From assembly GCA_963575745.1 (NCBI GenBank), contig CAUYUJ010000177.1, positions 1-64,000 of the forward strand: DNA of 64,000 nt, given 5' to 3'. Of this stretch, positions 1 through 64,000 are shown piece after piece (position 1 is the first letter of the stretch; the number at the start of each line of letters is the position of its first letter). The notes beneath the pieces are model-generated. The model was not told where the DNA came from and did no database searches. It saw only the letters and a program-made list of their open reading frames with translations. A program made the translations under genes and the position numbers. The DNA comes from Prorocentrum cordatum (Eukaryota).

Positions 1-93
1 GGAGGGAGGAGGGAGGAGAGAGGAGGGAGGAGGGAGGAGGGAGGAGGGAGGAGGGAGGAGGGAGGAGGGAGGAGGGAGGAGGGAGGAGGGAGG
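1..93. repeat. (GGA/GGGA)n purine-rich simple repeat
   Basis: Pure G/A tract built of GGA and GGGA units. Confidence 0.95.
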
Positions 94-627
94 TGTTACG
101 GAGTTACGGGTATGGCGACCATGTCGGTTACTCCTGGAAGCAGTCATCCCTGCTGCTGCCTGGCTCTTCTTGCCTGTTCACGCTTACTGTAGACCTTAGG
201 TCGCAGCCCTTGTAGTATACGCTTGCGATAATCGGCTCGATTACCGTCGAGGCGTGCGGTGCAATCCTTACCGAGCTGTGCTAGCTGTTCCGCTGCACAA
301 CTCCCACAGACATTGCAACACCACAACCTCAGCCCCATGTGAAACTTTAAAGCGTGAGACTCGTGAGCGTACCCCCATACTGTACACCCTTTGCCAAGGA
401 GGGGGTCTACTAATCACACCGTCCACGTTACTTAATCCGAAACATGGTGAGCTCAGCCACTCGTGCTTACATGCGAGTGAGGTCGACCCCATACAGCGTA
501 TGCAACTACGGCCATTGTCACCCAGGTGGTGCGACGAGGCGAACATTGCACAAACACTGGCTGCAGGGGGTTGAACGACGGTGGTGGCCGATCTCCGCTG
601 CCTCCTTCGTGCAACTGGAGACTCAGC

Positions 628-3300
628 CTACATCAACTTATCTTCAGCCTGTAATGTTTCGAGCGTGCTCTGTAAAATGCGCATGCGCACAGCAACGGCC
701 ATGCTCTCGGCCCTATGTACCCGTGTGCGCGTGCTCTCAGTTAAACGTGCGATCTGCGCTCCAGCTGCGGCACATTCATCTGCGACAGTGTTGCCTATGA
801 TGATAAGCCTGGGAGCGTGCTCACCTACCATGTGCTCAGCGCCTAGGTGGGAATTAATGGACAAGACAGTGCAATGCAAATCAGGCTTGCGAGCAATTTC
901 CTGCCCAATCTTCCACCAGAGGTCGGCGTCGGCCCCCGACGGCGATAGCCACCGAGATTCGTACCAACCAGAGCACACAGTGGAATTATCCGTAGTGTAT
1001 ATAATGTGCCCCTCACTCTCACGTGTGCATACCCACAAGCAATACAGCCCACCGCGCACAACTGTCTGCCGCGCGCCTGGGAGAGCTGACCAAATGCCGA
1101 GTGAAATGTGCATGTCATCGTCGAGCGACCGAAAGAGAGCGACTCCGAGGCCGACGCGCCGAAGGCGAGGGTGGTGCATTTCCTTGCCTCCGCTGGCGTC
1201 GCCGAACAAGTACAACGGCTGCTCGGCGTAGCCGCGTTTGAAACCTGTGAAACCTGATCCTTCTGAAACATGCCACTGCTCAACATCTGGTGGATCCTCG
1301 ACGGCGACCCACGACGATGGCAGTATCCCTCTCGTCCAGAAACACTCCTCTGACTCCCACTGGGTGTATGCCTTGGCGACATACTGCTCACTTATCTGGT
1401 ACACTGAACTGGCTGACCGTGATTCGCAACCCCATATCCGGTGGAAATTGGTCTCGGGGACGAGGCGGCACCTGGGGCATTTCACGTCGAGCTCCTGCTT
1501 GCAGCGTGTCTGCCTCCTGGTCCTGGGCCAAGACGCTCCTGTCGCTGCTGCCAGCATCAGACCTGCTAGACGAGGTCCGCCTGGGCCCTCCTCCAGTTGC
1601 CGTAGTAACTGTCTGTAGGAATGATTGCATATACCTCTTTTCATGCCACTTCCGCTAAAGTGTGTGGAGGCGTCCCCCCATAACTTGGCCTGGATGGAGG
1701 ATTGAAATTCATGAAAGAGATTCTTGGGTACGTCGATGGCACTGCAACCCGTCAAGGCCTGATCATTGAAATTCCAGCTGCTCGTACCGTCGGGGATGTC
1801 CCAAGAGTTCGCTGCTGCTGGTTGCCACCCTGCATTCAGCAAGTACGCGATGACCGCAGCTTGAGGTCCTTGGATTCTTCGGCACCTCTGGGCCGCGGGG
1901 AGGGTAGTGAACTCCTGCACCAGACCAGCCCAGGTACGGCCCACTGCGATACGCACCTGTGGTTCTGACACCCATGTGGCAAGCCACATCCTCAGAGTGT
2001 CGAGGGGCAGGCGGTACGCGGGGTCCCGCTGCGGCGCCTTGAGGTCCAGTAGCGTGGTGACGCACCTGCCAGTGAGCCTCGGCGCGGAGGCGTTGGCAAG
2101 CTGGCGTCGGACGGATGTCATCTGGCCTCCGAACACGCCATGGAGCTGGTGCGCGTACAGCCCCGCTGGGGCCGCCCCTTGTTGCTCGAGTCGGCTGGTG
2201 ACTCGATACCTCCGTAGTGTCCGAGCGTATCTGGTGATCTTGGCTGACATCGCGTGATGCTTAGTCGCTCTCGATCGCCTCGTAGCCCGTGCTTGCCTGC
2301 GTCCGCCGCTCAAGTCGGCGCCGAGGTAGGGGGCCTGACTGGCGTACTTCAACTTATACCCCTGCGCAGCAACTCGGCGTGTGATGATGCGAGCATCCTC
2401 GATGTGGCTGCAGATCACGACGCTCTTAGGAGAGATCTTCAACCCTGCAGCCTCCATGATCTGGCATGTGTCGATAAGACATCGGATCACCTGTTTACGC
2501 ATACTGATTCTTGAGCCTCGGGCCACTTGTGATAGGTCATCCACCCACAAACGATGCGACATATTCACATGCGCCGTGGTGATCTTGGACATGATGAAGT
2601 GCGTGGCGCATTTCCCGAACCTCGTGCCCCCCCTCAGCCCCTGCACAATGGATCGTGTGGGGCAGAAGGGGGGGGCCGTATGCTCCTGACTGTCGAACAC
2701 ATCGTACTGCCATACATTGCTGAAGCTCGAGGCCTAGCATCTCCGCAGGAAATTCGAGTCGTAAAGCTGCGGCTCCGATGCGACACCAACCGACACTATC
2801 ATACCTCTGCGCAATATCACACAAACCGTGTCCGTGCGCAACTCCGAGACGACCTGCAAGTTCCTCGTCGACAGCACGAATCAATACTTCTCGCACAGCG
2901 GAGTTGCCGCGTACAGCAGCATCCCAGTGTGCCTCACACTCATCCGTCCACGTCTTGACATAGCCCTCTCGGGCCTGCGACCACACTCTGCCGAAATGCG
3001 ATAGGAGACCGATGACTCGGTCTCCGCTGATTTATTTGGCAGTAAAGTGCCAATGGTGATCAGCACTTGATGTGGCCACACCTGATGATATTCACAAAGG
3101 GATAGCAATGCTGCCAATTCGGCCAGAGCGATATCTGGCAGACGATCCACGTCTAGAGAACATAGCCGATCAACACCCATCGCCGAAGAGGGTTTCATTC
3201 TTCTGAGCGCAGCTCTGAGGTCAGCGACCTCGATGGGCGGCAATGTCTCGTCCTGGACGCGGCGCCTGATGTCGCCGAAGAGGTCTAGCAACTGCTGATG
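628..3300 (-). pseudogene. LINE ORF2: reverse transcriptase, zinc finger and RNase H (split over 3 frames)
   Basis: RT motifs: AMGVD, LCDIAQRYDSV, IVQGLRGG, LWVDDL, GLKISPKS, YLGADL. Zinc finger: KCPRC..ETNFHRIWGC. RNase H: LFGDASGG...LPGARQTVVRGGL...YTTDNSTV...DADLW...INSH...GNTVADECAAAG. Covered by ORFs 628-2700, 2537-2986 and 2881-3693. Confidence 0.92.
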
Positions 3301-4454
3301 GTCCTGCCCTTGTGGCGCCCGCAGCGCCTGCCATTGCTGGGTTTTAAAATCGAGCACATCACGTGGGTGGATCAGCGTACGAGTCCCCCCTTCGACTGTG
3401 TCGGAGGCCAAGGGCGTGGAGCGAATAGCCTTGTGCAGGGCGCCAACCGCAGGTGCGGTCTCTGCCCAGCTTCGGAATGATACGATTGATTGGTGAATAG
3501 CTCTCTGCTGACTGCGTCTGGCTAACTTTTCTGCAAGCTCACAACCAGCAGCCAACTCTTCCTCAGGAGGAGACCCCGGTACGACCCCTCGCAGGAACAG
3601 CTTCCACTGCACCCAGGTACAAGGATGACGCCTCCGAAGGACTCGATGTGCCTCCTCTGGCGTACTGCTTCGAAGTGCGTCGATGGCCTGCACGAGTAGC
3701 CGCTGCTGCTTACCTCCGTTGTCTCGCCGACGATGCTGGAGGAGTGATGCAAGTGCGGTGGCCAGTCTCGTCCACCACCCGCTGACTTTGTCACGGAGGG
3801 GCTCTAACCTCTATGATGTAGACTGCTGCACGGTGCCGATGCGGAAATTCGCAGCTTGCCCACGCGACAGGATGGGAACGGACTGTTGGTGATGGGCGTA
3901 GATGGCCTCCTCCACCGTGCGGACCCAGCTACAATAAAGTGAACTGATGTGAGGTGCTGCTGGATCCTGAGAACCAATCCAAAATGCAACGGACTTGGCA
4001 ACAGCATCAGCAGGCAGGCAAGCGGCACTCGGGGTGAACCCGACGTTTTTCCTGGCCTGCACCCACGTTTCGCTATTAACTTGAAACTCGGCCTCGACTT
4101 CTACAGGGGACCCTGAGCTCACCGACTGAGACAGCACCTCCGAATTGTGAGACTTGTGGACCTCACCTTCAACTGAGCTGGGTGTTAAACTCGGGGGGCG
4201 CTCGGTCTCCTTGGGCTGGGCCTGTGTGGTACATTCGACTGGACCTGATTCGACTGAAACAGGGGGCATAGAGGTAGCAACACACGGAGCTGCGGGCGGC
4301 GCAGCTGATGTGAAGTTGTTCTCGTCCGCCCACGGGTCGAACTCGGAGATGCTGTCCCAGTCGGTGAGGCGGTGGCCACAGGAGACCTCCGAGGCCTTGT
4401 CGGTCTCGTCGTCTGTGCCCTCCTGGCTCTCGTCACCTGCCTGCCGACGGAACT

Positions 4455-5370
4455 CTAAACTATCTCCAAACCACTCCCGAATTTTCTGATTGCGCTTCTC
4501 ACGTGCATTCTGCCTAGCTCCATCTTGATTTTATTGACACTAGACTTGGAACCTGCAACGGCCATATTCTCGGGCCGACTGGTTCGAGGGAGCCTCGGAG
4601 GGAGCTCAAGAAACCTCGTGAAAAGCTGGCTACCTGAGGACACTAGCTCTATGCACAGCCCAATATGTGGCCTCCATGGGACGGTGCAAACAGCCGTGAC
4701 AGATCTGATGTATGCTTTGGCCGCAGGACACACCACAAGGTAATCGAGGTGGGACGGTTTCTTGTCACCTCCTGGCGTGCACGTGAACTCAGCATCACTG
4801 CACAGGATCTGTCCTCCCGTGCGCTCCAAAAAAAACAGTTTTTGCGAGGGCGCTGGGGGTGAACTTCCAATCGCCAGCAACGATCCAGGGCAGCTGGAGA
4901 GAGAGGCTAAAAGACTAGCGAGTTTGCGAAATCGTGAAACATTCTGACCTCGGAACCCTATGGACGAGTGCCCATAGAAGATGATATATCTGTATATATA
5001 TATATGACAGAGAAACCCTTCATGTGCAAAATCACTGGCAGAACTCCGTCGAATGCCGAGCCGCGATCTGCTCGCAGCCCGCGTGCAGCCTTCGCTGCAT
5101 CTAGCACCTGGACTGGCAAGTGATTCTTGGCGTAGAAAAACTCTCCGCCTTCGCAGCTCTGGGCAGAGTCTCTGGCTTTGGGCCTAGCAGGATTGCACAA
5201 AAGCTTACGAGAACATTCGCGTGCTTTCTTGCGCCATCCTACTACAGCTCCAGGAAGTGTATGTGTTTCGCAGATGGACATGTAATCGAACGAGCTGCGC
5301 TGCAAGTGACGGATGTGCCCCCAAGCCTTATCGCCCATGCAGCTCACGTTCGCGAAGAAAATGTATGAGG
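4455..5370 (-). pseudogene. LINE ORF2 N-terminal apurinic-like (APE/EEP) endonuclease, frameshifted
   Basis: IFFANV at the start, ICETH (catalytic Glu motif), FTC..SHLDYLVV and VPWRPHIGLCI motifs, spread over ORFs 4958-5347 and 4455-4880. Confidence 0.85.
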
Positions 5371-5563
5371 AGGTAGACGTAGGTGTGGCCTCAGGATGAG
5401 TCGCTGCTGAGGACTCGCTGCTGCCAGTACCCGAAGTGGCTGCAGTGGATGTCGCCGTGGACGCACTGCAGCCAGTGCCCGATGTAGTTCCAGTACTCGA
5501 TGTACTGGTGCTCCCCGATGGCGACGTCGGAGTCGCCGTTGTACTTGACTCTGCAGACCCTAG

Positions 5564-6637
5564 TCATGAACTCGCCCTCGGAGTTCCAGCAACTGGGTCA
5601 TCGTCACGTGCTTGCTGAACCGCATCCTTGTCGCGAGCAACGGCCTCCTTCGCCTCGAAACGCGCCTTGGACAGCCGCTCGGCCTCGCGCTTGAGGGCCG
5701 CCTCCTCCTCGGCGGACGGGGCTGCGGCCTCAGCGCTGCTGGCCGTGGCACCTGGTGCCGACTGGCCCTCGACTGGAGCGGCGTCACCGCCTTCGCCGCT
5801 GCGCCTCTTCTTGGTCATCAGCTCCTGCACGGCCTTCTGCTCGCTCTTGACGCGGTCCACGAACTCACTCCATTGCGCATTCTTCTCCTTGATGGTGTTG
5901 CGGTAACCCTCGAGCTCCTCTTTGAGAGCCCTCAACTTGGCCTTCTCGCCTTCATCACAGTCCCACTCCTCGAAGGACGCGAACAACTCTTCGTTCATGT
6001 TGGGCCCGAAACATGTGGGCTCGGTGTCGTCACCCTTGGCCGTAGGTCGGAAACCTTCAGCCTTGGCGAGGGCGGCAGTGGCTGCGCGCTTGGTGCTCTC
6101 GCACTTGGCGACCTCCAGCGCCGCCTCCTGCACCTTCTTCTCCGCTGTTGCCAGCTGTCGCCGCAGGCGGATCACCTGCTCGACGAGCTGGCCGTGCCTG
6201 TTGACCGCCCCTTTGAGCGCTCCATCAGCCCGCTTGACCTGGTCAACGTCGGAGGCCGTCTGGGACGTCATGCTGCTGCTGATGCGCTGCCTCTGCGCCT
6301 TCAGCACGGCGGTGAGCTCGGCGTCGGCGCTCATGGCCATCGCCTGGTCGAGCATGGCTTCGACCTCCTGCTGCTGCTTGCTCTTGCTCCCGCCTTTGCT
6401 CCCACGTCGAGACCTGCGTGGTGTGCTGGGAGCATCTTCATCATCGAAATGAACACGTCGATCCTGACTGGGGGACCGAGACCGCCCTGACCTTGGGACG
6501 AAAATGCGAACTTCGTGCGTGCAGGTTGCACACCGATTGTTGTTCAGCAGGAGGTGATCGTTGTACTCGCATGTCTGGCAATGACTACATCTGGACCACG
6601 CCCGATGTGGTCGGCTGGTCTGCTGTGGCTTTCCCAT
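5564..6637 (-). CDS. LINE ORF1 (gag-like): N-terminal CxxC..CxxC zinc finger, RS-rich linker, coiled coil
   Basis: Intact 357-aa ATG-started ORF (WSRCSHCQTCEY...CATC) with a long heptad-rich segment, directly upstream of the APE domain. Confidence 0.8.
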   Translation of the reverse strand: MGKPQQTSRPHRAWSRCSHCQTCEYNDHLLLNNNRCATCTHEVRIFVPRSGRSRSPSQDRRVHFDDEDAPSTPRRSRRGSKGGSKSKQQQEVEAMLDQAMAMSADAELTAVLKAQRQRISSSMTSQTASDVDQVKRADGALKGAVNRHGQLVEQVIRLRRQLATAEKKVQEAALEVAKCESTKRAATAALAKAEGFRPTAKGDDTEPTCFGPNMNEELFASFEEWDCDEGEKAKLRALKEELEGYRNTIKEKNAQWSEFVDRVKSEQKAVQELMTKKRRSGEGGDAAPVEGQSAPGATASSAEAAAPSAEEEAALKREAERLSKARFEAKEAVARDKDAVQQARDDDPVAGTPRASS

Positions 6638-6787
6638 GGCTGTAATGAATTTATTCCAGCTCTCGTTATCTCAGACTGAATGTGTGGGGGGGGGGGGAAG
6701 GACAGATCTGAGATATTCCTCAAACGCCTCGTGAAGGCACTGGGATCGGACAAGAACGCGGGCCTTCGTCGGGGCGAAGGTCTTGCG

Positions 6788-6808
6788 CTCGTGCCCAAAT
6801 GGCTTGAG
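6788..6808 (-). other. Degenerate tandem DinoSL relic
   Basis: Minus strand reads CTCAAG-CCATTTGGGCACGAG versus the SL relic pattern CTCAAG-CCATTTTGGCTCAAG (12/15 in the second unit). Confidence 0.6.
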
Positions 6809-7027
6809 GGGAGGAGGGAGGAGGGAGGAGGAGCGGGGGAGGAGGGAGGAGGGAGGGGGAGGGGGTTTTGATAGGGAGGGGAGGGAGGATGGTGGGGGAT
6901 GGAGGGTGGGAGGGAGGGAGGGAGAGGGAGGGTGGGAGGGAGGGAGGGAGGGAGGAGGAGGAGGAGGAGGAGGAGGATGAGGAGGAGGAGGAGGAGGAGG
7001 AGGAGGAGGAGGAGGAGGAGGGAGGAG
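6809..7027. repeat. (GGA)n / G-rich simple repeat
   Basis: GGA and GGGA runs. Confidence 0.95.
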
Positions 7028-7235
7028 ATGCGCCTCGACCCTCGATACTCCTCGACCCTCGGCCCCCGAGGTGGCACCCCCTGCCCGCGGGCTCGGCACC
7101 CTCGCGCGACGACGCCGCCCTGCTGGGCCAGCGCGCCGCTCCGCGGGCCCGCCTGGGGCGGCGCGGCCGCCGCGCACGCGCTCGCGGCGCCCCATCAGGG
7201 GGTGCGCCTGGCGAGGGGTGAAGTCCCTAGACTTA

Positions 7236-7427
7236 TCGGGGGCAGAAAAGAGGGGGGTGATGACTAGGGGGGGTGGATATCATGGCGGGGGCCATGATAT
7301 TTCCCCAGATTTCATGGCGCCTCTGCTCATTTCATTACGTTCCTGGCCCCCCGCTGGGCCGCGCACATGCCGCCAGTCATGATTTGCACCCCGCCCTCTT
7401 GGACACCCCCCTCTTGGCCGCTCCCGA
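7236..7427. mobile_element. MITE family A (~190 bp, ~24-bp imperfect TIR)
   Basis: Ends are tcgggggcagaaaagaggggggtg and cacccccctcttggccgctcccga. A related full copy lies at 47035-47225 and a partial copy at ~36688-36780. Confidence 0.7.
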
Positions 7428-9008
7428 ACTCCTGATGTTCCAACCTACTTTAGCCTTGATCACCAGAAAGAGTTTCGGGCACCAGGAAAGTACCGAAACT
7501 GGAGGGCTGTCACGCGTCGGGCCTCGGGGGGCGATCTTCGGCCAACGCCTCGCCAGCGTGTCGGGCAGACACTGCCTCGATGTTTCTCGGGGTGCTCGAA
7601 ACCGTTTCTGGGACGTGATCCTCCCCCTCCTCCTCCTCCTCCTCCTCCTCCTCCTCCTCCTCCTCCTCCTCTGGGAACAACATCACCCTGGACCCAGAGA
7701 TCCGACGCTCCAAAACAACTCAGGCTGGCGGTCTCTGGCCAGCCTCGGCCCCCGGGGGGGCCCTCGCCGGGCCTCGGGACCGTCCAAGAGAAGCGAGTCG
7801 GGGCGGAGCGCCGGCCCTCCTCCTCCTCGTCCTCGTCCTCCTCGTCCTCCTCGTCCTCCTCGTCCTCCTCGTCTTTCTCCTCCTCCTCCTCCTCCTCCTC
7901 CTCCTCCTCCTCCCCAGGGAAGGCCCGGTCAGGGCGGAGCGCCGGCCCAGGGGGGCGGTTCTGACCTCCGGGGCCCACGCATCGAAAAACCTGGAGCAGC
8001 CGGATGTCTGGGGGCATTCCATCAGGCAGTGGCGAGGCATTTTGGTTTGCCTCTAGGTCCTCCGAAGCATGTTCTGCGGCCTTTTTTGTGGCTTGCGCGA
8101 AATGGTGTTAGACCATTTCTGGCTGAGACCGTTTAGGTTCAATCCATCGGATTTTTGTTCCAAGGGTATTTTCTGTTGTGATTCGAGAAATCTGTTGTTC
8201 TACGAACATGTCGTGGCAGGCATTCAGGAATGCCCAGTCGGTCGGTGCCTTGACATTCTAAGCCTCCCAGATGGGGTCCGAGCAGATCGGGTCGAAGGAT
8301 CACGCCGTACCGCCGATGCATCGCCGATGCGGCTCGATGTGGAGCTCGAATTTCCACGCCAACGTCGCCGAGGCGTCGCCGCCGCCGCCGATGTATCGCC
8401 GATGCTCTGCCGAGGCGTCGGCGATACATCGGCGACGCATTGCGATGCGGTGCGAGCCTCCGACGGGCCCCACCCGGGAAGCCTCTAGACATGCCCGCGC
8501 CGGGGCAAGAATCGCGGCGGGAGGTCTCTTGGGTCGCGTTCGGCCTCCGAGGGGGCCCTCGCCAGGCCCCAGTCCGTCAAGACACGACGCGGGATGCCAA
8601 GCGGGCCCCTGGGAGGGGGTCAGGACTTCTGGAGGCCCCGCGCTTCTTGAAAGCGTGAGGGCGTCGCAAGTTTGAGTCCTGCGAGGTGGGCGACGGCGTC
8701 TGTCGGGTCGGCGTGGGGCAATAGGGGGCCGTCGAGCATCGAGGCTTTCTCGGGCACTGCTGTCGGTCCTCGCCGGTCTTCCAGCCTCGGGGGGTGCTCT
8801 CCAGCAGCTGCGCCTCGCCGAGAGCGTCTCGGTGGCGCCCGGGTCGTCCCGCACAGCCGCCGCAGATAGGGAAAGCGGGGGGTGCAGAAGCTGCTGCATG
8901 CAGCGAGCCTCGGCCCCGCCGCCGGACGCTTTCATCGACGCCTTGGCGCCTCCCGGCACCAGGAGGCGCCGGGAAAACCTGCGACATCAGCTGATTCGCT
9001 AGCGTTAA

Positions 9009-9168
9009 GTCGGGCCTGTCCCTCTACAGGTGGAATATTCAAAGATAGTCAAGAAATGGTCTGGGGACGATATTTCGACCATCTTTGAGAGCATTTTTGG
9101 AGGTGTTTTTTTGACTCTTTTCTTAAAAGTTGTCGTCCAAAATCCGCCTGTCGGGGGCACACGCCCGA
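9009..9168. mobile_element. MITE family B (TIR gtcggg..tgtccc..acagg), AT-rich core
   Basis: Ends are gtcgggcctgtccctctacaggtgga and tccgcctgtcgggggcacacgcccgac, flanked by ttaa and gtaa. Confidence 0.7.
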
Positions 9169-9322
9169 CGTAACGCCAGCGCCATTCCTTTGCGAATATC
9201 CCCCCCGGTCGTCCGACTCGCGGCGGCGACGGGGACGACGACGACGCGGCGGACGGCGGCGTTCGGCGGACGGCTGCGGCGGTGCGGCGGATGGCGGACG
9301 GCGACGGCGACAGCGTGGTGTC

Positions 9323-9323
9323 C

Positions 9324-9415
<92 letters not shown>

Positions 9416-9910
9416 GCATCATCATCATCATCATCGTCAGCATCATCGTCAGCATCAGCATCATCATCATCATCAACATCAACATCATCATCATCATCAT
9501 CATCAGCATCATCGTCAGCATCATCATCATCATCACCATCGTCATCATCATCATCAGCATCAGCATCAGCATCAGCATCATCATCATCATCATCATCATC
9601 ATCTTTGCATCATCATCAGCATCATCATCTCGTCATCCTCATCCTCCTCATCATCATCCTCATTCTCATCCTCATCCTCATCCTCCTCCTCATCATCATC
9701 ATCACCGTCATCGTCACCGTCATCGTAATCGTCATCATCATAACCATTATCATCATCATCCTCATCCTCATTATCATCCTCATCATCGTCCTCCTCTACA
9801 TCATCATCATCATCACCATCATCATCACCATTATCATGATTATCATCATCATGATCATGGTCACCATCATCGCCGTCACCCACCGCCACCTTTGGTCTCA
9901 TCGTCGTCAT
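9323..9910. repeat. (CAT)n microsatellite, degenerating 3'-ward
   Basis: Direct reading of the sequence. Confidence 0.97.
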
Positions 9911-9914
9911 TACC

Positions 9915-9948
9915 CCGTAGCCAATGTTTGAGGCCATCTATGCGCAAG
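9915..9948 (+). other. Degenerate DinoSL relics upstream of Derlin
   Basis: CCGTAGCCA at 9915-9923 matches the SL 5' part. GCCATCTATGCGCAAG at 9933-9948 matches GCCATTTTGGCTCAAG at 12/16. Confidence 0.55.
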
Positions 9949-10057
9949 CCCTGCTCGCCGCAATGCTTGGCAATCTGGATCCACGCGGTGCCCGGTTAGC
10001 GATTTGCACGGAGGCTCGAGTGGCAGGCGTGACCACGTCTTTCGTCATAAACTGTTC

Positions 10058-10285
10058 ATGATGGTCTTCTCCATCGTGGGAACTCTGCCACCAGTTACGC
10101 GATGTTTGACCGTCGCGGCGGTCACGTTTATGCTACTGTGCTCTCTGGACGTGATACACCCTTACACCCTCGGCATGAACTGGCGTCTGGTCCTGTACGA
10201 GTGGCAGCTGTGGCGGCTAGCCACGAGCTTCCTCTATTTCGGGAATTTCGGACTGCAGTTTTTCGTAAACGTTTACATCCTGGTC
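10058..10285 (+). CDS. DER1: Derlin (Der1-like ERAD protein) exon 1
   Basis: MMVFSIVGTLPPVTR...WQLWRLATSFLYFGNFGLQFFVNVYILV contains the PPVTR and QxWRLxTxFLxFG Derlin signatures. The 3' boundary is set by homology (+/-2 nt). Confidence 0.93.
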
Positions 10286-10882
10286 ATCCCATGGCGTTGC
10301 CGCGGACATCCGCCCACGTACCTTCGGAACGGCACGGCTGCAGTGCGAGGTCTGGCGGCGGCCTGGCACGGCTGCTGCGATACCTCTCAGAGGGGCCTTT
10401 CTCGGGTCCTCGTGCGGACCTCTCTCGGGAGCCTCTCGGGGGGGCCCCTTGGAGCTCTTGGGGGCGCCGTTGGGGGAGCGCGGAGCTGTCTTGCTGGTTC
10501 TTGGGGCCGTCTTGCTGGTGGTGTGCCTTGGGGTCTACGAGCCTCTCGGGGCTGTCTTGGGCGGGTCTTGGGTCCTCTTGGGGCTGTCTTGGAGGCCTTG
10601 CGCCGTCCTGGGGCCGCCTTGGTGGCCTCTGGGGCGTCGTCCTGGAGCCTCGATGTGCCTCCAGGGCGCCGCCCCGAGCAGTCCAAAGGTCCTCCAAGGG
10701 GCCAAGCGAAGGCCGTCTTGAGCCCTCTTGGGCGACAAATGAAAACCGCCCGAACGCCGATAGGTTTCTCCAGGGGGCTCGCCCGGCTCGAGGCGCAGCT
10801 GAGGTCGGTGAGCCAGGCTGCGGGGGCGCAATTGGTTCGGGCAGTCATATGAGCTTGGGCACTGCGGTACCGCGTGCGGCGG

Positions 10883-10984
10883 ATGTATTGTTCCCGGCTG
10901 GAGGACGTCGCGTTTCAGGGCAGGTCCGTGGACTTTTTGTGGATGCTGGTGTCTGGCGGAGTGATGTTCCTTCTCCTGGCATCT
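10883..10984 (+). CDS. DER1: Derlin exon 2
   Basis: MYCSRLEDVAFQGRSVDFLWMLVSGGVMFLLLAS carries the YCxxLE..F...DFxxM motif. It is not in the ORF track. The 3' end could alternatively be 10978. Confidence 0.9.
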
Positions 10985-11762
10985 ATCAAGAAGACCCCAC
11001 CAGCTACATGCAGTGCCGTTTTTAACACGTGATCCGCGTGCGGATCATGTATGAAAGATGCAGGGATCCAGTACTAAAACACGATGAGCTCATGCATACA
11101 TTTATTCATGAATTCATCATGTATGACAAAACCAATATTTTGAATATCCTATGTGTTAAACGCTGCCCTGTACGCATCCTTCTGTCGGAGGCCCGCGCCG
11201 ATTCCCCTCCGCCCGCCCCCCCGTCCACGGCACGCGGAGCGCGCCACGGGCCGCGCTGCGGGCGCCGCCGGGTGGGCGGGCAGGGGAAAGTCCGGCCCTG
11301 GCCCGGGAGATCCGCTCGGGCCTCCTCCTCCTCCTCCTCCTCCTCCCTCCTGACTCCTCCTCCTCCTCCCCTTCCTCCTGCCTCCCCTCCTCTCCTCTCC
11401 CTCCCCCTCCTCTCCTCCTCCTCCTCCTCCTCCTCCTCCTCCTCCTCCTCCTCCCTCGGGCCTCCCCCGGGCCTCTGCCCTCCCAGAGCGCCGCCCACGC
11501 CTCCCTGCAGGGGCTCGAGGCGGGGCCCCTGGGCTTCTCCCCCAAGGTCAGGAGGAAGAGAAACACGCAGACACAGTTCATCGGCGATCCCCCAGAAAGT
11601 GTGGGCAAACATGGGCAGGCGGGGGGAAGACAGGCCCTGAAAACATGGGAAAACCTCAGCGGAACGATTTGATATATGTGTGCACTTCTTTGTGTGTCCT
11701 GGGGCCCCTTCACGTTTGTGTTTAATGCTTAGGCAGCTGATCGGTCTTCCGCTGTCCTTCGG

Positions 11763-11891
11763 GTGCAGAAGCACACGATCTCCTTCGTCGGCGGCTCGCT
11801 GATCGACATCATGATCTACGTGCTGGGGCGCCGCATGCACAGGGCCCGCTTCCGCGTGGGGCTCTTCCTGATCCGGGGGCCCTACCTTCCC
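11763..11891 (+). CDS. DER1: Derlin exon 3
   Basis: VQKHTISFVGGSLIDIMIYVLGRRMHRARFRVGLFLIRGPYLP carries the YVxxRR...PYLP motif. The 5' end could alternatively be 11769. Confidence 0.9.
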
Positions 11892-12291
11892 GGAGGGCTC
11901 CGGGAGGGACTGAGGCAGCCCCAGACGTCCGACGCTGGGTTGTCTCAGCAGCGTGGACCCCAGAGGTCAGGAGCGACAGAAGGACGTACATGTACATGAA
12001 TCCACGCTGGTTTCGAGAGTTCGCATTGCGCGAATGTTCGTATCGCGCGGCAGGTCTCGCGGGTCAAGGGGCCGTGTTCATGTACATAGCTGGGCGCGTA
12101 CGTCCTTTGTGTGCTCCCTAAGAGGTTTGGGGGCCCCTTCCCCAAGGGTGCCCTCGAGGGCGCGAAGCTGTTCGCGCCTCGCGCTTCGCGGTTCGGCTCC
12201 GACGCCTCCTCCTCCGCTTCCCTGGAGGGCGGCGCGGGGGCGCGAAGCTCTTTCGCGCAGCGCGCGGCGCGAGCCGCGAAGCTGGGCTTAT

Positions 12292-12474
12292 GTCGGGCGT
12301 GTCCCCTTACAGGGGTGATTTTCGACGAAAGATAAGATTACCCAAACAATACCCCAAGAAGGTCAAAAAAGACTAACAAAAATAGTCCCCAGACTATTTT
12401 AGACTATTTTTTGATTATTTTTGGGGTATGTTTTATTCTTCGTCGAAATCCCCCTGCAGGGGGACAGGCCCGAC
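12292..12474. mobile_element. MITE family B copy inside Derlin intron 3
   Basis: Ends are gtcgggcgtgtccccttacagggg and cccctgcagggggacaggcccgac, flanked by ttat and ttaa. A third, half copy starts at ~12544. Confidence 0.75.
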
Positions 12475-12784
12475 TTAAAGCTAGGCGCCCCTGTAGAGGT
12501 CTGGACCCCTTCCCTGGGACCAGTTTCTCATCCCGAGCTTGAAGTCGGGTGTGTCCCCCTACAGGTGAACTGTTCAACACTAGTTGGGAAATAGTCCGGT
12601 GACGCTGTTTTGGCTGCTTTGAGGCATCTTTCGATTATGTTTGAGTATCTTGTGAGTATTGTTCGGGGAGGAGGAGGAGGAGGAGGAGGAGGAGGAGGAG
12701 GAGGAGGAGGAGGAGGAGGAGGAGGAGGGGAGGAGGAGGAGGCCTTCTCTGCCTTGGCCCCCTCTGGAGCCCCCGGCCCATCCG

Positions 12785-12868
12785 TGCGCGCTGATACTCC
12801 TGTCGGTGGCGAGACATCCGCAGAGGATCCTGGACAGGCTGATCGGCTTCTTCGTCGGGCACGTCTAT
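12785..12868 (+). CDS. DER1: Derlin exon 4
   Basis: CALILLSVARHPQRILDRLIGFFVGHVY carries the D.xG..xGHxY motif. Confidence 0.88.
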
Positions 12869-14203
12869 CTGGCCGCCTGCGGCAAGTCCCGCCGCCGCTG
12901 TCATCGCAGCACGACGGAGGGTAGGGGTCGGAGGAGGACGAGCAGCGGGAGGAGGAGATGGAGGAGGAGGAGGAGGAGGAGGAGGAGGAGGAGGAGGAGG
13001 AGGCTCTCGGAGGAACAGCAGCAGGATGAGGATCAGGAAGAGCAGGAGTGAGAAGACTGCGCGCGACCTGGAACCGGGCGTTTGGCCACCGCTCTGAGGA
13101 GGAGGAGGAGGAGGAGGAGGAGGAGGGGATGGAGGAGATGGAGAAGTAGGAGGAGGAGGAGGAGGCGGCGGAGGAGCAGTGTAAACCCAAGACGCATCAG
13201 CGATGTTACGAGCAAACCTCCTTCCAAATTCCCCCTTCACAGGTCCCTACAAGAGCATCTGTTCGTGGTGGGACGCGTCCCGTTGGAAGACTGCAGTTTG
13301 TGAGTCCTCAATCCTGCCAAACCGCAATTTCTGGGATGCGCGTGACTGTTGCGTCCTGGTATTCCTGAGTGGTGCCAGAACGACATTGCTGGATTTCAAC
13401 TCCGCGAATCCAGATAACTGTTGCGTCTTGGCAGTCCTAGGTCGTGCCAGAATTTCAGCCATACGAATCCTTGAGCCTGCTGCACACCTTCACTACGAAT
13501 GTGCGCGGCGCCCAGGCCAGAGCCACCTTTTGAAAACCAGCCGCCGCCCTTGAGGTTGTTGCAGACTTTTACGACGAGGGCGATAAGCACACTATGAAAA
13601 GGAGCCGCCGTCTATTTTCGATACCATGGCGTATTCCAAACGTCAGGGCCCTCAATGGTGAGGAAGTCTCCAGCGACACGCTGGGCCAGTCCTGCGGACA
13701 CATTTCTGGGGGGGCGACAGGGATAAGCTACAGGCCTCGGAACAAATTAGCGAACACTCATGCCACATTCATCCGTCAACGCTTCCCCCTCCCCCCAATA
13801 TTCAAAGTTGGCGGTGGGTCTGATGAGATGCACTTGGGCCGCAGTGCCCCCGCGCGTGCCAACATTGAGTTTGGGGGGGAGGGGGAGTGTTCAGCAATTG
13901 TTTCCCTCTACCGTATTTCAAGGGGAAGGGATGGAGGTGGAGGGGGATAAAGGTTCAATGACAATGGAGGGAGGGGAGGGGGAGGTCCGGGCAGAACAGG
14001 GAGGACGGACGGCGGACAATGTGGGCTGTGACACCTATGAGATGACTGGTGCTGGAGGAGGAGGCGGAGGAGAAAGAGGAGGAGGGGGAGGAAGAGGGGA
14101 GAAGGAGGATCAGCCAGAAGAGGAGGAGGAGGATGAGGAGAAGGAGGAGGAGGAGCAGGACATTCCAACACGCTCCTACGTGTCAGGGGACACCGTGACG
14201 GAT

Positions 14204-14305
14204 TATTTCTTCGAAGACATATACCCCATGATGCCGACTGCCAACGGGTTTCGACTTTTTCTGACGCCGAGAGCGCTCAAGGTAATCTGTGGGCAGCGGG
14301 ATTGA
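14204..14305 (+). CDS. DER1: Derlin exon 5 (terminal, TGA stop)
   Basis: YFFEDIYPMMPTANGFRLFLTPRALKVICGQRD* carries the YFxEDxYP...TP motif. Confidence 0.9.
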   Translation, partial: YFFEDIYPMMPTANGFRLFLTPRALKVICGQRD

Positions 14306-15833
14306 CCTGTTTGCGTGGGCCATGTCTCACGACGCCTCCACGCCACTCTCTCTCCAGCCGTGGGGGAGGGGGGGCGTGAGGGAGGAGGGGTGGAGGAGGA
14401 GGAGGAGGAGGAGGAGGAGGAGGAGGGTAAACCCGAGATGCATCGACGATGCTGCAGTGCACTTGGTCGAAGTCCCCTTCTCATGCGTCCCGATGAGAGG
14501 GAGGCGCCCCCCCTTGAAAGACCAGCATCCTCTCGGGCCCGGTATTTGGGCGAGAGCCCCGCCTCGTACAGGAGCTGCTTCGCCTCCTCCTCCTCCTCCT
14601 ACTTCTCCATCTCCTCCATCTCCTCCTCCTTCTCCTCCTCCTCCTCCTCCTCCTCCTCCTCCTCCTCCTCCTCACACAGGCGCTGCTTTGCATCCTCCTC
14701 CTCCTCTTCCTCTTGGGGAGCGCGGCCGCGTAGCGGACTGAGAGACATCTGGGGCCCTGGCGGTCGTCAGCGTGCTGACGGTCGCCAGGGCCTCTTTCAT
14801 GACGTCCCCTCCTCCTCCTCCATCTCCTCCTCCTCATCACCTCCTCCTCCGTCTCCTCCGCCTCCTCCTCCTCCTCCTCCTCCTCCTCCTCCTCCTGGTC
14901 CGTGGATCCAGAGGGCGCGCGGGCAAAACAACGTGTAAAAAGTTGGGGTGGTGCGCCAGATGCGTCCCATATGCAGTCAAGAGCAGTGTTCCAGACGCGC
15001 AATGCAAATTATGCCATGGGATAGCGCAAACATGTGTCACACATGAGAACCTTCCATTGGAATTACTTTTTTTGCCCATTGTTGTCTTGGTCGGTCTCTG
15101 CGGCGGCGGTGAGCCCAATTGTTCGGATTGCCGTCGACCGCAGAAACCAGTTGTCTTACTAAATCATGGCCTGACCGCGCGGCCATCTTATCGTACAGGT
15201 CGGTATGTACTTCGTCTACAATGCCAGATCGAGGTTTGGAGTCTGCCCGTCCCAAGGCAGTCTCGTGAGATATATGCGAGTAATGTGCATGAGGGATGCC
15301 CATGATTACAGTCGGGTCGCTGAGGAAGGAACCCTTTTCGTTGGGGAGAGGCTCAGTGTTATTCCTCAATTGTTGTGCAGTGTTCCTTAGGTTTTCGATG
15401 GGACATCGAAATTTAAGTCATGGAAGAAATGGGCCTCGTTCCTTCTTTGGGGCTACTTCGGTCAATGCCCCCATTCTATTTCGCAAACGTGTGCCGTGGA
15501 ACTCGCCCGACTTAAGTTTGTCCGCTCTGGGCAGCAACAGAGGGTCTAGCGAATACAAACTTGGCCACCACACAACTTGAATATACATGCGCACACATAC
15601 ACATACATATAGACGTACACATACAACGGCGCACCGGGTCCGGGCGCCCGGGGCCGGCGCCGCTACCGCAAATGTGGGCCCCGGGGCCCTCGGGGAGCCC
15701 CGGGGCCTCACAGAAGGCCGCCAGAAGGCGCCAAGGAGGCCCCAAGAGGCTCCAGAACAGACCCGGGACGCCCGAAGGTTGCTCCCAGACGCCCAACTTG
15801 AACATACATGCGCACACATACACATACATATCA

Positions 15834-15864
<31 letters not shown>

Positions 15865-17379
15865 CAAGACTGCAGTGGCGCTTCGCGCCATGCACCTTGG
15901 TCCTTGAAATTTGGTATGCAGGCGGACTAACGGGAAGGTCAAGCCGACAATTTAGCGATAACTCCTTTTCCGGCATCGCCGCTATAATAATGTTATTCGT
16001 TATCCTTCCTCCATGCATCTTATTCCTACTTTTCGCCATGCCCTGCGCATTCTCCCCATCCTCCTCAGCTCTTTTTGCGGAGGCTCCTCCTTGGAGAGCC
16101 TCTGGGGGCCTCATGGGCGTGTTCTGGAAGCTTTCTTAAGGCCTTCTGGAGGCCTCCTGGGCGTGTTCTGGTGGGTTCTGGGGGCTTGTCGGGCCACCCT
16201 GCCTCCAACCGCGTTCTCCCTGAACGACCGGGTCACGATTTGGAATGCTTCGGAGGGTGTCTTAGGGCCATCTTGGGCCGCCATGGGGCTCCCTGGAGGC
16301 CGTCTTGGACCCCTGTTGTGCCGTTTTGGGGCTCTCCTGGACTGCCTGGAAGCCCTTTCGGATGGTTGTGGGGTCGTGGGGTGGAGGGAGGCGGGGGGAT
16401 GGTGGGTGTGGGTGTTGGGGGGGGGTTTTGTAGTGTGTGTTTGTGTTTTGTTTTTTCTTTTTTTTTTTTTTTTTCAGTACTTTTTTTTTTTTTTTTTTTA
16501 TGTTTTTTTTTATTTTTTCTTTTTTTTTTTTCTTTTCGGATGGTTGTGGTGCGATTTTGGAGCCTCCCAGGCGGCTTAGGACGCCCAGAAGACCGCCGTC
16601 TTGGAGCGTCGGGAAGCCGAAAAGAGGAGAACCCCAAAATAAGCCACAAACCAACAAAATCAACGATTTTCGCCTCGTGGGGCCTTCTTGGGAGTGCTCT
16701 TGGAGGCCTCTTGGGACGTTTCGGGACGATCTTTGGGGGTATGACGGCTTCTTGGGGGTCGTCGTCGACCGTATTGGGGCTCTCTGGGGTCGTTTCGGGA
16801 GCGCGCCACGTCCTGCGAGGCCCTGGGGGCCGCTTCGAGGCCCGTCCGGAGGGTCCCTAAGCCCCAGATCGCGGTAGTCCGGTTTTGGGGGGGGGGGCGG
16901 ACGGGTTCTCCCCCCGCCCGAGCGTGCAGAAATATAGAAAGAGGAATCCATTTATATATATATATATACATGTATATATATATATATATATATGACACAT
17001 GCACATTCTATTAGTAAGCAGCCCCCCCCCCCGCCGGCCTGGGCCGCCGGCCCCGCAGCCATCGGCGGACAGCCGGCCGCCGGTGCCGCGCCCCCTGTCG
17101 CTCCCCGGAGGCGCTCTTCTGGAGAGGCCACGAGGGCGCCAAGACGATGCCGACCGGGTTTCAAGAGGCCCCTATGCGGCGAAGATAGGGCGACGAGATC
17201 TATGCATATCCACTGCTCCTGGCCAGGCCAATCCTGGGCCCAGGAGCGGTGTATACGCCCTCCTGGCCTGGCCAGGGAGGCATATACACAGCTCCTGGGC
17301 CCAGGATGGGCCTGGCCAGGAGCAGTGGATATGTATAGATCTCGTCGCCCTACAAGAAGGTCCCGAGCTGCCCAATACG

Positions 17380-18480
17380 GCCTAGGAGGATTCCCAGGGC
17401 TCTCCCAAGAGGGGCCCAGGAGGCCCAGATCGTCTCATTCCTGTGGGACAGACGTGCAGTTTTGGCACGTGCGACTTGTCAGCTCTCGCGGCTGTGAAGT
17501 CGGTCCAAGACTTCCCCAAGACTTCCCCAAGGCAGCCCAAGACGTTCCCAGGAGGCCCCCGGGCCAGCCCAGCAGGCCGCCAAGACGGCCCGAGGGCCGC
17601 CTGAGACGCCGAGTTGGCCCCAAGACGGCGCCCAACACGGCCCAAGAAGGTTCCGAGTCGCCCAAGACTGCCCAAGATGGCCCCAAGAAGGTCCAAGAAG
17701 GCTCCAAACCCCAGGGGGTTCGAGTCAGGATTGCGCAACATCTTGCAGCTCTCAGCCTCTAGGATTCGCCTTGCAGGGCAATGCTGTTCTCAAGAGAGCA
17801 AAGCCCGCCTGCCTGTTCTTCGGGGCCTCCCCGCTCGATCACTCGGGGCCGCCGGCTGCCCGCCGGGATGTCCACCGACAGTTTCCTGTCCAAAAAAAAA
17901 GTCCAAAAAGGCTCAGAGGCGTCCCAAGAGGCCTCCAAGAGCACTCCCAGGAGGGCCCCAAGAAGCCACAGTTGTTGAATGCATACGGGGAAAGGTACAT
18001 TTCATCAAATGCGACTTTTCGGCCTTCACGGCTTTGAAGACGGTCCGAAAGGCTCCCCAGACTTGCCCAAAAGAGCCAAAGACACTCCCAAGAGGCCCTC
18101 ACGACAGCCCAAGAGGGGGCCAAGACGGCCCGAGGGCTGCCCAAGACGGCCGAAGAAGGCCCGAGTCGCCCAAGATTGCCCAAGATGGCCCCAAGAAGGT
18201 CCAAGAAGTCTCCGAGACGTCCTAAGAGTGCTCCAAGAGCACTCCCAAGAGGATCCCAAGAAACTTGATTCGTTACATTCCTGCTGGCGAAGCGTACATT
18301 TTTAGCATCTACGGTTTGGGGGCCTTCACGGCTTCGAAGACGGTCCGAGAGGCCCCCAATATTTCCCCAAGCGAACTGAAAACCCTCCCAAGTGGCCCCA
18401 AAGATAGCCCAAAACGACGCCAAGACGGCCCAAGGGCCGACTGAGACGGCTCCAGCAGGGGTCCAAAAGGGGAACTCCGA
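17380..18480. repeat. CCAAGA/GGCCC-rich dispersed repeat family
   Basis: Degenerate ggcccaaga/cccaagacg subunits. The same family occurs at ~10390-10790 (-), 16080-16870 (-), 23160-23990, 26500-27100, 38860-39880, 41550-42240 (-) and in the duplicate. Confidence 0.85.
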
Positions 18481-19314
18481 CTCGACAGTTGCAGCCTTCT
18501 GCCCAAAGAACCTCCCAGGAGGACACAGATGAGAAAACAGACGGCAGGAAACGACATATGCGTGATACAGATAATATGGAGGAAGTGGAGAAGAAGGACG
18601 AGGGGGGACGGAGAAGGAAACACACCACTCCTTGCCCGTGCCTCCCACCTGGACTATCCTCCTCCACAATGTTGAACTCTATTCCCCTTCTCCTCCAAAC
18701 TCCATCGGTCCTCCTCTTCGTCTTCTTCCTTCCTGCTGTCACAACGTTTGTGCTTATGCCACCGATAACTTCTGACGGTTCATCTTCGGCCGTCGTCTTC
18801 CTCTTCAATCCCCACTGACCCTCCGTCATCCTTCTCATCAATCTTCAAAGTATATCTTGAGCGTTCCTCCTCTAGACCTCTCTCTAAACCTCCTCCTGGC
18901 CGTTCAACAAAAATCCGATTTCAGGTCGCCCCTGGGACGTCGTCGCCGTCGTCACCTTTCGCCGGCCTTTCGCCGATTTTTTCTCGCAAAATTCCGATCC
19001 CCGGGGACGTCGTCCGGAATTGGAGGAAGTGGATGAGAGAGGTGTAGGAAAAGAAGAGGGAAGGGGAGGAGGAGGGGCAAAAAGAGGAGGAGGAGGAGGA
19101 AGTTCAATATAGCTCTGGAGGCTACAGCACACCGGCTCCAAACACTGACCATTGGTTTGACATCTAAAGCCGATGCCGCCCACGAGGCTTCTAGGACGCA
19201 TATTCAGATATGTATACATATACTTATGCACATACATAAAACCTATATACATATACGACCACCCTTCGGGTGATAAGGAGGTTGTGTGGGGGGGGAGAGG
19301 GGGGAACCGACATC

Positions 19315-20020
19315 TGACTCAATCGATCTCACTATCGATCTCACTCAACGGAATACCACGGGACACCACGGGACACCACGGGACACTTGTCGATCTCGCT
19401 ATCGATTTCACTATCGATCTCACTCAACGGGACATCACGGGACACCACGGGCCACCACGGGACACCACGGGACACCGCGGAACACTTCTCGATCTCACTA
19501 TCGGTCTCACGATCGATCTCACTATCAATCTCACTCAGCGGGACACCATAGGACACCACCGGACACCACGGGACACTTCGGGAAATCACAGCGATCTCAC
19601 TATCGATCTCACTATCGATCTCACTCAGCGGAACACCACGGGACACCAAGGGACATCACGGAACGCCTGTCGATCTCAGTATCGATCTCACTTTTTGGGA
19701 CACCACGGGACACCACGGGACACCACGGGACACCGCGGGCACCACATCGATCTCAGTATCGATCTCAGTATCGATCTCACTTTTTGGGACACCACGGGAC
19801 ACGACGGGACACAACGGGACACCTGTCGATCTCACTATCGATCTCACTATCGATCTCACTTTTTGGGACACCACGGGACACCACGGGACAGCACCACATC
19901 GATCTCACTATCGATTTCACTATCGATCTCACTATCGATCTCACTATCGATCTCACTCAACGGGAAACCACGGGACACCATGGGACACCACGGGACACCA
20001 CGGGACACCAGCGGGACACT
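19315..20020 (+). repeat. Composite minisatellite of 10-bp GGGACACCAC and 12-bp ATCGATCTCACT blocks
   Basis: Alternating runs of the two units. Duplicated at 61783-62490. Confidence 0.93.
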
Positions 20021-20309
20021 GCGCGGCACCGGCCGCCGGAGGACCAACATTTGGTCCGGCCGCGGCCCAGCCACAGGAGGATGTCGGGACACCAGCAGGA
20101 CACCGGCGGGGCACCTCGCGGCACCGGCCGCCGGAGGAGCAACTTTTGGTCTGGCCGCGGCCCAGCCACAGGAGGATTTCCTCTCGCCCGCCCACGCAGC
20201 TTCGCCTCGCACGCACGCACGGCACGCACGACACGAACCCGAAACCGAAATCGATTTCCCGGTAAGGGGGGTCTCCGTTTCACGTCGGACTCCCCCCCCC
20301 ACTTCCGAC

Positions 20310-20935
20310 CACATTTGCATACATATAACGATAACTATACATATACACATACACCTATTCATATACATTTACGGTTACATTTAAATATACATATCACTAT
20401 ACTTATACATTACATTATACATCTATATATCTATGTATATGTATATACATATAGATATGCATGCGCATACGCATAAACATATACCTGTACGCATACATAT
20501 TTACACACACATATTTATGCATACACAAAGACATGCGAGTGTACATGTTTCGGCACACGTACATATACCTATGCAGCTACATGTACATCTAAACATACAT
20601 TTACATAGACACACACATACATACACATGTACATTTATATTATACATTATACGTCATACATATACATGAACACGTACATCTACACATACTTTTACATGTA
20701 CAACTAAGCATACGTATACATATAGATACATATTCACGCATATACATATGCATGCACACATACACATGCACATACACGTACACATGCATATACACATGTG
20801 CGTATACTTATATTGACGCGTTTGCATGCACATATACAATTATACATTTACCTGCATATGAGTACATACACACGTATTCACATAGATATACATATATTTA
20901 CATATACATCTGCCTATACATACATACATATATAC
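20310..20935. repeat. Degenerate (TA/CA)n alternating purine-pyrimidine tract
   Basis: Direct reading of the sequence. Duplicated at ~62785-63405. Confidence 0.9.
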
Positions 20936-21032
20936 TGCGACGACGACTTTTTGGTCCATTCTTAGGTCGCTGTGGGATGGCCTCGAGAGGTTTTGGAAGT
21001 CACTTGGGCCGTTGGCGTAAGCACTGGTCACA

Positions 21033-22478
21033 AATTAGCCTGGCGAAGGACCCAACCATATGCAGTTGAGAGTACCGCAATTGTGAATCTCTTCTTCGGT
21101 GGCGCTCCCTATGGGGCCACGAGCCGTATGAGGGGTGTGCCGAAATGCGTGGCAGTGTACACAACACGAACGAAGAACGAAGACGATAGGTTCGAATATG
21201 AAAGCTTGAGCGCGTGCGAGTCGGATCGCGAGCGAGTCTGATTATGAATGAATCTGCGCGCGATTGATTCTATTCGCATGAATGCGTGCATGGATACGCC
21301 CAGTGTAAATGTATGTATACTACTGTGAACAGTTTGGGTCTGCGTGACTCTCGGTACTCGTGACTCTGAGCGTCGCCTCTGCAGGGGGCTTCCCTGGGAA
21401 CCCCGACGGCAGCGCCCGCGCGCCGCAACGCCCATGTCGGCACGCCACACACCTGGTGTGCGGGACGCATGCGGACGGCAGCACTGGGGCCTTCGGTGGA
21501 GCTCCCTGTGGGGGCCACGAAACGTGTGAGGGGTGTGCCGAAATGGGTGTGCGGGACGCATGCGGACGGCAGCCATGGGGCCTTCGGTGGAGCTCCCTGT
21601 GGGGCCACGAAACGTGTGAGGGGTGTGTCCTGGCCGAAAATGATGTCGGGACGCCAATGCGGGACGGCAGTACCACTGGGGCTTCGGTGGGAGCTCCCTG
21701 TGGGGCCACGAAACGTGTGAGTGGTGTGGCGAATGGGTGTGCGGGACGCATGGCGTACGGCACCATGGGGCCGTCGGTGGACTCCCTATGGGGCCACGAA
21801 ACGTGGGATGTGTTGTGCCGAAATGGTGTCGGGACGCATCGTAAGGCAGCCACTGGGGCCTTCGGTGGAGCTCCCTGTGGGCCACGAAACGTGTGAGGGG
21901 TGTGCCGAAATGGGTTTGTGCGACGCCGCATGCGGGCACACCCACTGGGACCTTCGGCGGAGCTCCCTATGGGGCCACGAAACGTGTGAGGGGTGTGCCG
22001 AAAAGGGTGTGCGGGACGCATGCGGGCACACCCACTGGGACCTTCGGTGGAGCTCCCTATGGGGCCACGAAACGTGTGAAGGGTTTGCCGAAATGGGTGT
22101 GCGGGACGCATGCGGGCACACCCACTGGGACCTTCGGTGGAGCTCCCTATGGGGCAACGAAACGTGTGAGGGGTGTGCCGAATTGGGCGTGCGGGACGCA
22201 TGCCGGCACACCCACTGGGACCTTCGGCGGAGCTCCCTATGGGGCCACGAAACGTGTGAGGGGTGTGCCGAAATGGGTGTGCGGGACGCAATGCGGACGG
22301 TAAGCCATGGGGGCTCCTCCCCCCCCCCCCCTTCGGTGGAAGTCCTCCCTATGGGGCCACGAAACCGTGTGAGGGGTGTGCCAAGTGGTGATGACGATGA
22401 CGAATGACGACGCTGACAATGACGATGAATGATTATGAATGATGATGCTGATATGATGATGAATGATGATGATGATGA

Positions 22479-22519
<41 letters not shown>

Positions 22520-22672
22520 CGATGATGATGATGATGATGATGATGATGCTGATGATGATGATGATGATGATGATGATGGGAAGAGGGAGGAGGGGGAGGA
22601 GGAGGAGAGGAGGTGGGACGCGGGGCGCTGTCTCTTCAAAACGATGACCCAACACCACAGGATGGTTGGGAA
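21033..22672 (+). mobile_element. Composite non-autonomous element with internal 90-bp satellite (left copy)
   Basis: A ~420-bp head (aattagcctggcgaaggacccaacc...), about 10 satellite units, a microsatellite and a ~60-bp tail. It is the reverse complement of 24006-26220. Confidence 0.75.
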
Positions 22673-22706
22673 ATAAAGATCTTCAAAGTTCGACCGTGAA
22701 ACCTAG

Positions 22707-22746
22707 CTAGAACCTCAGCGCGCGCGAAGCGCGCGCGTGGTTCTAG
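22707..22746 (+). mobile_element. Helitron-like 3' terminus (GC hairpin followed by CTAG)
   Basis: ctagaacctcagcgcgcgcgaagcgcgcgcgtggttctag. Related copies at 39934-39971, ~26311-26332 and ~26360-26384. Confidence 0.5.
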
Positions 22747-22862
22747 CGTGTGTGTGTATATACATACCTACATATATACACATATATATATATATATACA
22801 TATACATGTATATATATATATGTATATATATGGCAATATATATAATTATATTATATAGTATA

Positions 22863-22900
<38 letters not shown>

Positions 22901-23029
22901 ATTTATTTATATATTATTATTGCCACCTACATAGCTAGACGTCAGCGCGCGCAGAGCGCTCGCGTGGGTTTCGCGTCCCCGGGATCTCTCTCTCTATATA
23001 TATTCTATATATATATATATACAACAGCA

Positions 23030-23080
<51 letters not shown>

Positions 23081-24005
23081 GGGGGACGAGGACCAAGGGC
23101 CCGGGCCGGGGGCCCGGGACCGCGGCCTCGACAGGGCATGTGGGTAGTTTCCCCGGTTTTTTACGGAGTTTCGGCGACCCGGGGCCAACAGGGCCCCAAG
23201 AGGCTGCAGGGAGGCCCCAGGAGGCCGCAGCGATGGCTCCAGACCCCTTTCAAGACGACTCCCATGACGCCAAGACGGCCCCCGAAGGCCTCGAAGACGC
23301 CCCAAGAGGCACCCCGAGGATGCCGCCAAGAGGGCCCCAAGACGGCCCACGAGGGGGCCAAGACGGCCCACGAGGCGCCCAAACCACTTGAGAACGCCCC
23401 AAGGCGGCGCCCAAGACGGGGACGAGGAACCGGAAATTCGCACGTTTTGGCCCAAGAGACCCCCAGGAGACCCCAAGAGGCTCCAAGAAGGGGCCCAGAA
23501 GCCCCAAGAGGCCCCCATGAGACCCGACAAAACACCAAAAGAGGTTCCGAAGACGCCCCAAGGCACCCCGAGAGTGGCCCAATAAGCAAACATCGTCGAT
23601 TTCCTATGGGAAGACTGATATGTTTGGCGTGTTTGCCTTTTCGGCGTCCACTGCATCCAAGACGGCCCAAGAGGCATCCAAGCCGGTCGAGGATGCCCCC
23701 GAGAGGGCCCCACGACGGCCCACGAGGTGGCCAAGACGGCCCACGAGACGCCTAAACCGCCCAAGAACGCCCCCCAGGAGCCCAAGAGGCCTTTCCGGGG
23801 AGCCTCCACAGCGCCCCAGGAGGGCCCAAGATGCCTCCCAGGAGCACCCAGAATGCGCAAGGATGGTCCAAGATGTTCCCAAGCAGCCCAAGTCGGCCTT
23901 CGGACGGCTCTCGATGCTCCCAGGTGGCCTCCAAGAGACCCCAAGAGAGTTCCGAGAGGCGTCCCAGGACGGCCCGAAGAGGCCCAACTCGTCGATTTCC
24001 ATTTG

Positions 24006-26220
24006 TTCCCAACCACCCTGTGGTGTTGGGTCCTCGTTTTGAAGAGACAGCGCCCCGCGTCCCACCTCCTCTCCTCCTCCTCCTCTCCTCCTCCTCTCCC
24101 TCCACACACCCCTTACACGTTTCGTGGCCCCATAGGGAGCTCCACCGAAGGCCCCATGGCTGCCATCCGCATGCGTCCCGCACACCCATTTCGGCACACC
24201 CCTCACACGTTTCGTGGCCCCACAGGGAGCTCCACCGAAGGCCCCAGTGCTGCCGTCCGCATGCGTCCCGCACACCCATTTCGGCACACCCCTCACACGT
24301 TTCGTGGCCCCACAGGGAGCTCCACCGAAGGCCCCCGTGCTGCCGTCCGCATGCGTCCCGCACACCCATTTCGGCACACCCCTCACACGTTTCGTGGCCC
24401 CATAGGGAGCTCCACCGAAGGCCCCATGGCTGCCGTCCGCATGCGTCCCGCACACCCATTTCGGCACACCCCTCACACGTTTCGTGGCCCCACAGGGAGC
24501 TCCACCGAAGGCCCCAGTGCTGCCGTCCGCATGCGTCCCGCACACCCATTTCGGCACACCCCTCACACGTTTCGTGGCCCCATAGGGAGCTCCACCGAAG
24601 GCCCCATGGCTGCCGTCCGCATGCGTCCCGCACACCCATTTCGGCACACCCCTCACACGCTTCGTGGCCCCACAGGGAGCTCCACAGAAGGCCCCAGTGC
24701 TGCCGTCCGCATGCGTCCCGCACACCCATTTCGGCACACCCCTCACACGTTTCGTGGCCCCACAGGGAGCTCCCCCGAAGGCCCCATGGCTGCCGTCCGC
24801 ATGCGTCCCGCACACCCATTTCGGCACACCCCTCACACGTTTCGTGGCCCCACAGGGAGCTCCACCGAAGGCCCCAGTGCTGCCGTCCGCATGCGTCCCG
24901 CACACCCATTTCGGCACAACCCTCACACGTTTCGTGGCCCCACAGGGAGCTCCACCGAAGGCCCCATGGCTGCCGTCCGCATGCGTCCCGCACACCCATT
25001 TCGGCACACCCCTCACACGTTTCGTGGCCCCACAGGGAGCTCCACCGAAGGCCCCAGTGCTGCCGTCCGCATGCGCCCCGCACACCCATTTCGGCACACC
25101 CCTCACACGTTTCGTGGCCCCATAGGGAGCTCCACCGAACGCCCCAGTGCTGCCGTCCGCATGCGTCCCGCACACCCATTTCGGCACACCCCTCACACGT
25201 TTCGTGGCCCCACAGGGAGCTCCACCGAAGGCCCCAGTGCTGCCGTCCGCAAGCGTCCCGCACACCCATTGCGGCACACCCCTCACACGTTTCGTGGCCC
25301 CATAGGGAGCTCCACCGAAGGCCCAATGGCTGCCGTCCGCATGCGTCCCGCACACCCATTTCGGCACACCCCTCACACGTTTCGTGGCCCCACAGGGAGC
25401 TCCACCGAAGGCCCCAGTGCTGCCGTCCGCATGCGTCCCGCACACCCATTTCGGCACACCCCTCACACGTTTCGTGGCCCCCATAGGGAGCTCCACCGAA
25501 GCCCAGTGCGTGCCGTCCGCATGCGTCCCGCACACCCATTTCGGCACACCCCTCACACGTTTCGTGGCCCCACAGGGAGCTCCACCGAAGGCCCCAGTGC
25601 TGCCGTCCGCATGCGTCCCGCACACCCATTTCGGCACACCCCTCACACGTTTCGTGGCCCCATAGGGAGCTCCACCGAAGGCCCCATGGCTGCCGTCCGC
25701 ATGCGTCCCGCACACCCATTTCGGCACACCCCTCACACGTTTCGTGGCCCCACAGGGAGCTCCACCGAAGGCCCCAGTGCTGCCGTCCGCATGCGTCCCG
25801 CACACCAGTTGTGTGGCGTGCCGACATGGGCGTCGCGGCGCGCGGGCGCTGCCGTCGGGGTTCGCAGGGAAGCCCCTGCAGAGGCGACGCTCAGAGTCAC
25901 GAGTACCGAGAGTCACGCAGACCCAAACTGTTCACAGTCGTATACATACATTTACACTGGGCGTATCCATGCACGCATTCATGCGAATAGAATCAATCGC
26001 GCGCAGATTCATTCATAATCAGACTCGCTCGCGATCCGACTCGCACGCGCTCAAGCTTTCATATTCGGACCTATCGTCTTCGTTCGTGTTGTGTACACTG
26101 CCACGCATTTCGGCACACCCCTCATACGGCTCGTGGCCCCATAGGGAGCGCCACCGAAGAAGATATTCACAATTGCGGTACTCCCAACTGCATATGGTTG
26201 GGTCCTTCGCCAGGCTAATT
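24006..26220 (-). mobile_element. Composite non-autonomous element with internal 90-bp satellite (right copy, inverted)
   Basis: Head and tail match 21033-21455 and 22610-22672 in reverse complement. Confidence 0.75.
24105..25806. repeat. 90-bp tandem satellite, 19 highly homogeneous units
   Basis: ttcgtggccc recurs every 90 nt from 24121 to 25741. There are no unique spacers. Confidence 0.98.
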
Positions 26221-27464
26221 TTTCAAAACAAATATCATGAATCTTCGAGGGTTGGAAGCGGGAAAACGTACATAGGTACGTTCTATACATATGTATGTTT
26301 TTCTACACATAGCGAACGCGCGATAGTTCTAGTACATATGTAGCTCTACTTCTATCTCCAGCGAAGCGCGCGCGATAGTTCTAGTACATATGTATGTTTA
26401 TATATGTATGTGTGTGTATATATATATGTGTGTATATGTATCGGAGTAGGCTGGGGGAGGGCCCGGAACCGGCGCCTTTGGTTTGCATGGCGGTCTGGGG
26501 GGGCCTTGAGGACTCTAAGAGGGCTCAGAAGGGGCCCCGGACCCCCCCAGAGGCCCCCAAGCTGGCTCAAGAGGCTCCCAATGCGGCCCCGGTTGTTTGG
26601 AAGATGGCGGAAGAGCGGATGGCCTCCAGACGGGCCACGAGCACTCGAAGACAGCCCAAGATTACTCCTAGACGGCCACAACGGCATTCAAGACGATGGC
26701 CGCCGAGAAGGCCCCCCAAGGGCAAAAATCAAGCGTTTCCGAGGGAAAAGCGTCAACTTCCGGGATGCTCGCTTCTCGGTTCCCTCCATTCAGGAGGGGA
26801 AGAAACACAGCCACAATTAATCGTCGATTCCCAGGAAAATATAGGAAAATATGGGAAGTGGGGGGGAAGACAGAAACCCAGAAAATATAGGAAAATATGG
26901 GGAATCCTTTTATTTGTGTGTATTTATTTGTGTGTCCCAGTTCCCCTTCATACATGGTCCGCGACGGCCCCAGAGGCTCCCAAAATGGGCCCCAGACGGC
27001 CCAAGAGGCCCCTGAGAGGGCCCCAAGACGGCCCGAAGAGAGCTTCGAGCAGCGCAAGAGAGCTCCAAGACGGCCCAAGAGAGTACCCAGGGGGCCCGAG
27101 GGTAGGGGGCCACATGCGAACCCTACCCCACCCTCCCCCTCAGAAATCGTGGGGGGTAGGGGTAGGGTTCGCATCAAGCTAGCCAGCTCGAGCGAGTCAA
27201 GCATGGCATGCTCATTCGCACCCGCCCTCCCACAACATAAGAAACAGTGATGGCACAACTGGGGGCTGCGCGGGCATTTCAGTGCGAGTGGAGGATACCC
27301 CAGGACACCGCATTGACGTCCGCGCGGGATGTGCGCCGCGTCCCATTCCCGCCACGCATTTCGCATCGTCGACGACAAGACTGGCCATGTTGAAAGGAAC
27401 AACGGACACGTTCCGCCCTCCCACAACATAAGAAACAATGCTGGCGCAACTGGGTGCTGGCGCG

Positions 27465-28432
<968 letters not shown>

Positions 28433-28532
28433 NNNNNNNNNNNNNNNNNNNNNNNNNNNNNNNNNNNNNNNNNNNNNNNNNNNNNNNNNNNNNNNNNNNN
28501 NNNNNNNNNNNNNNNNNNNNNNNNNNNNNNNN
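28433..28532. other. Assembly gap (100 N)
   Basis: Run of n. Confidence 1.
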
Positions 28533-28574
28533 TTTGCTTTGTGTTCTAGATTGCTCCTCTCCTGGAGGCCAGCC

Positions 28575-29010
28575 AGACTTCAGAGGATGTCTCAGGTGAA
28601 ATGCTTGTTTTCACATGCTCTGGTCTTGAGGATGTCTGCAGCGAAACGCTTGGTTTCACGCGTCCAGGTCGCCCAGGCAGATGCCTAGCATGAGGATTTG
28701 TTGAGGATGTCTCGAGAGAGACGTTTGTTTTCACGCGTCCGGGTCGTCCAGGCAGATGTCTAGCATGAGGATTTGTTGAGGATGTCTCGAGAGGGACGTT
28801 TGTTTTCACGCGTCCAGGTCGTCCAGGCAGATGTCTAGCATGAGGATTCGTTGAGGATGTCTCTTGTTTTCACGCGTCCAGGTCGCCCAGGCAGATGTCT
28901 AGCATGAGGATTTGTTGAGGATGTCTCGAGCGAGACGCTTGGTTTTACGTGTCGTCGCCCAGGCGGATGTCTAGCATGAGGATGTGTTGAGAACGTCTCG
29001 AGCCAAACGC
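28575..29010. repeat. ~75-bp tandem repeat (gaggatgtctcgag...ttcacgcgtccaggtcg...ctagcatgagg)
   Basis: The core recurs at ~75-nt spacing. Degenerate arrays of the same family lie at ~30450-30985 and ~33560-34130. Confidence 0.9.
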
Positions 29011-32000
29011 TTGTATTCCCCCACATACTAAGTGAGTTTTTTGTTTTCTCTGGGTACCCTGCGCAGTCCTCCCACTCACCCCCCCTTTCATCATCACATA
29101 TCACAGTCATCACGATTACCATCACTATCATCATCATGATCATCACACCACCATCATCGTCATGATCACTGTCTCCATCCATCATGATCGTGTTCCCCAT
29201 CCTCCTCATCATCCGCATCAGCAAAAGCATCATCATATGCACTCGTTCATCCACTCGTAACTCATTGGCGCAGCCAATCACCATTATCACTGACCACTCA
29301 TCATCGTCATCATCAGCATAATCAGCATCATCATCATCACAACACCATCGTCATCATCATCACAATCACCATCCCATCACGATCATCGGCCATCGTTCGT
29401 CATCACCACCACCACAGTCATCACCACTATTACCATCATCAACACCAGCACCATAAGCATTGCACACATTCCTCCACTCACCCTCTCTCTCTCACACTCA
29501 TTTTCAGGAAGTCTCGAGCGGAAGCCTCGTCGGTGAGTGAATTGCGAGGACGTCTCAGGCGGGAGCGCTTCCCCATGGGGCCCGCAGCTCCCTATGGGGC
29601 CGCCAGCTCATGTTAGTAATCCGAGCGGGTCATCAAAAAACTTGTACTTGTCGTGCTCCTGAGGCTTGAATCTAGGAGAAGTATCAAGCGGGAGACTCGT
29701 CCGTGAGTGGGTTGCGAGGAATCTCAGGCGGGAGCGCTTCCCCATGGGGCCCGCAGCTCATGTTAGAAATCCGAGCGGGCCATCAAATTTCCGTAAGGGT
29801 CGTCGTCACTTTGTGGCTCTTGAGGTTTCAATCAGGAGGAAGTGTCGGGCGGGAGTTTCGTCTGGGAGCGGATCGCGGGGGCGTCTCCAGCTCGCGCTCG
29901 GAAAAGATAACCCATATATTGGGAGCTCGATTCTCAGCTGGCTTGCCACTAGCCTGCATGGGCCACCCCTCATTGGGCTCACACTTCATGCTGGCAATCC
30001 GAGTGTTGTATGCCGAGCTGGTCGTCGGCAGATTTGTTACTGCCGAGACTTCCGGGAGCGCGGGCCAGCCGGCGTCAGTGCGGAAGGCGCTCGAGGAGTT
30101 CGACAAGAGAGCGAAAAATTCCAGGGATGAAGCGGAGCAGCTCGCGGCAGAGCTGGACTTCAAGCTGCCCCCCTCCTGAGCGCGGCCGCGATCAGCTCGA
30201 GATCTGCGGGGTTGTCCCAACGGCCTCGCCCGCGGGGCTGGCCGATTGGCTTTGCAATGCGGCCATCGGAGAACGTGCCCACGCCGCCCGTGGCCACATC
30301 GGCACCGAGGAAAATCGACTTACCCTGGCCAGGAGCCAGAGGAGGTGCATGGGGAGAACAGGCAGGAGCAAAATAAGGGACGAATAATGAGTGGGACATG
30401 AAGATGGGTGGAGGATGGCACGAGCGAGTCAACCGTTGTCTTATGCGTATGCAGGTCGCCCAGGCGGTCTAGCATGAGGACGTATTGAGGATGTGTTGAG
30501 CGAAGCGCTTGTTTTTTCATGTGTCCATGTCGACCAGGCGGATGTGTAACATGGGGATTTGGCCAGGATGTCTCGAGCGAGAGGCTTGCATAAAGATGTG
30601 TTGAGGACGTCTCGAGTGAAGCGCTTGCTTTCCCTTGTCCAGGTCGCCCGGCCAGATGTCTAGCATGAGGAGGTGTTGAGAACGATTCGAGTGAAACGCT
30701 GGCTTTCACGTGCCAAGGTCGCCCAGGCGGATGTCGAACATGAAGATGATATGAGGATGTCTCGAGCGAGCCGTTTGTTGTCACGTGTCCAGGTCGCAAA
30801 GACGGATGTCTAGCATGAGGATGCGCCGAGGATGTGTTGAGCGAAGTGATTGTTTTCAGGTGTCCAGACGGATTTTTAACATGAGGATTTGAGCAGGATG
30901 TCTCGAGTGAGACACGTGTTTTCATGTGTGAGGGACGCCCACGCGGACGTCTAACACGGGGATTTGTTGAGGATGTCTTGGGCGACATATTTGTTGCAGT
31001 CGAGTGCATCGCAGAAATAACCCCGCCCGTCCGTGGGGCGTCTCCTGGCACGCTGGCGCGTCACTTGGCGCGTTCCTTGCGACGTTCTGGCGTGACGTGT
31101 CCGGCACGTCCCCTAGCACGCCACTCGGCGTGGCACGTTCCCTGGCTATTCCTCTGTCGCGTTCCCTGGCTCGTCCGCAGGCGTTTCCACTGCGGGTTTT
31201 GCGGCGCGCCCCTTGCAGCGCCCCTTGGCATGACGTCCTCTGGCCGCCCCGTGGCACGCGCCTTGGCACGTCCCGTGGCAGGCCCTTGACATGTCCAGAG
31301 CACGTCCCCTGATGCGTCCCCTGATGCGTCTCCTGATACGCCCCCTGGCGCATCCCCTCTTGCGCCCCTGAAGCATCCAGTGGCGCGTCCGTGAGGCTGT
31401 GCCCCGTGTCGTGTCCTTCCTTTTCGGAGTTGAGGCGGATTTTGAGGTCGAGTTGATTGAACGTCCCGCACGTTTCTACGTCAAATAGTTCGGGGGCAGA
31501 CATTTTGTGTCCAGGCAACTCGAGCTTAAGATCCATATCAGTTCGGTCTGAACTCGGATGCAAAGAAAAACTCGATCCACCACGCAAAACAGCACACTCG
31601 CGGCATGGCACATCGCAATGCAGCATGGCGCAGCACAGCGCAGCCCTTGGCACGGTACATCAAGATCGATACACTCAGCATTGAAGTTGCCCGTCGCCCA
31701 ATCAGGTGTCTTGAACACGTTGCCATGCCTCCCGTTTCGACATTGTTGTGCGGTATCGTGGGTTATCGTGGGTCGATCATGTTCGGTCATCCTCACCTTT
31801 GTTAGTATTTCACTATTCATGTTTATTGCTTACCTTCATCATCCTGCTCGCCTCAATGTTCTGTAGTCTACACGTGACCATGCCCAACTTGCCCGCCCAG
31901 GTGCACTGCTATCTGGGCGAGGGAGTAATGAACACCCTCCGCCCCTTCCGTTCTACATCCCGTTCCACTCTCGAGGACGTGGCGATCTGGTATTGGTATC

Positions 32001-34129
32001 TAGCACGGCCACGATGATATCGACTATCTTCACAGGTTGTGGTCGGTGTGTTCATCAAATCGGTGAGGAAGGCTGAGAAGCCCAGCCTTACCGCAGACTG
32101 GTTCAGGCGCTGACTCCACTCGCTCGTGCGCCTGCTCCGTCCAGATGTTGACACTAACGAGTAGAGGCTAGCCCCTGCGAGAGGCCCCAGTAAAGTTCAA
32201 AGCTGGCAATGCGCGACGGCACTTGGAGACCTCGAGTGGACGCATGCTGTGGTGGCCCCAGCTGGAGTCCAGCCCAATGCGTGCCGGTCCCTCGTCGTCC
32301 TCCTCCTCCTCCTTCTCCTCCTCCTCCTCCTCCTCCCCCTGTCGCTTTCGCTCCCTGGCATTCTGACCCACGAGGACGCAGTCCTCCTCGCTCCGAGCTC
32401 CGTGCCTCCACGTCGGCGCTTAAGGGGCATTGGGCAGCATCATGTCGCCTTTGTATTGGTATTGTGGGGCTGTCTGTGGAGGAGGCGAGCCCGCAGCTTG
32501 TCGAAAGTTTGTGGCAGATTTTGTATCATCTCTTCCTCCTCCCCCTCCCCCTTCTGCACACTAGCCTTGGGCAATTCAAGAGTGAATGCTGGTAGGCCGC
32601 CATTCCCGCAAAGCGGCAATCGGCGTGCGCAGTCGCTTGCCCACGCGCTTCGGCGTCTGGCACTTCTGTCTGTCTGTCTGTCTGTCTGTCTGTCCGTGGA
32701 GGAGGCGATCCCTTTTGGGGGGTGCCCGATGACCAGTGGTGTTTGCACACCATTGACTAAGGGCCGCATCGAGCCGATTTCACCTCAGCTGAACTTGTGC
32801 CACTCTCTATGGTTTTGGACAGCTATCCCAGTGGCTGAACGGAGCAAGTTTCGATCGATGTTTGGTGTGTGTGTGTGTTTCTGGGGGCAGCCGCGCAGCA
32901 TTTTCTTATGTTTTGCTGCGCGTGTGCTTCTGGGTTTTTTTCCTGCGCCTCTTCTTCGGCATCCGTCCCAGGCGGCAGGGACAGTGGAAGCATTTTGCGC
33001 ACTGCCTCAACGCCTCCCGCCTGGGTGTACTAGTTCGCGCCCTGGTTCTTCGAGCTATTTGTGACTGCAGGGGCGAGGCGGAGTACCAACAGCTGGTTCT
33101 TCCCCTGGGGTTGCTGCGCAGTGTTGTCCTTCAGCATGCTGTGCGTAGATTTCTGGTTATTATGTTCCTGCTCGGTCTCTTCGTTATTCATCCTAGGCGG
33201 GAGGGACAGTGGGAACCTACGTGCACTGACCCAACGCCTCCCGCCAGGGTGTAGTTCAATGGATGGTTGTGCTTGGACAAATGGCTTTCCCATAACCGTG
33301 GGGTATTATGCGCATCTCGTTTTTCGTGTGTTTCGTTTCGCATGTCGGCGCAGCCGCGTGGCTCTTTGTCACCTCGATTCGCGGTGTGGGTTATACGCTT
33401 TATTTGGCGAGGTGGGTGTGTTTTTTCTCCCCCAAACTGGGCGTGGGCCCAGGGTTCTCGTTTAGTTTGTCAATTGTCCTCCGTGCCATGACTGAGGTGG
33501 GCCGGCGGGTTCTTTTCCTGATAATTATCGAGGTCGAGGTGGGCCGGCGGATTAAAGTTTGAGGATGTCTCGAGCGAAACGTTTGTTTCAGAGTTTGTTG
33601 AGGATATCTCGAGCGAAACGCTGGTTTTGCAGAGTTTGGGGATGGATGTCTAGAGCGACACGCTTGTTTTGTTTTCAGAAATTGCTGAGAATGTCTCGAG
33701 CGAAACGCTGGTTTTGCAGAGTTGGGGTGTCGAACGTGGCTTCGGGCCCAACGCCGAACTATGAGGAAACGCGCGGGGGCGAAAAACGCTACCCGAACAC
33801 ATGTCCCAATACAGCAACGTGATGGTTTCTTGCTTTGAACAGGGGGTTGCGCTTTGGGGGCCTCTCCAGGGAAAGCATTGCGAGGATGTCTCGAGCGGGA
33901 GCGCGAATTCAGCGTATCCAGGTCACGCAGGGAGGTATCTAACATGGCTGTCCCGAGCTGGAACCACGCGTTTGTTTTCTCATGTTCTGGCCACCCAGGG
34001 AGATCTCGAACATGATTGTCACGAGCTGGAACCATGTGTTTTAACGTGCCCAGGCCACCCAGGGGGTATCTAACATGGTTGTCCCGAGCTGGTACCGTGT
34101 TTTTACGTGTCCAGGCCACCAGCACGACG

Positions 34130-35700
34130 CTTGTCCCCAGCACGTTCTGTAGCGCGTCCCCTTGGCACGTCCCGCGGTGCGTCCCCGTGGCGCGTCCCCT
34201 GGCACGTCGCCTGGCGCGTCCCTTGGAACTTTCCGCGGCGCGTCTTCCTGGCATGTTCCCTTGTCAATCAGCTCCGGGGCAGCCACTGTGTGGACTATGT
34301 GCTCAGGCAGCTCGAGCTTAAGATCCATATCAGTTCGGTTAGGATCCGAATGCCAAGGAGGATTCGGTCCACAACGCTATAGAGCACAATCGCGGCATGG
34401 CACACCGCAGTTCAGCACGGCGCAGCACAGCACAGCCCTCGGCACGGTACACCAAGATCGACACACTCACTCAGCATTGCAATTTTGCACGTTCCTTGGC
34501 ACGTTCCGTGGCCGCGTCCCGTGGCGAGTCCCCCTGGCACGTCCCGTGGCACGTCCATTGGCACGTTCCGAAGCGCGTCCCCTTGGCACGTCCCGCGGTG
34601 CGTCCCCGTGGCACGTCCCCTGGCACGTCGCCTGGCGCGTCCCTTGGAACTTTCCGCGGCGCGTCTTCCTGGCATGCCCCATTGTCAATTAGCTCTGGGG
34701 CAGCTACCATATGCTCAGGCAGCTCGAGCTTAAGATCCAGATCAGTTCGGTTAGGATCCGAATGCCAAGGAGGACTCGGTCCACAACGCTATAGAGCACA
34801 ATCGCGGCATGGCACATCGCAGTTCAGCACGGCGCAGCACAACATTGCCTTCGGCACGGTACATCAAGATCGATACACTCAGTATTGCAACTTGGCACGT
34901 TCCGTGGCGCGTCCCGTGGCGAGTCCCCCTGTCCGTGGCGAGTCGGCACGTCGCGCGGCGCGTCCCCTGGCACGTCCCGTGGCACGTCCATTGGCACGTT
35001 CCGTAGCGCGTCCCCTTGGCACGTCCCGCGGTGCGTCCCCGTGGCACGTCCCCTGACACGTCGCTTGGCGCGTCCCTCGGGACGTTCCGCGGCGCGTCTT
35101 CCTGGCATGTTCCCTTGTCAATCAGCTCTGGGGCAGCTACTATGTGTTAGGGCAGCTCGAGCTTAAGATCCAGATCAGTTCGGTCAGGACTCGGATGCAA
35201 AGAATGACTCGATCCACAATACTATAGAGCACAATCGCGGCATGGCACATCGCAGTTCAGCACGGCTCAGCACACCATAGCCCTCGGCACGATACATCAA
35301 GATCGATACACTCAGCATTGCAACTTGGCACGTTCCGTGGCGCGTCCCGTGGCGAGTCCCCCTGGCACGTCGCGCGGCGCGTCTCCTGGCACGCCCAGTG
35401 ACACGTCCATTGGCACGTTCCGTAGCGCGTCCCCTTGGCACGTCCCGCGGTGCGTCCCCGTGGCACGTCCCCTGACACGTCGCCTGGCGCGTCCCTCGGG
35501 ACGTTCCGCGGCGCGTCCTCCTGGCATGTTCCCTTGTCAATCAGCTCTGGGGCAGCTACTAGTTATGTTCTCAGGCAGCTCGATCTTAAGATCCAGATCA
35601 GTTCGGTCAGGACTCGGATGCAGAGGGGGACTCGAAGGCTATAAGCACAATCGTGGCATGGCACTAAGCATTGCGTTTGCCCGTCGCCCAATCAGGTGTC
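34130..35700. repeat. ~420-435-bp tandem repeat with GGCACGTCC subrepeats
   Basis: The marker gcagctcgagcttaagatcc..atcagttcgg occurs at ~34307, 34719, 35152 and 35575. Dispersed relatives lie at ~31030-31730, 38130-38490 and 42340-42690. Confidence 0.9.
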
Positions 35701-37484
35701 TTTGAAACGTTGCCATGCCTTGCATGTTTATATTTCTTTCCGGGTTCGTGGGTCGATCATGTTTCGTGCGCCAGCATGGGCTGGAGTGAACAACGTTGCT
35801 GTTTGTGGTTTATTATGGGATGTGGCGCGTTGGAGGAATTCATTTACGGCATCCACGCGTTCCGTACGTTTCAGTTTTCAGGTCTTATTGTCATGCCCTT
35901 CGATCTGTTCCTTCCAGCGCTGGCATATCCACAGTTCGTCGTCGAGTCTTTCCTATTCGCCGCGGGTTCGGAGAAGGTCAGCTCGACTTTTCCCATCGAT
36001 TCGCGATTGCTCCAGTCCGGTCCAGTCCTCCGCTTCCTGCGCGTCCTCCACCTTCTCCTCGTCCTCTCCCTCCACTCCTCGCCCCGCAACCCGCCGCCTG
36101 CTCCGCGGGGCACCGCGCCGCGGCGCCGCCAGCGACGTCGACATTGGGTTTTCGGCGATGCCCCGACGCCGAGGTCGCGTGGAGCCCGCACGACCGGCAG
36201 CAGCTGCTGACAGGCGGTGTCTCGGGGGGCGGGTGGGGGGGAGCCACAGCGTCGAGGAGCATCGGACACGGCTGGGTGGCTGCGGTGGCCCAGCGCTGGC
36301 TCCGGCCACCAGGAGAGGGGGAGGGCGAAGCGGGCCCTCCCGTCGCCGCGGCCGGGCTCGAATGGGGCCGCCCCGGCGGCGCGCGGAGAAGGCCGCTGGC
36401 CGGTCGCGAGGCCAGATGCCAGCGCGAAGAAGCCCGCCGCAGGCACCGCCATTTCTAGGGGGGAACAGCCAGCCAGCGGCGGGCGGATATCTTTCAGCAC
36501 AGCATTGTGAGGTACGGCGCGGGTGGGTCGCCTGTGGGTCGCGGGCGGGTGGCGGGTGGGTCGTGGGGTGCGTCGCGGGTGGGTCGTGGGGTGCGGCAAC
36601 CTGGACAGCAGAGGCCCGCTCCGGCCACGCACCTCAAAGAGCGGTCGCTTCCCCCCCTCTGCCCCCCCCCTCTTTGCATGTTTTTCCGTGGGCGGCCAAG
36701 AGGGGGGTGATGATGAGGAGGGTGTGGAGAATATCATGGACGGGGCCACGATGGCTCCCCGGATCGCATGGCACCCTCTTCTTCTTTCCTTGCGTTCCGT
36801 GTGACGAACGCTCATCACGCACCCATGCCCATAGGGGGGACGGAATGAGCCATGGGTGCGTGTTGTCGGATGGGGGCCCCCGCTCGAACGGGAGCCTCCC
36901 CAGGGGTCCGACAACCCGCACCCATACCCACAGCCAGTCCTTCCCCCTCCGACCTCCCTATGGGTACGGGCGTGTGCTGTGTTCGTTCATCGCCGTGGTT
37001 CCCGCCCCGCCCGCGCGCATGCCTCGGGCCATGGCCTGCGACCCCCCCCTTTCGGGGCAGCGAACGGCTCGCGTCCGCCGGAACTCGGGTCTGTCAGCTT
37101 TTTTTTCCCCCTTTCAAGAGCCAGGGCCCAGGGCTCTCCTGGCAGTAGGTCGCCCCCCCCCCAGCCTCGACTTGAGAGGGGCAGGCGAATGTCCGCTCGT
37201 CTGAACTCGGACAGGGCGGAGGCCGGGGGTTCTCTTTTGGTTCTGTTAGCTAGCTGTTGCTTGAGATGGGCTGGCGCAGCGAGATGAAGTCCTATTTTGT
37301 TTACAAGGAAAATGCCTTTCGCGCGAGCACGCTCGAGGAAAGTGCGCCCCCCCATCTCGGATCCTCCACGATAGCGCGAGCCTCCGTTTTCTCGTGTAAC
37401 ATACAGGGTGCGGAGCGTTTTGCGCAGAATGCGGGATAAACAACGAGGTCTGGAGGCCTTGAAATTCCTTTCAGAAGCTGAAGA

Positions 37485-38112
37485 GCGGGACAGACGTGAA
37501 AACACGTGGTTCCGAACGCCACAGAGCGGGATCAGCGTGAAGGCTTGGCTTCCTAACACCCCAGAGCGGGGCAAGCATGAAACCAGATGGGTTCCTAACG
37601 CCTCAGAATGGGACACACGTGAAAACCATATGTTCCTAGCGCCGCAGAACGGGACAGATGTGAAGACACATGGTTCCTAACGCCCCAGAGCGCGACAAGC
37701 TTGGAAGCACGTGGGTTCCTAACGCTCCAGGGCGGGACAAGCGTGAACACACGCGGGTTCCGAACGCCCCAGAGCAGGACAAGCGTGAGAACACGATGGG
37801 TCCTGGCGCCCCCCCCGCAGGCGGGACAAGCGTGACAACATGTGGGTTCTTAACGCGCCAGGGCGAAACAAGCGTGGCAGCACGTGGCTCCCAATGCCCC
37901 AGAGTGGGACAAACGTGACACCACGTGGGTTCCTAACGCCCCAGGGCGGGATAAGCGTGACCACACGTAGGTTGGACAAGCGTCAACACGCGTGGGTTCC
38001 TAACGCCCCAGAGCCAGATAAGCGTGAACACACGTGGGTTCCAAACACCCCAGAGCGGAACAAGCGTGAGAACACGTGGGTTCTGAACGCCACAGGGCGG
38101 GACAAGCGTGAA
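37485..38112. repeat. ~42-bp degenerate minisatellite (cagagcgggacaagcgtgaacacacgtgggttcctaacgccc)
   Basis: About 14 diverged tandem units. Confidence 0.9.
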
Positions 38113-39084
38113 ACTGGTCCTTTGCTGCGTTCCTTGCTTGTTCCGTGGTGCGTCCCTTGCCACGTCCCCTGACACGTCCCCTGGCGCATCCCCGAATGCG
38201 CCCCTGACACCTCCCGTGGCGCGTCCATGCGCCCAGCGCCCCGTGTCCCGTCCCGCTTCGGAGCTGTGTCAGATCTTGAGCTCGAGCTGATTGGGCGTCC
38301 CACGCGTTTCGATTGCAAAAATCTTTGGGCCAGCTATTCTCTTTCTCTCAGGCAGCTCGAACTTGAGCTCTAAGTTAGTTCGGTCAGGGTTCGCTTTCCA
38401 AGGGCGACTTGATCCACAACGCTATAGAGCACACCGAAATTCATCGACGCATGGCACATCTCATTTCAGCACGGCACAGCACATCACAATCTTTGAAAGA
38501 GCGCGTTCTGTGGTCGCTTGGAGGGGGGGGAGGGGTTGGAACCGGACCCCCCCCCTGGATGGAGGGGGGAGGGTTCGAACCCCCCCCCCTCCCGTGACGG
38601 AAGGGGAAGGGGGTTCGAACCCCCCCCCTGCCCCCTCTCGTGACGGGGGGGGGGTTCGAACCCCCCCCCCTCCTGCTTCCCCTCTCCTCAGGCCGGCGCT
38701 GCCTGCGCTTGGGTCGGCGGCGGCTGGCGACGGCGGCGGGGACGACGATTATACATATAACGGCGCACCTGGTCTGGGGGCCCGGGGCCGGGACCACGAC
38801 CGCAAATGTGGGGACCGGGGGCTCTGGAGGCTCGTCGGGGCTTGCCGGCGGCCTCCCCGGTCAGACAAGACGGCCCCAGGAACGCCCAAGACGGCCCAAG
38901 AAACTTCCAAGAGGCCTCCAAGAGAGCTCCGAGATGCTGAAGATGGCCTCCAGACGTCCAAGGACGCCCCCAAGAGGCCCCAAGAAGCCTCCAACATGCG
39001 TCCCAAGAGGGCCCCTAGACGGGCCGTTCAAGAACCTCCATTCCAAGAGGCCTCCAAGACTCCGAGATGCTGAAGATGGCCTCC

Positions 39085-39876
39085 AGACGTCCAAGGACGC
39101 CCCCAAGAGGCCCCAAGAAGCCTCCAACATGCGTCCCAAGAGGGCCCCTAGACGCAAACATTGGCCCATTCCCTTCGTAAAACGTACATTTTCAACAAAG
39201 TTGTCTTTTGGGCTTTCCGACGTTACAGGACGGCCCAAGAGGCGCCCAAGACCGCCCCAAGACGGCCCAAGAAGCTTCCCAGAGGGCCCCAGGACAGCCC
39301 AAGAGGGCCCCAAGACGGCCCAAGAGGCGCCCAAGATGGCCCAAGAGGGCCCCAAGACGGGCCCAAGAGGGGGCCCAGAGGGGGACCACGAACCGCAAGC
39401 TCGAGCCTTCCGCCCCAAGAGGCCGCCAGGAGGCCCCCAGGAGGCCCCTCAAGAGGCCCCAGGAGACCCCAGACGTCCAAGGACGCCCCCAAGACGCCCC
39501 AAGAAGCCTCCAACATGCGTCCCAAGAGGGCCCCTAGACGCAAAAATTGACCCATTCCCTTCGTAAAACGTACATTTTCAACAAAGTCGCCTTTTGGGCT
39601 TTCCGACGTTACAGGACGGCCCAAGAGGCGCCCAAGACCGCCCCAAGACGGCCCAAGAAGCTTCCAAGAGGGCCCCAGGACAGCCCAAGAGGGCCCCAAG
39701 ACGGCCCAAGAGGCGCCCAAGATGGCCCAAGAGGGCCCCAAGACGGGCCCAAGAGGGGGCCCAGAGGGGGACCACGAACCGCAAGCTCGAGCCTTCCGCC
39801 CCAAGAGGCCGCCAGGAGGCCCCCAGGAGGCCCCTCAAGAGGCCCCAGGAGACCCCAGACGTCCAAGGACGCCCCC
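39085..39876. repeat. 386-bp direct tandem duplication within CCAAGA-family DNA
   Basis: ORFs at 39161/39547 and 39208/39594 are near-identical at offset 386. Confidence 0.92.
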
Positions 39877-40042
39877 ACGACGCTTCGCGTCACCAATTTC
39901 TTCTCACAACGATTCCTGGATCTGTGACTCGACAGAACCTAAGCGCGCGCGAAGCGCGCGCGTGGTTCTAGTTCTATTTCTTGGCCCGCGCCGGCGCCGG
40001 CGGCGGCGGGCGGCGGTGGCGGGGAGCGTCGACGAGGACGAC

Positions 40043-40936
40043 GGTGGTGGTGGTTGTGGTTGTGGTGGTGGTGGCGGTGGTGGTGGTGTGGTGGTGGTGG
40101 TGTGGTGGTTTAGTGTGGTGGTGGTTGTGGCAGTGGGTGGTGGTGGTGGTGGGTGGTGGTGGTGGTGGTGGTGGTGGTGGTGGTGGTGGTGGTGGTGTGT
40201 GTGGTGGTTTGGTGGTGGTGTGGTGTTGATTTTGTGGTGGCGGTGGTGGTGGGTTGTTGTGGTGGTGGTGGTTTGGTGGTAGTGTGGTGGTGGTTTGTGG
40301 TGGTGGTGGTGGTCGGTTGTGGTTGTGGCGGTGGTTTGTGGAGGTGGTGCTTGTGGTGGTGGTGGTGGTGGCGGTGGTGATGGTGGTGGTGGTGTGGTGG
40401 TTTGTGGTGGTGGTGGGTTGTGCTGCTGGTAGTGGTGGTGGTTGTGGCGGTGGTGGTGGTGGTGGTGGTGTGGTAGACTGTGGTGGTGGTGGTAGTGGTG
40501 ATGATTTTGTGGTGGTGGTGAGTTGTGGTGGTGGTGGTGGTTGTGATGGTGTTGTGGTGGTTTGTGGGGGTGGTGGTGGTGGCGGGTTGTGGTGGTGGAG
40601 GTGATTTGTGGACGTTTGTTGTGGTGGTGGTGGTGGTGGCGGTGGTGGTGATGGTGTGGTGGTTTGTGGTGGTGGCGGTGGGTTGTGCTGCTGGTAGTGG
40701 TGGTGGTTGTGGCGGTGGTGGTGGTGGTGTGGTAATTAGGTTGTGGTGGTTAGTGGAGGTGGGTTTTTGTCGTGGTGGTTGGGGTGGTGGTGATGGTGAG
40801 TTGCGGTGGTGGTTCTGGTGGTGGTGGTGGCTGTGGTGGTGGTGGTGGTTGTGTGGTGCTGTTGGTGGTGGTGGTGGTGGGTTGAGGCGTTGGTGGTGGT
40901 GGTGGTAATGGTGGTGGTGGTGGTGGTAGTGGTGGT
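40043..40936. repeat. Degenerate (GGT)n microsatellite
   Basis: Direct reading of the sequence. Confidence 0.95.
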
Positions 40937-42696
40937 AATCGTCGCTGCGTCCCCGCCGTCGCCGGCGCCGGCGCCGGCGCTGCTGGCCGCCGCCAGCGCC
41001 GGCGCCGAGGGGGGGTTTGAACCCCCCCCATTCCTTGGGAGTGGGGGGGGATTTGAACCCCCCCCCTCCCCTGGGCTGCCTCTGGTCATCGTCGCTGCGT
41101 CCCCGCTGTGGGCGCTGCTGGCCGCCGCCAGCGCCGGCGCCGAGGGGGGGGGGGGTTGAACCCCCCCTTTTCCTGGGGAGTGGAGGGGGGGGTTTAAACA
41201 CCCCCCTCCCCAAGGCTACCTCTGGTCATCGTCGCTGCGTCCCCGCTGTGGGCGCTGCTGGCGGCCGCCAGCGCCGGCGCTGGCGCCAAGGGGGGCGGGG
41301 GGGGGGTTCGGGAGGGGGGGGGGTTGGCCAGGAGTCCCCGTGGTTTTGATCGATGGCGCCGAGTGTTGTGGGGGGCCCCCGGTTTGAAACGCGCCGCCGA
41401 ATGTTCCCAAGGCAAGCAACCGTGAAACGCGTTCTCTCCAATCTTTGGTACGGTACATCACCAGTGATATTGAATCGCTTCGCTCATTCCGCCGGCCCAT
41501 ACGGTCTCATGTCTGCCGTTTGCCCGAGGGCCTGGTGTCAATGCGGCGCTTTGGGGGTTCCTGGGGCCGCTTGGGGGACTCCTGGGGCGCTCGGGGGGGC
41601 ATTTGGGGGGCCTCCTGGGGCCGCTTGGGGGACTCTTGGGGGCCTCCTGAGGGCCTCGTGGGGGCCTCTTGGGGCCTCTTAGGGGCCTCTTGGGGCCTCG
41701 TAGGGGCTTCTTAGGGCCGAGGGCGCGAAATTTTGTTTCGTGTTCCCTCTCTGGGGCCCCTTTGGGGGTGTTCTTGGGGCCCTCTTGGACCGTCTTGGAG
41801 GCTTCTTGGGCCGTCTTCGAGCCCTCTTGGGCCATCTTGGGGCCCTCTTGGGGGCCTCTTGGGCCCTCTTGGGGCGATCTTGGGGGCCTCTGGGGCCGTC
41901 TTGGGGCGTCGGGAACCGAAAAGGTGGAAGCTCCAAAATCTCTCAAAAACCTAAGGAAAAACAATGAATTTTGCCTCCGGGGGCCCTCTTGGGAGTGCTC
42001 TTGGAGGCCTCTTGGGGCGTCTGGGGGCTATCTTGGGCGTCTTGGAGCGATCTTGTGGCATGTCGGACCCCTCGTGTACCATCTTGGGGGCCTCTTGGGG
42101 GCCTCTTGGCCTTTCTTGGGGCTCTCGGGGACGTCTCGGAGCCCTGTTGGTGCGCTCATGGAGCGCTCCTGGAGCGCTCTGGGGGACTCCTCCCGGGACT
42201 CTCTCAGGACCTTGCCGGGGTACTTTTCGTCCGGGGACCCCCAGGGGCCGCCCCGCGCGCGCGAACTAGAGAATTCTTAACCAGTTACCGGAGATCTTAG
42301 CACGCCTCTGGCCCGTTGGGCCGGCGAATTTTCAGCATTACCGCGCACATCGCGCGGCGCGTCCCCTGGCACGTCCACTGGTACGTTCCGTGGCGCGTCC
42401 CTTGGCACGCCACTGTGCGGCGCGGCGCGGTGCAGAGCAGCACAACACAGCCCCATGCCAAAATACGATCACAACGCGTACCTTCAGCACTGCCATTGCT
42501 CATCGCCCATCGCCCAGTGTAATTCGCGAGGGGTCCTGACGCTCGGGCACGTTCCCTGGCGAGTCCCCTGGGCACGTCGCGCTGCGCATCCCCTGGCACG
42601 TTCCCAATCACATCTGCTGACACGTTCCGTGGCGCGTGTCGCGTCCCGTGGCGCCTCCCCCTGGCGCATCGCGCGGCGTGGCACGTCCAATGTCGT

Positions 42697-43620
42697 GTGG
42701 TGATTTGCGTGTCGTCAGAGATTGACAAGGCGGCCAAGAGGTGTGTGCGGCAGCGATGGCCAGGGATGATCGAGCTGGGTGGCATCACCGAGTTCGCCCC
42801 AGGATCTTTCGAGCAGGTCGTCCACGCAGCGTCGGAGGTCGCGCCTATTGCTGCGGTCGGCGGTGGGTCGCCCTGCATCGACGCCAACAGCCTCAACGCG
42901 GCGGGCAAGGGCATCACGGGGTCCAAGAGCGCCCTGTTCTTCGAGTTGCCGAAGGCCTTCGAGACGGTCCGCAAAGTGTTTGGTAGTCGGAGGTGCACGT
43001 GCTTCGTCGAGAATGTGGCTGGCATGCCAGCGGGTGACATCGGCATGGCCTCGGAGGTCCTCCAGGTCAAGACGTGCCGCATCGATGCGGTGGACGTCGA
43101 GCTGGTGCGTCGGCCTCGCTTGTACTGGCTGTCGTTGAGGTTGCACGCTCGCACGGGGGCGGGATTGACATGTTGGAGGGCGACCGCTACTTCAAGGTGA
43201 AGCTCCACGTGGACCCAGGCCTGTGCCCCGTCTGGGCAGAGGGCGGCGGGAGCCTGTTCGACCAGTCCCAGGCGCCGCCCACCCTCGCCAAGCTGTATAA
43301 ACAAAGCCTCCTCCTTCGCCAGTCGCGGGGATAAAGACGGCTAGCCACCTTGCGATTGAGAGGTGGGAAGCTTCCAGTTTTCTAACGCAGGTGTGCAACT
43401 TTGGGGATGCGAGCCCGCTGTGGAACGCCTCCCGCGCGCAGTGGCGCATACCGTCCGCAGGTGAGCGTGAGACGCTGATGGGCTTCGACCGCGGCTGCAC
43501 ACGTGCTGCGGTCGAGGAGTCTGCACCGAGTTTGGAAACAGGGATCACCAGGTCATCTCTCACCGGTAACTCGTTATCCGTGCAGGTTGCGTCGTGCATC
43601 TTGGCGCAGCTGGTGGCTCA
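42697..43620 (+). pseudogene. C5 cytosine DNA methyltransferase (DNMT3-like motifs), frameshifted, motif I missing
   Basis: SSEID (II), GGGSPC (IV), SALFFE (V), FVENV (VI), RRPRLYW (VIII), ERETLMGF (IX), GNSLSV (X). Confidence 0.9.
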
Positions 43621-43739
43621 AGAAGGTCAGCGACCTGTACCCGACAGTGCACCTCGTCCCCGCACTGGCGTGGCCCCGGCTGCTTGGGCGCAGGGGCCGA
43701 TCTTAGGGGGGGTCGACGTCAGCGATCCCGACTTGGAGC

Positions 43740-44160
43740 GCCACTTGGTCTTCAAGTGCTTGGGGACCGCCAGCAGAGGAGGAGCTGACGTGAGGCTGGA
43801 CCTGCGGGCGCCGTTCTGGGCGCAGGCGTGGCCTTGCTCGGGGCTGCAGACCAGTCTATGGACGTGGTCCATCGGGCACGGCTTCCAGTGTAAAGAACCT
43901 GCGCGCATCAATGAGCTCGAGGTGGGCGCCGCCGTCAACGCCGTCAAATGGCGAGCGAGCGGCGTCGAAGTTCCGATGCCACTGCCTCAACTTGCTCGGC
44001 TCGCAGGTTGGCGTCAATGTCATGGCTAAGGGGCGGTTCCGCGCGAAGCGGCCCTGGGGCTAGATGCGCGGACGCGCCGCCTACCGGCTGGCATGCGGCG
44101 CGTGCCCAAACTGCACATACGTCGACACCGACATCAAACCAGTGGCTCGGCATCGCTCGG
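43740..44160 (+). pseudogene. DIRS-type RNase H-like domain remnant
   Basis: RGGADVRLD...RINELE...AVKWR, then in a shifted frame LLGSQV..MAKGR...*...YVDTDIKP. Confidence 0.75.
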
Positions 44161-44699
44161 ACGTGTGCATTTTTCCTTCGGCGGGGACCATCGAGGAGCA
44201 TCCTTGATCATTTGGCGAAAAAACCACGCACGAAACCGAAAAAACACAGAGGGAATGGACGTCCGAGCGATGTCGAGGTGGACGTGCCCCGTCGCTGGTT
44301 CGACGCTGGGTGCCGCGGACACCTCCGCCAGCGTCAGGGCAGCTCGATTGAGGCGAGCCGTCGACGCGCGTCGGCGGAGGCGAGGGTGAAGCGCGTGCGG
44401 GGCCAGCGACAACGGGGCGCCGGACACGGCGCAGGCCGTTGCAATGATGGCGTAGTCGAGGCTGGAGGCCAATCTCATCCCGTCAGATCGACGAGCGAGT
44501 CTCCGCTTACATCGAGCACATGTGGCATTCCAGCGGCTCGCTGCCCGAAGCAAATAACACGATGGCCGCAGTGGTTTACTTTCTGCCGCGTCCTTCAGGC
44601 AGGCTAAAGCCGAGCTGGGAGCTCCAGAAGACTTGATTTAAGCTTGAACCCGACGTGCGTGCTATGCCTCTCCCGCCGCCCCCAGCATACGCCCTCGCT

Positions 44700-45240
44700 G
44701 TAGCGCAGTGCTGGTGGGGCCTTCCCCGCGTCGCAGCACTGCTGGCCACCAGATCTGCGACGTCCCCCCGCTCGGGCGAGCTGCTCGGCATGCGGAGAAG
44801 GGGCGTCCATGTTTTTCCTCGGCGGAGCATCGCTGTGTTTGCGTAGAAAACACAAAAACCAAAGAGACGGGCGCTCTGATATGGTGGTCTTGAGATCGCA
44901 AGTGGCTGTCAGTTTGATCCGCGACCACGTGATAACTCTTGATGTGGATGAGCCCGTGCTGGGCGTCGAAAGGGCACAGTCATTCCGCTTGTTTCGTCGC
45001 ATCGTGACCGCGCTTGGATTAGAAAACAGACAGGTCACTTTGCATTCCTTCAGGCGCGGAGGAGCCACTCATGATTTTCTGGAGCATGGGAGTATGGAGC
45101 TGGTCGTGCTGCGAGGTCGATGGGCCTCCGCGCGCCCAGCCAAAACATATGTGCAGGGTGCTCTTGCCGCACTGGCTGAACTTGAACCGTCGGCCTTGCA
45201 GTTGGCCCACGCGCGCGCATTCGCCTCTCTTATCAAGTCC
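44700..45240 (+). pseudogene. Tyrosine recombinase remnant
   Basis: PRSGELL (R box) and TLHSFRRGGAT...LRGRWASARPAKTYV (H-x-x-R, W, catalytic Y). There is a frameshift near 44850. Confidence 0.9.
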
Positions 45241-45295
45241 CCCGCGCCACCAGCCCCACTTCTGTCAGACAATCCTCACCTCGACTCCGTCTGCT

Positions 45296-45500
45296 TAGGA
45301 GGTAGGGCCTGCCCTAGGTCTACCCTAGGGCCCTGGGCAGGGCCTAGCCCAGGCTACCCTAGGGCCTTGGGTAGGGCCTACCCTGGGCTACCCTAGAGCC
45401 TTGGGTAGGGCCTAGGGTAGACTACCCCCCCTTGGGTAGGGCCTAGGGCTTTGGGTAGGGCCTAGAGCCTTGGGTAGGGCCTAGGGTAGGCTACCCCCTT
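45296..45500. repeat. G-rich short tandem repeat (ccttgggtagggcctag variants)
   Basis: About 10 imperfect units immediately downstream of the recombinase. Confidence 0.85.
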
Positions 45501-47034
45501 CGGGTTCTATACCCCACGTGGAGCAAGCACGGGGGGGAACGCCGGTCGAGGACGAAGGGGCCCTCTGGAAGAGGCTCGGCCCCCGCAGGCCTGGTTTCCG
45601 CGCGGGGTGCCCTGCGGTGCTCGGCCCGCGGCCCTCCGGGGGCCTCGAAAAGGGCTGGCGAGGTCGGGCGGCTCCGGGCAGCCCGTGCTTTTCTCGGAGG
45701 GTTGGGCGAGGGCCGGCCTCTGCCTGTCGTGGCCTCGGAGGAGCGCGGGGTGGTGCCACCCTCTGTGGCTGCACTGTGGTTTCCCAAGTTTCGTGAACAG
45801 GGTCCTATGGCTGCGCCAGGAAGAACACGAGGTAAGGGGGAGTACACACACAAACACATTCACACACATCTGTACAGAATGTATATAGAACCTATATATG
45901 TTTCTATGTACATACGTGTACGTGTATATGTATGTATAGCAGCACTTATAGTTATGTGTATACGTATAATATTAAAAACATCACAGAGAATGCCTCGCCT
46001 TCGACGATCGAAGGTGTTATCATTCTTTCCTCAGTGGAAGGTCGGCAGAAGGTGGCGGAAGCAAAGCAAGGTTATCTTCGCCGGCAAAAGCCAGTGGAAG
46101 TAAAACATGCGCTTCCAAGAGATGACCGAGATTTGGGGGTTCAGGGTTTCGGGAACCCTCCATGTATACGCCCAGAGATGCGACGTCTTGATCTTTCAAC
46201 GCGAGGTCCCTGGAAGTCCCGGCCTGTTCCCTGGGACCGGCTTTTCCTCCTGAGCCGTTTCTGACAGTCCCGTGGCCTGGTGAGGGCCCCGAGGCCGAAA
46301 ATGACGAGCCACTTGCCGTCCTGCTCCGTCTTAGGGCGCGACAGCGCGCTTGGGCACGCAGTGTGGACGGTCGGCCCGCGCAGTGAGGACGAGCGACTTC
46401 CCCCGGGCTGCCCCTTGCATCCCTCCCCTCTGGCCCACCCTTGGCCGCTCTCGCTGGCCGCGCCCCGCTCCCAGACCCCCTCGAGTAATGAAAAAATCAT
46501 GACGGGAGGTTTTTCCTAATTTTCGGCCTCCGGCGGCCCTCGCCGGGACTCGGGAGCGTCAAAAAACGACTCAGGATGCAAAGCCGGTCATGGGGAAAGG
46601 GTCGGGACCTCTGGGGGTCGACGTAACGAAAAAATCATTACGTCGGGGGTCTGGGCTCGCAGAGTCCCGGCGTGGCCTTCCGAGGCCCTTGGGCGTCGCG
46701 CAATGGAGGGGTCATAAATAGGGGGGTGGCGAGGGTGGTCCGAAAGGTACCCAAGCGGTACCTGAACGACCCCCCTGGGGCTCCAGAGGGGCCCGAAAGG
46801 GGCACGAAAGGGGACCGTTTCTGACCCCCCCGTTTGTGACCCCCCCCATCAAGCCACGCCCAAGGCCCGTGCATCCTCACCGCGCATCCTTCCTCCACGG
46901 GCCGACTGCGCCCCGCGCGCGCGGGAGAGCGGCGGCCGGCGGCCAGGCGGCTCCGACGGCTGCCTGTGCCTCTGGGACGCCGAGGCCGCCGCCCGGCGGC
47001 CCCGCCGGCGCGGCCCTGGAGGGGAGCCCTGTGG

Positions 47035-47225
47035 TCGGGGGCGACCCAGAGGGGGGTGATGACCAGGGGGGGGACATCACGGCGTGGGCCAAGATATGCC
47101 CTCAGGTTTCATGGCGCCCCTTCTCGCTCCAGTGCGTTCCGTGGCCCCCCCCTGGTCCGCGCACATGCCTCGGGCCACGATTTGCACGCCCCCCTCTTGG
47201 ACGCCCCCCTCTTGGACGCCCCCGA
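47035..47225. mobile_element. MITE family A copy
   Basis: Ends are tcgggggcgacccagaggggggtg and cgcccccctcttggacgcccccga. The internal sequence is similar to 7236-7427. Confidence 0.7.
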
Positions 47226-47526
47226 TATCCGACATGGACGGAAGCCCCGGGAGGGGATGCCGAGACCGCCCCCCCGGACTGCGGTCGGACCGAGGCGTGA
47301 GGTCGAGATCTGTTCGGGAAGGGTACTCTACATGTTGTTCGTGCCTGTTGGAGGTGCTTGTGCATCCTGGGGGGAGGTTGCCTCGAGTATTCTCTCCAGT
47401 GTGGGCCGGCGGAGGGTCGCAGGTTTCGGAGGCATGTTCTCCGGTCCCGGGTCCGGCCGTGCTCGGGGGGGCCTGCGGAGGCCAGCTGGGACTACCTGGG
47501 GGGCCTGTTGAGGCCAGCTGAGCTGA

Positions 47527-49331
47527 AGGGGCCCCAGGACACACAAACAAATACACACAAATGAAATGACGCCTCATGTTTTCTCATATTTTCTGGGTTT
47601 TTGTCTTCCCCACCAATTCCCATATTTTCCCATATTTTTTGGGGAATGGAGGATCAATTGTGCCTGTGTGTTTTTTCCCTCCGGATGAGCGACGCAAAAC
47701 AACGGGCTCGTTTTCACCGACGTTCGCGCGCAAGCTGCCCGCGCAGGGTCGCGCGGCCAGCGCCTCCTTCTCCGACGAGGTGGGCCTCGCTGGAGGCCCG
47801 CGCGAGCCGCGGTGCAGGGTCGCCTCGTCGCCTCGGGTGGGGCCCCTCTCTCGTCGTCGCCCAGCTGGGGCTGCCAGGTGGGCGGTCTGTGCGCCACCCG
47901 CAGCCTCGCCGTGCGGAGTCGTGGCCCCGCCGCCTCACCCCCCATGCTCCTCTTGGCGGCCGCGTCGAGCCTGGGCCCCCTGCGGGGTGGCAGCCCGGAG
48001 CGGGGAACGCGCTTGCCGGAGCAGTGGTCCAAGATGTGGCTTCCCAGGCCGAGCGCCCTGGCCCGCCAGACGAATTCATGCTAATTAGTTCTCGCCCCTT
48101 CCCGGGGTCTGCCGTTTTCCTCCGGGCTCTTTCTCCTCCTCCTCCCCCCTCCTCGGTGTCCTCCTTTGCCGCTGGGCTTCGCTGGATGGTGAAAAAAGTG
48201 TGTTCCCAGACCGGGTGGGTGACCCTCACAGAGAGCGTGCACGTCCCAGTGGTTCCCCTTGGTGGCAATTTGGCTCGGATGCCACCTCCGCATATCTGCT
48301 GATACGAAACGCGTTGATTATGGTCGGAGTTGCGGTCCAAGCAAGTGCGCGTGTCTCAGCACATGTGCTCAGGCTGGCACCTACTCGACGCCTGTTGTGG
48401 TCAGAGCGGACCGGGTGCTTACTTGACACCGCCGGTGTCCTGAGCGAGACTGGCGCCTTTTGAACACCCGAGGCGCGGAGGTCCCGTGTGGCGCTAAGTT
48501 TCTAGAGCGAACCCAGCGCCCATTTGGCTTCGCCGGTGTCTGGGGCGAAAACCCGTGCCCACGTGGCACCAGGGCTCGGGGGTCCCAGTGGAGAGGAAGG
48601 GGGATGGAGGATGGGAGGACGAGGAGGTGGAGGAGGAGGAGGAGGAGGAGTAGGAGGAGGATTACCATGCTCGCTACAGGCAGGGCCTCAAGAAGTCCCA
48701 TCCCAACCAGAAAAGCTTCCTCGTAAGTTGGACCCCTGGGGCTCTCTCGAGCCATGGCCCAAAACCTGGTGTCGTTGACACGCGTTCTCCACATGGACCC
48801 GCTCGGCCACGGACAGCGGCGCTGTGCCCACGGACTAGCTGCACCACGGCAGCTGACATCGGGCTTTGGCCATCCCAGGAACTTCAAGAATACGGCTCGT
48901 CGTAGGACAACCACTGGCTTCTGGCAGCCACACGTCGCAAGCTGCTCCAGTCTCCAACACTTCGCCGGTGACCGCCTCATCGGCAAACGTGGGCTCAGTC
49001 CGCCGGCCTTGCCAGGCCGCCCGAGGGCTGCTTCTGCCCGACGCCGCACGCGTGGCGAAGCACGCTGACCTTCTTTCTCGTGGCCCCTGCGACGGTGGGC
49101 CACGCCGCGCGGCCCCGCCCTTGGGGCGCGATGTGCGGCTGTGATCGAGCTCGTGCGGGTGACCCCGTCTCTCAGGAGGGAAAGAAGCACACAGACACAA
49201 TCAATCTTCGATTTCCAGGGTAATATGGAAAAAATATGGGAAGTGGGGGGGAGACAAAAACCCAGAAAATATGGGAAAATATGGGGACTCCTTTTATTTG
49301 TGTGTATTTATTTGTGTGTCCCAGTTCCCCT
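47527..49331. mobile_element. Putative 1.8-kb element bounded by ~155-bp inverted repeats
   Basis: 47527-47682 is the reverse complement of 49175-49331. A solo arm lies at 26793-26947. Confidence 0.5.
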
Positions 49332-49544
49332 TTAGTCTCGGGAGGGACTCGCGCGAGCTCGCACGGGCGACGCAGCCTCCTGGAAGCAGCCGCGCGGGAG
49401 GGGGGGCGGAGACAAGCGCCCTGCGGTGCCCCGCCGAGGCTCCGTCCGCCGGCGCCGTCCCTGCGGAGAAGCCGCTCTGGAAGATCCAGCGGGCGCACGG
49501 CGGCCACCGCACTTCCGTTCTTCCCCCTCTCTGTATGTTTCTTT

Positions 49545-49850
49545 TTTTCTCTCTCCGTGTCTCTCTCTCTCTCTCTCTCTTGTTGTCTTTCTCTCTCTCT
49601 CTGTTTTCTCTCCCTCTCTCGTTCTCTCTCCCTCTTTCTTTTTCTCTCTCTCTCTCTCTCTCCCTTTCTCTTTCTCTAGATTCCCAATCTCTCGTTCTAT
49701 CGATATACATATATATACATGAAGGCATACATGTATACACACATCCATACATACACATACACGTATAACCGATGCATCCATATATACATATATACATTTA
49801 TACATGTATACAAGTGTATCAAGTGTATATCTAGGTGTGTATATATATGT
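49545..49850. repeat. (CT)n followed by (TA/CA)n
   Basis: Direct reading of the sequence. Confidence 0.9.
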
Positions 49851-52800
49851 ATTGCGCCGTAGCAGCCAGGATGCGGGCTTCGGGCTGAAGACGAAGGCGC
49901 TTTCTGAAGACTCAATTGGCAGAGGGCGGCCGGACTAGTCAAAACGCTCTTCTGGTTGAAGACGCAGCTGCCCAACCCAAGGGCGAAGCCGCAAAGGCGA
50001 TTGAAGACGCACTTCCTTTTGAACACGCAAATTTGCATGAAGACGCCATCGCTCGAGAAGACGCTGTTCCGCCCGGGGGTCCTGTAGCAGAGGGTTTGTT
50101 GCGCCGCGTTCCCTGCGCCGACGTCATCCTTCGGCGCCGACGCTGTTCCCGCGCAGACGCTGTTCTGGGCGCGGAGCGCGGACGCTGTTCCCGTCGCGGA
50201 CGCTGTTCCTGGCGCAGACGCTGCTCCCGGCTCGTGTTCCCTGCGCAGGCGTCGCTCTCGGCGCAGACGCCATCCCCCGCGCCGCAGCGGGTCGGGCGCC
50301 ACTCCACGGAGGCCCGCACGGTGGGAGGGCACCGCTCGCGCCGCCTCCTCGGAGCCCGCTGGGCCCGCCAAAAAGCTGGGGGCCTGCGCGCCTGCCGCAC
50401 CGCCCTGCACGCGCAAGGGGACGGAAGCCTGACCGCGCCGTCGGAGCAGCGCGCGAACCTGAGGTGGGGCCTGCACGACGCAGTGGGGGCGCGTGCCAAG
50501 AAGCCAGTTGGATTCTGCCAGGGTGCCCCGGGCTTCCTGGACGTCGATGGGTCCCTAAGACCTGGGTGGTCCCCCAAGACCTGGAGGTGGGGCCTGCACA
50601 ACAAGGACGTCGTGGCCAGGCTAAAAGATCGGAAAGAGCGTGTTCTGCCGCTGCTGGCGGAAAGCCGGGGGGGGGTCACTACCGGTTCGAACCCCTCCCC
50701 CCCCCCCCCTTCCGGAAAACCGGGGGGGGGTCACTACCGGTTCGAACCCCTTCCCCCCCCCCACAATACAGTGGGGGCGCGTGCCAGGAAACCAGCTGGA
50801 TTCTGCCAGGGTGCCCTGGGTTTCCTGGGCTTCGATGGGTCTCCACCAATAAGACCTGGCTGATTTTCGATCGACAAGCTTGGGTTTTCATTGAACAAAT
50901 CGCGGATTTCAAGGTTGGGTTTCTTGCGGAGGTTTCTTGTGGCCGAGGCCCCACTGTAAGGACATCGTGGCCAAGCTAAAAGATCGACGCCTCATCTAAT
51001 CAGATCCCCGCGAGTTGCGAAAGTATCCGCGACGGGTGTCGGCTTTGATGCAAGCCCTGGCGCTGCCCGACGCGGCAGCGCCATGGCCATGCTTGGCGAG
51101 CTTGCCCGCCTCGAACTGATGCCCAGTCTAGTCCAGTCTGGCGAATGGTCGTCTCGACCTCTGTGGCTCACATGACAGTGCCAGCCATGCCTCATCCCAT
51201 AGGCGTATTGGCCTCAGCGGTTGTGTTTGCGTTTGGCCCATTGCCGCTCACAGCGCCCGTCAGATCCATGCATAGTGATTTTGCGGCGAAAGCAAAAACT
51301 ATCAAGAGGCCCCCAACTGGCAAAGTGGCTTGTGATCTTTGGCTTGTGACCGCATCTGAAGTATGGGGCTCTTGTTTTTTTGTAGAATGCCTGCGCCTCA
51401 CCTTCCTCCTCCCTTTCTAGACCCACCCCTCTCCGATAAGATAATTGTCAGATTCAGTCACATGCCGATTCAATCACACTCAGGCTCACTACCCTCTCAT
51501 ATTCACTCGGGCCCAGTCGAGTCACACTCAGACTCACTACCCATTTATACTCAGACCCACGCGTATCCAATTATTCATATTCAGACTCCTCGCGCTCAGA
51601 GTTACCCTTGACTAGACACGCTTACATTCAGACTCACACTCGCACCCTGATTTTCCCACACTCAGTCTGACCCATATTCCCCAATCAGCGCTTGCACTGA
51701 AGGGGTCCTAGCGAAAGTTGGAAGATTTGGCGAAAGTTTCCCGCCAATTTTGGTAGCAGGCTGGGTTCCCGGGTTCCCGGTTATTGGTTCTGGGCCGATT
51801 TCGGTGGGTTCTGGGTTCCCGGGCTCCCGGGTTCTCGGTCGATATCCTCAGCGAAAACCATCCACTGATTGGGTTTTTTCTCTGGTGTAATTCCGTTTCA
51901 ATCACGCTCGGGCATCACACCCATACCCAATCGGACCCTCTCTTTCTCGGAGCTCCATGATCACCGCAATGGAGCAGACACGGCGCTTGGGCTTCGTAGA
52001 GGAGGCCCTGAGATCCGACGTAGCGAAAAAATTGCAGCCTCGTGAAAATCCGCGCCCGGAGCCCCGGACCCCATCTTTCTGCGTCATTTTTCGAGCTGGA
52101 TCGATCTGTGAGGGCCCCGGGGCCCGAAGAACGGCGAGAACGCCCGGCTCGAAAAAATTGAGTCGCCAGGATCTAAGGGGGGGTCGTCGGGCCCCGGCGG
52201 CGGCGCGCAGCCGGCTGCGGGCAGCCCGCGCGCTCTGCCGGCGGCGCTGCCTTCGGGCTGGCACGCCCGCGGCCTGCCGCGCGCGCTCTCTCCCCGCCGC
52301 CGCTGGGGCCGAGGGTCTCGGCGCGCGGCGAAGCCGAAGGCGAGCGAGCAGGCCGAGCGACGGAGGAGAACGGGTTCGATGGCGCGGACGTCCGCGCGCA
52401 AGCGTCTCGCGTCGCGAGGCCGCGCGTACGCCCCTTCGCCTCCACGCGGCGCGCCGCGCGGGCGGCCCGCGTCAGCCACAGGCGTGAGGTCGCTATGCCG
52501 TCGTGAGTCTGAGTGAGGCCCTTTCCGTTTCGTCGCCCAGCTCGGACCAGTTGGAGCCCTTGCGTTCTTGACACCACATGCAAGGCATCCCTTGTCTGGG
52601 GGAGCCCTTCGGCGTCGCTCGTTGCTGCGTGACTTCCTCCGCGCTCCCCTGAACAGACGGCTCGCGCTCTCGCCCCCCCAGATCAGGCCGAAGATGGCCT
52701 CGTCCTCCTTTCCCTCCTGCTGCTCCTCCACCTGTCTGGGCTCCTCCAGCTCCCCTTCTCACTCCACCTCCTCCCTCCTCTTGCTCCTCCCCCCCTATGC

Positions 52801-52869
52801 CTCACCCGCCTCCCCCTCCCCTCCTCCTCCTCCTCCTCCTCCTCCTCCTCCTCCTCCTCATCATCATCA

Positions 52870-52891
52870 TCCGTAGCCGTTTGGGTTCAAG
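52870..52891 (+). other. Full-length DinoSL relic
   Basis: TCCGTAGCCGTTTGGGTTCAAG matches DCCGTAGCCATTTTGGCTCAAG at 19/22, directly after (CCT)n(CAT)n. Confidence 0.8.
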
Positions 52892-53359
52892 ATGCTTCGT
52901 TTCCCGGGGGGGGAAACGGATACCGCTATTCCGCGGACAGCCTTCTCGGAGATTCCTTCCATCTGTTGTGAGCTCCTGCTGGGGCCTTCCATATCTTGAG
53001 CGCTGCAGTCAAATTGCTCCTCCACGTCCACGCGGCATCCACCTGATGCCATGTCGTCATCAGTTGATGGCTCTAGTAGTGGTGGCGTTGCTGACCAACT
53101 CGACGTTCCCAGATGTAAGTTCAAGGACATGAAGCTGCGGCAACCGCTAAGTATCGCAGAGCCTTCACCAAGCTCGAACAAACCGACCGACAATAGCGCA
53201 GGTTCGTCGCTCCAGCTCCAGCCGCCGCTACTGGCCACGACACACCCAATCCAGAAAAGATATCCTCGCTAAGGAGATCTACAGCCACATGAGAAACGCG
53301 CACCCGCACGACAACTGGCGCACCGACCGCTAGAAGGGCCAGATCCCCAGGCGCAGCTT

Positions 53360-55500
53360 ACCCGTGGCCCGCATCGAGGTGGGCCGACAGCCTGAGGGCG
53401 CGCCAACCTTCTATTGGAACAGCGCTGCCGTTGGGAAGCTCACCGCCAACGCGCAGGTCACCTTCGACAAGTCCAGCGACCAGTCCTTCCCCAACTCCCT
53501 GGCCGAGCCCGCCGACGCGGACGTCGAGTGGCGGACTCGGCGTTGCCTTCGTTCCGTGGAAAGTTCGGCATATTCCTGACCGCGAGGACAAGCGCTCCGC
53601 AGCCATCTGCGGACGGGGGGGCAGCCGCGCGGGCCCCCCACACCATGACGCTCACAAGAGAGACGCCAAGATGAAGCACCTCGCCAGGCTGCCCATGCTC
53701 AAGCCCACCCGGTGGGCTCTCCAAGACGTTCATGGGCCGGAGCCAGAACTCCGACTGGCTCTGCACCGCGCCCGCATCCTGCGCGCCCACTGCCTCTTCT
53801 GCCCCATCCCCGCTCGCGCGGCTGGCTGCGTCGCCGCCGCGGCGCCGAAACTGGACGACCGCGCGAAGGAACCGCAAGCGGAGATCGCCCCTGGTCGCGT
53901 TCTACGCCGACAGCTTCTGATGGCGCGCAGCGACGCCATCGGCTTCGAGGGGCTGGGCCGCGCCGCCTACTGCGTCCGCGGCTTCGACCTGCCGAGCGCT
54001 GGCCTCGACGCCATCGAAGAGCGCATCGGCGCCGACCGCGCCCGCTGCCTGGCGGCCCCTGAGCGCGCGGCCGCGGTCGCCCCCGGCGGCTTCAGCTTCT
54101 CCGGCAGGCCTGCCCGCTGCCCGCGCCCCGCCCAGGCGCGCCGCGACGTCTCCGTCGCCGACTCCTGCGACGGCGCCGGCGCAGACCAGCCTGCCAGGCG
54201 ACGGGGCGACATCCTGCCCCCCCCCTTCGCGGAGGCCCGCGGCGCCTCGACGGCGCGCCGCGCGGCTGACTGGCCTGCTGGCCCCAGCGCCCCGCGGTTG
54301 GACAGTGCGTCCGCCGCTGGCCCATCGCGGCCGGCGCAGCCTTGGCACTGGGGCGCGCGCGCGCGCTGGCAGACCCATTTCGAGCTGCTCGACTTTGCGC
54401 ATCTCCGACCGCGCGCCGATCTGCGCGGGGGCCGCCGCGCGCCAGCCCATCCGACCTGGCGCGCAGCGCGCCCCTGGCCGCGTCTTCAAACGCGCCAGGC
54501 TCAAGTTCTTCCCCGGCGGCCTCGTTGCCGCCGTTTCTGACGCGGGCTCTCTTGCCGCCTACAAGAATCACTCCACCTAAGGGAGCTTGCAAGGGGAACC
54601 GCTTGCGCTACCCGAAACTCCCCGTTGGAAATTCAGCGCCGGCGCCACCTGCAGAGCTCCCGCTCGATCGCCAGGGCCCTCCGGCGCGGCGACACCAGGC
54701 TGGCCAGCGCCCATCACCGCAAGCACGAGGTCGCCAAGGGGCGCGCCCGCGTCGCCGACGACAGGGTCGAGCTCCACGACGCAGTGGCCTCTGGGCGCCC
54801 AGTCGCCAGTCGCCAGACGGATCGCCGCCGCGAGCGCGCCGAGGCCGCCCAGAGGCGCGCCGACGCTGCCGACGAGGAGAAAGCTGCTTGGTCTTCACCG
54901 TGCTCGCAGAGCTGATGCTCGGCGCGCCCATCCGCGGGCGCCCAGCAAGCGCCGCGCGACCCTCCCATCGATCGTCCACGAGTGGATGGACATCTTCGAC
55001 AAGCTCGACCTGCCCGAGCACATCCGCAAGTACTGGGGCGAGGTCTTTGCGGAGAAGCCCGCGCGTAGCGGCTTCCGCCGGCGGCTCCTGATCGAGAACG
55101 CCGCGGACCTCGGCCTCGCCGACTGTCGCGCGCCGACGCTGCGCCACAGCGAGATGGCCACCGAGGCGGCCAACCGGACAGCGCCAGGACCTGATGGCCC
55201 CCCTGCGCCGCCCTTTCGAGTTCATTCGCATTCATGCCTCGCGGCAAGCGCCGACGGCATCGGGGCCGCCATCGAGAATGGCGCCCTGCGCAATAAGGCG
55301 CGCGCCGCCTTCCATGCTGCGGAGCTGCTGGCTGGGCCCCGCCTCGACTTCAAGAAGTGCGCCGTCGTTCCCTTTGGGGGGCGCGTTCGACCCCAACATG
55401 ATTTTGGAGTCTCAGGGCAGGCTGCGCTCCTTTCAGGACTCCTGGGGCCCCATCAGCATCGCAGTCTGAGTCAAGTACCTGCGATTGCTCCCCGGCCCCG
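53360..55500 (+). pseudogene. Heavily decayed, internally deleted LINE ORF2 remnant
   Basis: APGPDG at ~55181, SADGIG (xADD-like), LDFKKC and KYL (~55473) are RT-like motifs. The upstream part is only tentatively endonuclease/tower sequence. Confidence 0.65.
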
Positions 55501-55579
55501 CGGGAGGAGGAGGAGGAGGAGGAGGAGGAGGAGGAGGCCTTCTCTGCCTTGGCCCCCTCTGGAGCCCCCGGCCCATCCG

Positions 55580-57097
55580 TGCGCGCTGATACTCCTGTCG
55601 GTGGCGAGACATCCGCAGAGGATCCTGGACAGGCTGATCGGCTTCTTCGTCGGGCACGTCTATCTGGCCGCCTGCGGCAAGTCCCGCCGCCGCTGTCATC
55701 GCAGCACGACGGAGGGTAGGGGTCGGAGGAGGACGAGCAGCGGGAGGAGGAGATGGAGGAGGAGGAGGAGGAGGAGGAGGAGGAGGAGGAGGAGGAGGCT
55801 CTCGGAGGAACAGCAGCAGGATGAGGATCAGGAAGAGCAGGAGTGAGAAGACTGCGCGCGACCTGGAACCGGGCGTTTGGCCACCGCTCTGAGGAGGAGG
55901 AGGAGGAGGAGGAGGAGGAGGGGATGGAGGAGATGGAGAAGTAGGAGGAGGAGGAGGAGGCGGCGGAGGAGCAGTGTAAACCCAAGACGCATCAGCGATG
56001 TTACGAGCAAACCTCCTTCCAAATTCCCCCTTCACAGGTCCCTACAAGAGCATCTGTTCGTGGTGGGACGCGTCCCGTTGGAAGACTGCAGTTTGTGAGT
56101 CCTCAATCCTGCCAAACCGCAATTTCTGGGATGCGCGTGACTGTTGCGTCCTGGTATTCCTGAGTGGTGCCAGAACGACATTGCTGGATTTCAACTCCGC
56201 GAATCCAGATAACTGTTGCGTCTTGGCAGTCCTAGGTCGTGCCAGAATTTCAGCCATACGAATCCTTGAGCCTGCTGCACACCTTCACTACGAATGTGCG
56301 CGGCGCCCAGGCCAGAGCCACCTTTTGAAAACCAGCCGCCGCCCTTGAGGTTGTTGCAGACTTTTACGACGAGGGCGATAAGCACACTATGAAAAGGAGC
56401 CGCCGTCTATTTTCGATACCATGGCGTATTCCAAACGTCAGGGCCCTCAATGGTGAGGAAGTCTCCAGCGACACGCTGGGCCAGTCCTGCGGACACATTT
56501 CTGGGGGGGCGACAGGGATAAGCTACAGGCCTCGGAACAAATTAGCGAACACTCATGCCACATTCATCCGTCAACGCTTCCCCCTCCCCCCAATATTCAA
56601 AGTTGGCGGTGGGTCTGATGAGATGCACTTGGGCCGCAGTGCCCCCGCGCGTGCCAACATTGAGTTTGGGGGGGAGGGGGAGTGTTCAGCAATTGTTTCC
56701 CTCTACCGTATTTCAAGGGGAAGGGATGGAGGTGGAGGGGGATAAAGGTTCAATGACAATGGAGGGAGGGGAGGGGGAGGTCCGGGCAGAACAGGGAGGA
56801 CGGACGGCGGACAATGTGGGCTGTGACACCTATGAGATGACTGGTGCTGGAGGAGGAGGCGGAGGAGAAAGAGGAGGAGGGGGAGGAAGAGGGGAGAAGG
56901 AGGATCAGCCAGAAGAGGAGGAGGAGGATGAGGAGAAGGAGGAGGAGGAGCAGGACATTCCAACACGCTCCTACGTGTCAGGGGACACGTGAGTTGTTTC
57001 AGTTCGAAGACTTCGAGCATGATGGACACTGCCAAATGGGTTTCGCTTTTCTACGCCGAGAGCGCCTCAAGGTACATCTGTTCAGCGAGCATTGACC
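55580..57097 (+). pseudogene. Partial Derlin duplicate: exon 4 identical (55580-55663), exon 5 indel-garbled (~56990-57097), exons 1-3 absent
   Basis: CALILLSVARHPQRILDRLIGFFVGHVY is intact. Exon 5 remnants include ttcgaagac, actgccaa, acgccgagagcgc and cattga. Confidence 0.85.
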
Positions 57098-58622
57098 TGT
57101 TCCGTGGGCCATGTCCACGGAGCCTCCACGCAACTCGCTCTCCAGCCGATGGGGGAAGGGGGGTCGTGAGAAGGGGTGGAGCGATTCAGGACGGAGGAGC
57201 AACGGAGGAGGCGGGCTGAAACCCCTAATGGTCGTTTGCTGCAGCTGCACTTGGTTCGAAGTCAGCTTTTTCCCGATGAGAGGGCAGGCGCCCCCCCTTG
57301 ATAAGACCAGCATCCTGTCGGGGGATCTTGGAGCGAGGGCCCCGCCTCGTACAGGAGCTGCTTCGCCTCCTCCTCACTCCTCCTTCTCCATCCTCCTCCC
57401 TCTCCTCCTCCTTCCTCCTCCTCCTCCTCCTCCTCCTCCTCCTCCTCCTCCTCCTCACACAGGCGCTGCTTTGCATCCTCCTCCTCCTCTTCCTCTTGGG
57501 GAGCGCGGCCGCGTAGCGGACTGAGAGACATCTGGGGCCCTGGCGGTCGTCAGCGTGCTGACGGTCGCCAGGGCCTCTTTCATGACGTCCCCTCCTCCTC
57601 CTCCATCTCCTCCTCCTCCCCTCCTCAACCTCCTCCTCCGTCTCCTCCGCCTCCTCCTCCTCCTCCTCCTCCTCCTCCTCCTCCTGGTCCGTGGATCCAG
57701 AGGGCGCGCGGGCAAAACAACGTGTAAAAAGTTGGGGTGGTGCGCCAGATGCGTCCCATATGCAGTCAAGAGCAGTGTTCCAGACGCGCAATGCAAATTA
57801 TGCCATGGGATAGCGCAAACATGTGTCACACATGAGAACCTTCCATTGGAATTACTTTTTTTGCCCATTGTTGTCTTGGTCGGTCTCTGCGGCGGCGGTG
57901 AGCCCAATTGTTCGGATTGCCGTCGACCGCAGAAACCAGTTGTCTTACTAAATCATGGCCTGACCGCGCGGCCATCTTATCGTACAGGTCGGTATGTACT
58001 TCGTCTACAATGCCAGATCGAGGTTTGGAGTCTGCCCGTCCCAAGGCAGTCTCGTGAGATATATGCGAGTAATGTGCATGAGGGATGCCCATGATTACAG
58101 TCGGGTCGCTGAGGAAGGAACCCTTTTCGTTGGGGAGAGGCTCAGTGTTATTCCTCAATTGTTGTGCAGTGTTCCTTAGGTTTTCGATGGGACATCGAAA
58201 TTTAAGTCATGGAAGAAATGGGCCTCGTTCCTTCTTTGGGGCTACTTCGGTCAATGCCCCCATTCTATTTCGCAAACGTGTGCCGTGGAACTCGCCCGAC
58301 TTAAGTTTGTCCGCTCTGGGCAGCAACAGAGGGTCTAGCGAATACAAACTTGGCCACCACACAACTTGAATATACATGCGCACACATACACATACATATA
58401 GACGTACACATACAACGGCGCACCGGGTCCGGGCGCCCGGGGCCGGCGCCGCTACCGCAAATGTGGGCCCCGGGGCCCTCGGGGAGCCCCGGGGCCTCAC
58501 AGAAGGCCGCCAGAAGGCGCCAAGGAGGCCCCAAGAGGCTCCAGAACAGACCCGGGACGCCCGAAGGTTGCTCCCAGACGCCCAACTTGAACATACATGC
58601 GCACACATACACATACATATCA

Positions 58623-58653
<31 letters not shown>

Positions 58654-59560
58654 CAAGACTGCAGTGGCGCTTCGCGCCATGCACCTTGGTCCTTGAAATT
58701 TGGTATGCAGGCGGACTAACGGGAAGGTCAAGCCGACAATTTAGCGATAACTCCTTTTCCGGCATCGCCGCTATAATAATGTTATTCGTTATCCTTCCTC
58801 CATGCATCTTATTCCTACTTTTCGCCATGCCCTGCGCATTCTCCCCATCCTCCTCAGCTCTTTTTGCGGAGGCTCCTCCTTGGAGAGCCTCTGGGGGCCT
58901 CATGGGCGTGTTCTGGAAGCTTTCTTAAGGCCTTCTGGAGGCCTCCTGGGCGTGTTCTGGTGGGTTCTGGGGGCTTGTCGGGCCACCCTGCCTCCAACCG
59001 CGTTCTCCCTGAACGACCGGGTCACGATTTGGAATGCTTCGGAGGGTGTCTTAGGGCCATCTTGGGCCGCCATGGGGCTCCCTGGAGGCCGTCTTGGACC
59101 CCTGTTGTGCCGTTTTGGGGCTCTCCTGGACTGCCTGGAAGCCCTTTCGGATGGTTGTGGTGCGATTTTGGAGCCTCCCAGGCGGCTTAGGACGCCCAGA
59201 AGACCGCCGTCTTGGAGCGTCGGGAAGCCGAAAAGAGGAGAACCCCAAAATAAGCCACAAACCAACAAAATCAACGATTTTCGCCTCGTGGGGCCTTCTT
59301 GGGAGTGCTCTTGGAGGCCTCTTGGGACGTTTCGGGACGATCTTTGGGGGTATGACGGCTTCTTGGGGGTCGTCGTCGACCGTATTGGGGCTCTCTGGGG
59401 TCGTTTCGGGAGCGCGCCACGTCCTGCGAGGCCCTGGGGGCCGCTTCGAGGCCCGTCCGGAGGGTCCCTAAGCCCCAGATCGCGGTAGTCCGGTTTTGGG
59501 GGGGGGGGCGGACGGGTTCTCCCCGCCCGAGCGTGCAGAAATATAGAAAGAGGAATCATT

Positions 59561-59591
<31 letters not shown>

Positions 59592-61782
59592 TATATATAT
59601 TATGCATGTATGCACATGCACATTCTATAAGTAAGCAGCCCCCCCCCCCCGGCCTGGCTGGCCGGCCCCGCAGCCATCGGCGGACAGCCGGCCGCCGGTG
59701 CCGCCCCCCCCCCCATGTCGTGCTTCTTCTTTATCTTTCTGTCTTATCTTTTCTTTCTTTGGTCTATTTTATTCTTTTTTCTTCTTGTTCTTTTCTTTTT
59801 TTTTTTTCGTTATTTACTTATTTATTCTTTTTTTTTTTCCCACGAAGGCGCTCTCTGGAGAGGCCACGAGGGCGCCAAGGACGAGCCGACGGGTTTTCAG
59901 AGGCCCTATGGACGGGCGCAAGATAGGGCGACGAGATTATACATATCCCACGCTCCCGGCCAGGCCATTCCTGGGGGCCCGAGGAGCGGTGTATTACGCC
60001 CTCCGGCCCTGCCAGGGAGGCATATACACAGCTCCTGGGCCCAGGATGGGCCTGGCCAGGAGCAGTGGATATGTATAGATCTCGTCGCCCTACAAGAAGG
60101 TCCCGAGCTGCCCAATACGGCCTAGGAGGATTCCCAGGGCTCTCCCAAGAGGGGCCCAGGAGGCCCAGATCGTCTCATTCCTGTGGGACAGACGTGCAGT
60201 TTTGGCACGTGCGACTTGTCAGCTCTCGCGGCTGTGAAGTCGGTCCAAGACTTCCCCAAGACTTCCCCAAGGCAGCCCAAGACGTTCCCAGGAGGCCCCC
60301 GGGCCAGCCCAGCAGGCCGCCAAGACGGCCCGAGGGCCGCCTGAGACGCCGAGTTGGCCCCAAGACGGCGCCCAACACGGCCCAAGAAGGTTCCGAGTCG
60401 CCCAAGACTGCCCAAGATGGCCCCAAGAAGGTCCAAGAAGGCTCCAAACCCCAGGGGGTTCGAGTCAGGATTGCGCAACATCTTGCAGCTCTCAGCCTCT
60501 AGGATTCGCCTTGCAGGGCAATGCTGTTCTCAAGAGAGCAAAGCCCGCCTGCCTGTTCTTCGGGGCCTCCCCGCTCGATCACTCGGGGCCGCCGGCTGCC
60601 CGCCGGGATGTCCACCGACAGTTTCCTGTCCAAAAAAAAAGTCCAAAAAGGCTCAGAGGCGTCCCAAGAGGCCTCCAAGAGCACTCCCAGGAGGGCCCCA
60701 AGAAGCCACAGTTGTTGAATGCATACGGGGAAAGGTACATTTCATCAAATGCGACTTTTCGGCCTTCACGGCTTTGAAGACGGTCCGAAAGGCTCCCCAG
60801 ACTTGCCCAAAAGAGCCAAAGACACTCCCAAGAGGCCCTCACGACAGCCCAAGAGGGGGCCAAGACGGCCCGAGGGCTGCCCAAGACGGCCGAAGAAGGC
60901 CCGAGTCGCCCAAGATTGCCCAAGATGGCCCCAAGAAGGTCCAAGAAGTCTCCGAGACGTCCTAAGAGTGCTCCAAGAGCACTCCCAAGAGGATCCCAAG
61001 AAACTTGATTCGTTACATTCCTGCTGGCGAAGCGTACATTTTTAGCATCTACGGTTTGGGGGCCTTCACGGCTTCGAAGACGGTCCGAGAGGCCCCCAAT
61101 ATTTCCCCAAGCGAACTGAAAACCCTCCCAAGTGGCCCCAAAGATAGCCCAAAACGACGCCAAGACGGCCCAAGGGCCGACTGAGACGGCTCCAGCAGGG
61201 GTCCAAAAGGGGAACTCCGACTCGACAGTTGCAGCCTTCTGCCCAAAGAACCTCCCAGGAGGACACAGATGAGAAAACAGACGGCAGGAAACGACATATG
61301 CGTGATACAGATAATATGGAGGAAGTGGAGAAGAAGGACGAGGGGGGACGGAGAAGGAAACACACCACTCCTTGCCCGTGCCTCCCACCTGGACTATCCT
61401 CCTCCACAATGTTGAACTCTATTCCCCTTCTCCTCCAAACTCCATCGGTCCTCCTCTTCGTCTTCTTCCTTCCTGCTGTCACAACGTTTGTGCTTATGCC
61501 ACCGATAACTTCTGACGGTTCATCTTCGGCCGTCGTCTTCCTCTTCAATCCCCACTGACCCTCCGTCATCCTTCTCATCAATCTTCAAAGTATATCTTGA
61601 GCGTTCCTCCTCTAGACCTCTCTCTAAACCTCCTCCTGGCCGTTCAACAAAAATCCGATTTCAGGTCGCCCCTGGGACGTCGTCGCCGTCGTCACCTTTC
61701 GCCGGCCTTTCGCCGATTTTTTCTCGCAAGATTCGTCCGGAGTGGCCGCGGCGTCCGGGAGCGGTTCCGAGAGGGGACCGAC

Positions 61783-62490
61783 ATCTGACTCAATCGATCT
61801 CACTATCGATCTCACTCAACGGAATACCACGGGACACCACGGGACACCACGGGACACTTGTCGATCTCGCTATCGATTTCACTATCGATCTCACTCAACG
61901 GGACATCACGGGACACCACGGGCCACCACGGGACACCACGGGACACCGCGGAACACTTCTCGATCTCACTATCGGTCTCACGATCGATCTCACTATCAAT
62001 CTCACTCAGCGGGACACCATAGGACACCACCGGACACCACGGGACACTTCGGGAAATCACAGCGATCTCACTATCGATCTCACTATCGATCTCACTCAGC
62101 GGAACACCACGGGACACCAAGGGACATCACGGAACGCCTGTCGATCTCAGTATCGATCTCACTTTTTGGGACACCACGGGACACCACGGGACACCACGGG
62201 ACACCGCGGGCACCACATCGATCTCAGTATCGATCTCAGTATCGATCTCACTTTTTGGGACACCACGGGACACGACGGGACACAACGGGACACCTGTCGA
62301 TCTCACTATCGATCTCACTATCGATCTCACTTTTTGGGACACCACGGGACACCACGGGACAGCACCACATCGATCTCACTATCGATTTCACTATCGATCT
62401 CACTATCGATCTCACTATCGATCTCACTCAACGGGAAACCACGGGACACCATGGGACACCACGGGACACCACGGGACACCAGCGGGACAC
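61783..62490 (+). repeat. Duplicate of the 10/12-bp composite minisatellite
   Basis: Matches 19315-20020. Confidence 0.93.
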
Positions 62491-64000
62491 TGCGCGGCAC
62501 CGGCCGCCGGAGGACCAACATTTGGTCCGGCCGCGGCCCAGCCACAGGAGGATGTCGGGACACCAGCAGGACACCGGCGGGGCACCTCGCGGCACCGGCC
62601 GCCGGAGGAGCAACTTTTGGTCTGGCCGCGGCCCAGCCACAGGAGGATTTCCTCTCGCCCGCCCACGCAGCTTCGCCTCGCACGCACGCACGGCACGCAC
62701 GACACGAACCCGAAACCGAAATCGATTTCCCGGTAAGGGGGGTCTCCGTTTCACGTCGGACTCCCCCCCCCACTTCCGACCACATTTGCATACATATAAC
62801 GATAACTATACATATACACATACACCTATTCATATACATTTACGGTTACATTTAAATATACATATCACTATACTTATACATTACATTATACATCTATATA
62901 TCTATGTATATGTATATACATATAGATATGCATGCGCATACGCATAAACATATACCTGTACGCATACATATTTACACACACATATTTATGCATACACAAA
63001 GACATGCGAGTGTACATGTTTCGGCACACGTACATATACCTATGCAGCTACATGTACATCTAAACATACATTTACATAGACACACACATACATACACATG
63101 TACATTTATATTATACATTATACGTCATACATATACATGAACACGTACATCTACACATACTTTTACATGTACAACTAAGCATACGTATACATATAGATAC
63201 ATATTCACGCATATACATATGCATGCACACATACACATGCACATACACGTACACATGCATATACACATGTGCGTATACTTATATTGACGCGTTTGCATGC
63301 ACATATACAATTATACATTTACCTGCATATGAGTACATACACACGTATTCACATAGATATACATATATTTACATATACATCTGCCTATACATACATACAT
63401 ATATACTGCGACGACGACTTTTTGGTCCATTCTTAGGTCGCTGTGGGATGGCCTCGAGAGGTTTTGGAAGTCACTTGGGCCGTTGGCGTAAGCACTGGTC
63501 ACAAATTAGCCTGGCGAAGGACCCAACCATATGCAGTTGAGAGTACCGCAATTGTGAATCTCTTCTTCGGTGGCGCTCCCTATGGGGCCACGAGCCGTAT
63601 GAGGGGTGGCCGAAACGTGGCACCAACCGCGAAGACATAGGTCCGAAAAAAGCCGCTGCGACGCGCAGCGAGTCTGGAATGAATCGTTGTTTTATCGCAT
63701 GGCGCGGCGCGTGTCCCAGTTTGGGCTGCGTGACCCCTCGCGAGACTTCCCTGGGACCCCTGTGGCAGGGGTGCGGGAGTGCGGACGGCACACTCCCGGT
63801 GGAGCCCTGGGGCCAGGGTGAGGGGTGTGCCGAGAGGCGGAGGGCCAGGGGCCTTTGGAGGGGTGCCGGAGTGTGCGGGACGCCATGCGGGAGGGACGGC
63901 GGGCAGGGAGGTCGCATGATGCGTGCCGAAATGGTGGGCTGACGGGGCGGTGGGAGTCCCTATGGGGCCACGGAGGGGTGTGGAAATGGGTGTGCGGGAA

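Follow-up and report, generated by a model that had tools for sequence, protein, structure and literature searches.

A complete Derlin reading frame in five exons

The locus at 10058-14305 of the 64,000-nucleotide stretch of Prorocentrum cordatum DNA analysed here (the window) raises the question of how a Derlin could be made from a gene that is interrupted four times at borders lacking the spliceosomal dinucleotides. Derlin, a conserved membrane protein that acts in ER quality control, offers a residue-exact readout of the points at which such interruptions would have to be removed.

The gene lies on the forward strand and consists of exon 1 (10058-10285, 76 codons, starting with ATG ATG), exon 2 (10883-10984, 34 codons), exon 3 (11763-11887), exon 4 (12781-12866) and exon 5 (14202-14305, with a TGA stop at 14303-14305). 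When joined, they form 645 nt or 214 codons with no internal stops and no frameshifts. Exon 1 alone matched the Pfam family DER1 (PF04511) with an E value of 5.1e-17 and 62.9 bits over profile positions 1-66 of 191, and exon 2 alone matched positions 69-97 (E 8.1e-5, 23.1 bits); the curated cut-off of 26.6 bits is exceeded by exon 1 and not reached by exon 2. Exons 3, 4 and 5, taken singly, matched no Pfam family. Exon 1 is 45-46% identical to two Derlins and also matches yeast Der1 (6vjz_C, E 4.7e-4). In tblastn searches, exon 2 was found with both P0001 and P0002, and the 246-aa Derlin P0002 recovered exons 1, 2, 3 and 5 together with a second copy of exon 4 that is described below; 12 of 41 residues were identical over 11772-11891 (exon 3) and 13 of 28 over 14204-14287 (exon 5). 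Exons 3 and 4 are in frame in the joined model. Aligned with P0002, the one full-length homologue used, the joined protein scored 332, with 73 identities in 201 columns and 5 gap columns. The in-frame join, the DER1 match and the colinearity with P0002 thus confirm the sequence-only reading, in which five stop-free exons gave a complete Derlin of about 214 aa. The GC content of the coding sequence by codon position is 0.55/0.38/0.78. Metagenome scans and protein searches found no transcript of the Derlin gene.

Missing splice signals and their canonical alternatives

The four interruptions, i1 (10286-10882, 597 nt), i2 (10985-11762, 778 nt), i3 (11888-12780, 893 nt) and i4 (12867-14201, 1335 nt), have borders that can slide within short redundancies. 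These are AT in i1, TCC in i3 and AT in i4, as had been noticed from the letters, and i2 has none. The equivalent registers are AT..GG, TC..GA and CC..AT for i1; AT..GG as the sole one for i2; TC..CA, CC..AT, CC..TC and CG..CC for i3; and AT..GG, TC..GA and CT..AT for i4. All 11 registers lack GT, GC or GA at the start and AG at the end, so that the earlier claim of colinear junctions without spliceosomal dinucleotides was borne out in full, as was the common reading of i1, i2 and i4 as AT..GG in register 0 with CGG at the end. The DER1 profile runs from positions 1-66 straight to 69-97 across the first junction, and no extra residues can therefore be accommodated at i1. Colinearity does not fix where i2 lies, since this interruption sits in a variable-length loop of Derlin. 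U12-type AT-AC introns have an ATATCC-like 5' site and end in AC (or AG). This class was rejected, the 5' octamers at this locus being ATCCCATG, ATCAAGAA and ATCTGGCC and the last two bases GG. A scan of 9800-14700 against Rfam for self-splicing and further known RNA elements gave nine matches at E values up to 1, none of which reached the gathering score.

Our best explanation, to which we assign a probability of roughly 0.4, is that all four interruptions would be removed exactly at the colinear borders, with no GT/GC/GA...AG. Two circumstances count against it from the outset: we know of no mechanism for such AG-less removal, and AG-less introns are, to our knowledge, undescribed in core dinoflagellates. 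The pipelines described in the available parts of two studies of dinoflagellates (10.1101/2022.07.25.501386, PMC7557087) admit GT/GC/GA-AG introns only.

An ordinary spliceosome might instead use nearby cryptic GT/GC/GA-AG sites and so produce a modified Derlin, about 242-246 aa long, retaining 13, 9 and 10 codons from i1, i3 and i4 and losing four residues through a GC-AG i2. Splicing of transposon insertions via cryptic sites is a familiar outcome, and alternatives that are stop-free and keep the frame exist at all four interruptions, which speaks against precise colinear removal. For i1 the alternative is a GT after 10295 with AG at 10852-3 (+13 aa); for i2, GC-AG at 10979-11768 (GC after 10978, exon start at 11769, -4 aa), present just as first reported; for i3, a GA after 11903 with AG at 12768-9 (+9 aa); and for i4, a GC after 12881 with the exon starting at 14187 (+10 aa). 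The sequence-only reading had expected about 13, 9 and 9 added residues: the first two figures hold, whereas the third is 10. The i4 alternative reads G|GC...CAG|G, a good dinoflagellate acceptor, and likewise weighs against colinear removal. A G commonly comes next after the AG of dinoflagellate introns, but among the four alternatives only i4 has AG|G; in the other three the next base is C or A. According to the available portions of 10.1101/2020.10.14.339549 and PMC7557087, dinoflagellate introns start with GT, GC or GA and end with AG; at this locus such borders are found solely at alternative sites that alter the protein.

The cost of these sites to the protein counts against their use, which we regard as unlikely. 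The additions interrupt the YILV-MYC, PYLP-C and GHVY-YF motifs, at sites that we take to be transmembrane segments from the topology of Derlin, and they lower the alignment score by 53-58 points and bring in 32-34 gap columns. When i1, i3 and i4 are cut at the canonical sites, the alignment to P0002 falls to a score of 279 with 37 gap columns, compared with 332 and 5 for the colinear protein, and precise colinear removal is favoured on this basis. It is further supported by the 32 added codons, whose GC content is flat over the codon positions (0.78/0.69/0.81) and shows no coding periodicity; at the second position they differ from the core coding sequence by about 3.5 standard errors, according to arithmetic from the counts. 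These codons do not resemble sequence that has been coding for long.

A mixture is also conceivable, in which ordinary GC-AG splicing applies to i2 and perhaps to i4 while the rest are non-canonical, or in which base editing of the pre-mRNA (A to G at +1, G to A at -2) makes AT..GG canonical. The GC-AG alternative of i2 is indeed mild, scoring 327 against 332; AT..GG occurs in register 0 of i1, i2 and i4; and editing of dinoflagellate mRNA is reported in the accessible text of 10.1101/2022.07.25.501386. However, borders with possible editing make up just 2-4% in Amoebophrya, as far as the relevant part of PMC7789003 states, and no observation at this locus bears on editing. We hold a mixture or editing of this kind to be very improbable.

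Apparent marks of insertion, a relict leader and a truncated copy

Precise colinear removal draws further support from a junction form that i1, i2 and i4 have in common. In the registers 10287-10883 (TC...CGGA), 10986-11763 (TC...CGGG) and 12868-14202 (TC...CGGA), all three read host A | TC...CGGR | T host, in sense orientation and with no target duplication. Seven of 20 junction columns agree, as happens in 0.31% of 200,000 triplets simulated with the registers free to slide; the signature was picked post hoc and the i2 border is one of several in-frame options, hence the true P is above 0.003. The dinucleotide AT accounts for 34 of the 644 dinucleotides of the Derlin coding sequence.

Judged from the letters, this insertion signature is similar to that of rolling-circle transposons (Helitrons). 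Helitrons have the form 5'-TC...CTRR-3' and insert between host A and T with no target duplication (PMC4778049), while variants insert at other targets such as TT or TC, according to the part of PMC8788227 that deals with them. Similarly, i1, i2 and i4 have a host A on one side and a host T on the other, open with TC, lack both a target duplication and terminal inverted repeats (TIRs), and have AT-rich 3' flanks. The frame-restoring register of i3 reads T|...|T, as in the Helitron variants, and all four interruptions start with TC in an A|T or T|T register. The 3' ends differ from CTRR, being CGGA (i1), CGGG (i2), CCCA (i3) and CGGA (i4). Helitrons have a short palindrome roughly 10 nt from the 3' end; here small stems are present, but they are no better than shuffles: the folds of the last 45 nt have z values of -0.6 to -1.1 and are equalled by 29-48 of 200 shuffles. 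Helitron families are multi-copy and keep their termini. Within the window, the termini of the interruptions recur in a segmental duplicate alone, and the 136 open frames scanned there include no Rep/helicase frame.

The third interruption is built differently. It is a TIR element flanked by a TCC direct repeat, with arms at about 11890-11918 and 12749-12776 that are identical in 22 of 29 columns. Its end-to-end duplex has an energy of -50.7 kcal/mol, compared with -39.6 ± 4.9 for shuffles (z -2.2; 7 of 300 shuffles as good). End pairing of i1, i2 and i4 is not significant, the fractions of shuffles as good being 0.12, 0.13 and 0.78. That significant pairing is confined to i3, and that the 3' hairpins of the other three do not surpass shuffles, tells against precise removal.

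Upstream of the gene, on the same strand, lies a decayed double relict of the dinoflagellate spliced leader (9915-9948), which ends 109 nt before the ATG. In a local alignment with the 36-nt relict leader printed in PMC7557087, 25 of 36 columns are identical, end to end, a score equalled by 3 of 2000 shuffles of the 178-nt upstream stretch. Its first nine nucleotides match exactly and are the sole such 9-mer in the window. At least four further relict leaders bring the total in the window to at least five, and their presence marks the source as a dinoflagellate. The degenerate copy is probably the mark of a recycled cDNA, which suggests that the Derlin gene was most likely intron-less when it was inserted and that the four interruptions would be later insertions. 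The relict leader, the A|T junction form and the TIR architecture of i3 are new here.

These features can be arranged into a history. The Derlin gene of this GC-rich, repeat-rich core dinoflagellate would have begun as a retroposed, spliced-leader 'recycled' cDNA, into which four stretches of repeat-laden DNA, each 0.6-1.3 kb long, would later have entered, i1, i2 and i4 at an A|T dinucleotide in a Helitron-like manner with no target duplication, and i3 as a TIR element with a 3-nt flanking direct repeat. With selection persisting, the insertions would be cut from the transcript exactly at their borders and may thus serve as introns whose ends lack GT/GC/GA...AG, in the manner of Amoebophrya's non-canonical introns and introner elements. 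Such a locus would be a clean case for intron origin, the leader implying an intron-less start and the marks of insertion being visible in each interruption.

The same marks are open to a less favourable reading, namely that this is a retroposed or duplicated Derlin copy which four transposon insertions have disrupted and which yields no working spliced mRNA, its exons having stayed intact through the recency of the insertions or through gene conversion from an expressed paralogue. Colinear borders without splice signals are what neutral insertions predict, and an A|T site with a TC start and no target duplication is the signature of a transposon and not of a splice site. The window, with its five or more relict leaders, also has broken open frames in the neighbourhood of the gene, and it contains a truncated second copy (55503-57094, forward strand) that holds the last part of i3, then exon 4, i4 and a frameshifted stretch resembling exon 5, with exons 1-3 absent. 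Rampant retroposition and this duplicate imply that dead copies are common here, which weakens the case for precise removal.

By blastn, 12709-16371 pairs with 55503-59160. Exon 4 and 55576-55661 show no differences over 86 nt, and i4 is 99.9% identical to 55662-56992, all seven differences falling within 14194-14201; exon 5 aligns with 85 matches, 11 mismatches and 14 gap columns. Complete identity over exon 4 and nearly all of i4, beside a diverged patch of 350 nt, points to patchwise exchange and so fits a dead copy. The patch starts at 14194, that is, 7 nt past the canonical acceptor of i4 and 8 nt before the colinear exon 5, and would favour the canonical i4 site if it marks the last exon.

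On the other hand, 645 nt with four large insertions contain not one stop or frameshift, and the codon-position bias in GC is strong. Meanwhile, the leader (25/36) and the TIR of i3 (22/29) have decayed, a combination that fits neutrality poorly unless the elements inserted already degenerate. The three A|T-type insertions are all in sense orientation, for which neutrality gives a chance of 1 in 4. An intact, biased frame beside decayed non-coding relicts argues for continued selection, and continued selection would mean that the insertions are removed from the mRNA; a dead copy therefore seems to us rather unlikely, although it is the more probable of the two main rivals. The evidence for selection does not separate precise non-canonical removal from the use of nearby canonical sites. 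Should either the dead copy or the cryptic sites prove correct, the locus would be an ordinary outcome of retroposition and transposon load in dinoflagellate genomes.

Comparison with known intron systems

Removal of introns whose ends lack conserved dinucleotides has been documented by RNA-seq in the dinoflagellate Amoebophrya, which lends support to precise removal here. In strains A25 and A120, about 66% of splice sites are 'other' (Farhat et al. 2021, PMC7789003, Table 1); the non-canonical introns are mostly 120-240 nt, were validated by RNA-seq and have a proposed transposon-like origin, and the introner elements have an 8-20-nt inverted repeat between their ends and a 3-5-nt direct repeat overlapping the borders (PMC7789003). 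Our interruptions resemble them in coming from the wider dinoflagellate lineage, in lacking conserved end dinucleotides and, for i1, i3 and i4, in having short direct repeats over the borders; i3, with inverted repeats joining its ends and a 3-nt TCC repeat, is similar to the introner elements. The direct repeats of i1 and i4 are 2 nt (AT) and i2 has none, as against 3-5 nt in Amoebophrya. The Amoebophrya genomes are compact, their GC content being 48-51% overall and 44-47% in the introns (PMC7789003, Table 1), whereas the interruptions measure 597-1335 nt and contain 59-69% GC, and the window is repeat-rich at about 59% GC, which sets it apart from the three published Amoebophrya genomes. Three of the four candidate introns also lack end pairing.

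Euglena non-conventional introns follow the code 5'-N3CDG...CH'GN5-6|R, where D and H' are complementary (Nomura et al. 2025, PMC12501133). As in Euglena, the borders can be slid through short direct repeats, and in register 0 of i3 a CGG stands at +4 and a CCG at -8, their flanks being paired; pairing of the i3 ends at this spacing is a further argument for precise removal. The next exon base is T and not a purine, so that i3 is a near fit that does not satisfy the code, and i1, i2 and i4 fit it in none of eight registers. The locus carries dinoflagellate spliced-leader relicts and no euglenid features.

Within core dinoflagellates, introner-like elements create GH...AG sites from an element end and a 4-8-nt target duplication, as described in the available text of Roy et al. 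(10.1101/2020.10.14.339549), where several classes of insertions turned introns occur per genome. Insertions turned introns, in more than one class, are likewise suggested by the present locus, but its borders lack GH...AG, and target duplications are absent from i1, i2 and i4 and just 3 nt in i3. The identically repeated boundaries of dinoflagellate introns always contain GG, usually AGG, at both sites, according to the part of Mendez et al. (2015, PMC5032977) that treats them; the 2-3-nt repeats here (AT, TCC, AT) would similarly be single copy in the mRNA and differ in having no GG.

It is tentatively possible that a core dinoflagellate has two non-canonical classes, exon-A|UC...CGGR|U-exon introns of Helitron-like descent and hairpin-ended introns of an introner/Euglena-like type. 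A second pathway of non-canonical intron removal, widespread in dinoflagellates, would then have been missed by G[TCA]-AG pipelines. Use of the colinear junctions would extend AG-less introns beyond Amoebophrya and euglenids to the large genomes of free-living dinoflagellates, and genes that contain them would be systematically mis-annotated or dropped by aligners and predictors restricted to GT/GC/GA-AG, as such restrictions appear in the available parts of the studies cited above.

Three of the interruptions contain sequences that occur elsewhere in the window. Copies of a GGGGCCTCTTG-type minisatellite in i1 are present also at 39.2-41.9 kb. In i2, a dispersed repeat at 11548-11712, with other copies at 26790-26950, 49172-49332 and 47685-47524 (reverse strand), stops about 47 nt short of the 3' end. 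A long hairpin is nested within i3 at 12282-12484, and a partial copy of it lies at 8999-9180.

The Derlin gene and the borders of its interruptions

From the sequence alone, the gene had been read as five stop-free exons encoding a complete Derlin of about 214 amino acids. The translated pieces (10058–10285, 10883–10984, 11763–11887, 12781–12866 and 14202–14305 on the + strand, with the TGA at 14303–14305) bear this out, giving 645 nt in frame, 214 codons and no internal stop. Exon 1 alone matched the Pfam DER1 profile with an E-value of 5.1e-17 (profile positions 1–66) and exon 2 with 8.1e-5 (positions 69–97, slightly below the curated score); exons 3–5, being too short, gave no Pfam score singly. 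In a protein search against longer proteins, exon 1 was 45–46% identical to two distant Derlins, the sole Derlins in 13 candidates, while the search against proteins of near length returned no candidate; yeast Der1 (6vjz_C) also matched exon 1 (E 4.7e-4). A tblastn search with P0002, a 246-aa Derlin homologue, recovered exons 1, 2, 3 and 5, together with exon 4 of a second, partial copy of the gene (55503–57094, +). When the exons were joined by script at the borders that restore the conserved Derlin motifs (the colinear model), the alignment to P0002 comprised 201 columns with 73 identities and 5 gap columns, and scored 332. Judged by these matches, the predicted protein clearly belongs to the Derlin family in the correct frame.

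The exons are separated by four interruptions, i1 (10286–10882), i2 (10985–11762), i3 (11888–12780) and i4 (12867–14201), none of which was said to end in AG in any register, i.e. at any sliding border position giving the same mRNA. All 11 registers agree with this, as 0/11 end in AG and 0/11 start with GT, GC or GA: i1 can be read as AT..GG, TC..GA or CC..AT, i2 as AT..GG only, i3 as TC..CA, CC..AT, CC..TC or CG..CC, and i4 as AT..GG, TC..GA or CT..AT. At the level of the predicted borders, the AG-less observation is confirmed. Introns of this kind are documented in Amoebophrya and euglenids, and we found no description of them in the literature on core dinoflagellates; the annotation of Fugacium kawagutii contains 9.32% 'other' splice sites (PMC7789003, Table 1).

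Canonical GT/GC/GA...AG sites had also been noticed near the borders, and such alternatives, in frame and stop-free, were found for all four interruptions. At i1, a GT donor after 10295 and an AG acceptor at 10852–10853 add 13 aa; at i2, a GC donor after 10978 and an exon start at 11769 remove 4 aa; at i3, a GA donor after 11903 and an AG acceptor at 12768–12769 add 9 aa; at i4, a GC donor after 12881 and a CAG^G acceptor (carets mark borders), with the exon starting at 14187, add 10 aa. The forced insertions had been put at about 13, 9 and 9 residues, which holds for i1 and i3, the figure for i4 being 10. The in-frame GC-AG alternative at i2 scored 327 against 332 for the colinear model, and colinearity cannot fix the borders of i2, because this interruption is situated in a loop whose length varies.

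Splicing at the canonical cryptic sites, yielding an altered Derlin protein, is in our view quite unlikely. With these sites in use at i1, i3 and i4, the alignment scores 279 and contains 37 gap columns, and the 13, 9 and 10 added residues, several of them charged, fall within the motifs YILV-MYC, PYLP-C and GHVY-YF, which, from Derlin topology, we take to lie in membrane helices. The GC content of the 32 added codons is flat (0.78/0.69/0.81 by codon position), with GC2 above the 0.38 of the core by about 3.5 SE; because of this flatness and high GC2, the added codons do not appear to be long-standing coding sequence. Moreover, only one of the four alternative acceptors is followed by the G that, according to passages in PMC5032977 and 10.1101/2020.10.14.339549, usually comes after the acceptor in dinoflagellate introns.

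Junction forms and contents of the interruptions

The sequence-only reading had proposed that i1, i2 and i4 can all be read as ATC...CGG. They can, and a one-base shift places all three between host bases as A^TC...CGGR^T; at i2 the frame survives this shift, with Met replacing Val at one codon. All three are in sense orientation and without target duplication. Seven of the 20 junction columns are invariant among them, which was reached in 0.31% of 200,000 simulated pseudo-intron triplets with register freedom allowed, an optimistic value, since the pattern was picked post hoc and i2 offers extra freedom. The dinucleotide AT accounts for 34 of the 644 dinucleotides of the coding sequence.

Such a form recalls Helitrons, for which passages of PMC4778049 give a 5'-TC, a CTRR-3' end, a palindrome near the 3' end and A/T insertion without target duplication, with an AT-rich 3' flank. 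Like these, i1, i2 and i4 start with TC and sit between A and T without target duplication, but the CTRR end is absent from all three. When Helitron-type 3' hairpins were sought in them, the 3' stems were no better than those of shuffles. Pairing between the two ends of each was not significant either, and the window contains no further copies of the interruption termini except in the segmental duplicate described below. The three also depart from the Euglena non-conventional code, failing it in 8/8 registers. As candidates for other known processing sites, they failed as U12 introns, and comparison by eye with IRE1-type loops, whose consensus is CNG^NNGN, was negative as well: the consensus fitted i1 and i2 at their 3' borders, but neither i4 at its 3' border nor any of the 5' borders.

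i3 lies between T and T, begins with TC and carries a TCC direct repeat. Its terminal inverted repeats are identical in 22 of 29 columns, and a duplex as good was formed by only 7 of 300 shuffles. It thereby has the architecture of direct repeat plus inverted repeat that passages of PMC7789003 give as defining for Amoebophrya introner elements. i3 likewise agrees with the non-conventional code of Euglena in its CDG/CH'G spacing (PMC12501133), except for the T that opens the exon after it.

Inside, the interruptions are mosaics of repeats of the same genome. i1 contains a minisatellite, and i2 a dispersed repeat that has three other copies and stops about 47 nt short of that interruption's 3' border. 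In i3 there is a long hairpin element (12282–12484, with a partial copy at 8999–9180) and in i4 a smaller hairpin (13780–13890), and all but one of the four interruptions have (GGA)n or (CCT)n runs. Both hairpins are MITE-like and nested; they gave weak plant miRNA-precursor matches on both strands, far under the gathering scores, and Rfam returned no match at gathering score.

A possible recycled-cDNA origin and the fate of the gene

Dinoflagellate relict leaders, decayed copies of the spliced leader (dinoSL) in genomic DNA, mark genes that were re-inserted into the genome as spliced, leader-capped cDNA. Upstream of the Derlin ATG, the stretch 9915–9948 (+) aligned over its full length with the complete 36-nt relict double leader, with 25 of 36 columns identical and the first 9 exact, and stopped 109 nt before the ATG; when the upstream 178 nt were shuffled 2000 times, the match was equalled 3 times. 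From this degenerate match we infer that the gene may have arisen from recycled cDNA. If so, it was intron-less on arrival, and all four interruptions came later. New here are the putative retroposed origin, the A^TC...CGGR^T junctions common to three interruptions and the hairpin ends of i3, which together sharpen the case.

Removal exactly at the non-canonical borders is the reading that we rate highest, with a probability of roughly 40%. Colinearity alone is not decisive, since an insertion into continuous coding sequence leaves colinear flanks in a live, a dead or a cryptically spliced copy. That the locus is a dead copy broken by insertions we consider unlikely. The 645 nt contain neither stop nor frameshift and show a strong codon-position bias (GC 0.55/0.38/0.78), and while this coding sequence stayed intact, presumably neutral markers decayed, with identity down to 25/36 in the relict leader and to 22/29 in the inverted repeats of i3, although the elements may have landed already degenerate. 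At two other inspected relict-leader loci the downstream frames are broken by stops or frame changes. It would also be odd for four large insertions to enter 645 neutral nt before any small lesion. All three A^T-type insertions are sense-oriented. A dead copy would, on the other hand, suit this locus, whose surroundings undergo active duplication and exchange in patches and contain a second, truncated Derlin copy. Mixed or edited sites take up the small remainder.

No transcript of the gene was found in two metagenome scans and the protein searches: the exon 1 pattern gave 430 matches and 0 relatives in metagenome contigs, and an exact 30-mer of exon 4 gave 0 matches there. Fourteen sequencing runs from 6 studies contain 0.06–0.17 of the sampled words; the exons with parts of the UTR would give about 0.15, and an identical paralogue or the parent of a retrocopy would give an equal share. 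We give these shares no weight as evidence.

Elsewhere in the window, the printed dinoflagellate spliced leader (PMC7557087) matched 52871–52891 (+) at 18 of 21 positions, reached by 0/100 shuffles, and relict-leader-like stretches occur at 8109–8142 (+), 43597–43622 (+) and 6808–6788 (-). The relict at 52871 is followed directly by an ATG and then by 2.6 kb of GC-rich sequence, which has two long ORFs in different frames without a Pfam match and adjoins the second Derlin copy. Downstream of the 6808–6788 relict, a chain of long ORFs (701, 309, 239, 242, 201 and 368 aa) occupies 631–6670 (-). It contains one in-frame stop as well as frame changes, and no Pfam family scores at cut-off. Such a chain may be the remains of a retrocopy encoding a large protein, or it may belong to a gene that is itself interrupted.

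Genomic setting and the segmental duplicate

The window has about 59% GC, similar to the 59.7% reported for Prorocentrum cordatum in a passage of 10.1101/2022.07.25.501386. In GC and gene density it is unlike the three published Amoebophrya genomes, A25, A120 and AT5, which have 47.8, 51.2 and 55.9% GC, an intron GC of 44–49% and 227–248 genes/Mb (PMC7789003, Table 1). No other Pfam family reached cut-off in the 136 frames scanned of 195 stop-to-stop frames of at least 110 aa (those left out lay in the Derlin region, in 16400–16560, in some tandem arrays or, within the second copy, past 55.9 kb), the hits to DUF4757 and REV being at chance level. Satellites and microsatellites are abundant. 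A 90-nt satellite forms an array at 24105–25806 (18.9 copies, 95% matches) and a reverse-complement array about 2 kb apart at 21455–22296 (9.2 copies); other large arrays are (CAT)n at 9324–9871, (GTAGTA)n at 27464–28432, (GGT)n at 40043–40936 and a 433-nt repeat at 34140–35635.

A segmental duplicate of about 8.5 kb comprises 12709–21154 and 55503–63622, 42.8 kb apart and nearly 100% identical bar a few patches and indels. It starts within the (GGA)n of i3, and of the gene the second copy therefore retains no more than exon 4, i4 and a stretch resembling exon 5. Over exon 4 and i4 the copies are identical up to 14193, after which they diverge strongly to about 14545: in this patch of about 350 nt (14194–14545 versus 56989–57380), substitutions amount to about 10% and gap columns to about 12%, most of the many indels being 1–2 nt long. 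It spans exon 5 and the 3' flank, and exon 5 of the second copy, where GTGAGTTGTTTCAG stands ahead of TTCGAAGAC, is frameshifted. The patch begins 7 nt past the CAG^G acceptor of the canonical alternative and 8 nt ahead of the colinear exon 5; should it correspond to the last exon, this would speak for the canonical site at i4. The patch may reflect genuine divergence, a local assembly fault or exchange with some third locus.

The indels between the copies were also considered as fresh insertions of the same class as the interruptions, and turned out instead to be microsatellite changes and a T-rich insert. The latter, 162 nt at 16372–16533, is present in the first copy only; with its T-rich 3' end and flanking 17-nt direct repeats, it has the look of an opposite-strand retroposed element.

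Follow-up and report, generated by a model that had tools for sequence, protein, structure and literature searches.

Four probable non-canonical introns bounded by short direct repeats in a marine dinoflagellate Derlin gene

The 64-kb stretch of DNA analyzed here (the window) carries a Derlin gene whose coding sequence, judged by homology, is interrupted four times. We consider that these interruptions are, on balance, probably non-canonical introns of dinoflagellate type that lack G[T/C/A]-AG ends, have borders in identical short repeats kept once in the message, and derive most likely from non-autonomous DNA elements. A preliminary description had reported complementary ends in each intron; the pairings do exist at their listed positions, but they rise above chance in intron 3 only. 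Because repeats border all four introns and a convincing terminal stem is found at one, the data argue that the short boundary repeats, and not a hairpin, are the constant feature.

Results

Identity of the gene

Homology indicates that the Derlin gene is real and outlines its exon structure. Five exons, spanning 10058-14305 on the + strand, rebuild a 214-residue protein that aligns with homologues of 211-215 residues without gaps at the junctions.

10058..10285 (+): Derlin exon 1, ATG at 10058, 76 codons, match to Pfam DER1 (PF04511)
10883..10993 (+): Derlin exon 2, 37 codons, DER1 profile positions 68-99, gapless against homologue P0121
11772..11888 (+): Derlin exon 3, gapless homologue alignment
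12782..12868 (+): Derlin exon 4, gapless against homologues, with an identical duplicate at 55580-55663 (tblastn, 100% identity in both places)
14204..14305 (+): Derlin exon 5 and stop codon, ending in GQRD; the C terminus of P0121 likewise ends in QRD

Exon 1 matches DER1 with an E value of 5.1e-17 (62.9 bits, cut-off 26.6; profile positions 1-66), and its alignment with homologue P0172 begins at residue 1. Exon 2 adds 22.8 bits, the profile resuming at position 68. Since V76 occupies profile position 67 and the first M of the next exon position 68, exons 1 and 2 are contiguous in the profile. The DER1 match is significant across the whole domain, which places the protein in the Derlin family (Pfam PF04511). 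With an HMM built from 92 Derlin homologues, the rebuilt protein reaches 201.4 bits; it is 47-58% identical to Derlins of 211-215 aa and aligns at all family-conserved positions. Its alignment with P0121 (215 aa) contains 98 identities in 210 positions and a single one-residue gap distant from all junctions; that with P0172 covers 214 columns with 2 gaps. All 214 codons are open, with a GC3 of 0.785 versus a GC2 of 0.374. A search of 5.8 billion clusters turned up nothing identical or close to the exon 1 protein, and hence no annotated or transcript-derived product in support of the model. When words were sampled from 9900-14500, polyA RNA runs contained a fraction of 0.15-0.18 of them, approximately the exon share, which is a weak indication of expression.

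Two features, a spliced-leader-like relict and the Derlin tree, assign the window to the dinoflagellates.

52871..52891 (+): relict sequence resembling the dinoflagellate spliced leader, with ATG immediately after it; a lineage marker separate from the Derlin gene

This sequence matches the DinoSL motif at 18 of 21 bases, and none of 100 shuffles gave any hit. In the tree, the window protein joins, at support 86/93, a clade that includes MMETSP transcripts and a protein of Effrenium voratum, beside an Amoebophrya A25 clade. It sits on a long branch (1.1 versus a median of 0.12) that could reflect relaxed constraint.

Borders of the introns

Intron junctions were placed from homology alone, which yields the following coordinates.

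10286..10882 (+): intron 1, 597 nt, sliding by the 2-nt repeat AT (10286-87 = 10883-84)
10994..11771 (+): intron 2, 778 nt, sliding within the 5-nt repeat AGAAG (10989-93 = 11767-71), gapless against the 215-aa P0121
11889..12781 (+): intron 3, 893 nt, sliding within the repeat TCC (11888-90 = 12781-83)
12869..14203 (+): intron 4, 1335 nt, sliding by the repeat AT (12867-68 = 14202-03)

All four junctions thus lie within short identical boundary repeats: AT, AGAAG, TCC, and AT for introns 1-4. Among 20,000 random window pairs, repeats of at least 2, at least 3, and at least 5 nt have probabilities of 0.176, 0.062, and 0.008, respectively, a comparison with the observed lengths of 2, 5, 3, and 2 nt that is flattered by the placements of introns 2 and 3, which were picked among protein-equivalent options. 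Depending on placement, the terminal dinucleotides are AT-GG, TC-GA, or CC-AT (or CA-CG) in intron 1, never G[TCA]-AG; TC-CA, CC-AT, CC-TC, CG-CC, or GG-CG in intron 3; and AT-GG, TC-GA, or CT-AT in intron 4. An AG at the 3' border is offered by intron 2 and missing from introns 1, 3, and 4. A conventional G[T/C/A] 5' end and AG 3' end occur together in 0 of the 18 protein-equivalent placements.

Pairing of the intron ends

Using RNAduplex, we recovered pairings between the ends of each intron, with three arms as the principal features.

10306..10314 (+): intron 1 inverted-repeat 5' arm ACATCCGCC, pairing with 10878-10886 in a perfect 9-bp helix
10990..10996 (+): intron 2 inverted-repeat 5' arm GAAGACC, partner 11743-11749; a second helix of 5 bp pairs 11001-11005 with 11735-11739
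11890..11918 (+): intron 3 5' arm of the terminal stem, partner 12749-12776, the sole well-supported terminal stem, its 3' arm stopping 5-8 nt before the exon

The intron 3 arms (11890-11918 with 12749-12776) form 26 pairs, 22 Watson-Crick and 4 G-U, at -48.2 kcal/mol, close to the stem of approximately 28 bp, mostly Watson-Crick plus G-U, described previously. For intron 2, 10990-11007 and 11733-11749 form 12 Watson-Crick pairs (7+5; -16.5 kcal/mol). The segments previously listed for intron 1 give helices of 11, 9, and 7 pairs, of which those of 11 and 9 pairs are mutually exclusive; the 9-bp helix has its 5' arm starting 20 nt into the intron, and the last 4 bases of its 3' arm (10883-10886) belong to exon 2. 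The pairing of intron 4, already described as weaker, comprises 13 pairs in four short runs (12873-12890 with 14187-14201; -15.8 kcal/mol).

We compared the first and last 60 nt of each intron, at homology-corrected borders, with 300 dinucleotide shuffles each. The observed energy was reached by 237, 264, 5, and 175 of the 300 shuffles for introns 1-4, respectively; the corresponding counts were 60, 138, 2, and 156 with 40-nt ends and 56, 83, 3, and 77 with 25-nt ends. Intron 3 therefore stands out from its shuffles (2-5 of 300 reach it), and introns 1, 2, and 4 do not. Of the 24 permutations matching 5' to 3' ends, the cognate one ranks 5th by summed energy, and the 3' end of intron 1 gives similar energies with each of the four 5' ends (-39 to -41.7). 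Against 2,500 GC-matched pseudo-introns from the window, P values were 0.13/0.09 for intron 1, 0.63/0.51 for intron 2 (corrected border), 0.006/0.03 for intron 3, and 0.28/0.71 for intron 4. The 3' border of intron 2 had earlier been set at 11749, which is probably wrong, homology pointing to 11766-11771; with this correction, the energy of its pairing is at chance. The longest perfect helix, compared with 4,000 pseudo-introns, is 9 bp in intron 1 (P 0.005), 7 bp in intron 2 (P 0.056), 7 bp in intron 3 (P 0.056; 10 bp with G-U, P 0.042), and 5 bp in intron 4 (P 0.50). The ends are thus clearly complementary in intron 3 only, and those of intron 4 are at chance level; intron 1 combines an unusually long helix with a duplex energy no better than shuffles.

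Whole introns were also folded with 15-nt flanks. Of the listed pairings, only the intron 1 helix forms, at pair probabilities of 0.87-0.99; those of introns 2, 3, and 4 are absent from the minimum-energy folds, and the intron 3 arm forms a local hairpin instead. Sense/antisense duplex energies for introns 1-4 are -33.5/-31.2, -24.4/-30.1, -50.8/-53.5, and -22.2/-29.8, with a null difference of 0.33 ± 7.7. As antisense pairing is at least as strong as sense pairing in three of the four introns, the pairing is strand-symmetric. The earlier argument that G-U-tolerant differences point to an RNA-level stem therefore fails, and strand symmetry is what would be expected for repeats at the DNA level.

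These data bear on whether the ends form stems that function in the RNA, with pairing in the pre-mRNA setting the excision sites and replacing splice signals in the manner of the nonconventional introns of euglenids and hemistasiids, a possibility that we judge unlikely. It would account for the lack of conventional signals at the homology-inferred borders of introns 1, 3, and 4, for the 26-pair stem of intron 3, and for the intron 1 helix, whose probability in the full fold is up to 0.99. Base-pairing intron ends are known in hemistasiid diplonemids, according to the sections of PMC12621601 consulted, and the intron 3 placement 11888-12780 fits the Euglena pattern N3-CDG...CH'G-N5, as given in the portion of PMC12501133 used here, apart from an exon beginning with T instead of a purine. 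However, the other 17 of the 18 placements fail this code, three of the four introns do not beat their shuffles, with nothing in intron 4, and the sense strand has no advantage, so the stem is not supported as a general feature. The distance from stem to border also differs in every intron: the spacers of intron 3 are 0-2 nt (5') and 5-8 nt (3'), whereas intron 2 has its 5' arm at the border and its 3' arm ending 17-22 nt short of the 3' border. Far stronger than any terminal stem are the 55-63-nt duplexes (90-96%) that the (CCT)n of intron 2 and the (GGA)n of introns 3 and 4 can form across exon 3. Finally, the lineage is dinoflagellate, not euglenozoan.

Splice-site models

Conventional dinoflagellate introns begin with GT, GC, or GA and end in AG, usually followed by G. 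We scored in-frame splice models against the HMM of 92 Derlins, and the top model at all four introns is non-G[TCA]-AG. Among 3,471 models for intron 1, the best reaches 201.4 bits and the best with G[TCA]-AG ends 187.6 (-13.8); the corresponding values are 201.4 versus 190.8 (-10.6) among 6,035 models for intron 3 and 201.4 versus 193.3 (-8.1) among 6,041 for intron 4. The junction of intron 2, which sits in a variable loop, is the least certain of the four: among 2,416 models, the best scores 206.7 bits, the repeat-bounded one 201.4, and the best G[TCA]-AG one 200.5 (-6.2 versus the best), so that the GC-AG alternative, 11003-11771, with 3 extra residues, is just 0.9 bits under the repeat-bounded model. 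Homology thus supports non-G[TCA]-AG borders for introns 1, 3, and 4, and such borders are probable for intron 2.

It is improbable, in our estimation, that all four are conventional GT/GC/GA-AG introns whose exons encode lineage-specific extra residues, the pairing of their ends having arisen by chance in low-complexity, GC-rich DNA. Models in frame and with G[TCA]-AG ends do exist for all four (for example, 10296-10853, GT-AG; 11003-11771, GC-AG; and 12882-14186, GC-AG then G), the pairing energies of introns 1, 2, and 4 are at chance, and the weakest-pairing introns, 2 and 4, incur the lowest cost (6.2 and 8.1 bits versus 13.8 and 10.6). These models, however, are 8-14 bits worse for introns 1, 3, and 4 and require approximately 13 extra residues at junction 1 and at least approximately 9 at junctions 3 and 4. 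Such insertions occur in at most 2 of 129 spanning homologues, at junction 1 only: an inserted residue is absent there in 127 of 129 homologues, and junctions 3 and 4 are insertion-free in 141 of 141 and 128 of 128, respectively. Lineage-specific insertions at the junctions may still be compatible with this evidence, but the non-canonical model already yields a protein collinear with the 211-215-aa homologues, and the conventional one leaves the boundary repeats unexplained.

Intron interiors and the segmental duplication

As the preliminary description stated, the intron interiors are ordinary repeats. They contain (CCT)n and (GGA)n arrays, a dispersed repeat of approximately 165 nt in intron 2, and, in intron 3, a nested foldback element at approximately 12292-12485 and (GGA)n at 12667-12742. 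Part of the gene is also duplicated.

55503..63622 (+): second copy of 12709-21154 in a segmental duplication (self-BLAST, 96.5-99.7% identity, 4 blocks)

The second copy starts inside the (GGA)n of intron 3; besides exon 4 and intron 4 it contains a decayed exon 5, and it lacks exons 1-3; intron 4 is 99.9% identical to 55664-56992. Beyond this duplicate and microsatellite matches, 0 of the 8 intron termini have another copy within the 64-kb window. The window is gene-poor, with strong codon periodicity in only about 11% of 180-nt windows.

That the gene is a dead or dying copy, an uninterrupted (possibly retroposed) Derlin broken by four unspliced insertions recent enough to leave the exons intact, is very improbable: the long terminal branch, the repeat-rich region with its partial duplicate and decayed exon 5, the sparse codon periodicity, and the absence of a matching protein from large collections would fit, but the 214 open codons, strong GC3 bias, aligned family-conserved positions, and polyA RNA words near the exon share rather than that of the whole stretch (by word sampling) speak against it, as does the requirement that four separate insertions should each allow exact restoration of the frame.

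Discussion

Origin of the introns

The preliminary description offered, besides an RNA-level stem, eroded terminal inverted repeats (TIRs) of introner-type transposons. The TIR reading fits better, because the junctions lie in direct repeats resembling target-site duplications and the pairing is strand-symmetric, although no terminus recurs in the 64-kb window. Under the favored reading, non-autonomous DNA elements most likely inserted into the gene; their target-site duplications would persist as the boundary repeats, and their terminal inverted repeats would persist well in intron 3, partly in introns 1 and 2, and not at all in intron 4. Microsatellites, dispersed repeats, and the foldback element may have joined the introns later. 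The analysis establishes the exon structure (by homology), the boundary repeats, the intron 3 stem, and the dinoflagellate lineage; precise excision at these junctions, removal of the introns by the spliceosome, and their descent from transposons are inferred. It is plausible that a hairpin helps bring the ends together in intron 3 only, and the data are explained without it. Some observations run against an origin from DNA elements: the repeats of introns 1 and 4 are only 2 nt, versus the published 3-5 nt, intron 4 has no inverted repeat, and the window holds no direct sign of a mobile family.

Comparison with known introns

Introns of this kind, non-canonical and with terminal inverted and boundary repeats, are already known in dinoflagellates, going by the sections of PMC7789003, PMC5032977, and PMC10666404 that we drew on. 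In the parts of Farhat et al. (2021, PMC7789003) used here, more than 60% of the introns of Amoebophrya A25 and A120 are non-canonical, with splice sites validated by RNA-seq; 11-30% of these non-canonical introns carry inverted repeats of 8-20 nt and direct repeats of 3-5 nt over their borders, and the introner elements are repeated in families genome-wide. Mean intron length is 120-240 nt in an analysis limited to at most 1000 nt, and the inverted repeats of A25 and A120 families begin with TTA or TAT motifs. The Derlin introns resemble these, as far as that account goes, in their dinoflagellate lineage, homology-inferred borders without GT-AG or a common dinucleotide, inverted repeats at the ends, direct repeats at the borders, and a splice site variable relative to the hairpin. 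Compared with the same portion of the paper, the inverted-repeat feature is found strictly in intron 1 (9 bp), loosely in intron 3, and not in introns 2 and 4, and the 3-5-nt direct repeats correspond to AGAAG (intron 2) and TCC (intron 3), the AT of introns 1 and 4 being 2 nt. Unlike the Amoebophrya introners presented there, the Derlin introns are 597-1335 nt and repeat-filled, their inverted repeats are GC-rich with no TTA/TAT start, two of the four boundary repeats are 2 nt, one intron has no inverted repeat, and the surrounding DNA is gene-poor, unlike the compact Amoebophrya genomes. The protein, too, groups with the clade that includes a protein of the core dinoflagellate Effrenium voratum and not with the A25 protein.

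The identical repeated intron boundaries (IRIB) of dinoflagellates are 2-9 bp long, always hold GG, often AGG, and belong to introns read as U2-like, as described in the sections of Mendez et al. (2015, PMC5032977) considered here. At the homology-inferred junctions, the Derlin repeats (2, 5, 3, and 2 nt) fall within that length range, stand at both borders, occur once in the message, and leave the cut site not exactly placeable, as in IRIB; unlike the IRIB of those sections, AT, AGAAG, TCC, and AT lack GG or AGG.

Free-living dinoflagellates have introns with terminal inverted repeats, counted as "IE+" in the portion of PMC10666404 available, and Symbiodiniaceae and Polarella have introner-like elements in sequence families with G[T/C/A]-AG sites (Roy et al., bioRxiv 10.1101/2020.10.14.339549). 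The inverted repeat of the Symbiodiniaceae elements ends at the AG 3' site, and one copy of their 4-nt direct repeats forms the G[TCA] 5' site (bioRxiv 10.1101/2020.10.14.339549). The Derlin introns share with both groups, IE+ being taken as in that portion, inverted repeats at the ends together with short direct repeats, which are interpreted as remnants of DNA transposons. By homology, however, their borders are not G[TCA]-AG, and the 64 kb searched contain no family member. A Symbiodiniaceae introner-like element was rejected as a match, introns 1, 3, and 4 having no 3' AG and the repeats measuring 2, 5, 3, and 2 nt rather than 4.

More distantly, euglenid nonconventional introns follow 5'-N3CDG...CH'GN5-6 with a purine at the exon start (excerpts of PMC12501133; also PMC3935182 and PMC4770533), and hemistasiid diplonemid introns are short, with medians of 37-91 nt (excerpts of PMC12621601). 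From these excerpts, the likeness lies in variable non-canonical borders and a proposed end-joining stem; the lineage differs, as does the short length of diplonemid introns. We rejected a euglenid nonconventional intron, since 0 of 18 placements fit fully, the nearest being that of intron 3 without the exon purine, and the lineage is not Euglenozoa.

Implications

The Derlin case is chiefly one more example of a phenomenon already described, and it corrects too broad a reading of end pairing. We would go further only tentatively, and with more doubt than conviction: the window may come from a large-genome free-living core dinoflagellate, with Amoebophrya-like splicing without fixed terminal dinucleotides present there too. 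A core-dinoflagellate source is suggested by the low coding density, the long repeat-filled introns, and the grouping of the Derlin with the Effrenium voratum clade. If so, a conserved housekeeping gene with all its introns lacking G[T/C/A]-AG would extend such splicing to core dinoflagellates. Annotation pipelines for this group accept only GT/GC/GA-AG; genes of this kind would then be systematically missed or mis-modeled, which would explain the absence of a matching protein from large collections.

Gene models in very large dinoflagellate genomes depend on the splice rules assumed, and to our knowledge, how dinoflagellates recognize introns without a fixed terminal dinucleotide is unsolved. 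The Derlin gene lends itself well to testing this, as the strong conservation of its protein pins the junctions to within a few bases. Should these junctions be true in a free-living species, pipelines limited to GT/GC/GA-AG would need revision. Introns 1 and 4 also share a common motif, starting with ATC and ending in CGG, then AT, which in that case could be the first hint of a non-canonical splice signal.

A Derlin gene in gene-poor, repetitive DNA

Positions 10058-14305 (+) hold the coding region of a Derlin gene. Its first exon (10058-10285) matches Pfam DER1 over profile positions 1-66 (E 5e-17), the match resumes at profile position 68 in the second coding block, and the remaining three exon pieces are too short for individual Pfam scores. 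The rebuilt protein of 214 residues shares 98 identities in 210 with P0121, a Derlin homologue of 215 aa, with which it has the C-terminus QRD in common; their alignment contains one single-residue gap, distant from all four junctions. It is also 50-58% identical to proteins of 211-214 aa, among them one named Amoebophrya sp. A25 and another named Effrenium voratum. Searching with the exon-1 protein returned only two homologues, 45-46% identical and among longer proteins, and no match among proteins of similar length. A metagenome scan with the same query gave 430 pattern matches, none confirmed as a related locus, and one with a 24-nt string from exon 2 gave no match.

Repeats abound in the window, and its GC content is high (47-71% per 2 kb). 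A Pfam scan of 215 further window ORF translations found no recognisable family beyond the Derlin exons, its three other matches being weak, of low complexity, and under the cut-off; strong codon periodicity occurs in ≈11% of 180-nt windows, many of them trinucleotide repeats. The surroundings of the Derlin gene are therefore gene-poor, repetitive DNA.

Intron borders and boundary repeats

The junctions were placed by homology. We collected 152 Derlin homologues and built an HMM from the 92 of 200-300 residues, against which we ran all splice models that keep the frame, contain no stop, and lie no more than ≈45-90 nt from a border.

Introns of the Derlin gene as placed by homology, with the repeat at their borders and HMM scores of splice models
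i1, 10286-10882 (+); AT at 10286-87 and 10883-84; 3,471 models, best 201.4 bits, best G[T/C/A]-AG 187.6 bits
i2, about 10994-11771 (+); AGAAG at 10989-93 and 11767-71; 2,416 models, best 206.7 bits, repeat-bounded 201.4 bits, best G[T/C/A]-AG 200.5 bits
i3, about 11889-12781 (+); TCC at 11888-90 and 12781-83; 6,035 models, best 201.4 bits, best G[T/C/A]-AG 190.8 bits
i4, 12869-14203 (+); AT at 12867-68 and 14202-03; 6,041 models, best 201.4 bits, best G[T/C/A]-AG 193.3 bits

None of the top-scoring models is G[T/C/A]-AG, and none of 18 protein-equivalent placements combines a G[T/C/A] start with an AG end. The borders of i2 had been put at 10990-11749 in the preliminary description, which would add six residues to the protein.

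Every inferred junction lies inside a short sequence found at both borders. Among 20,000 random pairs of window positions, the chance of such a repeat is 0.176 for at least 2 nt, 0.062 for at least 3 nt, and 0.008 for at least 5 nt. By our own combination of these values the four together are unlikely to arise by chance (roughly 0.005-0.02, the upper value taking into account that at i2 and i3 one of several equivalent placements was picked). The constant feature of the four introns is the boundary repeat and not a stem.

The border letters of i1 and i4 are alike (10286-10288 / 10880-10884 and 12867-12869 / 14199-14203): the intron reads ATC...CGG and the next exon begins AT. Both permit AT-GG or TC-GA placements, and the shared letters are possibly a real non-canonical signal, seen in two cases only.

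Complementary intron ends

Each intron had been described as having mutually complementary ends, read either as an RNA-level stem or as eroded inverted repeats of introner-type transposons. All the pairings listed for this claim are present in the sequence. We compared the duplex energies of the terminal arms, using the corrected borders, with 300 dinucleotide shuffles each.

Shuffles, of 300, that reach the observed duplex energy
60-nt arms: i1 237, i2 264, i3 5, i4 175
40-nt arms: i1 60, i2 138, i3 2, i4 156
25-nt arms: i1 56, i2 83, i3 3, i4 77

Only i3 does better than the shuffles; overall, the claim is confirmed in part. The borders first proposed, taken with exon flanks, give the same picture (i2 12/300 at 40-nt arms), and i3 alone is unusual against GC-matched pseudo-introns from the window (P 0.006-0.03). 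The cognate combination ranks 5th among the 24 possible 5'/3' matchings.

Functional RNA stems, which would juxtapose the exons, are therefore an unlikely explanation of the introns. In their favor stand the i3 energies and the longest perfect helix of i1, which reaches 9 bp (10306-14 with 10878-86, P 0.005) and is the sole listed helix to form in whole-intron folds. This helix begins 20 nt within i1 on its 5' side, and on its 3' side the last four paired bases belong to exon 2. In i3, the 5' arm is locally palindromic by itself. The longest perfect helices of i2 and i3 are borderline at 7 bp each (P 0.056), and that of i4 is ordinary at 5 bp (P 0.50). Tolerance of G-U pairs had been taken as a sign of pairing at the RNA level, but a comparison of sense and antisense duplexes in the four introns found no sense-strand G-U signature: antisense duplexes are as good or better in three of the four, and the G-U pairs are therefore no evidence of selection on RNA.

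Conventional splice sites and inserted residues

Conventional introns accompanied by lineage-specific insertions in the protein are an unlikely alternative. The bit scores alone show merely that insertions cost score, so we counted insertions in real homologues. Within three columns of the junction, 127 of 129 spanning homologues have no inserted residue at junction 1, as do 141/141 at junction 3 and 128/128 at junction 4. In the two exceptions at junction 1, the homologues P0016 and P0149, stretches of 41 and 60 residues, GC-rich and of low complexity, stand one column away. These look like translated introns, which hints at an intron near junction 1 in other GC-rich species that may be mis-annotated there. 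The conventional reading fares best at junction 2, which sits in a variable loop and where a GC-AG model at 11003-11771 is conceivable, at a cost of only three extra residues.

Known intron systems and a probable origin

The Derlin introns belong to a kind already described. Farhat et al. 2021 (PMC7789003) report that more than 60% of introns in two Amoebophrya genomes are non-canonical, with no preferred terminal dinucleotide; 11-30% of these have inverted repeats of 8-20 nt joining the two intron ends and direct repeats of 3-5 nt over the borders, and the splice-site position varies relative to the hairpin. Identical repeated intron boundaries of 2-9 bp are described for dinoflagellates by Mendez et al. 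2015 (PMC5032977). Dougan et al. 2023 (PMC10666404), whose gene finders were adapted to GC and GA donors, count introns that bear inverted repeats at their termini in free-living dinoflagellates, with a share of 2.4% in Prorocentrum cordatum. Roy et al. (bioRxiv 10.1101/2020.10.14.339549) describe introner-like elements in which G[TCA]-AG sites come from the inverted repeats and duplications of 4 nt. Compared with those described, the Derlin introns are long (597-1335 nt) and repeat-filled, their inverted repeats are GC-rich and do not resemble the motifs reported for families, two of their boundary repeats are just 2 nt, and their genomic setting is gene-poor. Outside the lineage, the closest mechanism is that of the nonconventional introns of euglenids (PMC12501133) and hemistasiids (PMC12621601); the Euglena code given in the former fits one i3 placement only, without the exon purine.

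We infer excision at these junctions, spliceosomal machinery, and a transposon origin. On the most likely reading, the introns would have been born from insertions of non-autonomous elements, whose target-site duplications would persist as the boundary repeats and whose terminal inverted repeats would have eroded unevenly (i3 > i1 > i2 > i4); removal would fall to a spliceosome that needs no fixed terminal dinucleotides. Of the two readings first offered for the complementary ends, the second, which traces them to introner-type elements with eroded inverted repeats, is the better one. A dying gene copy with unspliced insertions is very unlikely, since the reading frame is open and codon-biased and, among 24 listed sequencing runs (14 containing some of the stretch), the polyA RNA runs have a word share close to the exon share of the gene, weak support that concerns word content only. 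The introns would be of wider interest if RNA data bear out that a dinoflagellate with a free-living habit and a large genome splices them in a fully non-canonical way.

Lineage

A maximum-likelihood tree built from 36 Derlins groups the window protein with MMETSP transcripts and the protein of Effrenium voratum (support 86/93), and this clade adjoins that of Amoebophrya A25. The placement is tentative because the branch of the window Derlin is long, 1.1 compared with a median of 0.12. A GC-rich, free-living dinoflagellate and a syndinean would both agree with the data.

At 52871-52891 (+), 18 of 21 positions match the dinoflagellate spliced leader, and none of 100 shuffles gave a match. An ATG directly follows the spliced-leader-like sequence (52871-52893), a (CCT)n(CAT)n run stands just before it, and the downstream ORF matches no Pfam family. 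It is possibly a relict of a re-inserted cDNA, of the sort that the background of PMC7789003 describes for dinoflagellate genomes. A euglenozoan origin, considered in view of the intron type, was rejected on account of this relict and the Derlin tree.

Repeats within and around the introns

The (CCT)n of i2 (11392-11454) is complementary to the (GGA)n of i3 (12679-12742) and of i4 (12947-12990) over 55-63 nt at 90-96%, more strongly than any terminal stem; pairing in the pre-mRNA would bridge and loop out exon 3. A foldback (palindromic) element of ≈200 nt (12292-12485) is nested in i3, with a third partial arm downstream (12533-12578) and a 36-nt piece that has a further, 89% match at 8999-9034 (-). 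A dispersed repeat of ≈165 nt (73-90% identity) occurs at 11548-11712, 26790-26950, 47524-47682 (-), and 49172-49332, the i2 copy lying 59 nt from the 3' border.

An 8.4-kb segmental duplication (12709-21154 and 55503-63622; four blocks, 96.5-99.7% identical) begins within the (GGA)n of i3. Its second copy holds exon 4 and i4 (99.9% identical over 1330 nt) without exons 1-3. The block with exon 5 and ≈335 nt downstream (14193-14640 versus 56988-57430) has many single-base indels and mismatches, beginning ≈10 nt ahead of the exon-5 border, and the exon-5 frame of the second copy is broken beside the 99.9% identical intron. Candidate causes of this divergence are a greater age of the copy, gene conversion in patches, and inadequate polishing.

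Other features of the window

ARAGORN calls two convergent tRNAs 5 nt apart, Ser(GGA) at 38524-38593 (+) and Val(CAC) at 38599-38672 (-). Because an Rfam search of the window gave no match at gathering score, tRNA included, these genes may be degenerate or false. A scaffold gap of 100 N spans 28433-28532. At 24105-25806, a tandem array of ≈19 copies of a 90-nt unit (96-99% identity) lies in a minus-strand open frame of 712 codons, and a more diverged inverted array (84-92%) occupies 21455-22315.
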